This document shows positions 1-64,000 of a stretch of DNA of 64,000 nt, piece by piece. Source of the DNA: Methanobacteriota archaeon. GTDB lineage: Archaea > Thermoplasmatota > Poseidoniia > Poseidoniales > Poseidoniaceae. The DNA lies in NCBI GenBank assembly GCA_002722615.1, contig PBMQ01000037.1, positions 34,958 to 98,957 of the forward strand, read 5' to 3'. The position numbers and the translations under genes are program-made. The notes beneath the pieces were generated by a model. It was given only the letters and a program-made list of their open reading frames with translations, was not told the DNA's origin and ran no database searches. Each line of letters starts with the position of its first letter. Position 1 is the first letter of the stretch.

Positions 1-882
1 TCTGAAGACAGCTACATCGTTCTGATCGCCAAAAGAACAAACCATGAGTATTCCGCTACCAAATTCTGATTTCACGGATGGGTGTGTCTGAATCTCGACG
101 CTTTTTTCCCGACCTTCAACGGGCATTGGTAGGATCGCACGTTGACCGACGAGATGTTGATATCGTTTGTCATCAGGATGAACGACAACAACGCCACATG
201 CACAAATCATTTCTGGGCGTGTGGTTGAAATAACGAGTTCTTCTCCATTCTCTGTCTTCCATCGGACATCAACAAGTTTTGTCATACGACGAATCCGTTC
301 AACTTCTGCGTCTGCGATGGTCGTTCCTTCGACTGGATCGTAAATGTTGGGTCGCAAATCCTCAACGATATCTCCTTTCTTGAACAATTCAATAAAAATG
401 GATTGAGTTACGGAGCGATAATCAGGTGCGTCTGTAAGATACTCAGCAGCAAAATCGCAGGATAATCCAACTCTAGCCGCCGTTTTCCTCATCGCCTGAG
501 TAAAGGTTTCAATGGTTTCTCTGCATAGGTTTAGGAATTCTTCCCTGTCGTATGTCTTCATTTTCCTCTTGGTATTTTTTTCAACAGTAAATTCGATGTT
601 GATTCCATTTCGGTCAACTCCCCAAGGGAAGTAAACTTCTTTTCCAAGAAGGCGTTGAGAACGTGCCAAAACGTCGATCATGGAATACTGTGCTACTGCT
701 CCAATGTGCCAGGTTCCGGATGGGTATGGCGGTGGGGTGTCGATGACAAAAATTTCTTTCCCACTGTCTGGGTTGAATCCATACCTCTTCTGATAGGCAT
801 TCTCATCAGCGTAGTGTTCTTCTTGAATTTTCTTTTCGAGGTCGATTGACCATCTCTTTTCTGGAAGTCGAGGCGTTCCCAT
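1..882 (-). CDS. valS: Valyl-tRNA synthetase, N-terminal part; the gene runs off the window start
   Basis: Translating the reverse complement from the ATG at 882..880 gives MGTPRLPEKRWSIDLEKK...IFVIDTPPPYPSGTWHIGAVAQYSMIDVLAR. This matches the archaeal class-I aaRS (ValRS) 'PPPYPSG..HIGA' HIGH-motif region. It is not in the ORF track because it is truncated by the window edge. Confidence 0.75.
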   Translation of the reverse strand, partial: MGTPRLPEKRWSIDLEKKIQEEHYADENAYQKRYGFNPDSGKEIFVIDTPPPYPSGTWHIGAVAQYSMIDVLARSQRLLGKEVYFPWGVDRNGINIEFTVEKNTKRKMKTYDREEFLNLCRETIETFTQAMRKTAARVGLSCDFAAEYLTDAPDYRSVTQSIFIELFKKGDIVEDLRPNIYDPVEGTTIADAEVERIRRMTKLVDVRWKTENGEELVISTTRPEMICACGVVVVHPDDKRYQHLVGQRAILPMPVEGREKSVEIQTHPSVKSEFGSGILMVCSFGDQNDVAVFR

Positions 883-1015
883 GCTTAACACCGGCCCAAC
901 CCCCTGTGACTGGGGGGGTCCAGTTAACCCTGAGTGTGTTTGTTTTTCAACGGTTCCCTCACATCTCGACGGCAATGCTTTCAATGAAAGACTCAAGGGC
1001 TGGTTGGGTTCCAGT

Positions 1016-4000
1016 ATGTCGGATGGTGTCGACGAGCAAGATACATCCTCAAACGAGGATGATGTTGGTCGAATCCAAGCCATCGCTGACTACAGCCGTA
1101 ATCGGATGCGAGTTGCCTCCGTAGACATCTCTGCCCGTGTACGTGATTTCGATGCAAAGAAAGCAGTTGATGCAGTTCTTGATGCTCCAAAGCGTCTGAA
1201 GCGTGAATGGCAGAAATCCGGTGCTACAGGCGTAATTACAAGGTTCCCTATTGCTACAGTTGCTTTATTTTTGATGATCACAATGTACTTTGTGACCACC
1301 TCGGGATTCCTTGATGATACCCGATTTGATGATGATCCAAACGAACCAGCATTGAACGTCAATGGTGATATGGAGGTCTATCTCCCAGATGGCAGTGAAG
1401 TCAAGGAATTAATCGAAAAAGTCGAGGAGGATTGGACGACAAACGTCATGGTCATTTACATTGAATCTGACAAAAACAACATCACTGATCAGCGAATCCT
1501 TCAGGAGATCAGTTATGTTGAAAAGAGCATCAATCCATATCTCTCTGATAACGAAAGTGATGATGTCATCTATATCCTCTCCATTTCCACGGTACTGAAA
1601 GAAATTAACTCAAGCCTCCCTCGTGTACGAGATGCGTTCATTACTGAATTGGGTCGTCAGTGTCCTTCATTTCAAGAATTATGCGAAAATTTCGCTGCGA
1701 GTGTCAACACAGCATTGTCAGCAGGTGACGAACAATTCGCTGGTGGGTACGAGATTCCATCTCAGACAACCATCGATCTCATCATTGGAGAAATGTATGA
1801 AAATGACGGCTCCCCTACTCCTGGTCTGGATAAACTCGCTCGCAACACAAATGCTTGCACTGGAGAACCGGGAGTTGATGATGCTGATGATAATGGATGC
1901 ATAGGTGGAGAAGACCTTAAACTCGATCGAGCAATCATGGCTGTAGCTGTTGTTGATACCATTGAAGCAAAGGATATCATCAAGGCAACACAGGAGCGAT
2001 TGGACAATATCTCATCTGAGCCACGTCCTTGTGAATTTGATCAAAACGGTAACCCAGCGAATGATGACCGATGCACTTGGGAAGATTTAGGACTCAAGAT
2101 GACGCTAACTGGTCCAGTTCCGATTACAAACTCAGTAACGGAATTTTCATTCCGACTCTTTTGGGAGATTTTTCCACTAGCGGTTGTTTTGGTTGCCCTA
2201 GGATTGTTTGTATTTCACTCGGATCTTCTCCAAGCAGGTATCTCTGGGATTCGACCAATTCAAGGAATTAAGGTCGTAATTATTGCTGGACTGCCCACTC
2301 TTTGTGCTGTGTTTTGGACGCTTGGAATTATTGGTGCATCGGACTATGAAGTGACGATGACGGTGATTATCGTCGGCCCGATTCTACTAGCTTTGGGCGT
2401 ATCCTACGGTTTGCACATCACCAATCGATACGCTGAGGAAGAGGGGAGCAGAAGCGAAAAGATGCAAGCCTCTATGAAATCGACAGGACGGGCAGTATTC
2501 CTATCGGCGGTTACTACGGTTATTGGATTCATTTCATTGATTTTTACACCCATGGCTCCGATCAAAACAGTTGGAATTGCACTTTCTGGTGGAATTGTAG
2601 TCGTTTACATTCTCACGATGTTCATGGTGCCGAACCTTACGTTGATTCTTGACTTGAGGAAGCCAAAACATCCCCCGCTCAAGGTCTTTGATGCTGCAGT
2701 AGACGTTCCTATCAAAAGAAATACCAGCGTTATTGGGTTCTTCCTCATCCTTGTTCTCGTTTCGGCGACGCTTGGGCAAGCCAATGTGGAAGAGAACATC
2801 GACTTGCTTGGTATGGCTCCCGAAGGCGAACAGCCCGTCATTAAAATGAAACAATACAGCAGAGAATTCAATGCAGGTCAAATCGGGATGGTCTTGGTTC
2901 ATGCAAATGTTTCCGGGGATATTAGTGATAGTGACCCTACAAACGATGATCCTGCTCAAAATTTGAAAATCATCGATGGGCTTGAACGAAACCTCAATAC
3001 CATCGAAAATGCATCCGCAGTATCCGTCGTATTTTTGATGAAAGCCACAGGACTTGCACCGACGATATCTGGACAACCCATACTCGCTCAGATTCAAGAA
3101 CTTCCCGGATATGATGTTCTTCCTGAAGATGTTCGTGATACATTTGAAGTCTTACTTGATGTCGAAGCAACTCAAGGTGCAACGTTCTGGGATCTCCTAA
3201 CAACTCCAGACGAATTTGGATTGCCGGGTTCCACTCAAAGCCAAATCTTCTTGTTGGATGTATTCTATTCATCATTGACAAAAGAAATGCGTGAGATTTT
3301 TATCAATTCAGATTATGATCGCACACTCATTTACATTGATATGCCGTTTATTCCTGTTGCGGATACAGCCGTTGCCGTTGAACAAATTAACGAGTATTCC
3401 GAAGGATTCCGAGGCACTCAGCAAGAACACGCAGAGAAACTTACAGGTGTTGCTGCCACTGCAATTGAAGTCAACAAACTAATTGTTGATTCTCAGTGGA
3501 GGTCGCTAGGGTTTGCAGTTACACTTACGCTCATTGTTTTGGCGGTAGTGTTCAGAGATATTCGTTATTCACTGCTCACCACCTCTCCTGTCATCGCTAC
3601 GGTTGCTCTCCAATGGCTCGTCATGTGGCAAATGGATGTTCCGTTATCACTTGTAACGGTCATGATTGGATCGATATTGGTTGGAGTCGGTGTCGACTTT
3701 TCGATTCACATAGCCAACCGCATTCGTGAACTTGGGGGCGGCATTGAAGCGATTCGATCAGCAGCCGTTGGAACAGGTATGTCTCTCTTCGAAGCAGCTG
3801 TCGTAACATCGTTGGGGATGTTTACCGCCTACCAAATCCCTATTCCTGAAATCAAACCGTTCGTCACAGTCATTCTGATTCTGTTGTGGGTGGCTGCTGC
3901 TAGTGCTTTGTTCCTCCTTCCAGCAATTTTCGTGACTCTTGAGAAATATGGTATCGGGGTTGTTGGTGGTACATCAGGTATGGCGAAACGACTTGGCCTT

Positions 4001-4078
4001 GGAAAAATCAAAGCCGATGACCCAGATGTACTCGAGGCAGTTCTTGTTGTTGACTCGAAGAACAAAGAAGCGTGGTGA
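1016..4078 (+). CDS. RND-superfamily exporter (MMPL / COG1033-like), 12 TM with two large extracytoplasmic loops
   Basis: Track ORF 881..4078. The first 45 codons overlap the valS start on the other strand, so the likely start is MSDG at 1016. There are two repeated 6-TM bundles (e.g. GLPTLCAVFWTLGIIGASDYEVTMTVIIVGPILLALGVSYGLHITNRY and IGSILVGVGVDFSIHIANRIRE), which is the RND/MMPL signature. Confidence 0.75.
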   Translation: MSDGVDEQDTSSNEDDVGRIQAIADYSRNRMRVASVDISARVRDFDAKKAVDAVLDAPKRLKREWQKSGATGVITRFPIATVALFLMITMYFVTTSGFLDDTRFDDDPNEPALNVNGDMEVYLPDGSEVKELIEKVEEDWTTNVMVIYIESDKNNITDQRILQEISYVEKSINPYLSDNESDDVIYILSISTVLKEINSSLPRVRDAFITELGRQCPSFQELCENFAASVNTALSAGDEQFAGGYEIPSQTTIDLIIGEMYENDGSPTPGLDKLARNTNACTGEPGVDDADDNGCIGGEDLKLDRAIMAVAVVDTIEAKDIIKATQERLDNISSEPRPCEFDQNGNPANDDRCTWEDLGLKMTLTGPVPITNSVTEFSFRLFWEIFPLAVVLVALGLFVFHSDLLQAGISGIRPIQGIKVVIIAGLPTLCAVFWTLGIIGASDYEVTMTVIIVGPILLALGVSYGLHITNRYAEEEGSRSEKMQASMKSTGRAVFLSAVTTVIGFISLIFTPMAPIKTVGIALSGGIVVVYILTMFMVPNLTLILDLRKPKHPPLKVFDAAVDVPIKRNTSVIGFFLILVLVSATLGQANVEENIDLLGMAPEGEQPVIKMKQYSREFNAGQIGMVLVHANVSGDISDSDPTNDDPAQNLKIIDGLERNLNTIENASAVSVVFLMKATGLAPTISGQPILAQIQELPGYDVLPEDVRDTFEVLLDVEATQGATFWDLLTTPDEFGLPGSTQSQIFLLDVFYSSLTKEMREIFINSDYDRTLIYIDMPFIPVADTAVAVEQINEYSEGFRGTQQEHAEKLTGVAATAIEVNKLIVDSQWRSLGFAVTLTLIVLAVVFRDIRYSLLTTSPVIATVALQWLVMWQMDVPLSLVTVMIGSILVGVGVDFSIHIANRIRELGGGIEAIRSAAVGTGMSLFEAAVVTSLGMFTAYQIPIPEIKPFVTVILILLWVAAASALFLLPAIFVTLEKYGIGVVGGTSGMAKRLGLGKIKADDPDVLEAVLVVDSKNKEAW

Positions 4079-4119
4079 AGCCAAGCAAAGGGATAAGACC
4101 TGTATCCCCATCAAGTAAC

Positions 4120-4599
4120 ATGGTCAAGTATTGGCTCATGAAGTCAGAACTCGATGTCTATCCCTACGCACAACTTGTAGCCGACGGGACCACGCATTGG
4201 GATGGTGTTCGCAACTATCAAGCTCGTAACATGATGAGAGATGATATGAAAATCGGTGATTTCGTCCTCTTTTACCACTCGAACTGTAAACCACCTCATG
4301 TCGCAGGTGTTGCAAGGGTTTGCCGTGAAGGATACGGTGATTTCACTTCATGGGACTCATCATCAAAGTATTTTGATGAAAAGTCAACTCCAGACAACCC
4401 TCGTTGGTTTATGGTTGACATAGAACCCGTCTGTGCGTTGGACTCCATCGTAGCGCTCGATGCTGTCCGCCAAGAAGCTGCTTTAGCAGACATGCTGTTG
4501 ATTCGGCGTGGGCAACGACTCTCAATCCAACCAGTCCAAGAAAATGAATTCCAACACATCTGTGAAATGGGTGGAGTTTCGGTTTCTGATTTCAAGTGA
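4120..4599 (+). CDS. EVE (PUA-like) domain protein
   Basis: MVKYWLMKSELDVYPYAQL...WDGVRNYQARNMMRDDMKIGDFVLFYHSN matches the EVE/thymocyte-nuclear-protein-like fold. The internal start at 4120 avoids overlap with the upstream gene. Confidence 0.7.
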   Translation: MVKYWLMKSELDVYPYAQLVADGTTHWDGVRNYQARNMMRDDMKIGDFVLFYHSNCKPPHVAGVARVCREGYGDFTSWDSSSKYFDEKSTPDNPRWFMVDIEPVCALDSIVALDAVRQEAALADMLLIRRGQRLSIQPVQENEFQHICEMGGVSVSDFK

Positions 4600-4608
4600 G
4601 GCCTTTCA

Positions 4609-5820
4609 ATGCAACCACTTTCAGCAACACAAAGAGCACTCAACATTGAGTACGCGATTCGTGATGTCGTAGTCCCCGCAACCGAACTTGAATCCCAAGG
4701 TCATTCAATTATCAAACTCAACATCGGTGATCCAATCGCCTATCCCGGATTGCCAACCCCTCCTCATATGGTCGAAGCATTTGCTCAGGCGTTGAATGAT
4801 GGTCGCAACGGCTATTCTCCTTCTTATGGGCTGCCTGAATTGCGTGAAGCAATTGCGAATGATGAATCAAGCAAGGGTTGGCCTGCAACATCTGATGACG
4901 TTTATGTTTGTCATGGCGTCACTGAAGCGCTTCAAATCCTCTTCCAAGCAACGTTGGAGGAAGGAGATGTTGTCCTTGCCCCAGGTCCACATTATCCTCC
5001 ATATATGGCGTATCCACAAATGTATGGTGCTGCGACCATCGAATACAGCCTCAAATCTGAGCAAGGATGGGCTCTTGATTTTGATGATATCGAATCGAAG
5101 ATGAACGACCATGTCCGACTGTTTGTTTTGATCAATCCAAACAATCCTACCGGTGCAGTTGTTGGAAAGGATGACATCGACCGTCTTTTGAAGATCTTAG
5201 GACGATGGCCAAATTGCATTCTTGTTGCGGATGAAATTTATGATGGTCTCGATTTTTCAAATCAGCAAGTAAGTGCTGCCAGTCGGTCCGATTCCCAACC
5301 AGTCGTGACCATGAACGGAGTTTCCAAAGTGTACTATGCGCCTGGATGGAGAATTGGTTACATGGCTCTACATGATCCAGTTAACAACCTTGGCTCAGTT
5401 CGAGACGGTATCGAGCGAATTCTCCGTTCGCGTTTATGTGCTTCAACTCCTGCCCAACTTGGTTTCCTAGCAGGTCTTCAACAGGATCGCTCATGGATGG
5501 ATGTCTACTCAAAAACCGTACAGGATAGACGGGACGTTTGTTTGGAAAGAATCGCTTCGATAGAAGGCTTGGAAGTCGAAAAACCGCAAGGCGCATTTTA
5601 CATGTTTGTTCGATTAACTGATGAAAAATGGAAGAACAATGACAAAGAATTCGTTTTGCAATTGCTTCATGAAGAACACGTTCTCTTGGTTCATGGTTCA
5701 GGTTTTAGCAGCGAAAAAGGAAAAGGACATGTCCGCTTGGTGTTTTTACCCGATATTCCGACTTTACATACTGCATTTGACCGCATTGATTCCTTCCTTC
5801 AACGTTCTCGTATTTCATGA
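4609..5820 (+). CDS. PLP-dependent aminotransferase, class I/II (Ala/Asp aminotransferase-like)
   Basis: NIGDPIAYPGLPTPPHMVEAF, NPNNPTGAV and SKVYYAPGWRIGY (Lys in the SK motif) are fold-type I aminotransferase motifs. Confidence 0.85.
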   Translation: MQPLSATQRALNIEYAIRDVVVPATELESQGHSIIKLNIGDPIAYPGLPTPPHMVEAFAQALNDGRNGYSPSYGLPELREAIANDESSKGWPATSDDVYVCHGVTEALQILFQATLEEGDVVLAPGPHYPPYMAYPQMYGAATIEYSLKSEQGWALDFDDIESKMNDHVRLFVLINPNNPTGAVVGKDDIDRLLKILGRWPNCILVADEIYDGLDFSNQQVSAASRSDSQPVVTMNGVSKVYYAPGWRIGYMALHDPVNNLGSVRDGIERILRSRLCASTPAQLGFLAGLQQDRSWMDVYSKTVQDRRDVCLERIASIEGLEVEKPQGAFYMFVRLTDEKWKNNDKEFVLQLLHEEHVLLVHGSGFSSEKGKGHVRLVFLPDIPTLHTAFDRIDSFLQRSRIS

Positions 5821-5867
5821 AGTATGCTGGCGAAGAATTCATCATGACTAATCTCAGCGTGTGCTAC

Positions 5868-8800
5868 ATGCGGAAGCCATTCTATGGACTATCGTTCATG
5901 TTTCTTGCGCTCTTACCAAGTGCTTCTGCTTCTTCGATTGCGCAACCGACTGAGTTCGACACTGCCTACCTCTATCCTCTGATTCTATCACTGTTTATTG
6001 GAGCATTGCTGTGGAAATTTTTTGTTCCGCGTCAACTTTCAGCCCTCCAAGTAGCGTTTGAAATTGATGACAACCTGTATGAGGTTCATCGCTTAACAAG
6101 GACCGTAGAAGATGCTCGTGACATCCTTCAACAAGGCCGCGTAGCATTCGGTGTTGGCTTGTATATGATGGGTATGCTCGGTGTACTCCTCTTGATCTCA
6201 GAACTTATATTTCAGCCACAGGTCTATTTTGAACCAAATCTATGGATCATTGGGCTGTTCGTTTTAATTCCAATTATGATTTCACCATGGGAAACAATGA
6301 ATGCTCAGTTGGCAGGAAAAGGAGATACAAGGATTGGTGCTACAACCATTGGAACAGGAATTCGTCGAATTTTTACCCTTGGCATTCTTGTTTCAGCAAC
6401 ACTGATTACGCTCATTTACGGAATGAATGAGAATGGTGGGAGGATTACCCCTGTATGGCTAGCTATTACGATGTTGGTGTTCATGGCACCAACCATTTTG
6501 GCGTATGGTCGAATTATGGGTGCTTCATGGAATATGCTTCTAGTGAATAAATGGAGAACTGCCAACGGCCGCAGAAATCCAATTGATCCTGACAAACCGT
6601 CGTTTGTTAATCGTCTCTTTTCTCTCCTTCTTGTCCTGTTTTTGATTACAATGCCTATTACTGCTCTCAATGGTATCGTGACTGTGTTTCACGTTCTCTA
6701 TAACAGTCCTTCCAATACAGAAGAGATTCTCAATTACGGTGGAATTATCGGGCATTCAATTTATGAACGGATCGATTTGATTTCAGAAATTCTATTCCAT
6801 TGGGAATTTATCAAATCGATGCCCCAGTTCCTTTCATTGTACCTCTCATTAAACATCGCTATCGTTGGATTGGCATTTATTTTTGAATTGACACGTAACC
6901 TTATTCTCGGCGGTCAAACGTTTGGTGGCATGTTTGGTGTTACCCTTGATACACCTCGAGAGATTCGTACAGAGGAATCAGCACAAGGCCGTCAAATTGC
7001 ATTTGCTTTTGCCGGTTTTTCCGGCTACACCGTTTTGCTTTTGATTCTTGTTTGCTACAAAGAATTTGGAGATTTAATGCCATTCACATCTAATCTAGAA
7101 GCCAATGACTTTGATGAAGAAATGCGCTTGCTTACAACATGGATGTTCATTGCAGTTGGTAATTCAGTTTTCCTGTTTACTTGGCTACTTTCAATCGCTC
7201 GACTTTCCCCGCTTCGCCAGATTCGTTTCGATCTTGATCCAGAAGAACGCCGAGAAGGTGCAGTCATGTTCGCAGGAGGTGACTGGATGCGTGAATTCAT
7301 CGATGATGCTGCTTTGCAAGAAGATCTTGATGGTTTGATACGGTTTCAGAAGCAGTCGATTGAGGGTGATCAGTCCTTGGTTCGCCATGAAAAAGCACGT
7401 GCAAGAATGTGGGAGTGTGCTATCCGAGGTCTTTGGCCGAAAGCTGTTGAAGAAGCGAAGAAAGTCCTCGCACAATCAGGTGGTGACGATGACGAAGCTC
7501 GAATGCTAATCGCAACTGGTTACATTGCAACTCGTCGCCTTGATGCTGCGCGCGGCGCATTACGCGGGCTCCAACAACCTGAGGGGTATGACGAGCCAGA
7601 ACTTCTCGCATTTATTTGCGAATGGATTGATCCATGGCATGGGACAGTCGATGAGGATGATTTGTGGGATTGGGAAAACAACTCAACTATTGACCATTTG
7701 AATGAAAAAATGCGCATGCTACGTTATTGGACGCCTTCTTTTTCAAAAGAAGCTACGCAGCACAACGATCGCCTTTCACTTATATCCTCAATATCCAATG
7801 TTGCAACTCTGCGTATGCAGCGTAGGCATGATGAAGCATTGGAACTCGCTCTGGAGTCGGTTAAACAAGATCCACTTGGCGTACGACCGCGTATTGCAGC
7901 AGCATTGTGTTTGTTGGATCGAGGCGATTGGCATCAAGCCTTATCGATTTACAAGGAACTTCGTGAAAGTGATGTCAACGATCCGAGAGTCAAGGCGCTT
8001 TCAGTCATCCTTGGTCATGAAGCAGATGCTGAGGAATTTGAAGTATCATTGGTCATGGAAAAAGGTAAATCGATTAAACGTTGGTTGGATGATGCACCAG
8101 TTAATCCAGTTGCAGGTTTGGCAACGAAAGGTGGCATCGATGAGGCTATCAATGCAAATGTTATGATTGTGAGCCATGAGGCAGTTCGTCGTGGAATGAC
8201 ACCCCGATACTCGACATCATTCATTTTCAAAGTAGTTCAATTCTTCCTCCTACCTATGATTTTCATTGTCACTGGAATTGGATTGGACTCTGTGTACGGA
8301 GCGGCTGAAGGAGCAGTTGCGACGGTCACGTTGTTCGTTCTCCAGTTTGGTTTGTATCGATTTAATCGTCAACAGCGCAAGCAAATCAAACATCGTGATC
8401 AACGTTCTTTGGTTGAGTATGCTAAAATGATGAAGAGGTCAAAGGTTAAACCAAGCCGAGACAATATACCTGTTGGAACCCACCTCCTGCTTTCTGGTAT
8501 TCTCGTTACGGTCAATGGCGTTGTACTTGACATCGGATTGCCTGGATGGTTGACAGAACGTTTGCCGAAAGATTCCGATAAAACAATTCGTTCAAGATTA
8601 AAACGTAATGCAATGACAATGTCGAAGAATCGACCCGGTAAACTTTCAGTTTTATCCTCAGGTTGGTGGCTGAAACGACCAAAAGAAGAGGACGGAGATA
8701 TGCCTGCCCTAGAACGATTGATAGGTGCTCTTGCCTATCGTGGACGGCAGACCATGGTTCAGAAGAAAACAACTAGCTTGAACCGCTCAACAAAGGTAGG

Positions 8801-8921
8801 AAAAGGTAAAACTCCGGTTTCGGAACTTAACCTTTCGAAAAGGAATGTTCCTACACATACAATTGCCAGCGAACGGTCAACATACTCTGGGCCGAGACGC
8901 CCAGGACAGCGTCGAAATTGA
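5868..8921 (+). CDS. Large polytopic membrane protein with an internal TPR-like soluble domain and a Lys/Arg-rich C-terminal tail; function unknown
   Basis: Track ORF 5817..8921. The likely start MRKPFYGLSFMFLALLPSASASS (5868) looks like a signal peptide. About 11 hydrophobic helices lie in the first ~470 aa. A helical repeat region (DAARGALRGLQQPEGYDEPELLAFICEW...ALCLLDRGDWHQALSIYKEL) is TPR-like. More TM helices follow (FFLLPMIFIVTGIGL), then a very basic tail (KKTTSLNRSTKVGKGKTP...RRPGQRRN). Confidence 0.5.
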   Translation: MRKPFYGLSFMFLALLPSASASSIAQPTEFDTAYLYPLILSLFIGALLWKFFVPRQLSALQVAFEIDDNLYEVHRLTRTVEDARDILQQGRVAFGVGLYMMGMLGVLLLISELIFQPQVYFEPNLWIIGLFVLIPIMISPWETMNAQLAGKGDTRIGATTIGTGIRRIFTLGILVSATLITLIYGMNENGGRITPVWLAITMLVFMAPTILAYGRIMGASWNMLLVNKWRTANGRRNPIDPDKPSFVNRLFSLLLVLFLITMPITALNGIVTVFHVLYNSPSNTEEILNYGGIIGHSIYERIDLISEILFHWEFIKSMPQFLSLYLSLNIAIVGLAFIFELTRNLILGGQTFGGMFGVTLDTPREIRTEESAQGRQIAFAFAGFSGYTVLLLILVCYKEFGDLMPFTSNLEANDFDEEMRLLTTWMFIAVGNSVFLFTWLLSIARLSPLRQIRFDLDPEERREGAVMFAGGDWMREFIDDAALQEDLDGLIRFQKQSIEGDQSLVRHEKARARMWECAIRGLWPKAVEEAKKVLAQSGGDDDEARMLIATGYIATRRLDAARGALRGLQQPEGYDEPELLAFICEWIDPWHGTVDEDDLWDWENNSTIDHLNEKMRMLRYWTPSFSKEATQHNDRLSLISSISNVATLRMQRRHDEALELALESVKQDPLGVRPRIAAALCLLDRGDWHQALSIYKELRESDVNDPRVKALSVILGHEADAEEFEVSLVMEKGKSIKRWLDDAPVNPVAGLATKGGIDEAINANVMIVSHEAVRRGMTPRYSTSFIFKVVQFFLLPMIFIVTGIGLDSVYGAAEGAVATVTLFVLQFGLYRFNRQQRKQIKHRDQRSLVEYAKMMKRSKVKPSRDNIPVGTHLLLSGILVTVNGVVLDIGLPGWLTERLPKDSDKTIRSRLKRNAMTMSKNRPGKLSVLSSGWWLKRPKEEDGDMPALERLIGALAYRGRQTMVQKKTTSLNRSTKVGKGKTPVSELNLSKRNVPTHTIASERSTYSGPRRPGQRRN

Positions 8922-8968
8922 GCCCGAGGATTCATATAATTCATGAACCCCTTTGTGATGGTTCGCAC

Positions 8969-10261
8969 ATGAGCAATCGTTCACCTCGAGAATCCGTTGA
9001 TGCCGTTTTGGCTGCGTCTACACAAAGCACAACGCTCTATGGCAAAGGGCTAGGGATGATCGCATCGGAGAACATCATATCTCCAAACGTGAAGCGAGCA
9101 ATTAATTCTGATTTGCACGGTCGGTATGCAGAAGGGCTTCCTGGCAAGCGCTATTACCAAGGTTGCGATGATTTTGATACCATTGAGGAGATAGGCATAT
9201 CCCTTGCAAAAAAGGTATTTCAATCCAATTTTGCCAACATCCAATCGACATCTGGGACTGTGTCCAATATTGGTGCATTGAAAGCTCTTGCAAAACCTGG
9301 AGATTCAATAACAGCTGTATCAACTGCCGACGGAGGTCATATTTCTCATGCACGCATGGGTGCTGTTGGACTTCGAGATCTCAATGTTTCGACTTACCCT
9401 TGGGATGAGGATCGAATGGAACCTGATATCGATGCATCCTGCGCCCTCATTCGTGAACTTCAACCGAAAATTACCCTTGTCGGGCAATCTGTATTTCTAT
9501 TCCCAACTCCTTTGAAAGAACTGGCCGAAGCAGCTCATGAAGTTGACTCAACCGTCATGTACGATGGCGCACACGTACTGGGTCTTATTGCAGGCGGAGT
9601 GTTTCAAGACCCATTGCGGGAGGGTGCTGATGTGATGACTGGGTCATCTCACAAGACATTTCCAGGACCTCAAGGAGGGTTCTTACTTTCTTCGAGCGAA
9701 GACCAAACATTTCATCGTAAGTTGAACAATGCAATGTTCCCCGGAGTTTGTTCGTCGTATCACTTGCACCATGTTGCAGGAAAAGTCGTCGCCTTGGCAG
9801 AGTTTGAGGCATTCGGTCATGCCTATGCTAGCGACATCGTTCGTAATGCCCGTGTCTTTGCAGAATCTCTCGCAGCAGAAGGGTTTGATGTGTTGGCAGA
9901 ATCTCGTGGATATACTGCCTCGCATCAGGTTTTGACCAGACATGGAGGGATTGACTCTGGAGCTGGTGCTGTTGCTGCAAAGAAGTTGGAAGACGCAGGA
10001 ATTATCACGAACATGAACATGCTTCCGGGTGATACAAAAGCAATGACACCATCTGGACTGCGCTTAGGGGTTCAGGAATTAACTCGAGTTGGCATGGGTG
10101 TAAATGAAATGGCAGAAGTCGCTTCGTTATACGCTCGCGTTCTCATTCACGGGGAACATCCAAAAGATGTCAAAAATGATGTCCACCATCTGAAATCTGA
10201 CTTCCAGCATGTGCAATATTGTTTCGACTCGGAATCTATCCCTGCCTATGAAGGGATGTGA
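8969..10261 (+). CDS. glyA: Serine hydroxymethyltransferase
   Basis: LGMIASENIISPNVKRAINSDLHGRYAEGLPGKRYYQGC, the GGHISHA region, and VMTGSSHKTFPGPQGG (PLP-Lys motif) are present. Track start 8918 overlaps the upstream gene; MSNRS at 8969 is more likely. Confidence 0.9.
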   Translation: MSNRSPRESVDAVLAASTQSTTLYGKGLGMIASENIISPNVKRAINSDLHGRYAEGLPGKRYYQGCDDFDTIEEIGISLAKKVFQSNFANIQSTSGTVSNIGALKALAKPGDSITAVSTADGGHISHARMGAVGLRDLNVSTYPWDEDRMEPDIDASCALIRELQPKITLVGQSVFLFPTPLKELAEAAHEVDSTVMYDGAHVLGLIAGGVFQDPLREGADVMTGSSHKTFPGPQGGFLLSSSEDQTFHRKLNNAMFPGVCSSYHLHHVAGKVVALAEFEAFGHAYASDIVRNARVFAESLAAEGFDVLAESRGYTASHQVLTRHGGIDSGAGAVAAKKLEDAGIITNMNMLPGDTKAMTPSGLRLGVQELTRVGMGVNEMAEVASLYARVLIHGEHPKDVKNDVHHLKSDFQHVQYCFDSESIPAYEGM

Positions 10262-11283
10262 TGGCCATAACAACCACGATTGAGATGTCATTTTCATCTC
10301 ATACAGGGCAACTCATCCATCCTCGTTTGGGAGAAACTCTGGTATGGAAACAACACGAATTCCATACATGGTGGAATCTTTTTGAGTCAACAATGAATCA
10401 TCCTCTCAGTCGAACAATTGTGAATGCGTTTGTCGATACCCTAGAATTCAAAAACCTTCTTCGTCCCAAACGCGGTCTTTTTGGTGGTAAGAAATTCCAA
10501 TCGGAATTACATTCACTTTCAACAACACTTGGTTGGGGTGCTGTGAACTTGAAGTCACACCTTGTCATAAACAGTGCACACCCACTACTATCGGTTGCAT
10601 TTGCTCAATATGTGTTCGAAACTCTCGAGGAAAAAAGATTCAAAGTTCGCTGGACAGAACCCAGGTCACAGACAGTACAACTTGAATTGGATTTTTCTCA
10701 GCCTTTACCCTCGCCCTCACCTTTTGATCAGTTTCCATGGTCAAATGATTCACCCATTGAACACATGGATGATTCTGCAATCACTCTTGAATGCGGAGGT
10801 GGCCATGAACTTCGGATGGAGGGTGAGCGAGTCGTACTCATACCCACCGAGGCTTTTGAACGATTTCTGGTTGCGTGTTTACCATATACACCTGTTGAGA
10901 AATTTGACTGGTTTACCCATGACATAGAATCATTTGAGCCATTGGAGACGGTATTGCCGACAGTTATACACTCAGTTTCTACGATGTTTCTCAAGGGAGA
11001 GCGGCCGGTCTACATCATCGACCAATCAAGTTGGTCAGCATATTTTGGATCGTATCTAAATGAACGTGGTTGGGGTGATGTTGTACTTCTCGGTTACAAT
11101 TCCGAAACATTTGAACTCAATGCAACTATCAAACCGTGTTCTAGTGTGCCATTTACGCTTGGAATGATCTGTGGAATGTGGCAGCGAGCACACGGAAGGG
11201 CCTTTCAACTTCATCTAACAGAGAAGGATGATATTTTTCATTTGACAATCCAATCGCTCCTCGAATATCAAAACCATCCATAG
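10258..11283 (+). CDS. Hypothetical protein; the C-terminal part is weakly V4R-like
   Basis: 341-aa ORF tightly coupled to glyA (ATGTGATGG overlap). I recognise no strong motif. The C-terminal FTLGMICGMWQRAHGRAFQLHL is reminiscent of a V4R small-molecule-binding domain, but weakly. Confidence 0.45.
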   Translation: MMAITTTIEMSFSSHTGQLIHPRLGETLVWKQHEFHTWWNLFESTMNHPLSRTIVNAFVDTLEFKNLLRPKRGLFGGKKFQSELHSLSTTLGWGAVNLKSHLVINSAHPLLSVAFAQYVFETLEEKRFKVRWTEPRSQTVQLELDFSQPLPSPSPFDQFPWSNDSPIEHMDDSAITLECGGGHELRMEGERVVLIPTEAFERFLVACLPYTPVEKFDWFTHDIESFEPLETVLPTVIHSVSTMFLKGERPVYIIDQSSWSAYFGSYLNERGWGDVVLLGYNSETFELNATIKPCSSVPFTLGMICGMWQRAHGRAFQLHLTEKDDIFHLTIQSLLEYQNHP

Positions 11284-11381
11284 TTAGCCAATTTCATCGT
11301 ACAGACCTGAGCAAATTAGGTCAAGGTTCATAACCGAATCATGATGTCGAAAGAATAGTCAAGACGCGGAGGCTTCATTCT

Positions 11382-14300
11382 ATGTCACTTAATCACAACC
11401 AAATGGCTTATGCTGCAATTATTTCAACGTTGATTTTTGGTTCTCTATTCGTAGGAATCAGCGGGTTCTATCAGACCTCTTCTGGTGTTGGAGATTTCGA
11501 TAGTGCTGCTGAAGAAAACATCACACCAGACTTGGAAATAAGTTCAGGAGATGCCTTAGACAGTGATTATGATGGTCTTCCAGATGTTCTTGAAACATCC
11601 CAATATGGTACTGACCCAGAAGATCCGGACACAGATAATGACGGAATGAGCGATGGTTGGGAAGTAGACCACGGCCTGAATCCGCTCGATAACGGCGAAT
11701 CTGAGGAAGCTGAAGAAGAATCCGGTTCCACAAATACTGCAGATGACGCAGAGGTAAGCAACGAAAGTGACTCTTGGCCTGATCCTACACAAGGACGATA
11801 CGGCGACCCTGATAATGATGGTTTGACTAACGAACAGGAAGCTGAACTTGGTACTGACCCTCAACGTGCAGACACTGATAATGACGGACTCAATGACCGT
11901 TGGGAGTCTATGTACACAATGAATGTCTCCTCGCCTGACGGTACAGTTATGCTCTTCAATCCACTTTCCGGTAACTGGGATTGTACGCTCCTTAACGGAC
12001 CTCTCGAACAAACACTTTCTGATCTTCTCGAAGATTTTGAAGGCGCTCCAACATGGCAAGAACTTGAGAACCCATTGGGCAAGCACTCTTGCGACCAAGT
12101 CTTGGATTTCGATGATGATGGTCTTCTAAACTTCCAAGAAGAAGCCTACGGTACTAACCCTGCATCTCCAGATTCTGATGACGATATGTTGCCTGATATT
12201 CTCGAGGTCAACAGTGCAAACAAAGTTCTTGATTTCCAACTTGGATCCAATTGCGGTGAACCTGTTATTACCCCTCCTTCCCAACGTCTTCCCACTGAAG
12301 CACCGTTTGCCGATGAAGTGAGTGCATCTTGGTTTTTGTCTGACATGGATGGCGACGGTTTCCTCAATGGTCCAAGTGACTGGGACACCGATGGAGACGG
12401 AATGCCTGATGGATTTGAGTATTGTTTCTCATTCCAAAACAATCATCCACTCAATGTTGCTAACCCACAAAAAGCGTTCTCAGAACGTTTGGACCCTTCC
12501 AACGCATCAGATGGCTACAACGATTGGGACGAAGATGGATTGAATAATCTCGAAGAATATCAGGTTGCTCTGAAATTTGGATTGACAAACGGCTTGCCAT
12601 CTTTTACATCTCCATGGACTGAAGACACTGACCAAGACGGAATGCCCGATGGTTGGGAAGCGACTCAATACAACCGCACAACTCTTGAGTATCCTCTCAA
12701 CCCAAGAAATGCTAGCAACGCCAATGAGGATATCGATTTTGATGGATGGGATTCTGACGGAGACGGTGACGTCCTCTTCAACGAACTTGAACTCACCACC
12801 ACCGTAGTCGATATTTACGTTCAAATCGGAGATTACGTGACAGCCAATTCAACCGTTGCCCGGGGACAATACACCCTTGGCGGTGGAAATAAGCAGACCG
12901 TTTACCTTGTCGCTCCGGTTGATGGGTACGTATATCATATCAATGTGGCACCTGGCGATCAAGTTGATTCTCGACTGTTTGTTTGGATGAACGTTGTCGA
13001 AGAATCTGAGAGATTCACAAATCTCATGGAATATGAAGCACGACTTGATGATAACGGTAATGCATTTGGCCGATCAACAGACCCAACTCATGGAGACACC
13101 GACCGTGATGGTCTTCTGGATGGCATTGAAGTTGGAGGATGGGAAATTCTTGTTGTCAATCGTGGTGTTCAAGTGACATGGGTCGTATCTGACCCTGGAC
13201 TTGCAGACACAGACTCCGATGGGCTATCTGATTTTCTTGAATTCTCTTCCACTTGTGATGGCCAAGGATCCAACGCCTCCAATGTTGACACCGATGGTGA
13301 TGGTGAAAGCGATCAACAAGAAGTCATGCTCGGTTATGTCTTCAACGGAGAGCAATATTTTACATCGGCTTGTATGTTTGACACCGACAACGACGGATTA
13401 GAAGACGGAGAAGAAGTCATTGCAGGCGCAGACAACTTCGTGACGCATGCAAACAATTCCGATACAGACAATGACGGTCTTATCGATGGTAATGAGATTC
13501 TCTTTATCCCTCGCCCGTTCCAATATGAAACCAATCCACTCATCAATGATACAGATGGTGATGGTATGCTTGATGGCTGGGAAATGCAAGTTAAATCTAC
13601 GGAAGACAACACGAATTCCCATTCCCTTTGGGTTGCAATTTCCAATTGGGACCGACCTGGGTGTACTGAATCTCAGACCAACAGCTGTCTGATGGAACCC
13701 GGTGGTTACGTTTGGATTAACTGGCTTGGTGGATTTGAGTTGCAAAAGAAATACGAGGTATACGAAATGAACCTGTCAGGTTTTGATATGCCCGGTAACA
13801 CATTGTGTGATGGATGTAAGGGTCGGTGGGCTCTTGATCCATCCCTCAATTCTTTGAAGGATGATACCTATGACATCGATAACGACACACTTCCAAATGG
13901 AGCAGAGGCTCCAACAAACTGGAATACAAATCCTGTTGATGATGATACTGATGGAGATTTGCTGCCTGATGGATGGGAAGTTCAATATTCCTACGAAGCA
14001 ATCAACAACAACCTTGTTGATAATTCCACTATCAGTGCATACGGGGCACGTGGTGTTATGGATCCCTCTATGGCAGACAGCGACCTTGACGGAATCGATG
14101 ATGGTCAAGAAGATCCGGACAGTGACGGCCTCAACCGTACAGGCTTGATCAAGAAATACTGCCCCGGATACAACGATTCCACCAACGCAGAATGCAACAT
14201 CGATCCTGATACCCCTGATGGCTTAAAATTCTACAATAATCTCGAAAACTACACGAATTATGAAGAGTTGCAAAATGGAACCAACCCTGTTACTAACGAC

Positions 14301-14543
14301 ACAGATGGTGACGCTTGGGAAGACGGACCTGAAGTATACTACATGGATCATGATGACGACGGAATGGCAACCGGTTGGGAGTATCACTTCGAATTCGATC
14401 CGTTTGATGGAGCAGATCGCCTCGTCGATAGCGATGGCGATGGCCATACGAACTATTGTGAATTCAAGTGGGATACAAACCCCAGAAATCCAATCAGTTT
14501 CCCTGGTCAGGGTGAACTGTGCGATCCATTCGAAGGTCAGTGA
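11382..14543 (+). CDS. Secreted/anchored giant acidic protein with many thrombospondin type-3 (TSP3) Ca-binding repeats
   Basis: N-terminal TM/signal MAYAAIISTLIFGSLFVGISGF. Dozens of DxDxDGxxDxxE repeats (DTDNDGMSDGWE, DPDNDGLTNEQE, DTDNDGLNDRWE, DSDDDMLPDILE, DTDGDGMLDGWE ...). An internal barrel-sandwich-like insert lies at about 12780..13010. Confidence 0.8.
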   Translation: MSLNHNQMAYAAIISTLIFGSLFVGISGFYQTSSGVGDFDSAAEENITPDLEISSGDALDSDYDGLPDVLETSQYGTDPEDPDTDNDGMSDGWEVDHGLNPLDNGESEEAEEESGSTNTADDAEVSNESDSWPDPTQGRYGDPDNDGLTNEQEAELGTDPQRADTDNDGLNDRWESMYTMNVSSPDGTVMLFNPLSGNWDCTLLNGPLEQTLSDLLEDFEGAPTWQELENPLGKHSCDQVLDFDDDGLLNFQEEAYGTNPASPDSDDDMLPDILEVNSANKVLDFQLGSNCGEPVITPPSQRLPTEAPFADEVSASWFLSDMDGDGFLNGPSDWDTDGDGMPDGFEYCFSFQNNHPLNVANPQKAFSERLDPSNASDGYNDWDEDGLNNLEEYQVALKFGLTNGLPSFTSPWTEDTDQDGMPDGWEATQYNRTTLEYPLNPRNASNANEDIDFDGWDSDGDGDVLFNELELTTTVVDIYVQIGDYVTANSTVARGQYTLGGGNKQTVYLVAPVDGYVYHINVAPGDQVDSRLFVWMNVVEESERFTNLMEYEARLDDNGNAFGRSTDPTHGDTDRDGLLDGIEVGGWEILVVNRGVQVTWVVSDPGLADTDSDGLSDFLEFSSTCDGQGSNASNVDTDGDGESDQQEVMLGYVFNGEQYFTSACMFDTDNDGLEDGEEVIAGADNFVTHANNSDTDNDGLIDGNEILFIPRPFQYETNPLINDTDGDGMLDGWEMQVKSTEDNTNSHSLWVAISNWDRPGCTESQTNSCLMEPGGYVWINWLGGFELQKKYEVYEMNLSGFDMPGNTLCDGCKGRWALDPSLNSLKDDTYDIDNDTLPNGAEAPTNWNTNPVDDDTDGDLLPDGWEVQYSYEAINNNLVDNSTISAYGARGVMDPSMADSDLDGIDDGQEDPDSDGLNRTGLIKKYCPGYNDSTNAECNIDPDTPDGLKFYNNLENYTNYEELQNGTNPVTNDTDGDAWEDGPEVYYMDHDDDGMATGWEYHFEFDPFDGADRLVDSDGDGHTNYCEFKWDTNPRNPISFPGQGELCDPFEGQ

Positions 14544-14546
14544 CGT

Positions 14547-16079
14547 ATGTTGAACATGACAAAAACAGCGATTTCTCTGGTTTTGTGTCTGTTAATGTCT
14601 GTCCTTCCACCAACTACCATGGCCGATGGAAATATCGAACCTGAGGCACCCAATATTGAGTTCGACCAATCTGATGGTATAGTCATGGATTCTATCATTA
14701 ATCTCACAGGAACGTCAAATGTTCCGCTTACATCGATTGAGATAAGCATCTGGAATATCTCGATGCCAGACCAGTGGTCCTTGGTAACTTCTAGTCCATT
14801 TTTGGATATCGTAGTACCCTATTCTGATTCAGAATCAGATGAAACGATGTGGTCTTGGAGTCACGATTTTCAAGTTGGTGATTTGGAATGCACTTGTTAT
14901 GTCGAAGTATCTTTGATGGAGCAAACAGATCTAATCTCCTTTGGCTTAGTCGTCTACGTTGGAGACTCCTTTCATCGCCCAGTATTGACTCCAACAAATT
15001 CATTGGAATCGATGAATATTTATTCGATGGAAATTTTCAATACTGATGCAATTGTACTTTCGTATGATGTACTGCTCCCATTACAAGAAGGATTTTCTTC
15101 ACAATCCAATACAAATATTATGCCGAACATGCGTATCTGTCCTGCACCAAACGGTATTTGTACTGAAGAATATACAGCAATACTGGTAAATTCAACATTT
15201 TCTGAGAAACTGGAATTAAGCTTCAACATGGACGAGAACAGTATATTCGATGGGTATTACCTTCTTCAAGTTCAAGTCCAAGATGAATTACTCACGTTAT
15301 CCAACAATTTCACTCAGTATGTGTTGTTTGACAAAACCGAACCAAGTGTACAACTATCTGCGGTAGAACAGGTCAATGAATCTGAATCAATTGTAGTCGA
15401 TATTGATGTTGATGATGGTTATATCGGCTCAAGTTATGACATCACTTGGAGTATAACAGAACCAGACGGATTGCCGCGTTCTGTGCTGAGTTCTGAGATT
15501 CTAGTAGACAATCGGCTCGAATTTTCACCAACAAAATCAGGCCAATATCAGGTTAATGCGCTCGTTCGAGATACGGGAGGATTCCTTGTTGCTGTCAATC
15601 ACAATGTGAATGTAACCAATATCGAACCTTCGGCATCTGTTCGTTATGATGGATTTCTTATTGAAGACGGGACAGTTGTAACCGTTGCATCATTTTCAAA
15701 TTGGTTGTTTAGTGCAAATACCTCCACAGATAGTCAGAATGATGTTGATGGTCTGGAATATTTTTGGTATGTTGATGGAAAATCCTTACTTAGCGGACAA
15801 TCTTATCTTTCTTCTTCTGATGTTCAATCTTCTTCGTTCAAAAAAATACGAGTCGAAGTGGTTGATGATGATGGTTCATCATCGAATCTATCCTTTGAAG
15901 TTGTCCAACAAGCATCAGAAAGCGAGGAATCCATGGGGAATGCTGTATTGATGTCCTTGTTGGCCATGTTCTTTATTCTCTTTGTTGCAATGGTTGTAAT
16001 GTTAAAACAGCGAGTAAAATCTGACGTCAGTTCAGGATTTGTAAAATGGACTGAACGTAGCGACGGTCCGAAGAATTGA
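14547..16079 (+). CDS. Cell-surface protein with PKD-like domain(s) and a C-terminal TM anchor
   Basis: Starts 4 nt after the TSP3 gene. Has a signal peptide (ISLVLCLLMSVLPPTTMA). A PKD-like segment (YFWYVDGKSLLSGQS...RVEVVDDDGSSSNLSFEV) is present. A C-terminal anchor (AVLMSLLAMFFILFVAMVVMLKQR) is followed by a short basic tail. Confidence 0.65.
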   Translation: MLNMTKTAISLVLCLLMSVLPPTTMADGNIEPEAPNIEFDQSDGIVMDSIINLTGTSNVPLTSIEISIWNISMPDQWSLVTSSPFLDIVVPYSDSESDETMWSWSHDFQVGDLECTCYVEVSLMEQTDLISFGLVVYVGDSFHRPVLTPTNSLESMNIYSMEIFNTDAIVLSYDVLLPLQEGFSSQSNTNIMPNMRICPAPNGICTEEYTAILVNSTFSEKLELSFNMDENSIFDGYYLLQVQVQDELLTLSNNFTQYVLFDKTEPSVQLSAVEQVNESESIVVDIDVDDGYIGSSYDITWSITEPDGLPRSVLSSEILVDNRLEFSPTKSGQYQVNALVRDTGGFLVAVNHNVNVTNIEPSASVRYDGFLIEDGTVVTVASFSNWLFSANTSTDSQNDVDGLEYFWYVDGKSLLSGQSYLSSSDVQSSSFKKIRVEVVDDDGSSSNLSFEVVQQASESEESMGNAVLMSLLAMFFILFVAMVVMLKQRVKSDVSSGFVKWTERSDGPKN

Positions 16080-16106
16080 TTAAAAAACTGTGAGGGTTGG
16101 AATAGG

Positions 16107-17486
16107 TTGGTGAGCACTATGTTTGAGGAAGCTTTCAACTCGTTGCCGGATAAACCCCTGGCTATTCCAAAGGAATCTTATCGTGAGCGACAGACGCGAC
16201 TGTTGTCACAATTTGATGTAGACGATTTGGTAATAGTTTCCTCCCTCCCCGAGGCTACGCGAAGTAATGATGTTCATTATCCTTACAGATCATCCAGTGA
16301 TATGCTCTACATGTGTGGTTGGAGCGATCCCGAATCTACTTTAGTGTTCTATCATGAAGATGGTCAGTGGATTGCTCACTTGTTTGTTCAGCCCAAAGAT
16401 ACATTGATGGAAATTTGGGAGGGTCGTCGACCTGGTGTTGAAGGAGCTCTTCGTGATTGGGCAGTTGATCGTGCGAGTCCATCCCATGAATTATCTAGAC
16501 ATTTACATGAATTCCTAGAGAAAGCAGTTAGGGTTCACTTGCGGACAGGTATCAATCCTAGCATCGATTCAATTGTGGTAAGTGCGGTTGAGAAACGTGA
16601 TAGGAAGAGACAACACTTCGGAACTGGACCCATAAGTGTCGAAGATCCCAGCCGCCGAATAGCTGAAATGCGTCTGCGAAAGTCTGAGCAAGAGATTGAC
16701 CAGATGCGCTACGCTGCTGATGTTTCCTCAAAAGCACACGAACTGGCTATGGCTGCAAGCAAAGATGGAATCCATGAGTTCCAGATACAATCCATTATTG
16801 AAGGCTTTTTTGTTTACGGAGGAACCAGTGGTTGGGCATATCCATCCATCGTAGGGTGTGGTGAAAATGCTACTATTCTCCATTATACAGTCAACAATTC
16901 TCCTTGCAAATCAGATGAAATCATTCTCATCGATGCTGGTGCAGAGTATAATGGATATGCGGCTGATATTACACGTTCTTGGCCAATTGGGGGAACATTT
17001 AGCGATGCCCAAAAGGAAATTTATGAAATTGTTCTCGATGCTCAAGAGAAAGCAATTGATGCATGCCGTGTTGGAAATCCATACAACATGCCTCATGAAG
17101 TTGCATGCAAAGCTCTCGCTGAAGGTCTAATTCGATTGGGAATCATCACTCAGTCTTTGGATGAAGCGTTGGACTTCGAATCTGGCGATCTTCGTAAATG
17201 GTACATGCACAACACAGGGCATTGGCTTGGTCTCGACGTTCATGATGTTGGAACGTACAAACCCGATGGCACACCTCGACTTCTAGAAGCAGGAATGGTC
17301 CTTACCGTAGAGCCTGGATTGTATTTTGGTGCCTGGCGTCCTGACGTTGACTGTCCCGAGCGGTATGCCAACATTGGAATCAGAATTGAAGACGACGTCC
17401 TTGTAACAAATGGAGACCCTGATGTCTTGACAGATTGGTGTCCAAAAACAATTGATGATATTGAACGGATTGTTGGTTCCCTCTGA
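16107..17486 (+). CDS. pepP: Xaa-Pro aminopeptidase (M24B)
   Basis: LIDAGAEYNGYAADITRSWPIGG, HNTGHWLGLDVHDVG, LTVEPGLYF and GIRIEDDVLVT are the metal-ligand motifs of the M24B pita-bread fold. Confidence 0.85.
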   Translation: MVSTMFEEAFNSLPDKPLAIPKESYRERQTRLLSQFDVDDLVIVSSLPEATRSNDVHYPYRSSSDMLYMCGWSDPESTLVFYHEDGQWIAHLFVQPKDTLMEIWEGRRPGVEGALRDWAVDRASPSHELSRHLHEFLEKAVRVHLRTGINPSIDSIVVSAVEKRDRKRQHFGTGPISVEDPSRRIAEMRLRKSEQEIDQMRYAADVSSKAHELAMAASKDGIHEFQIQSIIEGFFVYGGTSGWAYPSIVGCGENATILHYTVNNSPCKSDEIILIDAGAEYNGYAADITRSWPIGGTFSDAQKEIYEIVLDAQEKAIDACRVGNPYNMPHEVACKALAEGLIRLGIITQSLDEALDFESGDLRKWYMHNTGHWLGLDVHDVGTYKPDGTPRLLEAGMVLTVEPGLYFGAWRPDVDCPERYANIGIRIEDDVLVTNGDPDVLTDWCPKTIDDIERIVGSL

Positions 17487-17495
17487 GGTGGCCTT

Positions 17496-18680
17496 ATGGC
17501 TTGGAATTCTATACTCCAGAGTGTTTTATCTTCTGACCGTGTTTTTCGATTATCCGTTGCCGATTGTGTAGAACTGTACAATGAAGCTCCTTTGCATCAA
17601 TTAATGGATGCGGCACATCATCGCAGACTGCAACATAATCCTAACAATGAAGTCACTTATCTTGTCGATCGTAACATCAATTACACAAATGTCTGCACAA
17701 TTAATTGTCAATTTTGTTCCTTCTATCGTCCACCTGGTCATGAGGAAACATACACACAATCGTATGATGAAATACATTCAAGAATCAAGGAACTAGAGGC
17801 GATTGGTGGTTCACGAATACTCATGCAAGGTGGAGTGAACCCTTCGCTAGATTTTGATTGGTATCTTAACCTCATTAGTGAGTTGAAGGATCAACATCCC
17901 ACAATTGACTTGGATTGTTTTTCACCCATCGAGATCGAAGGCATTGCTGAGGTAACTGAACTGACAACACAAGAAGTTCTGAGTCAACTCAAGGATGCTG
18001 GAATGCACGGACTTCCCGGCGGAGGTGCGGAGATGCTCGTCGAAACCGTACGAAAGGATGTCTCTCCCAAAAAAGGACATCCTGATAATTGGTTGCGTGT
18101 AATGAAAGAAGCACAATTGCTTGGACTAACTACCAGTGCAACCAATGTTATTGGCTTTGGAGAAACAAATTCAGACAGAGTACAACATCTTCATAGAATT
18201 CGTGAACAGCAAGATGAAATTCTCTCAAATGGACTCACTGGATTTACATCCTTTATCGCTTGGCCAGTACAGCTTGAATCCAATACATTTGGCAAGAGAA
18301 ATAGAGGACAAAATCGATTTGAGCGTGGTGCAGGATCTACGGAATATCTCAGACATGTAGCAATTTCGAGATTGTTCCTTGACAATGTCCCTCACATTCA
18401 AGCATCCTGGCCAACCATGGGAATGGGAATTGCACAAATGGCCCTTCTGGCCGGAGCAGACGATGCAGGTTCAACTATGATGGAAGAGAATGTTGTCTCT
18501 GCATCAGGTACAACAAAATTCAGTGCAACCGAATACGAATTACAACTATCAATCCGCAGGTCAGGATTCGTTCCTGTTCGAAGGGACAGTGATTACAATC
18601 AATTGGAGACCCCTAGCGCTCTTGACGATGCTCCGGAAGTAGCATGTCAGCCACCGCATCAAGCGGTTGAATTGGTATAG
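17496..18680 (+). CDS. Radical-SAM enzyme of the MqnC/MqnE family (futalosine-pathway menaquinone biosynthesis-like)
   Basis: NINYTNVCTINCQFCSFYR is a CxxxCxxC cluster in the MqnE/MqnC-type context (NINYTN...C..C.FCAFYR). The downstream GG(V)NP and TIM-barrel motifs follow. I cannot separate MqnC/MqnE from CofH from sequence alone. Confidence 0.65.
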   Translation: MAWNSILQSVLSSDRVFRLSVADCVELYNEAPLHQLMDAAHHRRLQHNPNNEVTYLVDRNINYTNVCTINCQFCSFYRPPGHEETYTQSYDEIHSRIKELEAIGGSRILMQGGVNPSLDFDWYLNLISELKDQHPTIDLDCFSPIEIEGIAEVTELTTQEVLSQLKDAGMHGLPGGGAEMLVETVRKDVSPKKGHPDNWLRVMKEAQLLGLTTSATNVIGFGETNSDRVQHLHRIREQQDEILSNGLTGFTSFIAWPVQLESNTFGKRNRGQNRFERGAGSTEYLRHVAISRLFLDNVPHIQASWPTMGMGIAQMALLAGADDAGSTMMEENVVSASGTTKFSATEYELQLSIRRSGFVPVRRDSDYNQLETPSALDDAPEVACQPPHQAVELV

Positions 18681-21600
18681 AATACTACCCAAATCTCTGC
18701 AACGATGTTGCGACCACCTTTGCTTGATTCCCCCGTTGGATTATACTCCTGACCGTTGTACAAACCTCGATACGTGAGTTCATTCGTCTGGCCGTTCATA
18801 TCAACCCATGATGTGATGTCGAGGCTCCATTGCTTGACATCTTGTCCTGCGCACCAACCTGCCCTCCCGAATGGCCATGAACCATATTGGTTGGCTACGA
18901 CGCCATTGCTCACTTCGTTTTCACAACCCGTATTTGAGTAAACAATTGGATGCCATTCATATGCATGATGAGAATCAATGTAGTAATGATGTTGATGATC
19001 ACAAAACTCAGCGCAATTTGCATCATCTTGTTGGAAACCATGACCTGTGATGGTTGCAACAATTTCAACACGGGTAGTTTCGGTTGGAACTGTGAAGTTT
19101 AGGCTCCGAACATATCGACTCTCATTATTGTATGATCCATCAAATTGACCTCCAGTGAACCCAAATTCAGCATCAAATGCACGTTCACCACTACCCCAAT
19201 TTGAGAATAAGAATTTGATTGTCATATCCCCTTTATTCGCCCCTTTATATCGAAATCTTCGTTCTTGGTCATCATCTAACATGAACAGATACGGGCTGAT
19301 GTCTGTGAGCCACCTACCTTCACGGCCATAGGTTGTAATCCATCGCATGAATTCAGTTCCACAAGAGGAAGAATTGTCGTCATCACAAATGTAGAGGTGT
19401 GCCAGATAATCCCATTCATGGCATCCGCCGTAACTTCCATCACTTTTCTGATAGCGATTCTTTCTCTCGTCGCAAGCATGTTCGTGGAATACTTCGAGTG
19501 TATCGTAGGAACTCAAATTATCTGGTAACGTAAATGTAGCATTCCGGTAGGAATTGTGATTCGCACCCCAGCCACCTGCATGTCGTTCAAAATCATACAA
19601 GGTAACGACATCTATCCCAGGATCTTGCATTCGAATTTCAGGTTCAAATTCAGCATTCCATTGATGTGGCTCGTAGGTGTAATGGAATGGATCATTTGTT
19701 TGTGAGATCCATGCGTATATCGAACCAGTATCTCTTGCACGTTGAAACCGATCAATACCCATAAAGAATGGGCTATTGAAATTTGAAATCATTTCACCAA
19801 GTCCTCCTTGAATATTACTTGCATCCATGTCAATATAGTGGATACGTCCATCCCATTTTTCTTCCTCGCTGGGATTTAATTTCGATTCGACATCACTCTT
19901 TCGAGAGAGTACATCACTGTGATACGTTGAATCAAAGGAACCATAAAAGAGATGAGTATTTTCTGGTAAATTACGAATAAATGTCCCTGGATTTGTTGCC
20001 CAAGTTCCTGAATTCGAGTTTCCACTGCTATCGGTATACTTGAACATGAAAAGATATACATCGGTTCCAGTCCACCTGTTCTGGAACGTAAAGGTACCAT
20101 CAAGTGTGGGTACTGTAAATGTCGGAACCACATCCATCGGCCCATTCACAGAAGCCCCAGGAGCCCACTGAACTGGTTTTTGAACAATCGCACAACCATC
20201 TGAATCGATTGTCCAATGTGTTGGACTGTCTGCACAAATATCGACATTTGCGAATACTCCATCACCATCAAGATCAGCACAGCCAGCAGTATTCACTTGT
20301 AGCCCGGTAGGTGTTCCTTCACATTGATCAATTAAGTCATTGACTCCATCTGCATCGGAATCACGTTCAATCGCGGCACAACCGAATTCATCCACATCCG
20401 TAGCTCCTAGGGGTGTTTTGGGACATAAGTCCAAAGTTGCACCTGTTGCATTAACGTCGTCGACGTTATCGTTATCGTCATCAGCATCTTCAGTGGAATC
20501 AAAGCAACCATCCATATCAAAATCAGTCATTTCATTACGGTCTATCATCCAATTTGAACGACCCTTTGGGCAAAGGTCTGATGTATCAAGTTCTCCATCA
20601 TTATCATCATCATCATCTTCGAGTAAATCATTGCAACCGTCTTGATCCCAATCGTTGTATAGGTTTGCTGGCCAATTAATCTCACCATCGTAACATGCAT
20701 CATTGACGTCGAGAATACCGTCTCCATCATCATCAGAATCTTCAGTTACATCATTGCATCCATCACGATCGCGATCGTTTTCTGCAGTACTTATCCATCC
20801 AATGGTCGATGTGCATCCATCCTCGAAATCCAATATACCATCATTGTCATCATCGAGATCCTCGTCGTAGTCCCTACATCCATCTTGATCAGCATCACTG
20901 GCACTACTTGATGCCCAACCATCATTCTCCCCCAGACCACTTGGACAGTTGTCGAACTGGTCATCGATTCCATCTCCGTCAGCGTCATTATTCACTTCGA
21001 TAAGAATCGTTGTGTTGCGAAACTCCTCCAATGTCGAGAATACTCCACACTTTGCTTCAGCATGAACCATGAATGATTCAGTACGCAAATCCAATTCAGA
21101 AAGGATAAACGAAAAGGATCCGTCATCTTGCAATGACATCGCAAAAGTATCCATAGACGCACCCTCGCCGGGGATTGTCAGAACAACGTTACATGATTCA
21201 ATAGACTGATGCAGGACTTGTCCTTGAAAGACCATCACGGAGGATTCTGCAACGAGATATTGTGGTATAATGAGAGAGATGCCCCCTTCATCTGGAACAG
21301 GGACCTCAACTGAATTGGTCATGACAATCGAATCTCCTTCTGATGGTGTAATTGTTATCTCAAAATTGTATTCTCCTGGCGAATCTGGCAATAAAACGAC
21401 AGAGATGTATGTTGGCTTCTTGTTTACAGACCAACTACTCGCATCGATACTTTGGCCTTCTCTTGTAACGAGAGTCTCAATTTCATAACTCCCTTCGCCT
21501 GTCGTTACGAGAAGAATTGCCAACTCTGAGATTTCGTCGATTTCTCCTATTATTGCTTCTTCATTCCATGAAGCTTGGATGCTGTAAGGTACAGGAGCAC

Positions 21601-21700
21601 TCACTTCTTCTTCATCAGTGTCGTTAGAATCTCCACTTCCAAAACATCCAGACAACATCAACAGGGAAAGGAATACAGCAACGAATGGACTCTTCGTCAT
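18659..21700 (-). CDS. Secreted lipoprotein-like protein: TSP3 Ca-binding repeats followed by a peptide-N-glycosidase F (PNGase F)-like two-domain module
   Basis: Signal plus Cys (LSLLMLSGCFGSG). The TSP3 block is DDDNDGILDFEDGC / DRDRDGCNDVTEDSDDDGDGILDVNDAC. The C-terminal ~330 aa align to the PNGase F landmarks (motif strings in the PNGase F finding). Confidence 0.75.
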   Translation of the reverse strand: MTKSPFVAVFLSLLMLSGCFGSGDSNDTDEEEVSAPVPYSIQASWNEEAIIGEIDEISELAILLVTTGEGSYEIETLVTREGQSIDASSWSVNKKPTYISVVLLPDSPGEYNFEITITPSEGDSIVMTNSVEVPVPDEGGISLIIPQYLVAESSVMVFQGQVLHQSIESCNVVLTIPGEGASMDTFAMSLQDDGSFSFILSELDLRTESFMVHAEAKCGVFSTLEEFRNTTILIEVNNDADGDGIDDQFDNCPSGLGENDGWASSSASDADQDGCRDYDEDLDDDNDGILDFEDGCTSTIGWISTAENDRDRDGCNDVTEDSDDDGDGILDVNDACYDGEINWPANLYNDWDQDGCNDLLEDDDDDNDGELDTSDLCPKGRSNWMIDRNEMTDFDMDGCFDSTEDADDDNDNVDDVNATGATLDLCPKTPLGATDVDEFGCAAIERDSDADGVNDLIDQCEGTPTGLQVNTAGCADLDGDGVFANVDICADSPTHWTIDSDGCAIVQKPVQWAPGASVNGPMDVVPTFTVPTLDGTFTFQNRWTGTDVYLFMFKYTDSSGNSNSGTWATNPGTFIRNLPENTHLFYGSFDSTYHSDVLSRKSDVESKLNPSEEEKWDGRIHYIDMDASNIQGGLGEMISNFNSPFFMGIDRFQRARDTGSIYAWISQTNDPFHYTYEPHQWNAEFEPEIRMQDPGIDVVTLYDFERHAGGWGANHNSYRNATFTLPDNLSSYDTLEVFHEHACDERKNRYQKSDGSYGGCHEWDYLAHLYICDDDNSSSCGTEFMRWITTYGREGRWLTDISPYLFMLDDDQERRFRYKGANKGDMTIKFLFSNWGSGERAFDAEFGFTGGQFDGSYNNESRYVRSLNFTVPTETTRVEIVATITGHGFQQDDANCAEFCDHQHHYYIDSHHAYEWHPIVYSNTGCENEVSNGVVANQYGSWPFGRAGWCAGQDVKQWSLDITSWVDMNGQTNELTYRGLYNGQEYNPTGESSKGGRNIVAEIWVVFYTNSTA

Positions 21701-21729
21701 GGCTGTACATTGATGTTTAGACCAAGAAC

Positions 21730-22863
21730 CTAACGTTTGCCAATATAGAATTGTTCAGTCCTCGGATCGTTGAGAATTTGATTTTGAAGATTAACATTCA
21801 CGTCTGCAAAATCAACCTTAATTGGACATACCCATAAGAGTGGCATCTTATTTTCACGTTTAATTTTCAGTATAAATTCCCAATGAATCCTATGCAGGGG
21901 TGAATTCATTGTACCTGGCCACAATTGATCGGGCGGGTCAATTACAAAGCTTCCATCATCTGATATTGTCGAATGACCTCCTTCGCCAGAGAATCTCATT
22001 GGACGCAGGAAAACACCTCCTTGAATGTCTTTCCTTTCAATGGGAGAATCTTCACCGCCCGCTGTTCCATCATCTAAACCTGATTCCCAGTGGTGAGGCA
22101 ATGGAGTTGAAAGGCCAATAGGAGGTTGTGAATCTTCTGTAGATTGAGACAGTTCGATTAGAGACTCCCTAGACGGAGGTAACGTACCAACTTGCCAATG
22201 GACGGACATCGATTTCCAATCAGGTCGATTTGATGGGAATTGTATAGATCCAGTTAGTGGTTCTCCACTTACAATCGATGGACTGAATTTAACGATTGGT
22301 TGGTTTATTGATTCTCTGAAAAAATCTTGTTGCCGTTTTAGATCAATGAAATTAGCAACAATACGCAATACGATAGGAATCATCAATATTGGTACAACAA
22401 TGAGGCTGAGTATTGGATAATCAAGCAACCCAATCTGCATACTTTTTGTCCCAAAACTTGGAAGACCTAGTTCGCTTAAGAGTGGTTCTATAAACAAATA
22501 CACAAGAGTTGACAAGAGTAAAATTACTGCTATGTTGATCATATTTCGTGCATGTCCATGGAGTTGGTTTGGCAAAATATACCAGCCTCTCCGTTGTTCT
22601 TTTATCAGTTGAACAAATGGGCGAGAATCTTTACGCTTATCCGTTGGGTCTGACCATTCATCACCATCTTCATTAACGATTAGTCGTTGAATTAACCACC
22701 CTTCTTCGCTTTCAATCCGGTATGGTGGTAACCGGTTTTTGATATCAGATTTGTTTAGATTTTTTTCTAAGATCTTTTCCGATATAGGTGCAGCTTCAGG
22801 ATTGATTCGGCGGTCATCGAATGGTGGGTAACGCACGCGATGAAGAATCGACCATTTACCCAT
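21730..22863 (-). CDS. Hypothetical membrane protein
   Basis: 377 aa. Two or three central TM helices (MINIAVILLLSTLVYLFIEPLL, LSLIVVPILMIPIVLRIV). No recognisable motif. Confidence 0.45.
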   Translation of the reverse strand: MGKWSILHRVRYPPFDDRRINPEAAPISEKILEKNLNKSDIKNRLPPYRIESEEGWLIQRLIVNEDGDEWSDPTDKRKDSRPFVQLIKEQRRGWYILPNQLHGHARNMINIAVILLLSTLVYLFIEPLLSELGLPSFGTKSMQIGLLDYPILSLIVVPILMIPIVLRIVANFIDLKRQQDFFRESINQPIVKFSPSIVSGEPLTGSIQFPSNRPDWKSMSVHWQVGTLPPSRESLIELSQSTEDSQPPIGLSTPLPHHWESGLDDGTAGGEDSPIERKDIQGGVFLRPMRFSGEGGHSTISDDGSFVIDPPDQLWPGTMNSPLHRIHWEFILKIKRENKMPLLWVCPIKVDFADVNVNLQNQILNDPRTEQFYIGKR

Positions 22864-22875
22864 TGCTGCACCACC

Positions 22876-24093
22876 TCACGTGAAGAGTAATTTGACTCCA
22901 GCCTGAAGAGCGAGTTTACGGAATGCAGGTACTTTTTTGAGAAGTGCAAGGCCAAGTGGGACAGGTCTCTCAATATCTCCAATTTCATTGATGAGGCTGA
23001 TGACTTCTGGTTTTGCAAAGTTCGCAAAATGATTGTCTAATTCGTCGTCAGTTCTCGTCGAAACGAGAAGATCACGAAGAGCTCGTGCACGGTCTTGTTC
23101 CTTTTTCATCTTCGGCCAAGATGATTTTGTTACTGATTTCAGGTCTTTCTCAGTTAGTTGATTTGAGTTGATTTGCTTTACCAGTTTGTCAGCGATGGAT
23201 GATATTTGTTTGAAACCTGGGCCGAGACCTCCTCCCGTAGTTGGTTTAGCCATACCTGCTGCATCACCAATCACCATAACGCGATTTTTGAATGGACGAC
23301 GAATCATGCCAGATGGGACGGGGCCACAGTATCGAGCCGTTTCTGTGATGTTCTCAAAACGGTCTTTCCACAATGGATGGTTCAGTAAATCATTGTAGCA
23401 ATCGAGAACAGTTTTGCCGTCTAGGAGATCAGCCTTCGACCATAGCCCAATTCGGTGCGTTCCATTGCCAGAAGGAATAACCCATGCAAAGAAACCAGGT
23501 GCTATTTCTGAACCACTGTACATTTCTAGCCAACGGTTGTGCCCTTCATATCCTACGACTTCGGTTTGGAATCCCACCATCATCTCTTTTGGATAGCCCA
23601 TCTTGAATCGACGTCGGACCCAAGAATGAGCTCCATCACAGCCAATTAGAAGTTTACAGTTTAGTGTCTTTGTCTCCTCAGTTCTTTGGTTTTTGACTTC
23701 AACAACAACACCATTTGATTGAACATCAGCTGAGATAGGCTGGGATTCCAAGAGCAAATCTGCTCCTGATTCGAGACCTTGTTGGACTACTGTTTGATCA
23801 AATCTCTTACGACAGACAACATATGTTCGCAGTTCACCCTCTCTGCCGACAGGGACGAGTGTTCCCGATGGGCCATGGATAAGCGCTCCATCAACGTCTG
23901 CAACTACAGTATCGTAGGCTCTTACAGCGTCCATTGCGCTTGGTGTAACAAGTCCTGCGCACTGGAATGGCCTCCCAACTTCATTGTGTTCCTCGACCAT
24001 GAGTACAGATAGTCCACGCTCACAAAGAAGCCGAGAAGTATATCCTCCAACAGGCCCTGCTCCGATAACGATCACATCATAGTCGAAGTCCAT
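22876..24093 (-). CDS. Geranylgeranyl reductase family (digeranylgeranylglycerophospholipid reductase-like), FAD-dependent
   Basis: The N-terminal dinucleotide-binding motif is DVIVIGAGPVGGYTSRLLCERGLSVLMVEE. LIGCDGAHSWVRRR and VIGDAAGMAKPTTGGGL are GGR family signatures. Confidence 0.85.
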   Translation of the reverse strand: MDFDYDVIVIGAGPVGGYTSRLLCERGLSVLMVEEHNEVGRPFQCAGLVTPSAMDAVRAYDTVVADVDGALIHGPSGTLVPVGREGELRTYVVCRKRFDQTVVQQGLESGADLLLESQPISADVQSNGVVVEVKNQRTEETKTLNCKLLIGCDGAHSWVRRRFKMGYPKEMMVGFQTEVVGYEGHNRWLEMYSGSEIAPGFFAWVIPSGNGTHRIGLWSKADLLDGKTVLDCYNDLLNHPLWKDRFENITETARYCGPVPSGMIRRPFKNRVMVIGDAAGMAKPTTGGGLGPGFKQISSIADKLVKQINSNQLTEKDLKSVTKSSWPKMKKEQDRARALRDLLVSTRTDDELDNHFANFAKPEVISLINEIGDIERPVPLGLALLKKVPAFRKLALQAGVKLLFT

Positions 24094-24136
24094 GATTGCC
24101 TACGATGGACCGAACTTCAATAAGTTTCTTCTCTAT

Positions 24137-26860
24137 CTAGCGTTTAGCAAACCGGTAACCTACCCGTTCGTTCTTTTTGAGGTAGAGAATTGCAGTATAT
24201 GGGTTTCCAGATTTCTTGGCAATGAGATCTTCGAATGGTCCGATTTCCCCTTTTTCAATAAGTTGCTTTGCTTCTTCTCTTGTGATCTCACGCTTTGAGA
24301 TTTCTCGAGAGATATCTAATTTACACCCGCTAGCACTGGATTTCGGACGATAATGTGTTTCAGTTTCAAAGATTTCAGTTCCATGTTTCGGGCAAACAGC
24401 AACAACTCCGGGTTTGACTTCAAATCGACGCGCATCAGCAGCAGCTTCCCGGGGAGGGAATTCAAATCCAACTTTGTTACCTTCCAAAACAAGGAATGCA
24501 GGGAATGGCCTTCCTCGTCTTGAGATGAAATCTTGAATGAGCGGTGATTTTCCGTCGACGAGGATAGATTTTGCTTCCTCTCGATTTATTTCACGCTTAC
24601 AAATGACTTTACCTACGCCAGAGAACTTACATTCCTCTTGATCGCACGCATAATGGGTATCAGTTTCTCGAATCGTACCGTCACATTTTGGACAGGGACA
24701 CAATGCTTCATCAGAAGAGTTCGCACGATTACCTGTGGACTTGGATGAGGTCACTTTACCTTCATCTGAAATTACAATGGATGTCTCATAGGATTCCCCG
24801 TTTCTGTTGAAAAATCCATGGAGATCAGTAATTTCCCTTTGTTCAAGTAGTCTTTTGGCAGTTGACCTGTCGAACCATCGACCGCTGGTATCTTTCCAGA
24901 AAACGAACGAACATCCCTTCTCCTTACCTTCATTCATTTCACAAGTATACGACAATGCAGTTTCGATGATTGTTGACTGACATTTTGGACAATTGCCAAT
25001 GGAATCGTCCTGTTCGAACAATTTGCTTCGGTCATGGTCACGAACTCTTATCACCAAATCAGTGGTCTGTTCAATGATTGAATTCATGTATTCCGTTGCT
25101 TTAATTTCTCCTTTTTGTACGGAGGTAAGAGCTGCTTCCATCTCTCCTGTTAATTCTGCGGAGGTTATCCATTCAACAGGAATGCGACGTAGGATTTCAA
25201 TGATACGGATTCCATGTGGTGTTGCGTTAAGTGCACCTGATTGTTGGCGTGAAATGTACCCTCTTGATAGTAATTTTTCAATTGTATCCGCCCGTGTTGC
25301 AGGAGTACCTAGCCCCTTTCCAGATATGGCTTCAGCGAGATCTTCATCTTCGATGTCTTTGCCAGCTTTCTCCATCAAGGAAAGAAGTCTCGCTTCTTTT
25401 ATTCGAGCAGGAGGCTTTGACTTTTCTTCCTTCCATTCATGCGATGATATATCAGCCATTGGTGAGTCTTCGGAAACAGTCCCCCAACCTTCTGGGAAGG
25501 TGAGATTCTTTGGGACGACTTCCCGCCATCCTAATGTTGTGTATTGTTGAGCTTCTTTAGTGAAGATTTCTCCTTTCAGGTCTGCAGTTCTTTTTTGCTT
25601 CTCAATTAACGCTTCACCATACCAAGAGGCAATGAAGTTACGGACAATCATATTGAACAAACGTTGTTCATCTTTTGATAGGCTTTGAGTCGGTAAGTTG
25701 CCTGTTGGGATGATTGCAAAGTGGTCGCTTACTTTCGCATCGTTGAAGTTTCTCTTCTCGTTTTTGAGTCCATTGGATGTAAGTGTTTCAATGAAACCTT
25801 TCATGTCATCGAGTTGGCTCAAATTGCTTAGAGTTGTATTGATTGTCTCTATCATATCAGTTGGTAAATATCGTGAATCTGTACGCGGGTATGTCGTCAA
25901 TTTATGACGTTCGTACAGTGATTGAGCAACATTGAGTGTCCTCTTTGCTGGCCATGAAAACATTGAATTTGCCTGTCGTTGCAAAGTTGTCAAATCAAAA
26001 TTAAGGGGCGGTCGTTCTTTACTCTCAGAAATTTTCTGAGTCACTGTTGCCTCTTGTTTGGAATCTAGGAGTGCTTGAATTCGCTCCTTGTCTTCAACGG
26101 TAAGAATCCAGTGTGCCTTCGTGTCTTCATCGGATTTTCCACCTTCCCAACGTCCGTTCCAAGAACTGCTGCTGCCTTCAAATTGGGCAGTTAAGACCCA
26201 AAACGGTCTTGCGGTATGCTGCAATATTTCTATCTCATGATCGACAAGAATAGCAAGAGTCGCAGTTTGTACCCTACCCAAAGATATTCGTTCTGTTCTC
26301 TTTTTTGGAAGAAACACTTCCGCAATTCGTGAACCATTCATCCCAATAAGCCAGTCTGCATGACTGCGACTGTATGCTGCATCTGCAAGGTTCTGATATT
26401 CATTCGAGGATTTTCTTTCGTCCCATGCACGCTGAATCGCTTCGTTGGTCATCGATTGCAACCACATTCTTGATACAGGGGATTTGGACTTTGAATAGCG
26501 ATAAATCGTTTGGAAAATCAGTTCTCCTTCTCGAGCAGCGTCACACGCATTGACCACCTCGGTTACTGCTTTGTCTGACATGAGTTTTTTCACAGCAGTA
26601 AGTTGTTTACGAGTGGATCCTGATTTTGGCTTGAACTCAAATTTTTCAGGAATAAACGGCAAATCTTGAGCTGTTTTTCTCCAATTTTTGAAATCTGGGT
26701 TGTAATCATCCATGTATTTCAGTTCGAGCATATGGCCGACAGCCCATGTAACAACAATGCCTTCACCAGACCAATGTGTTGCCTCTTTTTTGTTGATGTT
26801 GAGCATCTTTGCAATATCTTCGGCGACACTTGGTTTCTCAGCGAGGACGACGATGCTCAT
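24137..26860 (-). CDS. topA: Type IA DNA topoisomerase (Topo I/III-like) with C-terminal Zn-ribbons and Toprim_C-type repeats
   Basis: The Toprim N-terminus is MSIVVLAEKPSVAEDIAKML...WAVGHMLEL. The central 5Y-CAP domain is present. The C-terminus has CPKC...C / CPCPKCDGT / CPKHGT Zn-ribbon motifs and repeats REI(T/N)REEAK...G..P...F. Confidence 0.9.
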   Translation of the reverse strand: MSIVVLAEKPSVAEDIAKMLNINKKEATHWSGEGIVVTWAVGHMLELKYMDDYNPDFKNWRKTAQDLPFIPEKFEFKPKSGSTRKQLTAVKKLMSDKAVTEVVNACDAAREGELIFQTIYRYSKSKSPVSRMWLQSMTNEAIQRAWDERKSSNEYQNLADAAYSRSHADWLIGMNGSRIAEVFLPKKRTERISLGRVQTATLAILVDHEIEILQHTARPFWVLTAQFEGSSSSWNGRWEGGKSDEDTKAHWILTVEDKERIQALLDSKQEATVTQKISESKERPPLNFDLTTLQRQANSMFSWPAKRTLNVAQSLYERHKLTTYPRTDSRYLPTDMIETINTTLSNLSQLDDMKGFIETLTSNGLKNEKRNFNDAKVSDHFAIIPTGNLPTQSLSKDEQRLFNMIVRNFIASWYGEALIEKQKRTADLKGEIFTKEAQQYTTLGWREVVPKNLTFPEGWGTVSEDSPMADISSHEWKEEKSKPPARIKEARLLSLMEKAGKDIEDEDLAEAISGKGLGTPATRADTIEKLLSRGYISRQQSGALNATPHGIRIIEILRRIPVEWITSAELTGEMEAALTSVQKGEIKATEYMNSIIEQTTDLVIRVRDHDRSKLFEQDDSIGNCPKCQSTIIETALSYTCEMNEGKEKGCSFVFWKDTSGRWFDRSTAKRLLEQREITDLHGFFNRNGESYETSIVISDEGKVTSSKSTGNRANSSDEALCPCPKCDGTIRETDTHYACDQEECKFSGVGKVICKREINREEAKSILVDGKSPLIQDFISRRGRPFPAFLVLEGNKVGFEFPPREAAADARRFEVKPGVVAVCPKHGTEIFETETHYRPKSSASGCKLDISREISKREITREEAKQLIEKGEIGPFEDLIAKKSGNPYTAILYLKKNERVGYRFAKR

Positions 26861-26914
26861 GATTTCAATGCGTTTGTCGACAATACTTGAAGGCTCGCCA
26901 GACTTGAAATAAAA

Positions 26915-26934
26915 CAGATAACATATGTTATCTG
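26915..26934. promoter_or_regulatory. 20-bp perfect palindrome CAGATAACATATGTTATCTG between the hypothetical gene's stop and the topA start
   Basis: Read directly from the sequence. It is a loop-less dyad, which points to a dimeric DNA-binding-protein site or a bidirectional hairpin. It sits 7 nt from the upstream gene's stop and ~55 nt from the topA ATG. Confidence 0.35.
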
Positions 26935-26940
26935 GAAAAA

Positions 26941-27360
26941 TTAACGCAGAGATTTCAGTCGTCGGCGGTGAGATGCTTCATCCCATTTTTCTTCATCGTC
27001 TCGATAACCACAGCCACTGCAACCGGGATATCCAGCAAGTAATAATTCTGAACACATCTGAAGAAGTTCTTCGATTAATTGCTGTGAATTAAACGGGAGC
27101 CAAAGTGTGTCTAGAGAGTTTGGTTCTTCCGAATCGAATGAAAATATTTGGTGTTCGTTGATGTGAAATGAACACTCACCCGCTTCCATTAAGGGGAATT
27201 CAAGTCGTTGTGGCATAGAATCTCCCATATTGAGAATTAATCTGTGCCATTGTTCATGCTGAGGTTTTGGAAGTCGTATGACTAAATTCTGTTCGACGAG
27301 TATTCGTCGTGAAGCTTCTCGGAGGGCAAGCCAAAGGGTTGAATTTTCCCCCATATGCAT
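26941..27360 (-). CDS. Hypothetical protein
   Basis: 139-aa ORF with no recognisable motif (the C-terminal GCSGCGYRDDEE is not a clear Zn motif). Retained because it fills an otherwise empty 420-nt gap on the same strand as topA. Confidence 0.35.
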   Translation of the reverse strand: MHMGENSTLWLALREASRRILVEQNLVIRLPKPQHEQWHRLILNMGDSMPQRLEFPLMEAGECSFHINEHQIFSFDSEEPNSLDTLWLPFNSQQLIEELLQMCSELLLAGYPGCSGCGYRDDEEKWDEASHRRRLKSLR

Positions 27361-27405
27361 GCTAACGAGCGCAAGGATTGAAGCATATCGGTCCGACCGT
27401 TATCC

Positions 27406-28503
27406 ATGGGGAGGATTTTCCGATGGTTTTCAAGACCGCTTTTGGCGGTTCAGGATTCGGAGAAAGCTCATGCGCGATCTCTCCTCTTGCTTCGATTGTT
27501 TTCTTCCAATCCATTCTCTCGTAGTCTGCTACGATTCCTCTACAAACCCAAAAGAAACCTCAACATTCAGTGTTTTGGAATGGAATATAATCATCCATTT
27601 GGATTGGCAGCTGGGATGGATAAACGTGCAGAGGCATTGCGCGGTTGGGAATCAATTGGTCTTGCATTCTCGGAAATCGGGGGAGTTACAATGCTTGAAC
27701 AAACGGGTAATCCCAAGCCACGTATGTTTCGAAATGGACGGGACCGTGCACTTGTTAATCGCATGGGATTCAACAATCCGGGTAGTGAAAAAGTTGCCAT
27801 TCGACTCAATCAAGTAGGGAAACAAACAATTCCTGTTTGGGCAAATCTTGGAAAATCAAAAGTTACTGCGCTATCAGATGCTAAAGATGACTATTCAACA
27901 TCATTAGAAAGGTTATGGCCGTACATCGATTTGTTTGTTGTCAATGTTTCGTCACCAAATACCCCTGGACTTAGAGAACTTCAACATGGTGATCATTTGA
28001 AGGAGATTCTAGACGCATGCATATTGAAAAACGAAGCATGCGCAAAACAACACAATGGAAAAACGAAACCTCTGTTAATCAAAGTGGCACCAGACCTGAC
28101 AACATCAGAACTTGAGTTGATTATTGATACTGCAATCACTTGCAAAATCGATGGTATTGTTGCAACAAATACTACCCTTGAACGTCCAAACGAAACCGAC
28201 AAGATCTATCAAGAACAAGGAGGTTGTTCTGGTTCACCACTCAAGAGTCAAAGCACAGCGATGATTCACCATATCTATTCATACACCAACGGTAAGTTAC
28301 CTATCGTTGGGGTGGGAGGAATCATGAATTCCGATGATGCATGGGAAAAGATAACAGCGGGGGCAACGTTGTTGCAAGCATATGCAGGGTTCGTGTTCGA
28401 AGGGCCAAGCTTATCAAAATCGATAGTTAATGGTCTTCATCGTAAACTCCAACAGTCCGAATTTGATACAATCGCAGACGCCGTTGGTTCTGCCCACCAA
28501 TGA
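27406..28503 (+). CDS. pyrD: Dihydroorotate dehydrogenase (quinone), class 2
   Basis: An N-terminal membrane-association extension (SRPLLAVQDSEKAHARSLLLLRL). HPFGLAAGMDK, GFNNPG, VNVSSPNTPGLR, KVAPDL, IVATNTT and GVGGI are class-2 DHODH motifs. Confidence 0.85.
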   Translation: MGRIFRWFSRPLLAVQDSEKAHARSLLLLRLFSSNPFSRSLLRFLYKPKRNLNIQCFGMEYNHPFGLAAGMDKRAEALRGWESIGLAFSEIGGVTMLEQTGNPKPRMFRNGRDRALVNRMGFNNPGSEKVAIRLNQVGKQTIPVWANLGKSKVTALSDAKDDYSTSLERLWPYIDLFVVNVSSPNTPGLRELQHGDHLKEILDACILKNEACAKQHNGKTKPLLIKVAPDLTTSELELIIDTAITCKIDGIVATNTTLERPNETDKIYQEQGGCSGSPLKSQSTAMIHHIYSYTNGKLPIVGVGGIMNSDDAWEKITAGATLLQAYAGFVFEGPSLSKSIVNGLHRKLQQSEFDTIADAVGSAHQ

Positions 28504-28555
28504 ACCGGATGAGCAGATGTTGAAATATGGACACGAAATGGAGTGAATTGATACA

Positions 28556-28942
28556 ATGCTGTCTTATCGTAATCGACTGCTACTTATCGGTGGTGTTGTT
28601 ACGATAGCAGTACTTGGGACAGTGTTCTTGCAAGCACCTGCTCCAACTCTTACCGTTGATGAATTAATGGAAGACAAATCATCTCATCTCGATGAACAAG
28701 TTGCAGTACGCGGTGAGATTCGAGATGGTAGCATCAATGAAACATCAATGACATTCATTCTTGAAGGACTTGACTATGAAATTCTTATTGACTATTCGAA
28801 TTCTGCTTCCATCTCCAATGGTCTAGGAGATAACCGCACTGTTTACGCTGAAGGGGTCTTTCGATCATCTGATGGTTCTTACATCGTCGAGGCTGATGTC
28901 ATCAAGACATCTTGTCCTTCGAAATACGAAGAAGAGGTTTGA
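28556..28942 (+). CDS. ccmE: CcmE-like heme chaperone, archaeal variant with a CxxxY motif (cytochrome c maturation System I component)
   Basis: N-terminal TM anchor (LLLIGGVVTIAVLGTVFL). The OB-fold body is collinear with CcmE (VRGEI..GSI...SMTFILEG...ILIDYSN....G.NRTVYAEGVFRS.DGSYIVEADVIKT). The C-terminal CPSKY replaces the bacterial HxxxY heme-binding motif, as in archaeal CcmE. Confidence 0.6.
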   Translation: MLSYRNRLLLIGGVVTIAVLGTVFLQAPAPTLTVDELMEDKSSHLDEQVAVRGEIRDGSINETSMTFILEGLDYEILIDYSNSASISNGLGDNRTVYAEGVFRSSDGSYIVEADVIKTSCPSKYEEEV

Positions 28943-28993
28943 ATCCTTTCATCGTTTCATTGAAATAGACCCTGTTGCAGGCTTGTATGGGAT

Positions 28994-29278
28994 AGGTGGG
29001 GAGCTAGGCGTACCCTGTACCACAAATCGTCTTTACGGTGGACTGAATGCCTTGGGGCGGCGAAAGCGGCTTACAGGTTCCTGCATGCGGACGTAGATGT
29101 CTCGCCCCCACATGATCCGGGTGTTGCGAACCGTTTCCGGAGGGAAACGGGAACCAAATAACCGGGGGAACAGGTCAGGCCGGGAACGGAGCATCCCTAC
29201 CTGGGGCCATGGGTGCTGTGGGGATACGGGACGGAGGAAGTGTGTAGATACGGCCTGTGGGTACGAGCGTCCACCCAA
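28994..29278 (+). ncRNA. ffs: Signal recognition particle RNA (7S RNA)
   Basis: A sharply GC-rich ~285-nt island in a ~45% GC, otherwise coding region. It contains CAGGUCAGGCCGGGAACGGAGCA, which matches the universally conserved SRP RNA helix-8 motif (E. coli 4.5S: CAGGUCAGGUCCGGAAGGAAGCAGC). The 5' GGUGGGGAGCUAGGCGUACCC can pair with the 3' GGGUACGAGCGUCCACC. A TATA-like TTTCATTGAAATA lies ~25-30 nt upstream. The ORFs predicted here (29033..29362 and others) are spurious. Confidence 0.6.
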
Positions 29279-29288
29279 GGATTCCCAC

Positions 29289-29834
29289 CTATATGTCAAA
29301 CACAACATCGCTGTACCAACCAGGTCCTTCGAATGTTGGAACTTCAACCCATGGAGAATCAAGAACTACACCATGTCCTACCTCAGAGACGACTAGGTCT
29401 TGTCGTGTGACGGCCTTTATCTCAACCTCTTTTTTGATTTCATCTGACGCAATCCAAAGGACTTGAGCTTGGAGCATGATCATTTCAGTATTCCGATCAA
29501 CTTTCACAGTACTTTCAACAAGCCATTTTTCCTCGACTTCATCCATGTAAAGGATTTCTTCAAGCCATTTAACCAGTAGGAGGCCCATTTCATCATCATG
29601 GTGAGATACTTGAACGGTCCAAACCGAGGAATGATGAATGGAATCTTTGGGAATCGGTTCAGCAAGAAGATACGATTGCATCCCTAAGGCTGTTTCTTCG
29701 AACAATCTTGCTAATGATGATGCGAATGAACGTAATCCAACATCTGCAGTAGTCGGCCTCGGCCATGAACTCAACACGTTCACCTCATCGTTTCGATACT
29801 TGTAGTGACCACGCAATCTCACCAATTCGGTCAA
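29289..29834 (-). CDS. Archease (cofactor of RtcB tRNA ligase)
   Basis: PTTADVGLRSFASSLARLFEETALGM (the archease N-terminal ..TADVG..A.TLEELFE.AA motif), LVKWLEEILYMDEVE, and the C-terminal EIKAVTRQDLVV (~IKAVTYH.L.V). Confidence 0.8.
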   Translation of the reverse strand: MTELVRLRGHYKYRNDEVNVLSSWPRPTTADVGLRSFASSLARLFEETALGMQSYLLAEPIPKDSIHHSSVWTVQVSHHDDEMGLLLVKWLEEILYMDEVEEKWLVESTVKVDRNTEMIMLQAQVLWIASDEIKKEVEIKAVTRQDLVVSEVGHGVVLDSPWVEVPTFEGPGWYSDVVFDI

Positions 29835-30852
29835 TCATATCATCGAGTCGTAGAACAAATCGATCCGTTCTGTCTGCAACGAGAATACATTCACTAGCAG
29901 CATTTGCTAATTGGGCTGTTTCCTCAACAGATAATCCTAGTGTAATTGCAGTAGCAACAGCCACGGCAGCAGCATCAATCAAACCAATCATTTGCCGAAT
30001 CTCTTCAAGCATGCATGGGACGTGGACTGTATCCTCATTACGAGAATGAATTGTGACCCCATCCTGGCCCTCAAGAATCAAAAGATGTTTCCAATCGTTG
30101 GTTTCAAGCAACATTGCAGCGGCTTCTGCGCCAGTAGTTGCACCCAGTCGTCGTCGCATTAATTCCAAACCCTTTGATTGGAACAACACCCAGTCAACTC
30201 CTTGAGATCGATGTAATCCCGTTAATTTAGGATCAGCAATAACCGGTACATTGTGTTGTTTTGCTACTTGGATTAAGCGTTCTGCACCTTGGTCATTCAG
30301 TACACCAAGGCCATAATCAGAAAGAATAAGACAAGATGAATTTGGGATACTTTCAACTGTTCGCTCAATGAGGCTAGCTATGGCTGAATCGGGGATCGGT
30401 GTATCGTCTTCGATATCCCACCGAAGCAGGAGTTGTTCACCTTTGACCAATCCTTCTCTTGCACCCAATAACCGGGTTTTAACTGTAGTAGTTCGCTCTT
30501 CTAGGACTGCGATTCCAGAGGTCTGCACTCCCTCCTCTTCTAACATTTCCAAGATTGAAAGACCGGAATCATCGTCACCTACGATTCCATGCAAATGACT
30601 GTTTAATCCAAGTGAGTCTAGACCACGAGCAACGTGAGCAGCAGCTCCTACATCCACATCACGTGAAGTCTCCTTCAGGACGGGTACTGGTGCGCGAGAA
30701 TTCAAATTATTTGCAAACCCATGAATGTAACAATCCATCATTATATCCCCAACTAGAAGGACCTTTGATGACTTTATATTTTTCAAATCACGTTCCAATT
30801 TTTTCAAAGCGTCGTGGACCTTTGCATCATCATCACTCATTCCCATTGTCAT
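29785..30852 (-). CDS. PfkB-family carbohydrate kinase, RfaE/HldE domain-I-like (sugar/heptose-phosphate kinase)
   Basis: KVLLVGDIMMDCYIHGFANNLNSRAPVPVLKETSRDVDVGAAAHVARGLDSLG parallels the HldE kinase N-terminus (VLVVGDVMLDRY..G...R.SPEAPVPVV......GGAANVA). The C-terminal DTVGAGD-like anion hole is degenerate (DAAAVAVATAI). Confidence 0.7.
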   Translation of the reverse strand: MTMGMSDDDAKVHDALKKLERDLKNIKSSKVLLVGDIMMDCYIHGFANNLNSRAPVPVLKETSRDVDVGAAAHVARGLDSLGLNSHLHGIVGDDDSGLSILEMLEEEGVQTSGIAVLEERTTTVKTRLLGAREGLVKGEQLLLRWDIEDDTPIPDSAIASLIERTVESIPNSSCLILSDYGLGVLNDQGAERLIQVAKQHNVPVIADPKLTGLHRSQGVDWVLFQSKGLELMRRRLGATTGAEAAAMLLETNDWKHLLILEGQDGVTIHSRNEDTVHVPCMLEEIRQMIGLIDAAAVAVATAITLGLSVEETAQLANAASECILVADRTDRFVLRLDDMIDRIGEIAWSLQVSKR

Positions 30853-31811
30853 CCCTCTATTCCATCTTGTAATTCAGCAAGTAGCATTGCATGCTCTTGG
30901 TTGGAGATTCCAGTTGTCTTTCGCAAGGTTTCTAACATTGCTGATTCATCAGACGTGATGATTCCGTCGATTAGCGCAGTTCTCAAGACGGATCGATATG
31001 CCTCAATTTCAGGCGTAATGTAAGGTTGCTGAAGTGCAATCTTGAACATACGTTCGTGTGTATCGGTATCGATATCAAAAGCAATCTGAACGGTTTTGAG
31101 CAATGCTTCTTCCTCCTCATGAATGACACCATCAACGAGGGCCTGTCGAAGCATATCAAGATAGATTTCCTCAGGTGGAGGTGCATCAATTTCCCGTCGC
31201 GCTTCATTTGAGAGTCGACGAACTCGTTCCGGATGCATACCTAAGAAATCGACCACTTCGTTGAGGAGCAGTTGTTCATCCTTCGTGATTCGCCCATCTT
31301 GCCACGCGCGTGCAAACATTCGTCGAATAAGGGCTTCACCTGCCTGTGCATCGAGTGATGCTGAACCCTCAGGATGGGACACAGGTGACATAACTGGATC
31401 AGTATGTACAACCATGTGTTCATCGATGTGGGCAAGAGTTTCTAAGGTGTCTGTAGCGCTTGTGAGTATTGTTTGGAGTAGAACAGTTGTACCACCCGAA
31501 TTAACTGGTGTTGATTTGATTCGGTCAAGAATAGATTGAGCGCGTTCACGACCTCCAGGGGTTAAGGAATACACTCTTCTTCGTTGACGTGCACCGGGCA
31601 CATGTCGACTTGTTGTGTTCAGGAATGCCTGCTGTTCCAAACGCTTGAGGGTTCTAGGCACATGCTTCCTTTGAACATGGACTGCGGCAGAGATTCCTGC
31701 TTGAGTCAATTCCATCGGTGCTTCCCAGTTGTTTTCTGGAAGTTGATGGTCCAACAAGTGGAGTAGGGTTCGTTCCTCAGTGGTGAGTGTTCCTAAGAAC
31801 CCGCTAACCAT
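30849..31811 (-). CDS. Winged-helix DNA-binding protein with three C-terminal TerB-like helical repeats; putative transcription regulator
   Basis: The N-terminus is a wHTH (LTTEERTLLHLLDHQLPENNWEAPMELTQAGISAAVHVQRKHVPRTLKRLEQQAFL...RRRVYSLTPGGRERAQ). Three ~45-aa repeats of the form DG.I(T/H).(D/E)E..(L/M)L..(V/L) resemble TerB/DjlA-N helical units. Confidence 0.5.
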   Translation of the reverse strand: MVSGFLGTLTTEERTLLHLLDHQLPENNWEAPMELTQAGISAAVHVQRKHVPRTLKRLEQQAFLNTTSRHVPGARQRRRVYSLTPGGRERAQSILDRIKSTPVNSGGTTVLLQTILTSATDTLETLAHIDEHMVVHTDPVMSPVSHPEGSASLDAQAGEALIRRMFARAWQDGRITKDEQLLLNEVVDFLGMHPERVRRLSNEARREIDAPPPEEIYLDMLRQALVDGVIHEEEEALLKTVQIAFDIDTDTHERMFKIALQQPYITPEIEAYRSVLRTALIDGIITSDESAMLETLRKTTGISNQEHAMLLAELQDGIEG

Positions 31812-31899
31812 ACTGCTCCCCGATTTCTATGTCAAGGTGGTAGTCCTTAGGACAATCGGTCATCGACGCAACAATATGGGAAGAATTCTAGCGTGAAAC

Positions 31900-33009
31900 A
31901 TGGTCCGACAACAACGGAAGTTCAAGCCACGGGCAAGAACTTCTCGTCCATTGAATCTCGATTCAATTGGCGCTCGTGATTCACAAAAAATTCAACCTCC
32001 TATCGAGGATGGAATGTTTTGGAGAATACAACCCCCTCTTGCAACACGTTTGTACGAAAAGAGTGCTCTGGGTTATCGGAATGAGGACGGTTCCATTCGA
32101 TTAACAGCATCGGAAGTTTTGTTCTGCCATTGGCATCGTCATTTACCACTTCCAAGTGAGACTTGGCTTGAAAATGAACTTCAAAAGAATCCAAGACTCA
32201 TTTATGAGGCTATTATAATGGACGTCGGTCGAAACGGTGGCGAGATGATTGTTCCTACTGTGCATCGTCCTTCGAATCTTCAGATTGCTTGGGGCGTGCG
32301 GTGGCATCGTGATCGAAATCATTTGAAAGACAAGTATCAGGCCTCGGTTACTACTGCAACAACTCATGATGAACTTGATTGGCTTGCTTTGTTGGAATGG
32401 TGCAGAAAATGCATTGATTTTGAACTCGATTCGGAGTTGTTTGTCATTGATGATGAACTGGATGTTACCATGTACAAACTTGATTTGATTGAGCCCAAGG
32501 GAAACCTACTGTCATGGGAACAACTTGGAGAACATCACCAAGATGACTTTCTCAATTATTGGAACAAAAGGACATTGACAGAATCTGGAAGCTATGTTCG
32601 TGTTAATCAACCATGGCAATGGGATCAAATCGGAATAGATCACATGTCAGGTCGGGTCCTTCGCCATGAAGAGGATACATATGTGCAGCACATGATTACA
32701 CAAGAGGTTGAATCTTCCTCAGACTCAAAACTCATGCATGATTTACTGTCACGTGGATTGCTCTTGCGTCCAGGATTCAAGTACGGTTGTAGATGGAGAG
32801 TCTATGATGGGGATTTGAACAATTCACACGCTCCATGGTTGATTCAACCACGATTGGAAGCAGCGACTACATGGGAAGGTGTCTGTCTGAGTGTTCGTTT
32901 GGCGGAAGGGGTCCACAAGCAGTGGGTTTGCGCGATATATGATACTGGAAATTGGAATTATTTACGCATTCAGAGATGGTCGCCAGGTAGGAATACATCA
33001 ACTGAATAG
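31900..33009 (+). CDS. endA: tRNA-intron (splicing) endonuclease, long two-unit archaeal form
   Basis: The C-terminal catalytic unit LLSRGLLLRPGFKYGCRWRVYDGDLNNSHAPWLIQP matches the EndA motif G..V..G.K(F/Y)G.D(F/W).VY....HS.(Y/W)L(V/I). An N-terminal degenerate unit (ASEVLFCHW...) plus the ~370-aa length suggests the alpha2-type. The true start may be MFWRIQPP (~32014). Confidence 0.75.
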   Translation: MVRQQRKFKPRARTSRPLNLDSIGARDSQKIQPPIEDGMFWRIQPPLATRLYEKSALGYRNEDGSIRLTASEVLFCHWHRHLPLPSETWLENELQKNPRLIYEAIIMDVGRNGGEMIVPTVHRPSNLQIAWGVRWHRDRNHLKDKYQASVTTATTHDELDWLALLEWCRKCIDFELDSELFVIDDELDVTMYKLDLIEPKGNLLSWEQLGEHHQDDFLNYWNKRTLTESGSYVRVNQPWQWDQIGIDHMSGRVLRHEEDTYVQHMITQEVESSSDSKLMHDLLSRGLLLRPGFKYGCRWRVYDGDLNNSHAPWLIQPRLEAATTWEGVCLSVRLAEGVHKQWVCAIYDTGNWNYLRIQRWSPGRNTSTE

Positions 33010-35042
33010 TCATCTCTTTCTTCTGCTTGTTTGACGCTACTTTTCTTACTAAAGTAAGATGATGCAAACCATGCAGCAAATAATATGAAAAAGGTTGAAA
33101 GTACAAGAGATTGATTTCCAACCAATGGATTTGAATTACTGCTCTGTGCCTTTAGTTCGACTTTGATATCCCATTGTTCACCATTGAATGTCTGAAGATG
33201 AATGGTTCCTAAGACATACATATTTTCTTGCAACAATCCTTGCGGGTCGATTTCGATAAGAATAGTACCGTTTCCGTTTTCGACTTCGACTGATGATGGG
33301 GTTGTTGCAACACGTGAGAGAGGGCCATCAATATCGATAGAAAATTCCCCATTTCCATCACCTAACCCCGCATATGGTAAACGAATTGTTGTAGGTTCAA
33401 CAACGTTGATGTTTGATAGCAATTTCATTTCAGAGGGTAATGGTATCGAACCCAAGGTGGTTACTGAGGTCTTGATATCAAAAGCATCATCATCACAATA
33501 GATGAATCCTGAAAACGTTGCAGTTGAATCCAACGCCCCTTGGGAGCTGAATGTACCAAAGTGAGTGGAATCAGGCGTGCTTGAATTTGAGAATACAATT
33601 GTTCTTCCATCAGATCCAGTGAGGTCACCCCAACATTGAACAAGATTATTCCCAGGTGAGATTTCCAATGATAAGGGCTCGTCTTGGAGAAGTGTTGATC
33701 CAAAATCCTCTAAGTCGATTTTATGTTTTGGCGAACAATTAATTGAATGGAATTCAACAATCCATTTATTATTGGATTCTACAATTTTAGCGTACCAAGG
33801 GACAAGAACTCCATCATGGTCACGAATCTGGATTCCTCGTTCACCAAACTCATCTCCTGGTTGAAACAAATCACTTGCCACACCGTCGTTAATTCCTCTG
33901 AGTTGTTCTTGGTTTCCATCGGCTTCAATAGTTTTCAGATATGGGCGTCGTTGATCGATGTTCATGGCATTGTGAGCAGTGTCTCCTGCTGCTAAATCTT
34001 CCAATAAAACAAGAACACCATCTCCTGGTAAGGATTCATCGTAACCTTCTTGAGTTCGTAATTCAATCCAAACAAATTCATTTTTGTCTATTTGGATTCG
34101 TATGCGATCACCACCTGCAAACCTGGATTCGAGTGGAATTGAAGGACCTATGCATGGTCCTTGAGAATTATCTGGCCATTCTAAGATAACATCGCGAGTA
34201 GGTCCATGTCCAATGGCATTCATAGTCGGTCCTGTTGGAAGGGATGGCGTATCTCCCCCACCGTTCCAATTTCCACTTGCCATGATGTCCCACACTCCGA
34301 TTCCTTTCCATGAACCAGTATATCCTGAATCATGAACTGGATAAAGGTCGAAAGCACCAAATTGATGCATCATTTCATGCAGAATTGTTCCAAATCCATT
34401 ACTCCCATGACGCATTGATGACATGGTGTAATGTTCAAATGAGACATCTGCTTTTTTTATGGGTTCAATAAACGAAGTGAAATGAGACCATATTCGATTC
34501 GAAGATCCGCCTCCTTGTTCCTGTGCGATAGTGGAATGAAGGATGAGGAAGCGATCTACGACTCCATCATCGTTCAAATCATACGACTGAAGATTTTCTT
34601 CGTTCATTGATTCAACTACAAATTCAGCAAGCAGAGCAGGAAGAAATTGACCTCCATCCCCATAATCTCTACCATTTGAACCATCTGCCCCATAGGCTGA
34701 AAGCCCTTTAGGTGCACGAAGAATTCTATCGTGTACTGAAATATCAATTGAAACTTGTTGGCCTGTGGCCTGGCTGAAATAATCCTCTGAGTGCTGCTTT
34801 AGTTCATCTTGGGTATCGGAAATTGCATTAGTTGTAAGAGGGTTTGAATCAAAATCAACCAATACAACAAGCCACGATTCATTCTGTTGCAATCCTACGA
34901 GTGGTGCTGGATTGTCTTGATTGGTATTGTCTTCAAGTTGAAAGAGCTCATTGATTTGATCTGAATAGAGATGAGACAAGAGAGCCAAGGTGATGCACAG
35001 CACCATCCCTATCGCTTGAATCCTTTTCCCCATACTTATCAC
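32970..35042 (-). CDS. Secreted M6-family (immune-inhibitor-A-like) zinc metallopeptidase with a C-terminal TM anchor
   Basis: Signal peptide (IQAIGMVLCITLALLSHLYS). GTILHEMMHQFGAFDLYP (HExxH...DLY) and GVWDIMASGNWNGG are M6/InhA signatures. C-terminal anchor LVLSTFFILFAAWFASSYFSKK. Confidence 0.7.
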   Translation of the reverse strand: MISMGKRIQAIGMVLCITLALLSHLYSDQINELFQLEDNTNQDNPAPLVGLQQNESWLVVLVDFDSNPLTTNAISDTQDELKQHSEDYFSQATGQQVSIDISVHDRILRAPKGLSAYGADGSNGRDYGDGGQFLPALLAEFVVESMNEENLQSYDLNDDGVVDRFLILHSTIAQEQGGGSSNRIWSHFTSFIEPIKKADVSFEHYTMSSMRHGSNGFGTILHEMMHQFGAFDLYPVHDSGYTGSWKGIGVWDIMASGNWNGGGDTPSLPTGPTMNAIGHGPTRDVILEWPDNSQGPCIGPSIPLESRFAGGDRIRIQIDKNEFVWIELRTQEGYDESLPGDGVLVLLEDLAAGDTAHNAMNIDQRRPYLKTIEADGNQEQLRGINDGVASDLFQPGDEFGERGIQIRDHDGVLVPWYAKIVESNNKWIVEFHSINCSPKHKIDLEDFGSTLLQDEPLSLEISPGNNLVQCWGDLTGSDGRTIVFSNSSTPDSTHFGTFSSQGALDSTATFSGFIYCDDDAFDIKTSVTTLGSIPLPSEMKLLSNINVVEPTTIRLPYAGLGDGNGEFSIDIDGPLSRVATTPSSVEVENGNGTILIEIDPQGLLQENMYVLGTIHLQTFNGEQWDIKVELKAQSSNSNPLVGNQSLVLSTFFILFAAWFASSYFSKKSSVKQAEERDDYSVDVFLPGDHL

Positions 35043-35083
35043 ACTTCATCGATTCCTTTCAATTGTTGGGTTTTCTGGGTGAA

Positions 35084-36382
35084 TTAATTGTGTATAGTTT
35101 TGAAGGAGTTAATTTCATTTTCTCGCCAATCCGTTGTTAGTATTCGGACCACATTTTCTCGCAGTTCAGGTAAATGTGGTTCATGAACGAATTGGAATGA
35201 TTGAATCCCTGAATGTTGATATCGTTTTGAACACTCTTTGAACCGTTGATTTGATGACCATGGGTTGGTCATGTTTGCAATTTGAATGTTCATTTCAATT
35301 TGTAATGTGGGATTCGTTGCAGGTACAGCACCTTGCAATTCAAGTAAATTAAGCCCCCTCATTTTGCAGCGACCGGATTGAATAGAATTCTGAAATGAGG
35401 CCGGTAGGGGGGTTGAGTCACAACCTCCAATAATCACATCAGTCAGTCGATATCGTGCTACTGTGTCAATCAAATGTTCTCGCTCATCGATGTTTGAACA
35501 CAATGATTCGTACCGCAATAAACCAGTATTTTCAGGAGATGTATCAATAGGGTAAGCCACGCCTTGGCATGAGCAATCAACATAGGTGACGAGTCGTCGT
35601 CTTCCTTCATGATCGAAAATGGCTTTCGGATTCATGATTTCCATTGCACGACATACACTTTTGCTGATTGTGAACTCCAAGAATAAAACCATGATTGTGA
35701 GCAGTACAATATTAGTTCCATTCCATCGACCAGGGAGAGAAAGAAGGAGGATTACACCCCCTATTCCAAGAATTCGAACTCTCCACCAGTCTTGATTATT
35801 CTCAGTGATCAGTCCTAATGAACCAGCGATAATGGTTCCGAATGCTAACATGTAGGTCATTAGAAGAGCCCAGAAAACAGATAATGCAAACGTGAAGAGT
35901 GTGATAGCATCATATTGAGATGTCAAACCAGCATCATTATGTATTCTGTCACCAAAGTCATAGAGTGATGGAATAAAGAAATAAAACAACGCAAAAAGTA
36001 AGCCATAGGCAAGTGTTAAAGAAGTCATCATCCACCTTTTCATGACGGTCTGTTCGCTTTGAGTTAGTCCGGGTTTCGCAAACGAGTACATCGAGAAGAG
36101 TGCAAATGGAAGTATGCATAAGATGGAAAGCATGACTGCGCTTAACCACCTTACAACACTCCACGAAGCTGGTTCATACAATGTAAGGCATGATACTGTA
36201 TTACAAGGGTTCAGATGGTTCAACATCATCTCGAGGATTGAGTCGATCTTGTTCATTATTGCAATCGTAAGAATCGCAACAAGGACAAAACCAAGAGTCG
36301 CCCTTTGAGTAAGGTAGTCAAAGTGGTGTTGCACTGGTTGTACTGAATCGGATTCAAGGTGAAGTCCCATGGCAGATGTCAA
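35084..36382 (-). CDS. Polytopic membrane protein (6-7 TM, weakly TatC-like) with a Cys-containing cytoplasmic C-terminal domain
   Basis: The first ~260 aa contain the hydrophobic helices ATLGFVLVAILTIAIM, LSAVMLSILCILPFALF, LTLAYGLLFALFYFFIPSLY and LFTFALSVFWALLMTYMLAFG, after an HHFDYLTQR lead-in. TatC assignment is tentative. The C-terminal 170 aa has CSCQG...C...GGCDS...C motifs. Confidence 0.35.
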   Translation of the reverse strand: MTSAMGLHLESDSVQPVQHHFDYLTQRATLGFVLVAILTIAIMNKIDSILEMMLNHLNPCNTVSCLTLYEPASWSVVRWLSAVMLSILCILPFALFSMYSFAKPGLTQSEQTVMKRWMMTSLTLAYGLLFALFYFFIPSLYDFGDRIHNDAGLTSQYDAITLFTFALSVFWALLMTYMLAFGTIIAGSLGLITENNQDWWRVRILGIGGVILLLSLPGRWNGTNIVLLTIMVLFLEFTISKSVCRAMEIMNPKAIFDHEGRRRLVTYVDCSCQGVAYPIDTSPENTGLLRYESLCSNIDEREHLIDTVARYRLTDVIIGGCDSTPLPASFQNSIQSGRCKMRGLNLLELQGAVPATNPTLQIEMNIQIANMTNPWSSNQRFKECSKRYQHSGIQSFQFVHEPHLPELRENVVRILTTDWRENEINSFKTIHN

Positions 36383-36391
36383 AATATTCCC

Positions 36392-37411
36392 TCACACCAA
36401 GTCATGGTGTTCTGGTTCAGCACGTGCTTGAACGATTGTTCGGTATACACCAAACAAGGCCCATAATGTCAACATACCAAGGACAAATGTATATCCCCAT
36501 GGTTGTCCATTATCAACAGCCCAACCAAACGCAAGGAGTAAACCAAGCGAAAGGATACCTCTTCGAATACCTTGTGGGACCGCGAGTCGCATGTCCAAAT
36601 GCTTGGGACCTCCTCCAAATCGACGCTCGTAGAACTCTCCTTGAACGACTGCTCCGACAAGAATGATTGCTAGCGTAGCCCAGTAGAACAGATTACCATT
36701 GGTAAAGAAATCATCAGCGATTTCTGCTTGCCTTTCTGCCTCAAGTGCCTCAGGGTTCTCTTCGGCTACAAACAGGGATTGGAAATCTCCGACGCTAATT
36801 GTTCGTAGTACGAGGTTTTCTTCATCATCATTTGTCATGGTTTCTGGCGATGAGATGAAGAACGAGAGTAGATTCCAGTTGTCACCTTCGTTAGCCCCGT
36901 TGAGACCATCAACTGCGTTTCCAGCTAGGGAGAACGAGACATCTCCAACATCGGATGAGGGTGCGGTCCAAGTTACAATCCAATCGTTGCTTGGCGCTGT
37001 TTGAGATACTGCGCCTGGTTCTGAACCGTCAGTATCTTGGACGATTTGGGATCCTTCCCCTGCAGTAAATGTTCCAACACCATAGTCTGTTAGGAGGAAG
37101 CCGCCATTCTCATAGGAGGCATGTTGAAGGTTCACTGTAAATTCATAGGACTCTCCTACAGAATATGCTCGAGGGACGCCCGAGATTGAGACGACTACAT
37201 CGTTTGAAGGTACACCATCGCCGTGGCAAGTACATCCTGTTTCTACGGTGAGGCCTCCGTTGATTGGATTGACCCAAGGAGGGCCGTTTGGGTTGGCCAC
37301 AACAGGTGCGAGAAGGCAAATAGACAGGAGCAAAATGAGAAGTGTTCTCGATTTCATAATATCCTCTCTACTTCTGCCACTCCAGTTCATGCTTTCAACG
37401 TTGCTTTTCAC
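36392..37411 (-). CDS. Secreted beta-rich protein with a CxCH motif and two C-terminal TM helices; function unknown
   Basis: Signal peptide (MKSRTLLILLLSICLLAPVVA). The mature N-terminus is NPNGPPWVNPINGGLTVETGCTCHGDG. An acidic Gly/Asp-rich linker follows. Two TM helices (LFYWATLAIILVGAVVQ, ILSLGLLLAFGWAV...FVLGMLTLWALFGVY). Confidence 0.45.
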   Translation of the reverse strand: MKSNVESMNWSGRSREDIMKSRTLLILLLSICLLAPVVANPNGPPWVNPINGGLTVETGCTCHGDGVPSNDVVVSISGVPRAYSVGESYEFTVNLQHASYENGGFLLTDYGVGTFTAGEGSQIVQDTDGSEPGAVSQTAPSNDWIVTWTAPSSDVGDVSFSLAGNAVDGLNGANEGDNWNLLSFFISSPETMTNDDEENLVLRTISVGDFQSLFVAEENPEALEAERQAEIADDFFTNGNLFYWATLAIILVGAVVQGEFYERRFGGGPKHLDMRLAVPQGIRRGILSLGLLLAFGWAVDNGQPWGYTFVLGMLTLWALFGVYRTIVQARAEPEHHDLV

Positions 37412-37419
37412 CCGGAGGA

Positions 37420-38871
37420 TTAGGACTCTTTGATGGCGTTGTTAAGCCCAGTCATCATTGCTTTTCCATCACCGAACAACATCATCGTTTTATCCATATA
37501 GAACAGATCGTTGTCGACACCAGCATAACCAACTGATAGGGAACGTTTGATGATCACGACTGTGCGAGCTGCATCAGCATCGATGATTGGCATTCCTGCA
37601 AGAGGACCTTCGCCACTTCGTGCTGCAGGATTGGTCGTGTCGTTTGCTCCGATAATGAGGGCAACATCACACTCTGGGAACTCAGGGTTTATTTCATCCA
37701 TTTCGATGAGTTGCTCATAGGGTACGTTTGCTTCAGCGAGCAGGACATTCATGTGTCCTGGCATTCGTCCAGCGACAGGATGAATTGCATACTTGACATC
37801 AGTATCGTATTTTTCGGCGATAAGATCTGCAAATTCCTTCACTTGATGTTGACACTGTGAAACAGCCATTCCGTATCCAGGTACAATGATTACTTTCTGG
37901 GCACCATCAATCATCATTGCAACTTCATCAGGATCAGAACCAACCTTGGTTCGAGTAAGGGATTCCTTCTCTCCTGAACCACCAAATGACTTGAACAAAA
38001 CATCGGGTAATGTTCTGTTCATTGCTTTGCACATGATGAATGTAAGAATCAAACCAGATGCCCCAACAAGGGAACCAGCGATAATTAGGGCTGAATTCCC
38101 GATAATGAATCCTGTAAATGCTGCTGCGATACCAGACAATGAATTGAGTAGCGATACAACAACTGGCATATCAGCTCCACCTATTGGTAATACCAACACA
38201 ACACCTAGCAAGCAAGAGATTCCAATAATGCTCCAAAGATACGTAGTGTTTGTTGGTTCATCGATGCTTAGGTAAATGAGTACAGCTACAGATACAACAA
38301 GAATAACCTTGACTGGATTCAGCCATGGAGGGCCCCATGTAGGCGTCTTAATCCATTTACCAAAGACGCTAACTCCACCTTTGAGTTTGTACATGGCGAG
38401 TAATGATCCTGTGAGTGTCATCCAACCTACGAGCGCTGAAAGTCCCGCAGCCACCATGATGACGGCAATCTCTAGATTTCCAGTGGGTATGTTCGATGAA
38501 TCCTCCATATACCTCCAAACTTCGGACAAAGCAACAAGGGCAGATGCAGCACCACCAAATCCATTGAAGAGTGCAACAAGTTCAGGCATCCCTGTCATCT
38601 GAACGCGTACAGCCATGATGTAACCAATGAGTGAACCAAGTGCTACACCAGCACCAATTAGAACCCATTCGGCGTCACCCGCTAATTCCATACTCAGGAC
38701 CGTGGTAAAAACAGCAACAAGCATCCCGAGTGCTCCAAGTTGATTCCCAAATGGAGCAGTTCTTGGATGACCAAGTTTCTTTAGACCAAAAATAAAGAGT
38801 GCTGCAGAAAGCAAATATCCGAGTGAAACCCAATCTTCCATTTCAGGCACCTCTTCGCTTCTTTCCAGCAA
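37420..38871 (-). CDS. pntB: NAD(P) transhydrogenase subunit beta
   Basis: The multi-TM N-terminus plus the dIII NADP(H)-binding domain (VIIVPGYGMAVSQCQH...AIHPVAGRMPGHMNVLLAEANVPY...ALIIGANDTTNPAA). Confidence 0.9.
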   Translation of the reverse strand: MLERSEEVPEMEDWVSLGYLLSAALFIFGLKKLGHPRTAPFGNQLGALGMLVAVFTTVLSMELAGDAEWVLIGAGVALGSLIGYIMAVRVQMTGMPELVALFNGFGGAASALVALSEVWRYMEDSSNIPTGNLEIAVIMVAAGLSALVGWMTLTGSLLAMYKLKGGVSVFGKWIKTPTWGPPWLNPVKVILVVSVAVLIYLSIDEPTNTTYLWSIIGISCLLGVVLVLPIGGADMPVVVSLLNSLSGIAAAFTGFIIGNSALIIAGSLVGASGLILTFIMCKAMNRTLPDVLFKSFGGSGEKESLTRTKVGSDPDEVAMMIDGAQKVIIVPGYGMAVSQCQHQVKEFADLIAEKYDTDVKYAIHPVAGRMPGHMNVLLAEANVPYEQLIEMDEINPEFPECDVALIIGANDTTNPAARSGEGPLAGMPIIDADAARTVVIIKRSLSVGYAGVDNDLFYMDKTMMLFGDGKAMMTGLNNAIKES

Positions 38872-39154
38872 TCATATTCAACATTCTATTGGTGACGAGG
38901 AATCCTCCGACAACATTGATCATCGCTAGTACAACGGCAACAAATGCAAGAATTCCAGAAACGGCTGTATCTCCTGACTCATAAGCGACGTTTGCACCAA
39001 TGAGCGCTCCAATAATGGAAATTCCAGAAATCGCATTCGCTCCACTCATGAGTGGGGTATGTAACGTCGCTGGAACTTTTGTGATCAATTCAAATCCAAG
39101 AAAAATTGCAAGTACGAACAGTGTTATGTTTCCAATTAGAAATTCTGGTGTCAT
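38843..39154 (-). CDS. pntA: NAD(P) transhydrogenase subunit alpha, membrane part (alpha-2)
   Basis: A 103-aa, 3-TM protein (LFVLAIFLGFELITKVPATLHTPLMSGANAISGI...), typical of a split pntAA/pntAB. Confidence 0.85.
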   Translation of the reverse strand: MTPEFLIGNITLFVLAIFLGFELITKVPATLHTPLMSGANAISGISIIGALIGANVAYESGDTAVSGILAFVAVVLAMINVVGGFLVTNRMLNMIAGKKRRGA

Positions 39155-40314
39155 TCAAGTGCACCTCCTAGGCGAGTTTGTTTAGGATGTAATTCTCCAT
39201 CTTTGCAGATGAGAACTCCTCCCATACCATTGACGTAGAAATCACTGCCTTCCGGCGCACCTACGAGGATGTCATCATCATCTGAAATGACGATGGCTCC
39301 ATCTTGTACGAGTGATGTAATGAATGTTGTAAGATTATTTGAGTAAAGCATGCTTGCTGTTGTGGCAATGGTACCGGGGAGATTCGAAGTTCCCACAATG
39401 ATCACACCATTGTCGGTTGTTATCACCTCACCCGCAACGGTGTCTTCACAGTTTCCGCCTACATCTGCATTCATGTCAACTACGACCGCCCCAGATTTGA
39501 ATTCCTGAACTGCGCTCGATGGTACAGTAATTGGTGCTGGTCTGCCAAAGATACGAGCAGTCGTTACGATAATGTCAGCATCGGATGCAACAGCACATAC
39601 CGTATCGTTGACTTTCTGGATAAACTCAGGAGTTAATGGCTTGGCATATCCAGCCTCGTCTTCAAAATCGTCCATTCCATCCACTTCAATGAAACGTCCG
39701 CCCACGGATTCAATTTGTTCTGCAGCAGACTTGCGAACGTCTGATGCATAAACAACTGCGCCGAGTCGCTTAGCCGTAGCGATGGCTTGTAATCCAGCAA
39801 CACCTGATCCCATAATTACGACTTTGGCAGGACGAACAGTACCTGCTGATGTCGTCATCATGGGTATTCCCTTAGGAACATGTGCTGCTCCCAATAGGAC
39901 GGCTTTGTAGCCTGCGAGATTGTCTTGGCTTGAATTAACATCCATCGACTGCGCTCGGCTAAGCCGGCGTGGAATCATGTCCATTGACATCAGAGTGATG
40001 TTGGAAGAGATACAATCCTTGACAAATTGAGGGTTGCGGAATGGATCGGATACGCAAGCAAGGGTTGTTCCTTCTTTGATCCCTTCGACACCAGGAAATC
40101 GGATTGTGATAATGTTCTCGCATGCAAGCGCATCCGATCGCTTTGCAATCGTTGCACCAGCGGCTTCGTAATCGGAATCCGAGTAATTTGCGGCAACACC
40201 TGCACCTGATTCAACAACGACTTCAAACCCTGCTTTGAGCAACTTTTTGAGACTTGTTGGAACGATAGCAACACGTGTCTCTGCTTCTGGTTCTTTGAGC
40301 ACACCTAACTTCAT
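39151..40314 (-). CDS. pntA: NAD(P) transhydrogenase subunit alpha, soluble dI part (alanine-dehydrogenase-like)
   Basis: MKLGVLKEPEAETRVAIVPTSLKKL. The Rossmann motif is VVIMGSGVAGLQAIATAKRLGAVV. The track start 40362 is probably over-extended; MKLG at 40314 fits better. Confidence 0.9.
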   Translation of the reverse strand: MKLGVLKEPEAETRVAIVPTSLKKLLKAGFEVVVESGAGVAANYSDSDYEAAGATIAKRSDALACENIITIRFPGVEGIKEGTTLACVSDPFRNPQFVKDCISSNITLMSMDMIPRRLSRAQSMDVNSSQDNLAGYKAVLLGAAHVPKGIPMMTTSAGTVRPAKVVIMGSGVAGLQAIATAKRLGAVVYASDVRKSAAEQIESVGGRFIEVDGMDDFEDEAGYAKPLTPEFIQKVNDTVCAVASDADIIVTTARIFGRPAPITVPSSAVQEFKSGAVVVDMNADVGGNCEDTVAGEVITTDNGVIIVGTSNLPGTIATTASMLYSNNLTTFITSLVQDGAIVISDDDDILVGAPEGSDFYVNGMGGVLICKDGELHPKQTRLGGALE

Positions 40315-40443
40315 TGTAACACCGTTATTTTTCCCGAACGAAAGGGGGTTCTTCAATACCACCCTTTGGCCCCATCAGAAAGGACAGTAGCATACCATCT
40401 TGATTAAAAGCATCCGACCTTGACCGACAACTGGTGAGAAACT

Positions 40444-41385
40444 TTGTCGAGAGGAAGTAGAAAAATTGCAGTTATTGGTGCAGGAAACGTTGGAGCAACG
40501 TGTGCGTTTGTACTAGCGAACATGAAAATTGCAGATATCGTATTGTTGGATATCTACGAAGGTTTTGCCAAAGGAAAAGCTCTCGATATGAGTCAGAATG
40601 CGAACGTTCTCAATTATGACGGCAAAATCACCGGAACTTCAAGTTACGAGGATATTGCTGGAGCAGATGTTGTCGTTGTCACCAGTGGTTTTCCCCGCCA
40701 ACCTGGTATGACTCGCGAAGATTTGATCGGTAAGAACGCTGAGATTGTTGCACAAGTAGGTGCAGGAATTCGCGACCATGCACCAGAATCCGTCGTCATT
40801 GTCGTTACCAACCCGCTCGATTTGATGACCTATCACATGCAGAAAGTCACAGGATTCCCCTCCAACAGAGTCATCGGTCAAGCCGGTGTCCTTGATAGCG
40901 CACGAATGGCTCACTTCATTGCCTTGGAATTGAATTGCGCTGAAGAAGATGTTAGCCCAATGGTACTTGGAGGCCATGGGGATACAATGGTACCTCTGCC
41001 ACGTTATACAACCGTTGGAGGTATTCCGATTACCCAATTGATGCCCCAAGAGCGAATTGATGCTATTTCTGCTCGTACAGCAAGTGGTGGCGGAGAAATT
41101 GTCAAACTCCTTGAGCGAGGATCTGCTTTCTATGCACCTGGTTCAGCAGCAGCAGTCATGGCTGAGTCTGTCCTCAACAATCGTCGAAGGCTCATACCAG
41201 CATCATGTTTACTCACAGGTCAATATGGGCTTGATGATGTGTATATTGGTGTTCCTTGCATCATTGGTTCAAACGGTGTAGAGAACATCTTTGAATTAGA
41301 ATTAACCGGTGATGAACTCAATTCATTGCAAACATCAGGCAATTTCTACAAATCGCAGTTAGCTGACGTCTTGGGTTACAACTGA
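40444..41385 (+). CDS. mdh: Malate dehydrogenase (LDH-like family), NAD-dependent
   Basis: KIAVIGAGNVGATCAF, VVVTSGFPRQPGMTREDL, VIVVTNPLD, and GGHGDTMVPL with the catalytic His. Confidence 0.9.
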   Translation: MSRGSRKIAVIGAGNVGATCAFVLANMKIADIVLLDIYEGFAKGKALDMSQNANVLNYDGKITGTSSYEDIAGADVVVVTSGFPRQPGMTREDLIGKNAEIVAQVGAGIRDHAPESVVIVVTNPLDLMTYHMQKVTGFPSNRVIGQAGVLDSARMAHFIALELNCAEEDVSPMVLGGHGDTMVPLPRYTTVGGIPITQLMPQERIDAISARTASGGGEIVKLLERGSAFYAPGSAAAVMAESVLNNRRRLIPASCLLTGQYGLDDVYIGVPCIIGSNGVENIFELELTGDELNSLQTSGNFYKSQLADVLGYN

Positions 41386-42666
41386 TTGCTTTTGTTGAAT
41401 ATTTTTTATACCGAAGAGGTATCGAGTTATTCGAGTTCGACTCACACCTTCAAAGACGAGCCAACATCCGATTAGCACGATAAGACAACCTGCGATAACT
41501 GCTGGAATCCCTGTAAAATTCAATTCCTTTGCAATCTTTAAGCCTGCAAATGTGATTGGCATATGGACGATGTAGAATGGATACACACCCTGATTGAGAT
41601 ACGTTAGAGAGGAACTTCTCTTGTTGAGTAGGTGTGAGCCCCAAGCAAAAATTGTGAGACACCAGAACCAAGCATGAAAACTGTGAATAAAACAACTAAG
41701 AACTGTCATTTCATTATGAAAAATGCCTTGTTCAATCCATCCCCCATCCATGTATGGAACACCATCCTCGTGTTGTTGAAGTCGAATAATTACGAATGTA
41801 ATTGTCAACAGCATCGTCACTACGGTGATCACCTTTCGGTTCGTATCAAGAAATTCATAGTATCGATCCCTAGAAATAATGCAAATATAACCAAACAAGA
41901 AGAAAGCGAGATACCAAACCCACTCATAGCCAATTCCAATGAAACCAGGAAACCACGGTTTGAACACAAGTTCGGTTATTGCCAGCAATGTTGGAAAGAG
42001 AATGAAGATGCCTAAACCAAATCTTATCGTAAAGATTGATCTCAATGCGGTTGCTAGATTCCCATCCACATTTTTTTGAACGATATGAAATATTGGGACG
42101 CAGAGTAGCGAATACAAGAACAGGTTCCACAGAAACCACAAATGTCCAAGAGCAATAATCTTACCGAACAATGGAACCCAAAAGACAAACGATGTAAGGA
42201 AGACATGAAGAATAAATGCAATCAGAGTATCCAAAATTGTGTTTCCCTCGAGATCAGCGCTGCCAGTTATGATTCCCCCAGCAAAACCGACGGTCCACAT
42301 GCCAAAGAACATAGGAACAAGTAATCGTTGTAATCGTTCTGTCAGGAATGTTTTCCAACTTCGTCGCTTGAATGCAAATGCAGTACCCATGCCAGAAATC
42401 ATGAACAACGCAGCAAGTCTCCACTGGTGCATCCAATGCAGGAACATACTCGTTGGGTCTACAGAGTCATAGGTGTAGTCATTACCTTCCTCAGCGATTT
42501 CCTTTCGGTCATCTGGATCATCGGTGATATTGGGATTTATGTCCTCTCCATATGTCGACCAATACACTCCAATTGCAACATGAAAGGGAATGAGTAATCC
42601 GAAGAGTATAACTCGAAGCCAGTCAATATCATATCGCCGTTCAGGCTTCTGTGATACGTTATCCAC
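41359..42666 (-). CDS. Acyltransferase-3 family membrane protein (OpgC/OatA-like)
   Basis: RRYDIDWLRVILFGLLIPFHVAIGVYW is the AT3 N-terminal R..D.LR...H signature. About 10 TM helices. Confidence 0.7.
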   Translation of the reverse strand: MDNVSQKPERRYDIDWLRVILFGLLIPFHVAIGVYWSTYGEDINPNITDDPDDRKEIAEEGNDYTYDSVDPTSMFLHWMHQWRLAALFMISGMGTAFAFKRRSWKTFLTERLQRLLVPMFFGMWTVGFAGGIITGSADLEGNTILDTLIAFILHVFLTSFVFWVPLFGKIIALGHLWFLWNLFLYSLLCVPIFHIVQKNVDGNLATALRSIFTIRFGLGIFILFPTLLAITELVFKPWFPGFIGIGYEWVWYLAFFLFGYICIISRDRYYEFLDTNRKVITVVTMLLTITFVIIRLQQHEDGVPYMDGGWIEQGIFHNEMTVLSCFIHSFHAWFWCLTIFAWGSHLLNKRSSSLTYLNQGVYPFYIVHMPITFAGLKIAKELNFTGIPAVIAGCLIVLIGCWLVFEGVSRTRITRYLFGIKNIQQKQSVVTQDVS

Positions 42667-42696
42667 GGCTTAGGCTCACTCATCATACCTATATCA

Positions 42697-43353
42697 CTAT
42701 GGGGACGTTCTCCGAATAGCCAGGGAAAATTCGCTACCTGCTGTCGTGGCATCGTCTGCGTTCTTTTCCACCGTCATCAATTGCTTTCCCATTTTACCAC
42801 GACTGCGCATACGAGTCAGAGGTTCTTGTCCAATGTAACATCCTTTTGCTTCATGAACGTACTGTGCAAGTCCACAATTGAATGGATGCACTTTATGACT
42901 GATTTCCTTCTGCTGGAATGGAATGAGATTTTGTATTCGGTAATCATCAAACTCTTGTTGGCTCATTGTCGAGTTGAGTGGCGTTGATCTTGGGGCAACA
43001 ATCAACCAACCTAGGAATGATTGTGTTACCGTCAAGCCTTTACTTACTGGAAATTGTTCCGTACTCACGTAAACATAATTCAATGAGGATATATCTCGAA
43101 TGTTGACGTCTTGTTGAAGAATCCTGGGTTGAAGATGTCTCAGGACATCTTCCTTGTATGGCCCATGTCCAACTATTGCGATGTTTTCTCCAACCTCGAT
43201 GACATCGATGACATCGATAATCTTGGCTTGTTTAGTAGTCAATACAGTCGTACAGGATTGATCAACTTTGTTGGTGGAAAGACCATCGAGAAAGGTCCAT
43301 CTATCCGAACCTGATAGAATGAAAACATAAGCCTCGAGCTGAAAAATGCCCAT
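42697..43353 (-). CDS. YgfZ/GcvT-like folate-binding protein (Fe-S cluster maintenance factor family)
   Basis: The C-terminal KGCYIGQEPLTRMRSRGKMGKQL matches the GcvT/YgfZ KGCY.GQE...R.R signature. Confidence 0.6.
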   Translation of the reverse strand: MGIFQLEAYVFILSGSDRWTFLDGLSTNKVDQSCTTVLTTKQAKIIDVIDVIEVGENIAIVGHGPYKEDVLRHLQPRILQQDVNIRDISSLNYVYVSTEQFPVSKGLTVTQSFLGWLIVAPRSTPLNSTMSQQEFDDYRIQNLIPFQQKEISHKVHPFNCGLAQYVHEAKGCYIGQEPLTRMRSRGKMGKQLMTVEKNADDATTAGSEFSLAIRRTSP

Positions 43354-43362
43354 GCCTTTTCC

Positions 43363-43749
43363 TCAAGCAAAGGACTCGCCACAACCGCATGAACTGGATG
43401 CATTCGGGTTGTTGATTTTGAAACCGCCACCCATGAGTCGATCAACGTAATCGACTTCAATTCCATCCAAGAGGTGGGATGAAGCATTTGGAACGAGAAC
43501 TCTAAATCCGGACACATCAAGTTCTTGACAATCGATATCTGTTGTCTCAACAATTTGCAAGTCGTACATGTATCCTGAGCAACCGCCGGACAAAACGCCG
43601 ACAAGAAGTGCATGACTGCGGTCGTCTCCGAAAGCGTCAGTTAACATTTCAATAGCTTTCTCTGTGATTGTCAGAGTGACATCAACAGTCTTTGGCTGTA
43701 CGACTTCAATTGCCGGTGCTGATTCGCAGGTTCCACAGTCCATGTACAA
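43363..43749 (-). CDS. Fe-S cluster insertion protein, HesB/IscA/SufA family
   Basis: Three conserved Cys (GGCSGYMYDL ... NPNASSSCGCGESFA) in a ~120-aa body. Confidence 0.85.
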   Translation of the reverse strand: MYMDCGTCESAPAIEVVQPKTVDVTLTITEKAIEMLTDAFGDDRSHALLVGVLSGGCSGYMYDLQIVETTDIDCQELDVSGFRVLVPNASSHLLDGIEVDYVDRLMGGGFKINNPNASSSCGCGESFA

Positions 43750-43784
43750 CCCACTCGCTCGCCCATTATCAATCTGACCATATT

Positions 43785-46133
43785 TTACCGACGTGATAGT
43801 TTCTTCTTACGCTCTTTTTCAAGAATGGTGCATCGGCGGATTTGCTCTTTTGCACGCTTAACCTCGGCATCGGATAATCCACGAGGAATTGACTGTTCAT
43901 AGCACTTTATGGCGTCTGGGAATCGTTCCATCTCAGCATATGCTGTGCCCATATTGTACAATGTTTGTCCACGTACATTGGATGGATCAATCATCATTGC
44001 TTTGTGATATGATTCAACACACGCTGGGTATTCTTCGAGGAAATAGTAAGCATTCCCACGACCATTTAGAATTCGAATTACCATTTGATTGTCGTTGGCA
44101 AATGATGGTAATGCTCTGTCAAAGGATGAAAGTGCTTCTCTGTACTTTCCATCTTCCATCAACTGTATTCCTTGGTTGTACCATGAAATGTCTTGATTCG
44201 CAACTGAACTTGAATTCGCTGAAACAATGGGGTTCACTGAAACCATTGCAGTTGCGTCCAATGCTGCTTTCGCCAAATCAACCTCGACGTTATCTTGCTG
44301 AACTATTTCTTTCCTAACTGGTTCAATTGGTATTAACAAAAGATCATTTGCTGATGTTGTTTCTTGTAAAGGTGCCTCAGAAACATATGGCTCTTCGATT
44401 GGAACGACAGCTGGTTGTTCCAAAGCCGGAGGTTCAGGTGCAACTGCGGGAGGTGTTGACGTAGGTGGTGGAGGAGGGTTATCGAATTGAGGTTGTTCAT
44501 GAGACCCAGATTCCAATTCTCTTGCCTTCGTATGACAACGTTGCGCAGTTTCAAGATCACCCGCTGCTTCCAAGGATTTTGCGAGTCCTTTCCACAAGAT
44601 TGGATTGGATTTATCGGTTTGAATGAGTTCTTTCCAAACGGTAACTGCTTCGATATTATCTCCTTTGAGAGTCAGTGCCCGAGCCCGTTCAATGGATGGC
44701 CCGGGACTGAGCAAATCAAGTGCGTATTGTGCCAATTGAGGGGCTTCGGGCATTGTTGGTGGAATTCCAGTGATGTACTCAAGAACCTCGACTTCGGTTT
44801 CCCCGCATTGCAGTAAATTTTCGATAATTTCGTTTCGAAGTTCAACGTCATCTTGTGATTCAAGTAGAATCATACCGTGTGAGATAACAGTTCCAATGTC
44901 GTTCTCTTCCTGAGCATATTCGATGAGTTTACGTCGTGCCTTGGCGTGTCGTGAATCGAGTTCAATCGTTGTCTCAAATGCATTTATTGCTCCGTTTTGG
45001 TTGTCATTTCTCGCGTAGAGGCTTCCTAGATTGTACCATCCTGATGCCACTGTCTCATCGAGTTTGGTTGCATGTTCTAGTGCTGCTATAGCATGAGTAT
45101 CGAGTTCCATACGTGCCATAGCCCCACCAGCAATTCTCCAGGCACCAGCATGATGTGCGCCGATTGTTTTGAGATGAGGTTTCAACAGTGCGAGCGCTTT
45201 CTTTGGTTCACCTTGTCGAATAAGTTCGGTTGCTTCATTTGTTAATTTGTCGAGATTAATTTCATCAACGACAGGTCGCTGCTCAATTTCAGTTTCTATT
45301 GATGCCTCAATTTTTTCCTCAATGATTTGAGTCGCTGCAACAACATTAGCAGCACTTTTCAGTTCTTCTTTATCCAGGTGACCGTCACCATCGAGATCGT
45401 GGTGAGCGGCTTCAGCAAGAATTGCCTCTGAATCTTCGACGCCTGTCTCTTCCATCACAACGCTAAGTGTTGATTCTTGATGTGTCGCTTTGGTTACTTT
45501 TGATTCAATTTCATCAGGAACTTCTTCGACTGGTGCGTGTTTGGTGCGATTGAGTACATCGGTTAGACTTGGGTGTCCAGGGAAGAATTCAAGTCCTCTG
45601 CGCGCCATAGCGGCGGCTCCAGCATCATCTCCAATACGATCCAAAAGGATGGCTAGATTCGCTGTAGCAGGTGCATGGTCTGGGTTGAGGTCGAGACAAA
45701 TTTGGAAGGCTTGACGAGCTCCACGAGCATCTTGCTGTGCTTCAAGAAGAACGCCTCGATTGAACCATGCCATGTCGCTTGATGGGTCAAGAGCTATCGC
45801 CTTGTTGAAGGCCACTAGTGCTTCTTGAGGGGAATTCGACCGAGATTTGTATTCCCCTTCATCAATGAGGGATTGAACTTGCTCTTCAACAGATAATTCT
45901 TCTGAAGTGTCAGGAGCGGATGGTTCAGGAGTGGGCTCAGGGAGTGGTTCCTCAGAAGCGTCTTCATTGAATTCTTCCGACGCTTCTTGGCCCACCATAG
46001 ATCCAAGTCCCGCAGAACGCAAAGCATCCGCCATGTCGCTGATTAAGGCATTCGACATGTCCTCGTCCTCGGTACTCATCGTCATCTCCCATCCTTTGGC
46101 ATGACTGTCATGGTATAAGCATAGTTGCTTCAT
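43785..46133 (-). CDS. Large acidic TPR-repeat protein
   Basis: Many 34-aa TPR units (AWFNRGVLLEAQQDARGARQAFQICLDLNPDHA, GWYNLGSLYARNDNQNGAINAFETTIELDSRHA, LYNMGTAYAEMERFPDAIKCYEQSI ...). Asp/Glu-rich N-terminus. Confidence 0.65.
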   Translation of the reverse strand: MKQLCLYHDSHAKGWEMTMSTEDEDMSNALISDMADALRSAGLGSMVGQEASEEFNEDASEEPLPEPTPEPSAPDTSEELSVEEQVQSLIDEGEYKSRSNSPQEALVAFNKAIALDPSSDMAWFNRGVLLEAQQDARGARQAFQICLDLNPDHAPATANLAILLDRIGDDAGAAAMARRGLEFFPGHPSLTDVLNRTKHAPVEEVPDEIESKVTKATHQESTLSVVMEETGVEDSEAILAEAAHHDLDGDGHLDKEELKSAANVVAATQIIEEKIEASIETEIEQRPVVDEINLDKLTNEATELIRQGEPKKALALLKPHLKTIGAHHAGAWRIAGGAMARMELDTHAIAALEHATKLDETVASGWYNLGSLYARNDNQNGAINAFETTIELDSRHAKARRKLIEYAQEENDIGTVISHGMILLESQDDVELRNEIIENLLQCGETEVEVLEYITGIPPTMPEAPQLAQYALDLLSPGPSIERARALTLKGDNIEAVTVWKELIQTDKSNPILWKGLAKSLEAAGDLETAQRCHTKARELESGSHEQPQFDNPPPPPTSTPPAVAPEPPALEQPAVVPIEEPYVSEAPLQETTSANDLLLIPIEPVRKEIVQQDNVEVDLAKAALDATAMVSVNPIVSANSSSVANQDISWYNQGIQLMEDGKYREALSSFDRALPSFANDNQMVIRILNGRGNAYYFLEEYPACVESYHKAMMIDPSNVRGQTLYNMGTAYAEMERFPDAIKCYEQSIPRGLSDAEVKRAKEQIRRCTILEKERKKKLSRR

Positions 46134-46183
46134 GGTTAGGTTAGAACAATGGATTCATCTATTGGCTGGTTGTGGGATTTTTT

Positions 46184-46735
46184 ATGGCGGATACTCCACT
46201 CAAAGTGATGGGACTCTCAGGGTCCATTGGTCGACAATCAAAAAATGGGATGTTGGTTGACTTGGCGCTACAAAAGGCCAAGGAACATGGCGCAGAGGTT
46301 CATTTTTGGGATCTCAAAGAAAAACCATTGCCACTTGTTGGTTCAGACGGTTGTTGGAGTGACCCAATTGTCAAAGAATTCCAAGAAATGGCCTCTTCCT
46401 ATGACGCATTCCTTGTCTCTTCACCAGAATATCACGGAACAATGTCCGGTGTTATGAAAAATACATTTGACTGGGTTTACGAACAACATATTGGCGGTAA
46501 GGTCTTTGGATTGATGTCAACTCTTGGCGGTATGTCCAATTCAAACACATTGAACCACATGAGAATTATGCTTCGATGGCTACATGCAAATCCTGTGTCC
46601 CAACAGTTAGCTGTTGGACATGTCAAGGAAGCATTTGACGAAGACGGTGGGCTCGTTGACAAATCTGTTGACGAACGATTACAAACACTTGTCGAGTCTG
46701 TCCTTAAAACCGCAACAATGTACAAAAATTCGTGA
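46184..46735 (+). CDS. NAD(P)H-dependent FMN reductase (flavodoxin-like)
   Basis: LKVMGLSGSIGRQSKNGMLVDLA ... FLVSSPEYHGTMSGVMKNTFDW is the FMN_red family pattern. Confidence 0.75.
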   Translation: MADTPLKVMGLSGSIGRQSKNGMLVDLALQKAKEHGAEVHFWDLKEKPLPLVGSDGCWSDPIVKEFQEMASSYDAFLVSSPEYHGTMSGVMKNTFDWVYEQHIGGKVFGLMSTLGGMSNSNTLNHMRIMLRWLHANPVSQQLAVGHVKEAFDEDGGLVDKSVDERLQTLVESVLKTATMYKNS

Positions 46736-46739
46736 TTTC

Positions 46740-47489
46740 ATGAATGCAAATCGTCCCTCATTTGAAGATGAGTTTGGAGGTTCATACCTTTTGGTTGAGC
46801 CTGGTCAATTCAGATTTGGGGATGAGGTAGGTTCGGGACATCCAAATGAGAGGCCACTCATTGAGGCGGAAATATCGGAGCCCTTCTTCATGGGTGTGCG
46901 TCCTGTCACCCAAGCACATTGGTCTGCCATTATGGGTTCCAATCCTTCCAAATTTCAAGAAGGTTGGAGCGCTGGTCTTCGTCCAGTTGAATCGATTACC
47001 TTTTTTGAAGTACAGACGTTTTTGAATCGACTAAACGAACAAAATCGTGAATTCATAGGTTTCAGAGGTCGGTGGAGATTACCATCGGAGCTAGAATGGG
47101 AGTATGTTGCTAAAGCCGGTTCCTCAACACGTTGGTCCTTTGGAAACAAGGATTCAGAATTAGATGCTCATGGTTGGCATGCTGGAAATAGTGGGGCCAC
47201 CACTCGCGAAGTGGGTTCTAAGAAAGCGAATCAATGGGGATTCCATGACTTTCATGGACTCATCTATGAAATGACAGAAGATGCATGGTCTTCTTCTCAT
47301 GAGCATCATGATGGCACGCAGGCATCAACTTCTAGGGCTGACTCGAGTCATATCGTTGCAAAAGGTGGTTCTTGGTTTACAGAATCGGATTCAACACGTT
47401 CATCCTCTCGTAGAAAGGTAGGTCAGGATGAACGTCGAGATGGGATCGGTTTACGTCTTGTATGGGAGCCGGTAGAACCTAGCAATTAA
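46740..47489 (+). CDS. Formylglycine-generating-enzyme (FGE-sulfatase / SUMF1 / EgtB-like) family protein
   Basis: RPVTQAHWSAIMGSNPSKF, WRLPSELEWEYVAKAG, GFHDFHGLIYEMTEDAW and AKGGSWFTESD...GLRLV are FGE-sulfatase domain signatures. The start MNANRPS at 46740 lies just after the FMN reductase stop. Confidence 0.75.
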   Translation: MNANRPSFEDEFGGSYLLVEPGQFRFGDEVGSGHPNERPLIEAEISEPFFMGVRPVTQAHWSAIMGSNPSKFQEGWSAGLRPVESITFFEVQTFLNRLNEQNREFIGFRGRWRLPSELEWEYVAKAGSSTRWSFGNKDSELDAHGWHAGNSGATTREVGSKKANQWGFHDFHGLIYEMTEDAWSSSHEHHDGTQASTSRADSSHIVAKGGSWFTESDSTRSSSRRKVGQDERRDGIGLRLVWEPVEPSN

Positions 47490-48043
47490 TCTCCAACTCG
47501 AACATCCACATCGGCATCAAAACTTACCTCATCTGGCAAGTCTTGGCCTTGAGGGACGATTCCAGGTTGTGTATTCCATTCAACGGATTCCGGGCTGTTG
47601 ACTACCTTCATGACATTTAACCCTACAAAGACCTGAATGCCAGCATGGGTTCGATGAACCACTGGTGAAACCTCTTCATGAAATGTAGCATTCATGTGTT
47701 TACAAATTTCAGCAAAGGTACGTTGACCATTGCAGAGTTCCCATAGCACGCTATTCTTGTCAAGCAATGGTCTTCGAAGTTCCTTTGGTGCTCTCATCAG
47801 TTTTGCGAAGATACGCTCAATCCGCCCGAATGTCTTTTCAAAACGTAGTACTATTGTTTTGCCAGTGGACCCCTCGACATCAGGATGTGGTCCCGAATCG
47901 CCCGTTCGACACCACCATACGGGTAGGCGAACAGGATATTTTTCGGCCAATGGATGGTTTTCTAAATCGACTAAATCCATGAAATCCCTCACATGTCTGA
48001 CCATGTCCACCAAACGAGACTCAGCATTGAAACGACTCCGCAT
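47486..48043 (-). CDS. Hypothetical protein with a PqqD-like (RiPP-recognition-element-like) segment
   Basis: LLDKNSVLWELCNGQRTFAEICKHMNATFHEEVSPV..DVQVFVGLNVMKV resembles the PqqD-family core (LNetaa.IWelcDGkrTv.eI...L...f). Tentative. Confidence 0.4.
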   Translation of the reverse strand: MRSRFNAESRLVDMVRHVRDFMDLVDLENHPLAEKYPVRLPVWWCRTGDSGPHPDVEGSTGKTIVLRFEKTFGRIERIFAKLMRAPKELRRPLLDKNSVLWELCNGQRTFAEICKHMNATFHEEVSPVVHRTHAGIQVFVGLNVMKVVNSPESVEWNTQPGIVPQGQDLPDEVSFDADVDVRVGD

Positions 48044-48183
48044 AATGCTGAGATACGAATAACTTCTCTTCGCTTACCGAATTTGTCCAGATACCATGTT
48101 AGGACACCGAAAAATGCTACAGCAACCCAAAGAAAATACCAGATTGGGTTCTCTTGGACCATGTAGTGCCATTCGCATACACA

Positions 48184-51100
48184 TCAAGGCTGTTTCCCTA
48201 AACGGTCTAGGTATTGTTGACCGTAATGGGTCCACTGTTCCATACTCCACCCTGCAGGTAATCCATCAGGGGGCAAAGGTGGATTTGTGGCAGAATGAAC
48301 AGCTGGTTCTCCTGTTTGATGTGCAGTTTCAACGAAGACTTGTTGAGTGATTGGTGGACCTGCAACGAAGGTGTCTTCTACATGTTCATCCATTCCAAGT
48401 CTTTGCTTTCTAATGATCAACAGTATTGCAACTAGTATCGCTACACCTAGGCCACTTGCTATGAGTGTCGGACCATTGAGGTTCGATGCAAAAAATGAAT
48501 TGTCTTCACTTGGTTTTACAAAATTAAGATATCGTGTTTCAGCGAATCCTATTTCGCCATCAATTGTTGATGCAGACAGGACAATTTCCCCTTCATAAAC
48601 ACCTCCCAACCGTTGTATTTCGCATCGTATGTCTTTGAGCGATTCAGAATTACGGGCATACGGTAAAGACGTATTCATGACATCACCACTTGCAGTTAAC
48701 ATGCCATCACACATAACTTGCCAGTTGTCAGGATAGGCAAAAGAGATGGATATATCCTCTGCTTGGGTAGAGAAACTCGTAAGATTTACCCACGCAATTC
48801 CAGTTGATTCAATAGAATCATTTCCTAAGTTCGACAAACTCAACTCCACTTTACGTTGTTGATTCACGGTAATGAGATTTTGATGTTCTATCCTCACAAT
48901 ATCTCCTACGAGATCCTGACCACCTTCAACAGTTGTCGTAATGACAATTCGGGTGTTGAGGGGTACATCATCACCAATAACAACATCGATGAAGATCAGT
49001 TTACTTGAACCTGCACTCATTGGGAAGGTTAGTGTTTCACCTTCTTCAGCAGTCGGTCCACCTACACCGGCAGTTAGGAATGCAACAACTCCAGTCGTCG
49101 GCGGTGAAGTGGACAATTCGAATTGTATATCCATCGATGATTCCAAAGCATTTCCTACATTGGTCAACGTACCATCAAGTCGTTGGGTTGAACCAACCAT
49201 AGCATGGATGTCCAATACAGATCCATTGTATTCTGGGAATTTTACACTTCCAGTAATCATATCAACAGAAGCATCGTTGTCATCGGGATGGATGTCATCG
49301 CCCTCTGTATTGACGCGAATGGAAATCGTATGGAATTCACCTGCAGCTTCTGTCATTGGTACATGAAGAAGCAGTTCAATTTCGATTCGTTCATCACCTG
49401 TATACGAGACACCCAACTCTATTGTCATAGTTTCAAGAATGACTCCGTCCATTCGAATGGAATATGTCCATGAGGATGGTGCATCCACAAGCGACACTGT
49501 AACAGATGATGGCCCGTTTCCATTGTTGATGATCTCTGCGCCAAGAACAGTCGTGCCGCCGGGAACAATAACTGAAGTTGATGAAAGAATACTGATGCTA
49601 GCATCGTACAATGTCTCAATCATAATGTTGCTATAATCGGGGCCAGTATAACTCATGCCGCTACGAGTGGATGTAAGAATGGGATTAATTTTGGGCGCCA
49701 TGTCTTTTGCTTGAGCATTCTCAGGGGCAGTTACTGAAACATAAAACGAGGTCGATGCCCCTGGATTGATAACAATGGGCGGACGTTGTTCTTTTTCTAT
49801 GGTCCAGCCGATTGCGGGTATATATTCAACATCGAATTCAAAACTATCCTGTCGAGTTGCTTGGTTTGTTACGGTGTAACGAATCTCCACTCGGTCTCCT
49901 GCAGATATCATCGTGACATCATTTTCGTCAATTGAAAGTTCTATGAGAGCATTAGAGATCATTGATGCTTGGACTGCAATTGCCTCAACTGTACTACGGC
50001 TTGTATCGTTTTGCGACGTCATTGTGAACCAATATTCTCCCGTTTTGTCCGGTGTTTCACCTTGGGGTACAGTCATTACAAAGTTTACAGTATTAATCTG
50101 TCCCGGGATGAGCCGTACAGAAGGAGGTTGATCGAAGGCGAGGTTGACGCTCCAGCCAACATCGAGTGATTTTGACTGTACATCCAAATCGAAAACATCC
50201 GTTGCTTGTCCTATGTTTTCAACTTCTACCACAAATGCGCATGATGACCCAGGCGCACATTTCGGTTTAATTTCTGGAACATGGATGTGCGGAATCCGAT
50301 CTGCTGATACTTGGAACTGCATACCTTCCTGAACGGAAAAACCAGGATTCTGAAGGCTTGATGCCATAAACGTGAGCGGTACGAATCCTACAGTAGCGTT
50401 CACACTCGGTTGAAGTTTGACATCTATTTGCCGAGATTCACCCGGTAACAGTCGTACGCCTGTGCTAGGATTGATACCTGCTCCACTCGGGAATGAGAAG
50501 GCGACATTCCAATCGTTAGGTAAATTGGTAACTGTTGGGAGGATTGAATCGCTAATGTTCCCTGTGTTGGTTAATTCCAAACGAATCTCACCCCAAGAAC
50601 CTGGAATCGCTCCGTTTGTAAAGACCCCTGATACATCAAGATTGTATTCCTCATTCCGTGCTGATTGATCGTAAACAATAACGAAATCATCGAACCAATA
50701 TCCTATATCAGTTCCAGTAGAGTCGCTTGTGAACGAGAATTTGAATCTTGAATTTGAATGGAAATGAGTTGCTGCGTCTGATGGTATCAAAGGAGTTGTA
50801 TGACCCATATGAGTGTTGGATATAGTCTTCCAATTGGACAGTGTGGCTCCAACAGTTCCAACAATGTTGGCTAATTCGTCCCAATTCCCTTGGTTGTCCA
50901 GTGCAGATACTTTCATCGAATCGTTCGGTTGGGCACTTCCTGCGTAAAAGAATGTCAGACCGTTGGTTCGAGATGGGTTTTGAACAATGTCGCTCATGTC
51001 CCAAATAGGAGTCATCAACTCCGTTTGCAAATTATTTGTGTAACTTCCTGTCTGACCTTGTCCAATATGACAGGATTGGCCCATACTAAGAGCGGTATCC

Positions 51101-51702
51101 ATACTTGTTCCCCAGTATGGTCCAGCGTTCCATCCTACCAACGATGTGCATGTGAAATAATAATTTGCGACGGTATAATGGCGATTGAAATTGTTGTTTG
51201 AAGGATTGTCATCCACACCTTGGAAGGAAGGAGAAACAACAAGTGTGTGATTTCCAGAGTAGTTGACATATACATTGTAAAAAGTGGCTGTCCCTTGTTC
51301 GCTTGATGACAAACTGTTCATTGTTACCGTTCGATTAGACAATTCAAATCTCTCATATTCGTTATGGAGAATAAGTAACTGGACAGTGATAATTCCAGAT
51401 GCAGTACTTCCATCATTTCGAACCGTCACTTCAATGTCCATTGGAGTCGAGTTAACAGTGTCAACCACATACAAATTCTTTGGCCGATCAAATCCAAGTA
51501 TTGGGTGATTGGATGAAAACATCTTGTATTGTGATTCATCATTAGGGTTCGAATATTGAATCGAGACATCGGTTGCAGAAAGGTCAACACCAGTATTTTT
51601 TGATGAAGAATGAGATTGCTCAACCGTTGAAAATTCAGTGCTTGAAATCGGCTGAAGTATCAGCAACAATATCAGAAGCGACACCACACCAATCCTTGGC
51701 AT
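48184..51702 (-). CDS. 1172-aa cell-surface protein with repeated CARDB/Ig-like beta-sandwich domains and a C-terminal TM anchor
   Basis: Signal peptide (VVSLLILLLILQPISS). Repeated (V/L).N.G...(S/D) CARDB-type strands (VTVRNDGSTASGIITVQLL, LELTNTGNISDSILPT, VEVENIGQATDVFDLDV, TLTNVGNALESSMDI). C-terminal anchor LIASGLGVAILVAILLIIRKQR plus a Pro-rich cytoplasmic tail. Confidence 0.6.
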   Translation of the reverse strand: MPRIGVVSLLILLLILQPISSTEFSTVEQSHSSSKNTGVDLSATDVSIQYSNPNDESQYKMFSSNHPILGFDRPKNLYVVDTVNSTPMDIEVTVRNDGSTASGIITVQLLILHNEYERFELSNRTVTMNSLSSSEQGTATFYNVYVNYSGNHTLVVSPSFQGVDDNPSNNNFNRHYTVANYYFTCTSLVGWNAGPYWGTSMDTALSMGQSCHIGQGQTGSYTNNLQTELMTPIWDMSDIVQNPSRTNGLTFFYAGSAQPNDSMKVSALDNQGNWDELANIVGTVGATLSNWKTISNTHMGHTTPLIPSDAATHFHSNSRFKFSFTSDSTGTDIGYWFDDFVIVYDQSARNEEYNLDVSGVFTNGAIPGSWGEIRLELTNTGNISDSILPTVTNLPNDWNVAFSFPSGAGINPSTGVRLLPGESRQIDVKLQPSVNATVGFVPLTFMASSLQNPGFSVQEGMQFQVSADRIPHIHVPEIKPKCAPGSSCAFVVEVENIGQATDVFDLDVQSKSLDVGWSVNLAFDQPPSVRLIPGQINTVNFVMTVPQGETPDKTGEYWFTMTSQNDTSRSTVEAIAVQASMISNALIELSIDENDVTMISAGDRVEIRYTVTNQATRQDSFEFDVEYIPAIGWTIEKEQRPPIVINPGASTSFYVSVTAPENAQAKDMAPKINPILTSTRSGMSYTGPDYSNIMIETLYDASISILSSTSVIVPGGTTVLGAEIINNGNGPSSVTVSLVDAPSSWTYSIRMDGVILETMTIELGVSYTGDERIEIELLLHVPMTEAAGEFHTISIRVNTEGDDIHPDDNDASVDMITGSVKFPEYNGSVLDIHAMVGSTQRLDGTLTNVGNALESSMDIQFELSTSPPTTGVVAFLTAGVGGPTAEEGETLTFPMSAGSSKLIFIDVVIGDDVPLNTRIVITTTVEGGQDLVGDIVRIEHQNLITVNQQRKVELSLSNLGNDSIESTGIAWVNLTSFSTQAEDISISFAYPDNWQVMCDGMLTASGDVMNTSLPYARNSESLKDIRCEIQRLGGVYEGEIVLSASTIDGEIGFAETRYLNFVKPSEDNSFFASNLNGPTLIASGLGVAILVAILLIIRKQRLGMDEHVEDTFVAGPPITQQVFVETAHQTGEPAVHSATNPPLPPDGLPAGWSMEQWTHYGQQYLDRLGKQP

Positions 51703-51731
51703 GGATGGGAATCTCCTTCTATGTATTTGAT

Positions 51732-52592
51732 TTATTCGTCTGCAGAGTCTTGGTTTGCTAATTGGAGTTTCTGTTCATTACGTCGATCTTTGGCTCTAGC
51801 GGCGAAATACACCGTAAATGAAGGGATTAAGACCATAGAAAAGCAACCTACTACTGCAGCAAGCGCCCACAAGAATTCGGTAGCAGCATCAATTTCAAAC
51901 ACCTCGATGCTCGAGAATTCCTCGTTGACTGTGTAGAGATTGACTTGCGGAGCAACTGCTTTGTCACCAGGTTCAGTAATTTGTATGATGACGACTGAAG
52001 GATTGTGTTCGTAGAAGATTTTCTCACGAGCAAGGTCTTCAGCCTCGCTAATTGTTTCTGCAAAAACAGTGCCGTTGGAACGTCGTGCAGGATTGACGGA
52101 CGTCAGGGATTGGATGCTAACTTCGCTTGAATCGGCTTCAACTTCAATGGATTCTCCATATGAGCAGTGCTCTGAGCAGCGGAAATCAACGGTTTTTCCA
52201 TCAACGACGACCTCAGCGTCGTCTATTCCTAGGAATGGATGAGAATACAGCTTGCCGGCATTGGTCATTTTCACGACTGCACCGCTTGCAAGATCATCGA
52301 CAGTCATGTTGACCCAAGTAAGGTTTTGACCATTTGTGGGTACGCTTGCAGTCCAAGTAGTTTCGTTGTTTTGAACCACTTTTGTTAGTTCAATGCCATC
52401 ATATGCCGTGTCGGTTGCTTCTGTTTCATAGATGTAATAACTCGGTGATATTGTTGCTCCGTACACTGCATAGGACAGCAACACGATGAGTGTGAGTGAC
52501 AAACCAATGAGGGTTCTCAATAGGTTTGGATTCTGAGCAAGAGCCTTCTTCATCACTCCTCCCAAAACGACCCCATTCAAGAACACTTGCAC
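51732..52592 (-). CDS. Hypothetical secreted/membrane protein (N- and C-terminal TM)
   Basis: 286 aa. An N-terminal signal/anchor (LIGLSLTLIVLLSYAVYG) and a C-terminal TM (LWALAAVVGCFSMVLIPSFTVYFAARA). Confidence 0.45.
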   Translation of the reverse strand: MQVFLNGVVLGGVMKKALAQNPNLLRTLIGLSLTLIVLLSYAVYGATISPSYYIYETEATDTAYDGIELTKVVQNNETTWTASVPTNGQNLTWVNMTVDDLASGAVVKMTNAGKLYSHPFLGIDDAEVVVDGKTVDFRCSEHCSYGESIEVEADSSEVSIQSLTSVNPARRSNGTVFAETISEAEDLAREKIFYEHNPSVVIIQITEPGDKAVAPQVNLYTVNEEFSSIEVFEIDAATEFLWALAAVVGCFSMVLIPSFTVYFAARAKDRRNEQKLQLANQDSADE

Positions 52593-52688
52593 AAGACCAA
52601 AAACACACGAATGCTCTTCATTGATGTGAGAGATTCTCCCGCTTTATTCAAATAGGGGAGATAAGTCGCAAGGTTGCTTGGTGTAGCT

Positions 52689-53183
52689 ATGACGACGTTT
52701 TACGATGTTCCTGCCAATTTTCTAATCCCTGCGTTAGCTGAAGAATTGAAGAGCAATGATGCGATTAAGATGCCAGATTGGGCTGATGTCGTCAAAACGG
52801 GCTCCTCTCGAGAGCGCCCACCGACACAAACCGACTGGTGGCACACTCGTGGAGCCGCTCTCCTCCGAAAAATTGCTCGACAAGGACCCATTGGAGTCAC
52901 TTCACTGTCTCAAGAATACGGCGGCCGTAAGAACAACGGCTCGAAGCCGAATACTCCTGGCGTAGGATCCCGCAAGGTCATTCGAATTTTGGTTCAACAA
53001 CTCGAAGACGCTGGATTGGTCTCAACCCAAACCGGTCGCTTGGTCGAGCCTGAGGGCCGTGAATCCACTCAACTTTACAACGGCCGTGTAGTTACAGCTG
53101 CTGGACAAAAGATGTTGAATGATGTCGCACACAAAGTTCGACCAGATGTCGAGGCTCAATATCCCGGACTTGACAAGTATTGA
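52689..53183 (+). CDS. rps19e: Ribosomal protein S19e
   Basis: MTTFYDVPANFLIPALAEELK...DWWHTRGAALLRKIARQGPIGV...QQLEDAGLV matches eS19. A TATA-like CTTTATTCAAATAG lies ~45 nt upstream. Confidence 0.9.
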   Translation: MTTFYDVPANFLIPALAEELKSNDAIKMPDWADVVKTGSSRERPPTQTDWWHTRGAALLRKIARQGPIGVTSLSQEYGGRKNNGSKPNTPGVGSRKVIRILVQQLEDAGLVSTQTGRLVEPEGRESTQLYNGRVVTAAGQKMLNDVAHKVRPDVEAQYPGLDKY

Positions 53184-53563
53184 TTGGAAGTGAAACTTTG
53201 AGTACAGCGACTGACGAATCATCGGAACTTGAAGCGTTCCGACAACGTCGGCAAATGGAACTCCAACAACAACTTGAGGAACAAGCAAAACAACAGGCAG
53301 CCGCTGAAGTTGAATCACAAGCGCAGGCTCAAGAACAGCATGCACTCGACCAAGCAATGAAAACGATTCTAACTTCTGAAGCCCGTGGTCGCCTCACAAA
53401 CATCTCCCTTGTCGATTCCAATAAAGCAGACTTGCTGAAGCGTCAGCTTGTAACACTCCATGATCAACAACAGATCACGATTCCTGTCAGCGATGAACAA
53501 CTGAAAAGAATCTTAGCTAGCCTATCCAAGAGCCGCAGAGATGCGTCTATCCGTCGAATATGA
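53180..53563 (+). CDS. PDCD5/TFAR19-family dsDNA-binding protein
   Basis: ELEAFRQRRQMELQQQ...ILTSEARGRLTNISLV...QLVTL...QITIPVSDEQLKRIL. This is the conserved archaeal gene between S19e and L39e. Confidence 0.8.
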   Translation: MIGSETLSTATDESSELEAFRQRRQMELQQQLEEQAKQQAAAEVESQAQAQEQHALDQAMKTILTSEARGRLTNISLVDSNKADLLKRQLVTLHDQQQITIPVSDEQLKRILASLSKSRRDASIRRI

Positions 53564-53578
53564 GAGGGGTGCTCGAAT

Positions 53579-53734
53579 ATGTCAAAAAATAAACCAGCAG
53601 CAAAGAAAATTCGCCTTATGAAGGCAGGAAAGCAAAACCGACGTGTCCCTGTATGGGTCATGCTAAAAACGAACAGAAATACGGTATCGCACCCAAAGCG
53701 ACACCACTGGCGACGTAGCAAGTTGCAACGATGA
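53579..53734 (+). CDS. rpl39e: Ribosomal protein L39e (51 aa; below the ORF-track cutoff)
   Basis: My own translation: [51 protein letters not shown], stop TGA at 53732..53734. This closely matches the eL39 pattern ([20 protein letters not shown]....HPKRRHWRR.KL). Confidence 0.85.
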
Positions 53735-53745
53735 GGTGAATCATT

Positions 53746-54024
53746 ATGGCAAGAGCAGCAACATCAGAACTGGTCGTACCACTACGGAAGGCTTGGAACA
53801 TTACCCGATTCAAGCGTGCACCTCGTGCAATCCAAATCATTCGCGATGAAGTCATTCGTCATCTCAAGGTTTTACCTGAAGAAGAGATTTACATTGACCC
53901 ATCCGTGAACGAAAAAATCTGGGAACGTGGTATTGAAAATCCACCACGAAAAATCCGACTCACTGTCATTCGTCACGATGAGCCTGATATCCCTATCGAA
54001 GTCAAGTTGTTTGAGGAGGCCTGA
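53746..54024 (+). CDS. rpl31e: Ribosomal protein L31e
   Basis: [29 protein letters not shown]...[26 protein letters not shown] matches eL31. Confidence 0.9.
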
Positions 54025-54026
54025 AC

Positions 54027-54218
54027 ATGGGTAACATTCGACCAAGTTTTATCAAAATCCGCGCTATTCGTCTCGTTGAAGAACATGGTGAAAAATTCAC
54101 AGATGATTTCGACCACAACAAAAAGATGGTGGAGCAATTGACTGACGTCAGTACCAAGAAACTTCGCAACTGGATTGCAGGTTACGTTACACGTTATCGA
54201 CAACGCCCAACCGATTGA
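54027..54218 (+). CDS. rps17e: Ribosomal protein S17e
   Basis: [57 protein letters not shown] matches eS17 (MG.IR...IK..A..L.E.....DF..NK.......KKLRN.IAGY.TR). Confidence 0.9.
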
Positions 54219-54231
54219 TGAGGTCTTCAGC

Positions 54232-54453
54232 GTGCCCATTTGGGTTGATTGGAACAGAACACCCGTGTCTGTTCATGACTCTGAACAAGAATCACTGGAA
54301 TTACTGATTCTATTTTTGAGAAATACCTACAACGTGCGCCGTCGTTCACTTGTAATGGCTGACCGTGAACGTGGAGGGTTTTTGTTCTTCATCTATCAAG
54401 CATGCAATCCTCTTTGGATTGCTGAATTTGTCGATCGTTTGGAGGAAGAATAA
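54232..54453 (+). CDS. Small hypothetical protein (~70 aa, GTG start), translationally coupled to the downstream methyltransferase
   Basis: In-frame VPIWVDWNRTPVSVHDSEQESLELLILFLRNTYNVRRRSLVMADRERGGFLFFIYQACNPLWIAEFVDRLEEE. Its stop overlaps the next gene's ATG (TAATGG). No recognisable family. It could also be only the 32-aa MADRERGG... peptide. Confidence 0.3.
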   Translation: MPIWVDWNRTPVSVHDSEQESLELLILFLRNTYNVRRRSLVMADRERGGFLFFIYQACNPLWIAEFVDRLEEE

Positions 54454-55289
54454 TGGGTGATCGCAGCAAGATTCCGTTGCCATATTCCACCTATGAATTG
54501 CATGTTGTTCTTGTCGGGATACAACACCCCGGTAATTTAGGTGCAGTATGTCGTTCCTTACTGAACCATGGATTCAACTCGTTACGTTTGGTTCAGCCAC
54601 AATGCCATCCAGATGATCTTGAGGCTCGGAACCGGGCAAAACACGCAGGAAGTGTTCTTGATTCATGCAAATTGTTTGATTCGTTTGAAGAAGCAATACG
54701 TGATTGTTCTTTGGTTGTTGGAACATCTGGCAAACGAGAGATTGGTGATAAAACTCAAAAACGTCATTTCATGTATCCTTGGGAGTTTTCTGAGCGAATC
54801 TCCAGCATCAATCAATCCGTAGCACTAGTTTTCGGTGAAGAGGGTAAAGGACTGAGTACTGAAGACCTGCTTCGATGTGACTATCTTGTCACACTACCGA
54901 CTTGGGAAGGATATCCAATTACAAATCTTAGCCATGCTGTTCATACACTAACGTACGAACTTCATCGGCACCGCGTGCTTGAAAAACAAGGGGATGATGA
55001 AGCACTTCCTGATATCGTCCCCATACAAAGAGGAATTTCACCTGAACAAAGAGTTGTATTGAGGAAGGCGATAGAAGATATTGCAATGCATCTTCCTGGT
55101 GGTGACGAAAGAAAAATTTCCTTTACACATTCACTTACTCGTGCATTGCAACGATCTGGCATGGAACCAGATGAAACCAATCGCTTAATTGGTGGTTTCG
55201 TAGATGCCTCAACGGCTCTTGAGTTTGCATCTCAGCACGATGATTGGAGAGCAACCCGTCGTCGACGCGTCGTCCTCGAGGAAGAATAA
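54453..55289 (+). CDS. SpoU/TrmH-class (SPOUT) RNA 2'-O-methyltransferase, TrmJ-like, with a ~100-aa C-terminal extension
   Basis: LHVVLVGIQHPGNLGAVCRSLLNHGFNSLRLVQP, LVVGTSGK, VALVFGEEGKGLS.EDL..CDYLVTLPT and NLSHAVHTLTYEL are the SPOUT motifs I-III. Confidence 0.8.
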   Translation: MGDRSKIPLPYSTYELHVVLVGIQHPGNLGAVCRSLLNHGFNSLRLVQPQCHPDDLEARNRAKHAGSVLDSCKLFDSFEEAIRDCSLVVGTSGKREIGDKTQKRHFMYPWEFSERISSINQSVALVFGEEGKGLSTEDLLRCDYLVTLPTWEGYPITNLSHAVHTLTYELHRHRVLEKQGDDEALPDIVPIQRGISPEQRVVLRKAIEDIAMHLPGGDERKISFTHSLTRALQRSGMEPDETNRLIGGFVDASTALEFASQHDDWRATRRRRVVLEEE

Positions 55290-55739
55290 TCACGCATACC
55301 AGGAGGCCCAACTTTTTGGGGTTTCACGTACATGCATAGCAACCAATCGCAATCGATTTCCATATGCTGTCTGGATATGTGGTTGGACTTGCTCGTAAGC
55401 CCACTTGGCAAGATTTTCTGCAGTTGGAATGAAAGGAACAACGACTGTTCGGTGGTCGGATGGAAGAGCTTCTAGTAATGTTCTCGCTTCCTGATCTCCT
55501 TCGTATACAACAAATGCATGATCAACAACATCATGGATGTGGATTGTAAGGATTTCACTTACATCACTGAAATCCATTAGCATACCTTCCTCACTTACGC
55601 CTGAAGTTTCCACAATGTCCCCTTCAATTTCTGCTTCGAATCGATATCGATGCCCATGAAAATGTCTGCACTTGCTCTTATGATTTGGTACTCTATGTCC
55701 AGTATCTGTTTCGACATATCTGCGAATTCTTGTTGTCAT
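55290..55739 (-). CDS. queD: 6-carboxy-5,6,7,8-tetrahydropterin synthase (PTPS family)
   Basis: CRHFHGHRYRFEAEIEGD has the Zn-binding His and the catalytic Cys/His of QueD/PTPS. Confidence 0.85.
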   Translation of the reverse strand: MTTRIRRYVETDTGHRVPNHKSKCRHFHGHRYRFEAEIEGDIVETSGVSEEGMLMDFSDVSEILTIHIHDVVDHAFVVYEGDQEARTLLEALPSDHRTVVVPFIPTAENLAKWAYEQVQPHIQTAYGNRLRLVAMHVRETPKSWASWYA

Positions 55740-56119
55740 TCAATCACCTCAAATTTCATTGCAGCACTATTGATGCAATATCGCTCACCACCGTGTTTTC
55801 GCGGCCCATCATTGAAGACATGCCCAAGATGTGCATCGCATGTCCCACATCGGACTTCAACGCGAGTCATGCCATGGGATGTGTCGATAATTCGTTTGAT
55901 GTTAGCATCATGATGTTCTGTATGAAACGCAGGCCAACCGCAACCGGAATCAAATTTCATTTGATCGGTAAACAGTTGGGTTTCGCAAACAATGCAGGAA
56001 TAGTTACCTTTTCGTGTTTCTTTGTTCAATGTACCAGTAAATGGCCGCTCAGTTCCATTCTGCTGAGTGACGTAAAATGATATATCGGATAGTGATGAAA
56101 TACGGTCCTCAAATCTCAT
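55736..56119 (-). CDS. msrB: Peptide-methionine (R)-S-oxide reductase
   Basis: FYVTQQNGTERPFTG...GNYSCIVCETQLFTDQMKFDSGCGWPAF...HGMTRVEVRCGTCDAHLGHVFNDGP...RYCINS has two CxxC Zn motifs plus the catalytic Cys. MRFEDR at 56119 is the likely start (track ORF 55736..56182). Confidence 0.85.
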   Translation of the reverse strand: MRFEDRISSLSDISFYVTQQNGTERPFTGTLNKETRKGNYSCIVCETQLFTDQMKFDSGCGWPAFHTEHHDANIKRIIDTSHGMTRVEVRCGTCDAHLGHVFNDGPRKHGGERYCINSAAMKFEVIE

Positions 56120-56904
56120 TATACCCCTCCTGTATTGTGTTCTGATTCTATCCTTAATGCATGTTTCAATACAGTGTCCCAAGAGTCTTGATATTCGATA
56201 GGGTCCTTACGACCAATAGCATGGAATGCAAGGATTCGCTCAATATCTGAACCACTCTTACCTGAACTTTTTCCATCAGCGTCTGGATTGTATGATGTGA
56301 TGGTATTTTTGAGAACAACATCAAATTCGAGACCGAGCATAGCGCATGATTCTATGGCATCTTCAAGAATGGATGTTTTGTCTCCATGAAGATAGGGTAG
56401 ATCAAAACCAACACGGTTGCTGTCCCAATTTCCAATTTCGAATGCATGTTGTAATGCATCGTAAAATTCAGGCCGACAATCTGGATAAATAGCATGATCA
56501 CCGCTATGTACGCCAAGAGCAAGAACGACATCTTCCCCAGTACGCTTTGACTCAGACAGTGCAAACCCGTACAGAATTGATGCAAATATTGCATTTCGAT
56601 TCGGAACAACTGTTTGTTTCATTTGGTCTTCCTCATAATGACCAAGGGGAACATTTTGTTCCTTGGATGTTAATGCTGAATCAAATAAGGACATTGCTGG
56701 GGATAAATCTACGATATGATGGCTGACTTCCAAACCACATTCCATGCACATGAATATGGTGGATTTTGCACGTTCTAATTCGATTGAATGTTTCTGCCCA
56801 TAGTTGTAAGAGATACACACCGCTTTGTATCCTTGTGCAAGATAATGCATTAAGAGGCATGTGGAATCCATTCCACCACTAAGAGCCATGACTACTGTTT
56901 TCAT
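56119..56904 (-). CDS. queC: 7-cyano-7-deazaguanine (preQ0) synthase
   Basis: MKTVVMALSGGMDSTCLL (PP-loop), YNYGQKHSIELERA, VPNRNAIFASILYG and YPDCRPEF match QueC. Confidence 0.9.
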   Translation of the reverse strand: MKTVVMALSGGMDSTCLLMHYLAQGYKAVCISYNYGQKHSIELERAKSTIFMCMECGLEVSHHIVDLSPAMSLFDSALTSKEQNVPLGHYEEDQMKQTVVPNRNAIFASILYGFALSESKRTGEDVVLALGVHSGDHAIYPDCRPEFYDALQHAFEIGNWDSNRVGFDLPYLHGDKTSILEDAIESCAMLGLEFDVVLKNTITSYNPDADGKSSGKSGSDIERILAFHAIGRKDPIEYQDSWDTVLKHALRIESEHNTGGV

Positions 56905-57551
56905 AGGATTCCCATCCATTTATGCGTTTGCAAAGACAATCTCCATCCGATGTGTTCTTTTACGACCTGTTCCGTTTCCTGAAACATTTTACCATTTTCA
57001 GATACTGATGCAGAATCGATATAGCATGGTTGAAGGAAATGATGGCTGAATCCTGATTTAAGTACATCATACATCTCTAAATCCTGGCCACAGTATACTA
57101 CTTTCAATTCATCACCGTTTCGTTGTCGAATGACTGAGTTAGGATAGAGCTGATCTTTCGGAGAAATACAAATCCAATCAATAAGACCTTCTGGAATCAA
57201 GAGCGTCCCGTTGCTTTCAATCGAGAGATTGTATCCTCTTTTTTTGAGCAGACGATGGAGTGGCCATAGGTCATGGAGCATCGGTTCCCCTCCTGTAAAG
57301 ATAATGCGCTTGCAATTGAATTTCATAATTTCAGCAAGGATGTCGAGTGCAGTCATCGATTCAAATGTGTTAAAATCGGTATCGCACCAACTGCATCGAA
57401 GGTTACATGTTCCGAATCGCACGAAAACATGAGGCATACCAGCATGAAAACCCTCGCCTTGGACAGAATGAAAAATCTCAACGATTGGATATTCCACGGC
57501 AAGGTCTGACGCATCATCGCCAATAATTTCGCCGGAGCGATTGCAATCCAT
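56901..57551 (-). CDS. queE: 7-carboxy-7-deazaguanine synthase (radical SAM)
   Basis: IVEIFHSVQGEGFHAGMPHVFVRFGTCNLRCSWCDT is the QueE Cx14CxxC-type cluster context. Confidence 0.85.
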   Translation of the reverse strand: MDCNRSGEIIGDDASDLAVEYPIVEIFHSVQGEGFHAGMPHVFVRFGTCNLRCSWCDTDFNTFESMTALDILAEIMKFNCKRIIFTGGEPMLHDLWPLHRLLKKRGYNLSIESNGTLLIPEGLIDWICISPKDQLYPNSVIRQRNGDELKVVYCGQDLEMYDVLKSGFSHHFLQPCYIDSASVSENGKMFQETEQVVKEHIGWRLSLQTHKWMGIL

Positions 57552-57556
57552 TTATT

Positions 57557-58123
57557 TCAACTCGAATTTTCAATTAGTTGCATAAGTTCGTTACGTGCTT
57601 CTTGCTTATCGAAAAACACGCCACGCATTGCACTAGTCGTCATGATTGCATTTTGTTTGCGAACTCCACGACATCTCATGCATCCATGTGAAGCTTGCAC
57701 AATAACAGCTGCACCTAGTGGGTTAAGGTGGTTAACCAAATCATTTGCTACATCGTTGGTGATTCGTTCTTGGTTTTGCAATCTCAATGCATGATGATCC
57801 ACAATTCGAGCAAGTTTTGAAATTCCAACAATCCGGTCGACTGGAATGTATGCAACATGGGCCCGTCCGCTAAATGGTTGCAAATGATGTTCGCATGTTG
57901 AATGGAATTCAATATTACTAAGCAACACAATTCCATCGTATCCTTCTGCATTAAATGTGGCTTGTAGTATGGTTTCTGCATCTGAATGATATCCTGCGAA
58001 GACTTCCTCCCATGAGTCGATTACTCGGCGCGGGGTGTCTGTCAAACCTTCACGTTTAGGATCCGAATCGAGGTATTTGAGTAGTGTAAATACCGCATGT
58101 TCTGCTTCTTCTCTTGTTGTCAT
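57557..58123 (-). CDS. folE: GTP cyclohydrolase I
   Basis: GLTDTPRRV, FHSTCEHHLQPFSGRAHVAYIP, GISKLARIV and IVQASHGCMRCRGV match FolE type 1. Confidence 0.9.
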   Translation of the reverse strand: MTTREEAEHAVFTLLKYLDSDPKREGLTDTPRRVIDSWEEVFAGYHSDAETILQATFNAEGYDGIVLLSNIEFHSTCEHHLQPFSGRAHVAYIPVDRIVGISKLARIVDHHALRLQNQERITNDVANDLVNHLNPLGAAVIVQASHGCMRCRGVRKQNAIMTTSAMRGVFFDKQEARNELMQLIENSS

Positions 58124-58297
58124 TCATTCACCACCCAATCTACCTTGACGCATGTCAATGCTATCCAATTGGTCGAGCAATTTACGGCAAGCAGAACGAA
58201 TGGCATCCGCTACGCTAATGAATTTTTTATCGTCGCCAACGTGGAATTTGAGATCCGTGAGAAGTTCCTTTGGCATATCTAAACTGATTTTGGGCAT
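58124..58297 (-). CDS. Ribbon-helix-helix (CopG-like) small DNA-binding protein
   Basis: MPKISLDMPKELLTDLKFHVGDDKKFISVADAIRSACRKLLDQL has a beta-strand plus two helices in an RHH pattern. Start taken at the internal Met to avoid overlap with the permease gene. Confidence 0.5.
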   Translation of the reverse strand: MPKISLDMPKELLTDLKFHVGDDKKFISVADAIRSACRKLLDQLDSIDMRQGRLGGE

Positions 58298-58331
58298 ACT
58301 CTGGCCATACCCAGGTATTATTTTAAGAATA

Positions 58332-59546
58332 CTATGATTTTGTGGTAATGATGTCCTCGCGACGGAACTGTTTGGCTGCATAGCGAATGGTCAGGAGACA
58401 GACGAGAGATGAGACCAAAATCCAAACAACAACGTGCTCTATGATGATTCTATTAAGTAGCAATTCCCGCAAACCAAGCAATACGTTGACAAATGGTATG
58501 CCAAACCAAAACATTTCTACATCGTCAAGATTTATGAATTGAGTCAGTAAAATTGGGAGAATCATTGCAAGTGTAATCGGAGTTAGTACAGATCCTGCCT
58601 CTTTGACAGATTTCGAACGCATTGCTAGAGCCAAATAGAGTGCAACAATCATCGTTCCATAGAAACCAACTGCAAGTGCAAGTAAGAATATTGAGCCAAA
58701 ACTCAAGGATGGGACGTCAATGAAATCGCTTGCGAGATAAGCAATTCCAAACAGTAAACCACTGATTTGTAACGTCACTCCAACCGCTGTAATTGATACA
58801 ACAGCGAGCCATTTTCCAAGCAACAACTCTGTTCGAGAAAGGGGTAGACTTAGCAGAGATTCTAACGTCCCACGTTCCCTTTCGCCTACAGTCATATCAA
58901 TTGCTGGCTGAACTGCAGCGCTTGCAGTCCATATGGCCAAAACAAATGGAATGAATAACGACAATAACATTCCTGCTTGTTCTCCTTTTGTTGCAACATC
59001 CGCACCAGAAATAGATCCATCCCACTGTAGTGGATTCAGAGTGGATTCAACATCCAACCCTGCTGATTCTATTCGTTCTATTGTCAGGTTCTCCTCCCAT
59101 TCGAAAAGGACATCCAATATACGGTTCCTGGCTTCATTTGACTGTTCAGAGGTTGATAGATGGAGAATTGCATAATACCAAGTTTCATTGCGTTCTTCAA
59201 TACGGAGAATAGCGTCGTATTCTAAGCTTCGTAACAGTTCCGTATTGTTCCCAGGGTCTGCAAGTGTTGTGAGATTCGATGGCATCGCCACTTGTGTAAT
59301 GATAGCAGATTGGTTTTCAATTTCTTGAATCAACAATAAATCGATATCGTTCGATTGAATCAAAACTTGGATTGATTTTTCTTCAAGTTCGGCGGCTTCA
59401 TTTTGCATAACTACCGGGAAGGCAATAAATAACAACGGAAATAACAAGAGTGGAATGAGTACGAGTGCAACGATAGTTCTCCAGTCTCGGATGAATTCGA
59501 TGATTTCTTTCTTTGCGACGATGACAATTCTCTTTCGACTATTCAT
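58332..59546 (-). CDS. ABC-2 family transporter permease
   Basis: The N-terminus IVAKKEIIEFIRDWRTIVALVLIPLLLFPLLF is followed by a ~190-aa extracytoplasmic loop and 5 C-terminal TM helices, which is the ABC-2/NatB-like topology. Confidence 0.7.
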   Translation of the reverse strand: MNSRKRIVIVAKKEIIEFIRDWRTIVALVLIPLLLFPLLFIAFPVVMQNEAAELEEKSIQVLIQSNDIDLLLIQEIENQSAIITQVAMPSNLTTLADPGNNTELLRSLEYDAILRIEERNETWYYAILHLSTSEQSNEARNRILDVLFEWEENLTIERIESAGLDVESTLNPLQWDGSISGADVATKGEQAGMLLSLFIPFVLAIWTASAAVQPAIDMTVGERERGTLESLLSLPLSRTELLLGKWLAVVSITAVGVTLQISGLLFGIAYLASDFIDVPSLSFGSIFLLALAVGFYGTMIVALYLALAMRSKSVKEAGSVLTPITLAMILPILLTQFINLDDVEMFWFGIPFVNVLLGLRELLLNRIIIEHVVVWILVSSLVCLLTIRYAAKQFRREDIITTKS

Positions 59547-60375
59547 CTTCGCTCACCTCCATTTTCATTGATGGAGTAAACAGTCGTCGCCATAACGTTG
59601 CCATTCGAGAAGGAGTTTCAGTCTCTTCTGTTCTTGGTCTTGCTGTTTCCTTCGTGAAGGCAACATATGCTTCTTCCAACGTATTAGAGTTCGTCAGATT
59701 GAGAAGTTCTTCAGGAGTACCATCGGCTTGAACAATTCCATTATGTATGATGATGATCCGATCACATACTTGTTGTGCTTCTGCTAAATGGTGTGTCGAA
59801 TAAATAACTGTCCCACCTTCATCCTTCAGTTTACGAACTAAACGTCGTACCGTACGTGCCGATGTAACATCGAGACCTCCAGTTGGTTCGTCTAGGAGTA
59901 AAATCTGTGGTCCATGTGCAAGAGCTCTAAGCAATGCCGTTTTCTGTTTCATACCTCTAGAAAATCCTTCAGTGTATCGATGCAAGGATTGTTCGATATC
60001 AAGCAGTTTGGCGAATCGATACGTTCGATCCCATGCTACTTGATCATCGATTCCATGCAGTCGACTGTGATATCGAATATTTTCCCATGCTGTTAATTTA
60101 GAATACAATCCTGTTGATTCAGGGACAACACCCAGAACGTTTCTCATTTCTGTCACAGGACGTTCATTATTCAATTGAACAGAACCTTCTGTTGGCCTAT
60201 ATACGCCGGACATGAGTCGGAGAAGTGTTGTCTTTCCTGCACCATTACCCCCGACTAAACCAATCACTGAATTACGATGGATTTCGAAATTCACATGATT
60301 TATGGCTTGTACATCACCAAATGATTTTTTCACATTGATCAAACGCAGTAATGGATCCATTTGAGGCACACTCAA
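59539..60375 (-). CDS. ABC transporter ATP-binding protein
   Basis: Walker A GLVGGNGAGKTT. The signature/Walker B region FSRGMKQK...ILLLDEPTGGLD. The H-loop STHHLAEA. Confidence 0.9.
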   Translation of the reverse strand: MSVPQMDPLLRLINVKKSFGDVQAINHVNFEIHRNSVIGLVGGNGAGKTTLLRLMSGVYRPTEGSVQLNNERPVTEMRNVLGVVPESTGLYSKLTAWENIRYHSRLHGIDDQVAWDRTYRFAKLLDIEQSLHRYTEGFSRGMKQKTALLRALAHGPQILLLDEPTGGLDVTSARTVRRLVRKLKDEGGTVIYSTHHLAEAQQVCDRIIIIHNGIVQADGTPEELLNLTNSNTLEEAYVAFTKETARPRTEETETPSRMATLWRRLFTPSMKMEVSEDE

Positions 60376-60677
60376 GATGCTCGACCACTTTCTACAGCGA
60401 AATCCAAACCAGGATGCTTTTCTTCTAATCGTTTAGCACGATCGAGTGTGTTGCGCAATTCCTGATGGATTTCCTTCTGTGAGACGCCCATTTCGATGAG
60501 TGTTCCAATTAATTCAAAGGCGCCTTGGACAGCACCAGCATCAAGAAATGCTTCATTGGTAATGGTACCGTTATGCCGAAGGGTTTCCAATTGTTGAGCA
60601 AGAAACTCTGATTCTTGGCGAATCTTTGGTCCTGCAATGTGCGGTAAGGCCATCAGGTGGTCAATACAACTCCTCAT
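60372..60677 (-). CDS. Hypothetical small protein, first gene of the ABC operon
   Basis: A 101-aa helical protein. ATGA overlap with the ATPase gene. No family recognised. Confidence 0.4.
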   Translation of the reverse strand: MRSCIDHLMALPHIAGPKIRQESEFLAQQLETLRHNGTITNEAFLDAGAVQGAFELIGTLIEMGVSQKEIHQELRNTLDRAKRLEEKHPGLDFAVESGRAS

Positions 60678-60727
60678 CGTTCCTTAGAAGCAAAAGACGA
60701 TTATGAGCATTCTGTCAGTTTCATCTC

Positions 60728-61135
60728 TTATCGCTGTTTCAATTCGATGAGGATGCCGCCAGTACTTTTGGGATGGACGAATGCAATAATGGAATTGTGT
60801 GCCCCTTTTCTTGGAACTGAATCAATCATTTGCACTTCATTGTTGACAAGGTGTGCAATCATTTCTTCAATATCATCAACAGCTAGGCAAAGTTGTTGAA
60901 TCCCCGGCCCTCTCTTGTCAAGGAATTTTCCGATTGGAGTTAATGGGCCTGTAGGTTCCAAAATTTCGATGTTGGTTTTGGAATGTTTAATTTCACTCAA
61001 TGGAAAGAATCTCGTTGTCACGCCTTGATCATCAACTCGATCATCTTCACCATCAGCAATGAGGCCGATAAGTTTCCAGAAACGACTTCCTTCGTCTAAT
61101 GTATTCGCAGCTATTCCAATGTGATCGATTGTTAT
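60728..61135 (-). CDS. mce: Methylmalonyl-CoA epimerase (VOC / glyoxalase-fold)
   Basis: The track ORF (GTG start at 61021) covers only the C-terminal half. The same frame stays open upstream to ~61135 and encodes the canonical N-terminus IEIKQRITIDHIGIAANTLDEGSRFWKLIGL (compare M.KIDHIGIAV.DL). The start is non-ATG/GTG (possibly ATT/ATC) or there is a sequence error. Confidence 0.7.
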   Translation of the reverse strand: MTIDHIGIAANTLDEGSRFWKLIGLIADGEDDRVDDQGVTTRFFPLSEIKHSKTNIEILEPTGPLTPIGKFLDKRGPGIQQLCLAVDDIEEMIAHLVNNEVQMIDSVPRKGAHNSIIAFVHPKSTGGILIELKQR

Positions 61136-61158
61136 TCGTTGCTTAATTTCGATACCCC

Positions 61159-62733
61159 CTAAAAGCCGCTAGGTGCAGAATATGTGCCGAATACATCCTT
61201 CATTGCCTGCATAATTTCACCCAATGTTGCATCCGCTCGTACTGCCTCAAGGACGATTGGAAATAGATTATTTCCATTTTGAGATGCCTCGGTTACTTGT
61301 TTCAAAATTAATGTAACGGAGTCCATATTCCGTTCAGAACGTAAGGCTTTCAGTCGATTATGTTGATGTTTTGTTACCTCTGGGTTGAGTTTCATCGGTT
61401 GAATTTGAATACGTTCTTCCATAGTTCCATGATTGATTCCAACGATACGTCGCTCACCTCGTTCAATCTCGTTAAAATATCTGTACGCAGTTGTGTGAAT
61501 TTCCTGTTGCTGATATCCTTGCTCGATTGCTTTTAGAGCACCACCCATGGCTTCGATTTTCTCTATCTCCTTTTTAGATTGGGAATAGATTTCGTCAGTC
61601 AACGATTCAATGTGGTATGATCCAGCGAATGGGTCAACAACATCAGCAACTCCCGATTCCTCAGCAATAATCTGTTGAGTTCGTAAAGCAATTGTTGCAC
61701 TCTCTTCGGTTGGTAAACCAAGTGCTTCGTCGTAACTGTTCGTGTGCAAACTCTGTGTCCCACCACAAACTGCAGCGAGGGCTTGAATCGTCACTCGACT
61801 TATGTTGTTGAGTGGTTGTTGGGCTGTTAATGAAACACCTGCAACTTGAGTGTGAAATCTCAATTTCGTCGAACGAGGGTTGGTTGGTGAATATCGTTCA
61901 ATCATCAAATCATGCCACAGTCGACGTGCGGCCCGAAATTTAGAAACTTCCTCAAGGAAATCATTATGGCAATTGAAAAAGAAAGATAGGCGTGGAGCAA
62001 ATGTATCCACCTCTAACCCTTTTTGACATGCGGAATCAACGTATGCCAAAGCATTGGATATTGTAAACGCTAATTCCTGAACCGCTGTTGATCCGGCTTC
62101 GCGAATATGGTAACCTGAAATCGAAATTGTATTCCATCTTGGAATTTGTTCTGCACAGTATTCAAAGATGTCAGTAATTAACCTCATTGAATGAACCGGT
62201 GGAAATACGTACGTTCCTCGAGCAATGTACTCTTTGAGTATATCATTTTGGATTGTCCCTGAAATTTGACTACTTGAGACACCTTGTTCTTCTGCTACAA
62301 CACAATACATTGCGAGTAGTATCATTGCTGGAGAATTGATTGTCATCGATGTAGATACCTTGTCAAGTGGAATATCCTCAAACAAATCCCTCATATCCTG
62401 TAAACATGATATTGACACTCCTACCTTTCCCACTTCTCCTTCGCTTAATGGATCATCTGCGTCCAATCCAAGTTGAGTTGGTAAATCGAAAGCGACCGAC
62501 AATCCTTTCTGACCACGGCCAAGAAGTAATCGAAAACGTTCATTTGTTTCTTTGGCTGATGAAAACCCAGCATATTGACGCATTGTCCATAATCGCGAAC
62601 GATACATTTGCTCATGTATCCCTCTTGTGAAAGGTGGTTGTCCAGGTAATTCTGGTTGATCGGCCGGTGCATGGTATGCGGGAATTGGGAGCCCTCCCAA
62701 CGTCTCCCATCTTGATTTCCTTAATTCGACCAT
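61159..62733 (-). CDS. mcmA: Methylmalonyl-CoA mutase, catalytic (N-terminal) large subunit, split archaeal form
   Basis: FTRGIHEQMYRSRLWTMRQYAGF, TISISGYHIREAG and HTNSYDEALGLPTE match the MCM substrate-binding TIM-barrel domain. There is no B12-binding domain in this ORF. Confidence 0.9.
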   Translation of the reverse strand: MVELRKSRWETLGGLPIPAYHAPADQPELPGQPPFTRGIHEQMYRSRLWTMRQYAGFSSAKETNERFRLLLGRGQKGLSVAFDLPTQLGLDADDPLSEGEVGKVGVSISCLQDMRDLFEDIPLDKVSTSMTINSPAMILLAMYCVVAEEQGVSSSQISGTIQNDILKEYIARGTYVFPPVHSMRLITDIFEYCAEQIPRWNTISISGYHIREAGSTAVQELAFTISNALAYVDSACQKGLEVDTFAPRLSFFFNCHNDFLEEVSKFRAARRLWHDLMIERYSPTNPRSTKLRFHTQVAGVSLTAQQPLNNISRVTIQALAAVCGGTQSLHTNSYDEALGLPTEESATIALRTQQIIAEESGVADVVDPFAGSYHIESLTDEIYSQSKKEIEKIEAMGGALKAIEQGYQQQEIHTTAYRYFNEIERGERRIVGINHGTMEERIQIQPMKLNPEVTKHQHNRLKALRSERNMDSVTLILKQVTEASQNGNNLFPIVLEAVRADATLGEIMQAMKDVFGTYSAPSGF

Positions 62734-62774
62734 GCTGCTTCCATGCAGAGACGATTCATCAAGCCTCGCATTGC

Positions 62775-63248
62775 TCAGTGGTTTACGCCACCAGGACCAT
62801 GTGCATGACCGTGTTCAAGTTCTTCATCTGTAGCAGGTCTTACATCGACAACTTCGACACTAAACTGGAGTGTCTGTCCCGCCAATTTGTGGTTGAAATC
62901 AACGGTGACAACATCATCTTCCACAGATACAACATTGAATGGTCCGACATCGGACATTAATGTCATCCCTGGTTCTGGAGCAATGTCTCCAAACATACCT
63001 GCCGGGATTTGTTGTACGGCTTCGGGAATTCGTTCTCCGTAAGCTCTTTCAGGTTCGAGTGTGAAAGTTCTACGTTCACCCTTAGCAGCACCAATTAATT
63101 CTTGCTCAAAGCCTGGAATCATTTGTTGGTGGCCAACAAGGAATACTAGAGGATCTCGTCCTTCACTACTATCGAATACTTCGCCACTTTCAGGTAGAGT
63201 CCCTGTGTAATGGACAGATGCTACGGAATTTTCTTCTACTATGCTCAT
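62775..63248 (-). CDS. FKBP-type peptidyl-prolyl cis-trans isomerase (SlyD-like, with a His-rich tail)
   Basis: VASVHYTGTLPESGEVFDSS...PLVFLVGHQQMIPGFEQELIGAAKGERRTF. The C-terminal HGHAHGPGGVNH is His-rich. Confidence 0.85.
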   Translation of the reverse strand: MSIVEENSVASVHYTGTLPESGEVFDSSEGRDPLVFLVGHQQMIPGFEQELIGAAKGERRTFTLEPERAYGERIPEAVQQIPAGMFGDIAPEPGMTLMSDVGPFNVVSVEDDVVTVDFNHKLAGQTLQFSVEVVDVRPATDEELEHGHAHGPGGVNH

Positions 63249-63252
63249 ATGA

Positions 63253-63951
63253 TTATCTCCTGGTTGTTAGTGCTCTGACGAGGTCTCTTAATCGTTGGGC
63301 TACATTGTCGTTAATGATGAGTTGTTCTTCTTTCTCTGTGATGAACTCATAGGTGGCTTCGACTCCGATACGTTCCCCTTTCGCCCAAATTTGACCAAGT
63401 AAATTTGACCGGTGTTCATCAGCTACGCTGTCATCGTCAAGGATGTCTCTTGCAGCATATTTGTAGTCGTTGTATCGCTGACGGTTGAGTTTCTTAACCT
63501 TCGGTTGTCGTCCTCCACCTGAGTCATCATGACGTGACCGACGCCTTCGATGCTCACGCTTCTTCGGTGTTTCTGTAACAATTTGTTTGAAAACATTCTT
63601 TGGTGATACATTGTCCACAGGATCGACGGTATTGGAGATTGGCAGTGCATCTGCATCTATCGCTGAAGAGGTTTCATCTCTGACGGATATTTCGGGTTGT
63701 ACTTCTACCTGAGCGGGTTGAACAGTAACTGGAGACGTAGGTTCCAAAATTGATTCGGTCTTCTTCACGGATTCTTGGGATTGCTTTCGCAGTTCTGCCA
63801 ACCGATCAGCCCGAGAGACTTGTTGTGTCGTTTGAGGATTTGTTGGTGTATTGAGCGTACTGGACTCAATAGCTGGTTTTTGTACAGATTGAGAAGATGC
63901 AGTTGGCTGTGCACCCAATCGCTTTCGTGCCTCTTCTTGTTTCTTCTTCAA
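63253..63951 (-). CDS. Hypothetical protein (low-complexity Q/T/S-rich N-terminus, basic middle, conserved-looking C-terminus)
   Basis: 232 aa, and it may extend beyond the listed start. I could not assign a family. Confidence 0.4.
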   Translation of the reverse strand: MKKKQEEARKRLGAQPTASSQSVQKPAIESSTLNTPTNPQTTQQVSRADRLAELRKQSQESVKKTESILEPTSPVTVQPAQVEVQPEISVRDETSSAIDADALPISNTVDPVDNVSPKNVFKQIVTETPKKREHRRRRSRHDDSGGGRQPKVKKLNRQRYNDYKYAARDILDDDSVADEHRSNLLGQIWAKGERIGVEATYEFITEKEEQLIINDNVAQRLRDLVRALTTRR

Positions 63952-64000
63952 TTCATCTGAATCAGAACCCGTTCGAGTTTGCGACCGGTTTTGGGTAGCG

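Follow-up and report, generated by a model that had tools for sequence, protein, structure and literature searches.

Whether marine planktonic archaea can remove N-linked glycans from proteins, and from whose proteins they would do so, is the question raised by one gene in a 64,000-nucleotide stretch of Poseidoniales DNA (the whole of which is called the window below). Judging from its sequence and modelled fold, the product of this gene (Table 1) should be a membrane-tethered enzyme that cuts N-linked sugar chains off proteins. We consider it probable, though well short of certain, that this product is a peptide:N-glycanase (PNGase) of the PNGase F/Ngly2 family, held on the cell surface by a lipid anchor, that it is core and vertically inherited in Poseidoniales, and that it would strip glycans from exogenous glycoproteins. 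The mature protein has a computed mass of ~110 kDa and a pI of ~4.05.

Table 1. Positions in the window of the gene and of the features of its product
Feature	Position	Strand	Details
Complete CDS	18659..21700	-	1013 aa + TGA stop
Signal peptide and lipobox	21644..21700	-	aa 1-19, MTKSPFVAVFLSLLMLSGC; Cys19 is the predicted lipidated +1 residue
Acidic low-complexity linker after lipobox	21584..21643	-	aa 20-39; from composition; low pLDDT in model
Ig-like beta-sandwich domain 1	21302..21583	-	aa ~40-133
Ig-like beta-sandwich domain 2	20999..21277	-	aa ~142-234; invariant Cys170/Cys218 pair
TSP3-type Ca-binding repeat region (putative)	20186..20995	-	aa 236-505; ~7 units; from motif scan
Thioredoxin-like (peroxiredoxin-fold) domain, Cys-free	19631..20185	-	aa 506-690; long linker helix ~aa 671-690 at end
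PNGase N-terminal jelly roll	19181..19630	-	aa 691-840; C743-C760, C772-C780, W763, catalytic D764, Y791
PNGase C-terminal jelly roll	18662..19180	-	aa 841-1013; H887, C896-C900, catalytic E898, C926-C950, R946, W949; Pfam PF09113
Asp764 codon	19409..19411	-	PNGase F Asp60, Ngly2 Asp421
Glu898 codon	19007..19009	-	PNGase F Glu206, Ngly2 Glu555
Arg946 codon	18863..18865	-	PNGase F Arg248

The original prediction placed a PNGase F-like N-glycanase module in this protein, and the module is indeed there: Pfam N-glycanase_C (PF09113) matches aa 858-992 at 72.6 bits (75.0 on the isolated region; cutoff 25), and the catalytic residues are conserved. The profile search proposed for both PNGase F domains was borne out for the C-terminal one, whereas N-glycanase_N (PF09112) has no significant Pfam match in the protein. 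The predicted fold shows the paired eight-stranded antiparallel beta jelly rolls, with a cleft between them, that characterise the PNGase F family. Equivalents of Asp60, Glu206 and Arg248, on which the prediction had been staked, are present as D764, E898 and R946 and, like the surrounding CAEFC/GRAGWC framework, are invariant in all 80 archaeal and bacterial homologs. In zebrafish Ngly2, either D421A or E555A abolishes activity (PMC12753239). The invariant pairs C743/C760, C896/C900 and C926/C950 align to C51-C56, C204-C208 and C231-C252 of PNGase F, and this homology suggests that they form the same disulfides.

PNGase F, which the prediction took as its reference, is not the nearest characterised relative; that is zebrafish Ngly2, an acid PNGase (PDB 9lwg; Honda et al., J Biol Chem 2025, PMC12753239), which has the same arrangement of thioredoxin-like (Tx-like) and PNGase domains and on which the predicted archaeal head superposes at 2.1 Å over 452 residues. 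As is typical of Ngly2, the Tx-like domain lacks CxxC, and a helix connects it with the PNGase domain; it also holds an invariant GID-R motif (D650, R656, G659). This domain, common to Ngly2, had gone unrecognised in the first reading of the sequence. In Ngly2 a protease-associated (PA) domain is inserted in the Tx-like domain and lines one side of the substrate cleft, whereas in the archaeal protein the Tx-like region is continuous (185 aa), no PA domain is matched in Pfam, and the profile alignment skips from Ngly2 residue ~202 to ~342, a segment for which there is no counterpart. Moreover, Ngly2, an animal enzyme, is soluble and lysosomal and lacks the Ig-like pair and the TSP3 stalk, whereas the archaeal protein has both and is predicted to be a surface lipoprotein in seawater.

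Other relatives are more distant or differently built. The PNGase F enzymes of Elizabethkingia meningoseptica (1PNG/1PNF/1PGS) and E. miricola (3PMS) are only ~19-23% identical, and PNGase F is a stand-alone soluble enzyme of 314 aa without Tx-like, Ig-like or TSP3 modules. PNGase F-II (4R4X), the Bacteroides PNGase F-like proteins (3KS7, 4QHB), the plant/insect-glycan PNGase 7ZGN and PNGase Bb (9VLA) have 9-16% identity and other accessory domains; none of them belongs to the subfamily of the archaeal protein. A closer match is found in bacterial lipoproteins named 'peptide-N-glycosidase F-related protein' (Myxococcota, Vulgatibacter, Sandaracinus and others), which are 30-38% identical over 92-100% of aa 506-1013 and share the Tx-like and PNGase head, the invariant residues and the short W120 loop. 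Most of them have a lipoprotein-type signal peptide; however, they are 550-700 aa long, contain no DxDxDG motifs or at most 1-3, and lack the Ig-like pair. A rough NJ tree places the archaeal clade inside the diversity of these bacterial proteins, for which no characterised member was found in the searchable literature.

The distribution of the gene agrees with the marine planktonic archaeal host that had been proposed: the best 80 genome loci are all from Poseidoniales, at 59-93% identity, and relatives occur in at least 517 species-level genome stretches. Within Poseidoniales, the abundant and uncultured Marine Group II (MGII) archaea of the ocean, the gene is core and passed on vertically. 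Orthologs from ~60 Poseidoniales loci are 993-1057 aa long, and the synteny around the gene is that of a whole block collinear with housekeeping genes. Genomic context reveals no functional link in the archaeal loci, and the neighbours of three bacterial homologs are unrelated. PepP (16107-17486), which had been counted among the secreted hydrolases of the window, lacks a signal peptide and is a cytoplasmic protein.

Both the lipobox-like LSGC signal and the fusion of the N-glycanase module to TSP3-type repeats stand up to comparison, each being kept in ~60 complete orthologs. L16-S17-G18-C19 fits the pattern [LVI][ASTVI][GAS]C taken from PMC12462473, in which lipobox lipoproteins are established for archaea, and is preceded by an n-region that includes Lys and by a hydrophobic core of 12 residues. 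All 68 full-length orthologs keep Cys19, and the majority of orthologs from the ~60 loci have L[SA]GC. In Haloferax, lipidation of the +1 Cys depends on AliA/AliB; lipidation of Cys19 in the archaeal PNGase protein is suggested by its signal sequence. The two Ig-like domains (aa 40-234), which the first reading had also passed over, are the fastest-evolving part of the protein, with a mean identity of 23% in the ortholog alignment.

The upstream block of TSP3 (DxDxDG) repeats is likewise real. A motif scan finds 11 DxDxDG motifs and 14 Cys in regular spacing; four units of ~41 aa show DxDxDGCxD...DDDNDGxxDxxDxC, and the three units nearest the C-terminus are similar to the bacterial form DxDxDGVxDxxDxC..TPxG..V...GC. 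All Cys of the region are invariant in 68 orthologs (mean identity 62%), and motifs alternating with regularly spaced invariant cysteines are likewise found in the type-3 repeats of thrombospondin/COMP. Pfam TSP_3 (PF02412) scores 15.5-19.3 bits on the archaeal protein, under the cutoff of 25, and reaches 26.5-33.1 bits in five of six orthologous regions that are 51-81% identical to this copy. The region has partial NCBIfam matches to the TSP3 regions of MtsC and the PA1041 anchor and no match to Pfam TSP3_bac; it is modelled as coil (pLDDT 52-79), and no DNA-level tandem repeat was found in it. These motifs point to Ca2+ binding. Compared with bacterial and archaeal TSP3 surface proteins, the repeats differ in falling below the Pfam threshold in this copy and in bearing an enzyme head.

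From these parts, the following mode of action may be proposed. The preprotein would leave through Sec, and the lipidated Cys19 would become the N-terminus and anchor the protein to the outer membrane face. The two variable Ig-like domains and the disulfide-stapled, Ca2+-loaded TSP3 region (~270 aa) might form a stalk that distances the catalytic head from the membrane. In the head, the Cys-free Tx-like domain is predicted to pack on the two-jelly-roll PNGase domain, as in zebrafish Ngly2; it mediates dimerisation in Ngly2 and could do so here. Within the cleft, Asp764 and Glu898, together with Arg946, Tyr791, Trp763 and Trp949, would cleave the amide bond that links Asn to the reducing-end sugar by hydrolysis, and the invariance of the catalytic residues suggests that the intact glycan is released and Asn converted to Asp, as by PNGase F and Ngly2. 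Glycan shields would then be stripped from exogenous (algal or other eukaryotic) glycoproteins, which would open these to proteolysis and uptake. MGII genomes encode many extracellular peptidases and peptide transporters and few glycoside hydrolases (GHs), and it is for this reason that deshielding of exogenous glycoproteins appears the most likely role. Ngly2 has a pH optimum of 3.5 and is inactive above pH 6 (PMC12753239), whereas the archaeal enzyme would face seawater at ~pH 8, which counts against this role.

What the enzyme would recognise is less clear from its glycan subsite. The chitobiose-contacting Trp59, Tyr85 and Trp251 of PNGase F are conserved as W763, Y791 and W949. However, R61 is replaced by Tyr765 (Y in 53 and R in 20 of the 80 homologs), W191 by H887 (His in 80/80) and E118 by K819, at a variable position, and the loop carrying PNGase F W120 or Ngly2 W480 is absent from all 80 homologs, that is, from the whole prokaryotic family. 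H887 is equivalent to Ngly2 His546, whereas Tyr765 stands at the position of His422; the two histidines are the proposed basis of the acid optimum of Ngly2 (PMC12753239). Because several contact positions are changed, a chitobiose-core substrate is not assured. The protein might be an N-glycanase for archaeal-type N-glycans, acting on its own S-layer or surface glycoproteins (turnover, remodelling) or on competing archaea or viruses, with the subsite (Y765, H887, K819, no W120/W480 loop) adapted to a linking sugar or core other than eukaryotic GlcNAc2. Tethering on the cell's own surface would suit this role, as would a core syntenic location amid housekeeping genes rather than in a nutrient-acquisition island and the rapid evolution of the membrane-proximal Ig-like domains, expected if they co-evolve with a variable cell envelope. 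Yet the same altered subsite occurs in homologs from Myxococcota and other bacteria, which are not known to carry archaeal-type N-glycans, and the long outward stalk is better suited to external substrates; we regard this role as rather unlikely.

That the released glycan itself is the nutrient, the enzyme opening a pathway of N-glycan foraging comparable to that served by PNGases and ENGases of gut and marine Bacteroidota, seems quite unlikely. Bacterial PNGase-family enzymes do serve such foraging, a Bifidobacterium PNGaseA reported in a preprint being one example, and MGIIa have kept a galactose permease subunit and some GHs that act on algal oligosaccharides (PMC6336850). However, very few GHs are reported in MGII genomes (MGIIb have none and North Sea MGIIa only GH1; PMC6864105), mannosidase or hexosaminidase is mentioned in neither of these two papers, and no glycan-utilisation genes flank the PNGase gene in the archaea or the three bacteria examined.

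TSP3-repeat genes are widespread in Poseidoniales and have been read as adhesion proteins (PMC6461757), and a second TSP3 protein, related to the CglD/MtsD adhesins, is encoded 4 kb away in the same window. The PNGase fold might accordingly be a lectin head on a TSP3 stalk, attaching cells to algae or particles and catalysing little or nothing; PNGase F mutants that have lost catalysis can serve as glycan-binding reagents. This is very unlikely, since a pure lectin would need none of the residues D764, E898 and R946 or the CAEFC/GRAGWC framework, which are nonetheless retained throughout the homologs. Adhesion and catalysis are compatible in one protein. Least probable of all is an amidase that reuses the PNGase machinery on a cell-envelope amide, on free glycosylasparagines or on other N-acyl-glycosylamines: the glycan subsite has diverged, and in the searchable literature PF09113 is mentioned only in the Ngly2 paper and no biochemistry of a prokaryotic Tx-like and PNGase protein was found, but the cleft fold and domain arrangement match Ngly2, whose cleft accommodates a linear glycopeptide (PMC12753239), and the aromatic and acidic residues near the scissile amide are conserved.

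A surface-displayed N-glycanase would bear on how MGII obtain their substrates. Access to these has so far been inferred chiefly from peptidase inventories; a conserved enzyme of this kind would add a concrete step, the removal of glycan shields ahead of proteolysis, and give MGII a part in turning over glycoproteins from algae and other eukaryotes. As the repeats carry an enzyme head, the adhesion-only reading of MGII 'thrombospondin genes' (Rinke et al. 2019) misses this protein, and at least one gene so counted would probably be an enzyme carrier. Within the PNGase F family, the Ngly2 branch, defined only recently, would come to include a large prokaryotic subfamily, and an enzyme from a cold, high-salt, Ca-rich setting at pH 8 with a different subsite could serve as a glycoanalytical reagent. 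More speculatively, and with a low probability in our estimation, this could be the first archaeal PNGase, encoded by a core gene of those planktonic archaea that are most abundant in the surface ocean, a Ca-stalk-tethered and Ngly2-like enzyme with a remodelled subsite (Tyr/His/Lys for Arg61/Trp191/Glu118, no Trp120 loop); it may work at seawater pH and recognise a non-GlcNAc2 core, for example in N-glycans of archaea, algae or viruses. In that case, the turnover of oceanic glycoprotein (high-molecular-weight dissolved organic nitrogen) would have an overlooked gateway step in deglycosylation at the cell surface, a PNGase tool with new specificity would be at hand, and the prokaryotic stock that gave rise to animal Ngly2 would be identified. 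No description of a PNGase from MGII or any archaeon was found in the searchable literature, and the protein would be the first; the enzyme family is known, and its archaeal, Ca-repeat-tethered form is not previously described there. Family membership as such is not new to databases, because some homologs from Poseidoniales already bear the name 'peptide-N-glycosidase F-related protein' from the NCBI pipeline.

The protein encoded by the candidate lipoprotein N-glycanase gene (the PNGase protein) ends in a catalytic head that comprises a domain that is thioredoxin-like (Tx-like domain, aa 506-690) and a PNGase domain of two jelly rolls (aa 691-1013). The peptide landmarks from which the original prediction derived a PNGase F-like module are all present (aa 758-773, 788-806, 884-909 and 940-955) and are collinear with the cited PNGase F segments in the HMMER alignment. 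The Pfam models expected to match gave a divided result: PF09113 (N-glycanase_C) matches aa 858-992 with 72.6 bits (gathering cutoff, 25; E 3.8e-20), whereas PF09112, the N-terminal model, has no match anywhere on the protein. Thus, to recognise the N-terminal half of the PNGase domain, one needs pairwise or profile alignments, or its fold. In a phmmer search of all PDB sequences, the PNGase F chains 1pnf/1png, 1pgs and 3pms were matched at E ~1e-7, with an alignment spanning PNGase F residues 5 to ~265, i.e., both domains. Membership in the family, which like the fold is strongly supported, was therefore correctly predicted, but PNGase F is not the nearest characterised relative, as the top solved-structure match is 9lwg ('Si:dkey-256h2.1', E 1.4e-49). 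This entry represents Ngly2 of zebrafish, the animal acid PNGase that had long been sought and was reported in 2025; its orthologs occur 'even in some bacteria' (PMC12753239). In annotations by the NCBI pipeline, the name 'peptide-N-glycosidase F-related protein' is already given to some homologs from Poseidoniales and Myxococcota, and the catalytic module as such is known.

For the comparison of active sites, residues were mapped through HMMER alignments once it had been verified how PNGase F is numbered and that Ngly2 has a 25-residue offset (the numbering in PMC12753239 equals the 9lwg chain number minus 25, e.g., D421 is chain residue 446). The equivalents of Asp60, Glu206 and Arg248 of PNGase F, on which the original prediction had been made to depend, are D764 (Ngly2 D421), E898 (Ngly2 E555) and R946. 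Together with W763, Y791 and W949 (PNGase F Trp59, Tyr85 and Trp251), they are invariant in 80 of 80 archaeal and bacterial homologs, as are eight cysteines, the counterparts of the three PNGase F disulfides and of one extra pair common to Ngly2. In Ngly2, D421A and E555A each abolish activity (PMC12753239). Judging from these alignments, amidase chemistry is strongly supported, and the protein would work like PNGase F and Ngly2, with which it shares the predicted fold and disulfides, the catalytic residues and the PF09113 match; it differs from the PNGase F family in lacking the PF09112 match and from Ngly2 in lacking the PA insertion. As a side observation, Ngly2 W420, H422 and H546 align with PNGase F W59, R61 and W191, a pairing unlike the wording of PMC12753239.

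By the same alignments, the glycan subsite appears not to be conserved and to differ from that of PNGase F. Tyr765 occupies the position of Arg61 (of the 80 homologs, 53 have Tyr and 20 have Arg), His887 that of Trp191 (His in all 80, as in Ngly2 His546) and Lys819, which is variable, that of Glu118, and the loop bearing PNGase F Trp120 and Ngly2 Trp480 is deleted throughout the prokaryotic family. PNGase F is active at neutral to alkaline pH. Ngly2 works best at pH 3.5, its activity being lost above pH 6, and its Trp480 is functionally important (PMC12753239); the PNGase protein has one of the two 'acid' histidines of Ngly2. Within the head, the motif FMGIDRFQRARDTGS includes D650, R656 and G659, which are invariant in all 80 homologs and of which only D650 and G659 are common to Ngly2; this motif may serve interdomain packing or form part of a peptide-binding cleft.

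The original prediction of a lipobox, TSP3 repeats and a PNGase module holds for the layout of the protein, although the Tx-like domain and an Ig-like pair had been missed. The LSGC lipobox was indeed found at aa 16-19, and aa 1-19 follow the classic lipoprotein signal peptide pattern with Cys19 at +1; the export signal is strongly supported. In Euryarchaeota, lipoproteins with a lipobox are now established, as are AliA/AliB, the enzymes of their biogenesis (PMC12462473). A second AF2 model, which covers aa 20-510, contains two domains of beta-sandwich type, modelled with confidence (aa ~40-133 and ~142-234, pLDDT 80-93), that resemble generic tandem Ig-like domains, followed by an Asp-rich region modelled as coil (pLDDT 52-79) without secondary structure, as may be expected for a Ca-dependent TSP3 'wire' modelled without Ca2+. 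This block (aa 239-481; 26% Asp, 14 Cys) contains 11 DxDxDG motifs. Its repeats are of two kinds: four are ~41-aa units (DxDxDGCxD…DDDNDGxxDxxDxC), and the other three are shorter and of bacterial type (DxDxDGVxDxxDxC…TPxG…GC); no tandem repeat was detected in this region at the DNA level. Although Pfam TSP_3 remains below its cutoff of 25 on the PNGase protein itself (15.5-19.3 bits), five of six orthologous regions exceed it (26.5-33.1 bits), and the predicted TSP3 assignment thus holds by orthology.

Features of the candidate PNGase gene and its neighbours
Feature	Position	Strand	Description
PNGase protein CDS	18659-21700	-	single long ORF, 1013 aa, ATG start, TGA stop
Ig-like domains 1 and 2 of PNGase protein	21302-21583; 20999-21277	-	membrane-proximal pair
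Motif FMGIDRFQRARDTGS of PNGase protein	about 19721-19765	-	aa 646-660, at end of Tx-like domain
TSP3 surface protein	11382-14543	+	1053 aa; 24 DxDxDG; Pfam TSP3_bac 84 bits
510-aa protein	14547-16079	+	signal peptide
PepP	16107-17486		no signal peptide
Radical SAM gene	17496-18680		MqnC/CofH-like
377-aa ORF	21730-22863	-	directly upstream of PNGase gene, same strand, 29-nt gap to start codon
M6 (immune inhibitor A-like) metallopeptidase and TatC homolog	32970-35042 and 35084-36382	both -
1172-aa protein	48184-51702	-	signal peptide; Ig-like repeat families NPCBM_assoc, CARDB, FixG_C, fn3_5

When one genome was scanned for each GTDB species, at least 517 genome stretches proved to encode a relative of the PNGase protein, and the best 80 of them are all from Poseidoniales MAGs/SAGs, mostly Poseidoniaceae (MGIIa), with 59-93% identity, which places the organism of the window in this order. 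Approximately 60 complete orthologs (993-1057 aa) agree with the PNGase protein in signal peptide and lipobox; they bear 11-16 DxDxDG motifs, and CHEWDY and ITGHG also recur in them. Remoter Poseidoniales/Thalassarchaeaceae homologs (44-46% identity) likewise bear DxDxDG repeats, whereas bacterial homologs are lipoproteins of 550-700 aa (30-38% identity) that lack such repeats, bearing at most 1-3 DxDxDG motifs. Among 68 full-length proteins (the PNGase protein as reference and 67 orthologs derived from the loci), all 25 cysteines are invariant, including lipobox Cys19, and mean identity to the reference is 62% for TSP3, 65% for the Tx-like domain and 70-71% for the PNGase domain; purifying selection is strongly supported. 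The Ig-like pair (23%) evolves approximately three times faster than the rest, yet retains Cys170/Cys218, which could mean that constraints on a spacer are relaxed or that the cell envelope is under diversifying selection, e.g., from viruses.

In 58-72 of the best 80 loci, the flanking genes keep a collinear order, namely topoisomerase I, geranylgeranyl-reductase-like gene, 377-aa ORF and PNGase gene, followed by the convergent MqnC/CofH-type radical SAM gene, PepP, the 510-aa ORF and the TSP3_bac protein, and the GC content of the PNGase gene equals that of its flanks. It is a core gene, vertically inherited in Poseidoniales. In a rough NJ tree without support values, the Poseidoniales proteins (MGIIa and more divergent MGIIb-like forms) form one clade nested among bacterial lipoproteins (Myxococcota and others), which suggests a single ancient transfer from bacteria to archaea and a later fusion with the Ig-like and TSP3 modules. 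Zebrafish Ngly2, 30-42% identical to members of the prokaryotic set, lies outside it in this tree, which likewise suggests that animal Ngly2 arose from prokaryotes.

In the proposed mechanism, the protein would be exported by Sec and lipidated at Cys19, and the Ig-like pair, together with a TSP3 region that is Ca-loaded and disulfide-stapled, would serve as a stalk presenting the head beyond the cell envelope. As in Ngly2, dimerisation may occur through the Tx-like domain, and D764 and E898 would hydrolyse the Asn–glycan amide. In MGII genomes, extracellular peptidases and transporters for peptides are numerous and glycoside hydrolases very few (PMC6336850, PMC6864105). Because of this balance, and of the M6 metallopeptidase in the window, the enzyme probably strips glycans so that exogenous glycoproteins are exposed to proteolysis. 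The enzyme is unlikely to act on archaeal-type glycans, whether of its own cell's envelope or of competitors' envelopes, and glycan foraging, set against so few glycoside hydrolases, is less likely still. A lectin or adhesin is very improbable given the invariant catalytic residues, and an amidase with a non-glycoprotein substrate is marginally more improbable. Gene neighbourhoods in the archaeal loci and three bacteria do not discriminate among any of these roles. Nothing established would be overturned; rather, a concrete and cheaply testable hypothesis is obtained on the handling of glycoproteins by the dominant planktonic archaea of the ocean, and with it a candidate for a PNGase that has new properties. 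A literature search of incomplete coverage found no paper on a PNGase in MGII or any archaeon and none characterising the prokaryotic Tx-like+PNGase subfamily. What appears new in this candidate PNGase is the way it is built (from the lipobox through two Ig-like domains, a TSP3 stalk and the Tx-like domain to the PNGase domain), its occurrence in another domain of life, the Archaea, and the putatively altered glycan subsite.

Of the two neighbours originally regarded as secreted hydrolases, PepP lacks a signal peptide and is not one, whereas the M6 metallopeptidase, which has an N-terminal hydrophobic segment and lies immediately downstream of the TatC homolog, is the window's genuine secreted-peptidase candidate. 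The 377-aa ORF, without any Pfam or NCBIfam match, has mid-protein hydrophobic helices, adjoins the PNGase gene in 68 of 80 loci (32-75% identity) and may encode a co-transcribed membrane partner. On the other side, the 3' ends of the radical SAM and PNGase genes overlap by 22 nt (18659-18680), leaving no space for a terminator between them. The 510-aa protein, for which no family match was obtained, is syntenic in 64 of 80 loci yet very fast-evolving (22-60% identity); it is another lineage-specific secreted protein. The 1053-aa protein, a second TSP3 surface protein whose gene lies 4 kb away from that of the PNGase protein and is collinear with it in 60 of the best 80 Poseidoniales loci, has partial matches to the myxobacterial adhesins CglD and MtsD and probably represents the class counted by Rinke et al. 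as 'thrombospondin genes', i.e., adhesion factors, of Poseidoniales (PMC6461757). The 1172-aa protein is a candidate S-layer or large surface protein.

Follow-up and report, generated by a model that had tools for sequence, protein, structure and literature searches.

The window (the whole 64,000-nt stretch of Poseidoniaceae DNA that was analyzed) carries three small genes packed together next to a gene for a giant surface protein. They encode members of the FMN reductase and FGE-sulfatase families and a divergent PqqD-like protein. The genes of the region are as follows:

43785..46133, minus strand: 782-aa TPR protein (Pfam TPR), a syntenic neighbor not assigned to either unit described below.
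46184..46735, plus strand: 183-aa FMN_red protein (NAD(P)H-dependent FMN reductase family), which opens unit A.
46740..47489, plus strand: 249-aa protein with the FGE-sulfatase fold and no cysteine, which follows FMN_red in unit A.
47486..47980, minus strand: divergent PqqD/RRE-fold protein of 164 residues, counted from M22 (upstream, the reading frame stays open as far as 48043); final gene of unit B.
47989..48162, minus strand: conserved 57-aa protein with two predicted TM helices, directly upstream of the PqqD-like gene.
48184..51702, minus strand: 1172-aa surface protein with signal peptide, Ig-like repeats and, toward the C-terminus, a TM helix followed by some 75 residues of cytoplasmic tail; unit B.
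51732..52592, minus strand: 286-aa protein with hydrophobic segments at its N- and C-terminus and no Pfam family; opens unit B.

The genes are arranged in two units. In unit A, only 4 nt separate the stop of FMN_red (46735) from the ATG of the FGE-like gene (46740). In unit B, the order is the 286-aa gene, the 1172-aa gene, the 57-aa gene and the PqqD-like gene, with gaps of 29, 21 and 8 nt. The units converge and their stop codons overlap, the FGE-like TAA lying at 47487-47489 and the PqqD-like TAA, on the minus strand, at 47486-47488. This is the convergent 4-nt overlap that an earlier, sequence-only reading of this DNA had described. The TPR gene is divergent from FMN_red across a 50-nt spacer. 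Elsewhere, the window encodes an archaeal SRP RNA, in keeping with its origin in a Poseidoniales (Marine Group II, MGII) archaeon, and homologues are labeled in their sources as Poseidoniaceae or Thermoplasmatota. A search for an anti-phage defense context gave zero PADLOC matches.

The FMN_red protein matches Pfam FMN_red over residues 7-147 (E=7.5e-34). Its best NCBIfam match is ArsH (TIGR02690), but at 75.9 bits against a cutoff of 292 equivalog-level similarity is not reached. The nearest solved structures are ArsH (2q62, 3.8e-16), PA1204 (1rtt) and the YhdA azoreductases, and the protein is about as similar to PA1204 and YhdA as to ArsH. Like ArsH, SsuE/MsuE, the YhdA azoreductase and ChrR/YieF, it has a full-length flavodoxin-like FMN_red domain. 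However, it is the equivalog of no named subfamily of NAD(P)H-dependent FMN reductases, and it lacks the N-terminal extension of ArsH, the match starting at residue 37 of 2q62_A and at position 26 of 219 in the TIGR02690 profile. Unlike the named reductases, it has no partner monooxygenase; its downstream partner is an FGE-fold protein. Each of the eight MGIIa loci has an orthologue (66-86% identity) in this place.

The FGE-like protein matches Pfam FGE-sulfatase (PF03781; E=8.4e-34) over residues 16-242 and profile positions 5-255 of 255. This is the sole significant Pfam domain in its 249 residues, and a DinB domain is absent. No NCBIfam model is matched at its cutoff, the best being PvdO, and the EgtB, OvoA and SenA models score 10 to 20 times below theirs (36.9 against 360, 21.5 against 400 and 24.7 against 420, respectively). 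In the PDB, the matches are non-catalytic FGE folds: TvpA (2y3c, 1.1e-25), PvdO (5hha, 5e-13), ToxD (7spq) and PorK; true FGE or EgtB was not found at E<1e-3. In human and bacterial FGE, Cu(I) is bound near the C-terminus by a pair of catalytic cysteines. The present protein has the Pfam domain in common with SUMF1/FGE but contains no cysteine, and therefore no Cu(I)-Cys2 site; it differs from the EgtB/OvoA sulfoxide synthases in lacking the iron-binding DinB domain. As a result, the protein can neither oxidize Cys in the manner of FGE nor form C-S bonds in that of EgtB/OvoA, the chemistries envisaged in the sequence-only reading, and it is almost certainly not a formylglycine generator. The absence of a sulfatase, which that reading had pointed out, was borne out in the domain scan, which covered the ORFs of 120 aa or more taken as genes up to 60375, save a 181-aa ORF at 29289-29834 (three further ORFs lie beyond, at 61159-63951).

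The motif GGSWFTESDSTRS is near-invariant in the FGE-like family (14 orthologues, 54-73% identity), the exceptions being Ala for the first Ser, or Tyr for Phe, in single sequences. It occupies what we take to be the place of the catalytic Cys pair in human SUMF1, and the near-invariance of this pocket motif argues that the protein has a function of some kind. The Cu-binding Cys pair of FGE is presumably missing also from PvdO, TvpA, ToxD and PorK/GldK, which likewise are stand-alone proteins of the FGE/C-type-lectin-like fold. The Poseidoniaceae protein differs from these in being cytoplasmic, without a signal peptide, in being translationally coupled to an FMN reductase and in having its own motif, WFTESDSTRS. 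TvpA is the variable protein of a DGR, and the match to it raised the same possibility here. This was ruled out: no template repeat is present in the window, and the C-terminus of the FGE-like protein is conserved, not hypervariable. The repeat search on 46740-47489 gave only a 30-nt chance-level match, and a reverse transcriptase domain was not found in the scanned window ORFs.

The order FMN_red then FGE-like is kept in eight of eight MGIIa loci, and the pairing was seen only in Poseidoniaceae. Of the MGIIb loci, L001 has neither gene nearby, and in L172 an FMN_red-type gene with 25% identity is present, the gene after it being PI-PLC-like instead of FGE-like. A profile scan of genome contigs supplied 80 FGE-like loci from other phyla; among the matches listed, these are at most 37% identical, bacterial save for one Methanosarcina locus, and include no Poseidoniales. 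None of them, again among the matches listed, has FMN_red, ArsC-like or PqqD-like genes within 8 kb. Coupling as tight as that seen throughout Poseidoniaceae could mean that the two proteins are real functional partners, and their substrate could even be a protein.

In four of the eight MGIIa loci, an ArsC-like gene follows the FGE-like gene and precedes the convergent PqqD-like gene. In L004 and L005, its product has the HNPxCxxSR catalytic-Cys motif and matches TIGR00014 (8.7e-18) with 64.9 bits against a cutoff of 106. The gene is degenerate in L008 and L009 and absent from the window. The presence of an ArsC-family gene with the catalytic-Cys motif in two loci, together with ArsH being the best NCBIfam and PDB relative of the FMN_red protein, would fit a view of unit A as an arsenic/redox-stress detoxification operon comprising an ArsH-like reductase, an FGE-fold binder and an ArsC-like reductase. 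We consider this unlikely. Neither score comes near its equivalog cutoff (75.9 for a required 292, and 64.9 for a required 106), the ArsC-like gene is degenerate in two loci and absent here, and an arsenite pump or ArsR was not found nearby. Moreover, a protein without Cys would bind As(III) poorly, and no paper that connects FGE-like genes with ars operons turned up in the literature searched.

The third of the small genes belongs to unit B. The direct match of its product to Pfam PqqD (PF05402) is sub-threshold, with 15.7 bits where 23.4 are required (E=0.02); the PqqD-like segment quoted in the sequence-only reading corresponds to residues 100-124 of the 185-aa ORF. A profile search yielded 238 relatives, and 65 of 78 remote relatives match Pfam PqqD, the best at 2.6e-13. 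When aligned by hhalign, the MGII family and the PqqD-positive clade match at 98.2% (E=2.8e-14), which supports PqqD-family homology by way of related profiles. The MGII-only alignment searched as a profile against PDB sequences gave only PqqD 5sxy, which is not significant (E=0.56). An AF2 model built from a deeper alignment has a pLDDT of 91 and a pTM of 0.86, compared to a pLDDT of 52 from the MGII-only alignment. Its order is β-β-β-α-α-α, with one inserted helix (residues 53-62) and additional strands. The best Foldseek matches in the PDB are the RREs TbiB1 and the lasso B1 proteins, with TM of 0.62-0.71 normalized to the target. Their E-values are weak (0.1-0.6), and the fold call accordingly rests mainly on sequence-profile transitivity. 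Overall, the protein very probably has a true PqqD-family fold, and its RRE-like fold is supported but not proven. The three family assignments of the sequence-only reading have held, and the lack of a PqqD/RRE fold, which it had named as a refutation, was not observed. The 185-aa length of its PqqD-like protein was over-extended. Most homologues are 163-164 aa long and begin at the residue equivalent to M22, which places the start at 47980, 8 nt past the stop of the 57-aa ORF; GAGG is found just upstream.

The PqqD-like protein is predicted to share the fold of PqqD and of RREs such as TbiB1 and the lasso-peptide B1 proteins, three β-strands followed by three helices. In contrast to theirs, its gene lies near no PQQ genes and near none for a modifying enzyme or a precursor-like peptide; it is paired with the gene for the 57-aa two-TM protein and is usually beside giant surface-protein genes. 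The 57-aa ORF, missed in the sequence-only reading, is the gene most tightly linked to it. The 57-aa gene is kept upstream in MGIIa, in MGIIb (L001 and L172) and in two distant Thermoplasmatota clades. Among loci at least 46% identical to the L012 protein, it is present in all nine for which upstream sequence is available. The family alignment shows the motifs FG(V/L)LTW..RN and T(R/K)L.A..GV.S, and the protein has no Pfam match. In MGIIb-type loci, the 57-aa and PqqD-like genes occur without an FGE-like gene. The pair is the evolutionarily stable core across Thermoplasmatota. In other clades, the PqqD-like gene is followed by one for a small Zn-ribbon protein with weak Elf1/Lar-like matches. 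More distant PqqD relatives (38% identity or less) are located in FtsX/ABC (MacB-like) clusters, indicating that the family has more than one context. No work on PqqD in connection with the envelope of Thermoplasmatota came up in the literature searched.

In structure, RRE domains are homologous to the DNA-binding HTH regulators, and it is these that a search for RREs mainly picks up as false positives (PMC7470986). On this ground, and given the small Zn-ribbon gene that follows in other clades, the PqqD-like protein might be a winged-helix transcription regulator of the surface-protein operon, with the 57-aa protein as a sensor or anchor. However, its sequence homology is to PqqD families and not to DNA-binding families, its top structural matches are leader-peptide-bound RREs, and it is acidic (pI 5.7, with 19 K+R and 24 D+E), all of which make a role as a regulator quite unlikely.

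An RRE fold with a small conserved ORF immediately upstream also recalls the order precursor then RRE. The PqqD-like protein could then be a discrete RRE of an unrecognized RiPP-like pathway, whose substrate would be the 57-aa product or another small peptide and whose enzyme would be encoded elsewhere. The authors of RRE-Finder have remarked that orphan RRE-like proteins may belong to uncharacterized RiPP classes (PMC7470986). In the interval 46100-48200, where the sequence-only reading had suggested looking for a short precursor, there is indeed one conserved small ORF in otherwise non-coding DNA, the 57-aa ORF. The other small ORFs were rejected as candidates: all of them fall within real genes, and what looks like conservation in them reflects the overlapping frame. 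But the 57-aa protein consists of two hydrophobic helices conserved over the whole length, with no conserved-leader/variable-core pattern. RRE-dependent RiPP clusters are recognized by a PqqD-like gene beside modifying enzymes, a precursor and transporters (PMC7470986). Here, the surrounding genes encode surface and membrane proteins, the FMN_red/FGE-like pair, the TPR protein and housekeeping functions. The scanned window ORFs, like the related loci, include neither a radical SAM maturase nor a YcaO, lanthipeptide or lasso enzyme, and the locus was not classed as an RRE-dependent RiPP gene cluster. Just two radical SAM genes occur among the scanned window ORFs, one QueE-like and one CofH/MqnC-like, both in housekeeping contexts. 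In none of four clades is an enzyme or a dedicated transporter consistently beside the 57-aa/PqqD-like pair. A RiPP-like pathway is therefore very improbable.

The gene upstream of the pair in the window is that of the 1172-aa protein, whose domains are CARDB, NPCBM_assoc and FixG_C (Pfam) and choice-of-anchor T (NCBIfam). The PqqD-like gene is co-directional with and downstream of it, as the sequence-only reading had stated, and the link to a giant recurs in distant Thermoplasmatota. The giants adjoining the pair have a signal peptide, a C-terminal TM segment and a cytoplasmic tail. Their orientation to the pair varies: it is co-directional in MGIIa, convergent in L172 and divergent in the L012/L014 clade, and giants are present on both sides in the L113/L114 clade. 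Sequence likeness among the giants of MGIIa, the L012 clade and the L113 clade is not detectable. The MGIIa orthologues, which are 37-70% identical overall, have the conserved tail motif GLPxGW(S/T)xEQWxxYGQ(Q/R)YLD; the tail peptide of the 1172-aa protein is …GLPAGWSMEQWTHYGQQYLDRLGKQP. That the motif is a general sorting signal was rejected, as it occurs only once in the window. The 286-aa gene, 29 nt upstream of the giant gene, is matched by orthologues in this place in L172 and in every MGIIa locus, and a TPR gene neighbors the region in MGIIa, L001 and L172. Adjacency to a giant could also be inherited regional synteny: giants are frequent (five ORFs of more than 1000 aa in the 64-kb window), and in L001 the 57-aa/PqqD-like pair is present without one.

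The sequence-only reading had joined the three small genes into one maturation module, in which the FMN reductase feeds the FGE-family enzyme and the PqqD-like RRE guides modification of the CARDB protein or of a small peptide. The three genes do abut, and the arrangement is kept in eight of eight Poseidoniaceae loci examined, so that this part of the conservation it had asked about is real. The RRE-type fold that the PqqD-like protein appears to have, and the near-invariant pocket motif of the FGE-like protein, are also in keeping with a module. Elsewhere the conservation fails: the PqqD-like pair is without an FGE-like gene in MGIIb, and the pairing is absent at the 80 FGE-like loci outside, among the matches listed. 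Even in some MGIIa loci the ArsC-like gene intervenes. The genes are on opposite strands and in different operons, and the absence of Cys and DinB from the FGE-like protein largely refutes FGE- or EgtB-type chemistry. The search for client motifs in neighboring surface proteins, which the sequence-only reading had proposed, likewise did not turn up a substrate. Neither CxPxR nor [CS]x[PA]xR is found in the giant, in the 286-aa and TPR proteins or in seven of eight other neighboring proteins checked; the single [CS]x[PA]xR match, SGPRR in the protein at 5817-8921, compares with 0.6 expected by chance. Taken together, these results make a joint module extremely improbable. The genes probably form two separate units rather than one PTM module. 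On balance, we favor reading the locus as two independent convergent units, a redox pair (A) and a surface-protein operon (B), which abut by chance in Poseidoniaceae.

Unit A would then be a cytoplasmic redox pair, supplemented in some relatives by an ArsC/Spx-family thiol protein. In it, a reductase of generic NAD(P)H:flavin/quinone type would work with the FGE-fold partner. This partner may resemble PvdO, ToxD and TvpA and bind its ligand through the pocket that in true FGE holds the Cu-binding cysteines. In unit B, the 57-aa partner may hold the acidic, cytoplasmic PqqD-fold protein at the membrane, where that protein could bind a linear peptide on the cytoplasmic face through an RRE-type strand-addition groove. 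The most plausible peptide would be the conserved C-terminal tail of the adjacent giant. The PqqD-fold protein would act as a chaperone or adaptor in the biogenesis or anchoring of the giant, and not as a RiPP leader-peptide receptor. We put forward this adaptor role at the tail only tentatively. It is similarly doubtful, if conceivable, that the 57-aa and PqqD/RRE-fold proteins generally form a membrane-associated Thermoplasmatota module that recognizes the cytoplasmic tails of giant Ig-repeat (S-layer-like) proteins, a non-RiPP use of the RRE in envelope biogenesis or anchoring. In such a module, the Zn-ribbon, either fused to the giant tail or encoded by a separate gene, would be a third recurring component.

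The locus thus does not represent a new FGE/PqqD protein-maturation system, evidence for a common modification machine being absent. The lack of cysteine makes the annotation "formylglycine-generating enzyme" misleading for this protein in Poseidoniales. The FMN reductase and the FGE fold coupled to it, which lacks Cys and whose polar pocket is near-invariant, are a candidate for a new activity, in a large and poorly understood non-FGE branch of the superfamily. Should the 57-aa/PqqD-like pair bind the conserved tails of the giants in the cytoplasm, this would be a use of the RRE fold beyond natural-product biosynthesis, and the pair would offer a handle on how the envelope is built in uncultured, globally abundant archaea.

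The three genes described in the sequence-only reading are all present, and a conserved 57-aa ORF lies next to them:

46184-46735, plus strand: FMN_red protein (Pfam FMN_red, 7.5e-34)
46740-47489, plus strand: FGE-like protein, FGE-sulfatase domain full length (Pfam, 8.4e-34)
47486-48043, minus strand: PqqD-like ORF of 185 aa (weak PqqD match at residues 100-124, E=0.02, below threshold)
47989-48162, minus strand: conserved 57-aa ORF, directly upstream of the PqqD-like gene

The FMN_red and FGE-like genes form a tight pair, 4 nt apart (unit A). The FGE-like and PqqD-like stop codons overlap on opposite strands. The PqqD-like gene does lie downstream of, and on the same strand as, the gene for the 1172-aa giant surface protein, with the 57-aa ORF between them. 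Together with the gene for a 286-aa membrane protein they make up unit B (286-aa, 1172-aa, 57-aa, PqqD-like), whose intergenic gaps are 29, 21 and 8 nt. Since most PqqD-like homologues, mostly 163-164 aa long, begin at the equivalent of M22, sequence comparison places the start most likely at 47980, 8 nt past the stop of the 57-aa ORF and with GAGG just upstream. The first 21 codons of the 185-aa ORF (47981-48043) overlap the 3' end of the 57-aa ORF; gene calls of 172-185 aa are confined to the closest relatives, and the conserved start is M22.

A maturation module of FMN reductase, FGE-family enzyme and PqqD-like protein, as had been proposed, is not supported: the genes are in opposite-strand operons, the 57-aa/PqqD-like pair persists without the FGE-like gene, and an ArsC-like gene can be inserted between the FGE-like and PqqD-like genes. 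The trio probably splits into two separate units. Its conservation holds in Poseidoniaceae (MGIIa), where all 8 loci retrieved keep the layout, and fails in Thalassarchaeaceae-type (MGIIb) loci, which retain the 57-aa/PqqD-like pair and are missing the FGE-like gene. In one of these, L001, neither FMN_red nor FGE-like genes are nearby. In the MGIIb-like locus L172, an FMN_red-type gene (25% identical to that of the window) is followed by a PI-PLC-like gene, and the giant and the pair converge. The slot by the TPR gene there (3966-5455; L coordinates are positions within each locus) holds the FMN_red/Flavodoxin_2 protein and then the PI-PLC-like one (Rv2075c_cat), with no FGE-like gene. Among 80 listed FGE-like loci of other phyla, tblastn and phmmer found no FMN_red, ArsC-like or PqqD-like gene within 8 kb. 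The related loci L004/L005 and L008/L009 have an ArsC/Spx-family gene after the FGE-like one, on the same strand and ahead of the convergent PqqD-like gene. L004/L005 keep it intact (L004 8489-8821, motif HNPRCSKSR), in L008/L009 (L008 6830-7123) its N-terminal Cys region is missing, and the window, L006/L007, L010 and L011 have no such gene. The unit A operon seems to be losing it.

The FGE-like protein had been read as a member of a family of Cys-oxidizing or EgtB/OvoA-like enzymes. The protein is almost certainly not a formylglycine generator and is no EgtB/OvoA-type enzyme. Aerobic FGE binds Cu(I) through two cysteines; the FGE-like protein has none. Its orthologues (54-73% identity) instead share a near-invariant GGSWFTESDSTRS, the motif at which the FGE Cys pair, as in human SUMF1, would lie. 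A Pfam scan found no DinB domain, and the protein scores 10-20 times below the cutoffs of the EgtB, OvoA and SenA models. The closest solved structures, TvpA (1.1e-25), PvdO (5e-13), ToxD and PorK, are FGE folds with other roles, and no true FGE or EgtB was among the PDB matches at E<1e-3. The TvpA match raised the possibility of a DGR target, which was rejected for want of a template repeat and because of the conserved C-terminus. As had been noted, the ORFs scanned in the window include no sulfatase gene. The search of neighbouring surface proteins for CxPxR or (C/S)xAxR client motifs turned up no CxPxR in the giant or the other large proteins, nor in the 286-aa and TPR proteins; a single match to the looser (C/S)x(P/A)xR, at chance level, fell in an unrelated protein (5817-8921). 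The FMN_red protein is closest to ArsH, PA1204 and YhdA and is an equivalog of none. Unit A may be pictured as a cytoplasmic redox pair, in which a reductase of generic NAD(P)H-dependent FMN/quinone type would work with an FGE-fold partner whose ligand would sit in a polar pocket where FGE has its Cu site. A role in thiol, arsenic or redox-stress chemistry is hinted at by the ArsC-like third gene, which is present only intermittently and scores well below family cutoffs.

The PqqD assignment fared better. A profile built from 19 Poseidoniales homologues picked up 238 relatives in a set of 1.84 billion representatives, with alignment mostly limited to a core of about 90 residues; sources annotate relatives as "PqqD family protein [Thermoplasmatota]". 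When the window protein and 77 of these relatives were aligned, 65 of the 78 individually matched Pfam PqqD (best 2.6e-13), and many also matched the NCBIfam PqqD, ScmD and lasso-PqqD models. By hhalign, the Poseidoniales family matched a PqqD-positive clade with 98.2% probability (E=2.8e-14, 88 columns). An AF2 model from a shallow alignment was poor (pLDDT 52); a 63-sequence alignment, used instead, gave pLDDT 91 and pTM 0.86, with the order β-β-β-α-α-α and one inserted helix. The best Foldseek matches in the PDB were leader-peptide-bound lasso RREs (TbiB1 5v1u/5v1v and 6jx3_B), at target-normalised TM 0.62-0.71 and weak E-values of 0.1-0.6. The 164/185-aa protein very probably belongs to the PqqD-type fold; the lack of a PqqD/RRE fold that would have refuted the sequence-only reading is therefore not what is seen. 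RRE and HTH folds can be mistaken for one another (PMC7470986), and for this reason two other readings are kept: a winged-helix regulator, which we consider improbable in view of the same matches, and, less probable still, an orphan RRE of a RiPP class not yet recognised; no enzyme consistently adjoins the PqqD-like gene in any clade.

What does adjoin it is the 57-aa gene, directly upstream in MGIIa and MGIIb, in the freshwater/sediment L012/L014 clade and in the L113/L114 clade, and in 9/9 loci that have upstream sequence and at least 46% identity to the L012 protein. Its product has two hydrophobic helices and the motifs FG(V/L)LTW..RN and T(R/K)L.A..GV.S. More distant PqqD relatives (identity of 38% or less) are in FtsX/ABC clusters with no 57-aa gene. 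Two Thermoplasmatota examples (L013 6001-6417, L173 7001-7558) are flanked by uncharacterised proteins of 276-332 aa on one side and FtsX/ABC_tran (MacB-like) genes on the other, with a 1500-1600-aa Peptidase_M28-FtsX fusion upstream; this context differs and may be closer to RiPP or export systems. The giants beside the pair (1100-1500 aa) have a signal peptide, Ig-like repeats, a C-terminal TM helix and a cytoplasmic tail. Their arrangement varies:

MGIIa: co-directional, upstream of the pair
L172: convergent to the pair
L012 clade: divergent from the pair
L113 clade: on both sides of the pair

Sequence similarity among the giants of MGIIa, the L012 clade and the L113 clade is not detectable. 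In MGIIa, the tail motif GLPxGW(S/T)xEQWxxYGQ(Q/R)YLD is conserved among orthologues only 37-70% identical overall. The window giant's C-terminus (48184-48260, minus strand) belongs to a tail of about 75 aa after the TM helix, ending in GLPAGWSMEQWTHYGQQYLDRLGKQP; the motif has no further occurrence in the window. The tails of the giants L012 1467-5492, L014 651-5123, L113 947-4498 and L114 2347-4533 are long and charged, and end in similar short amphipathic motifs (VELIDDILKDLDK, VDVDSQISDLLSRLGP, VDVDAEISALLTRLQGP and YTVETLIKELEKFQ, respectively) that are reminiscent, by analogy, of short helical docking motifs. Zn ribbons are fused to the adjoining giant's tail in L172 (single, at the C-terminus of 7457-11221) and in L113/L114 (double in L113, at the C-terminus of 6558-10271). 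In the L012 clade a stand-alone 59-62-aa Zn-ribbon gene (CxxC...CxxC) comes right after the PqqD-like gene:

L012 6426-6614: Zn-ribbon gene
L014 6503-6682: Zn-ribbon gene

No counterpart turned up in the window.

Unit B, a surface-protein operon, ends in two products that could form a membrane-tethered, peptide-binding adaptor. In this picture the 57-aa protein would anchor the acidic PqqD-fold protein (pI 5.7) to the membrane, and RRE-style strand addition would let the latter bind a linear cytoplasmic peptide, the giant's conserved tail being the best candidate. We regard this tail-adaptor mechanism as tentative and rather unlikely as it stands.

The window carries an archaeal SRP RNA, its host group is Marine Group II (Poseidoniales), and sources label the closest homologues of the studied genes Poseidoniaceae, Euryarchaeota or Thermoplasmatota. 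The remainder is housekeeping (transhydrogenase, malate dehydrogenase, TatC, M6 peptidase, ribosomal proteins, topoisomerase and others), and no PADLOC model matched in the window. Other features are:

11382-14543: 1053-aa protein with many bacterial thrombospondin type-3 (DxDxDGxxD) calcium-binding repeats
18659-21700: 1013-aa Cys-rich protein (25 Cys), lipoprotein-like N-terminus, PNGase F C-terminal domain (3.8e-20)
32970-35042: M6 (InhA-like) peptidase with C-terminal TM helix, adjoining TatC
36392-37411: 339-aa 'choice-of-anchor V' domain protein, adjoining TatC
55290-58123: 7-deazaguanine (preQ0/archaeosine) cluster of PTPS/QueD, QueC, QueE-like radical SAM and GTP cyclohydrolase I

The 11382-14543 repeats are also visible as DNA direct-repeat families D1-D3 and D6, and an MsrB (SelR) gene is embedded in the preQ0/archaeosine cluster. 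The window has two radical SAM genes, CofH/MqnC-like (17496-18680) and the QueE-like one, which is no peptide maturase. In the MGIIb locus L001 the same M6-TatC-334aa-PNT block is just downstream of the PqqD-like gene, a sign that the region was inverted between MGIIa and MGIIb.

The FMN_red, FGE-like and PqqD-like proteins each fall within a known superfamily, and none has the defining features of FGE, EgtB/OvoA, ArsH, a DGR target or an RRE-dependent RiPP cluster. In the paper library searched, no account turned up of PqqD proteins linked to the Thermoplasmatota envelope, or of FGE-like genes that pair with FMN reductases or sit in ars operons. Left standing, and both uncharacterised, are a PqqD-fold variant new in its context and an FMN_red/FGE-fold pair specific to the lineage.
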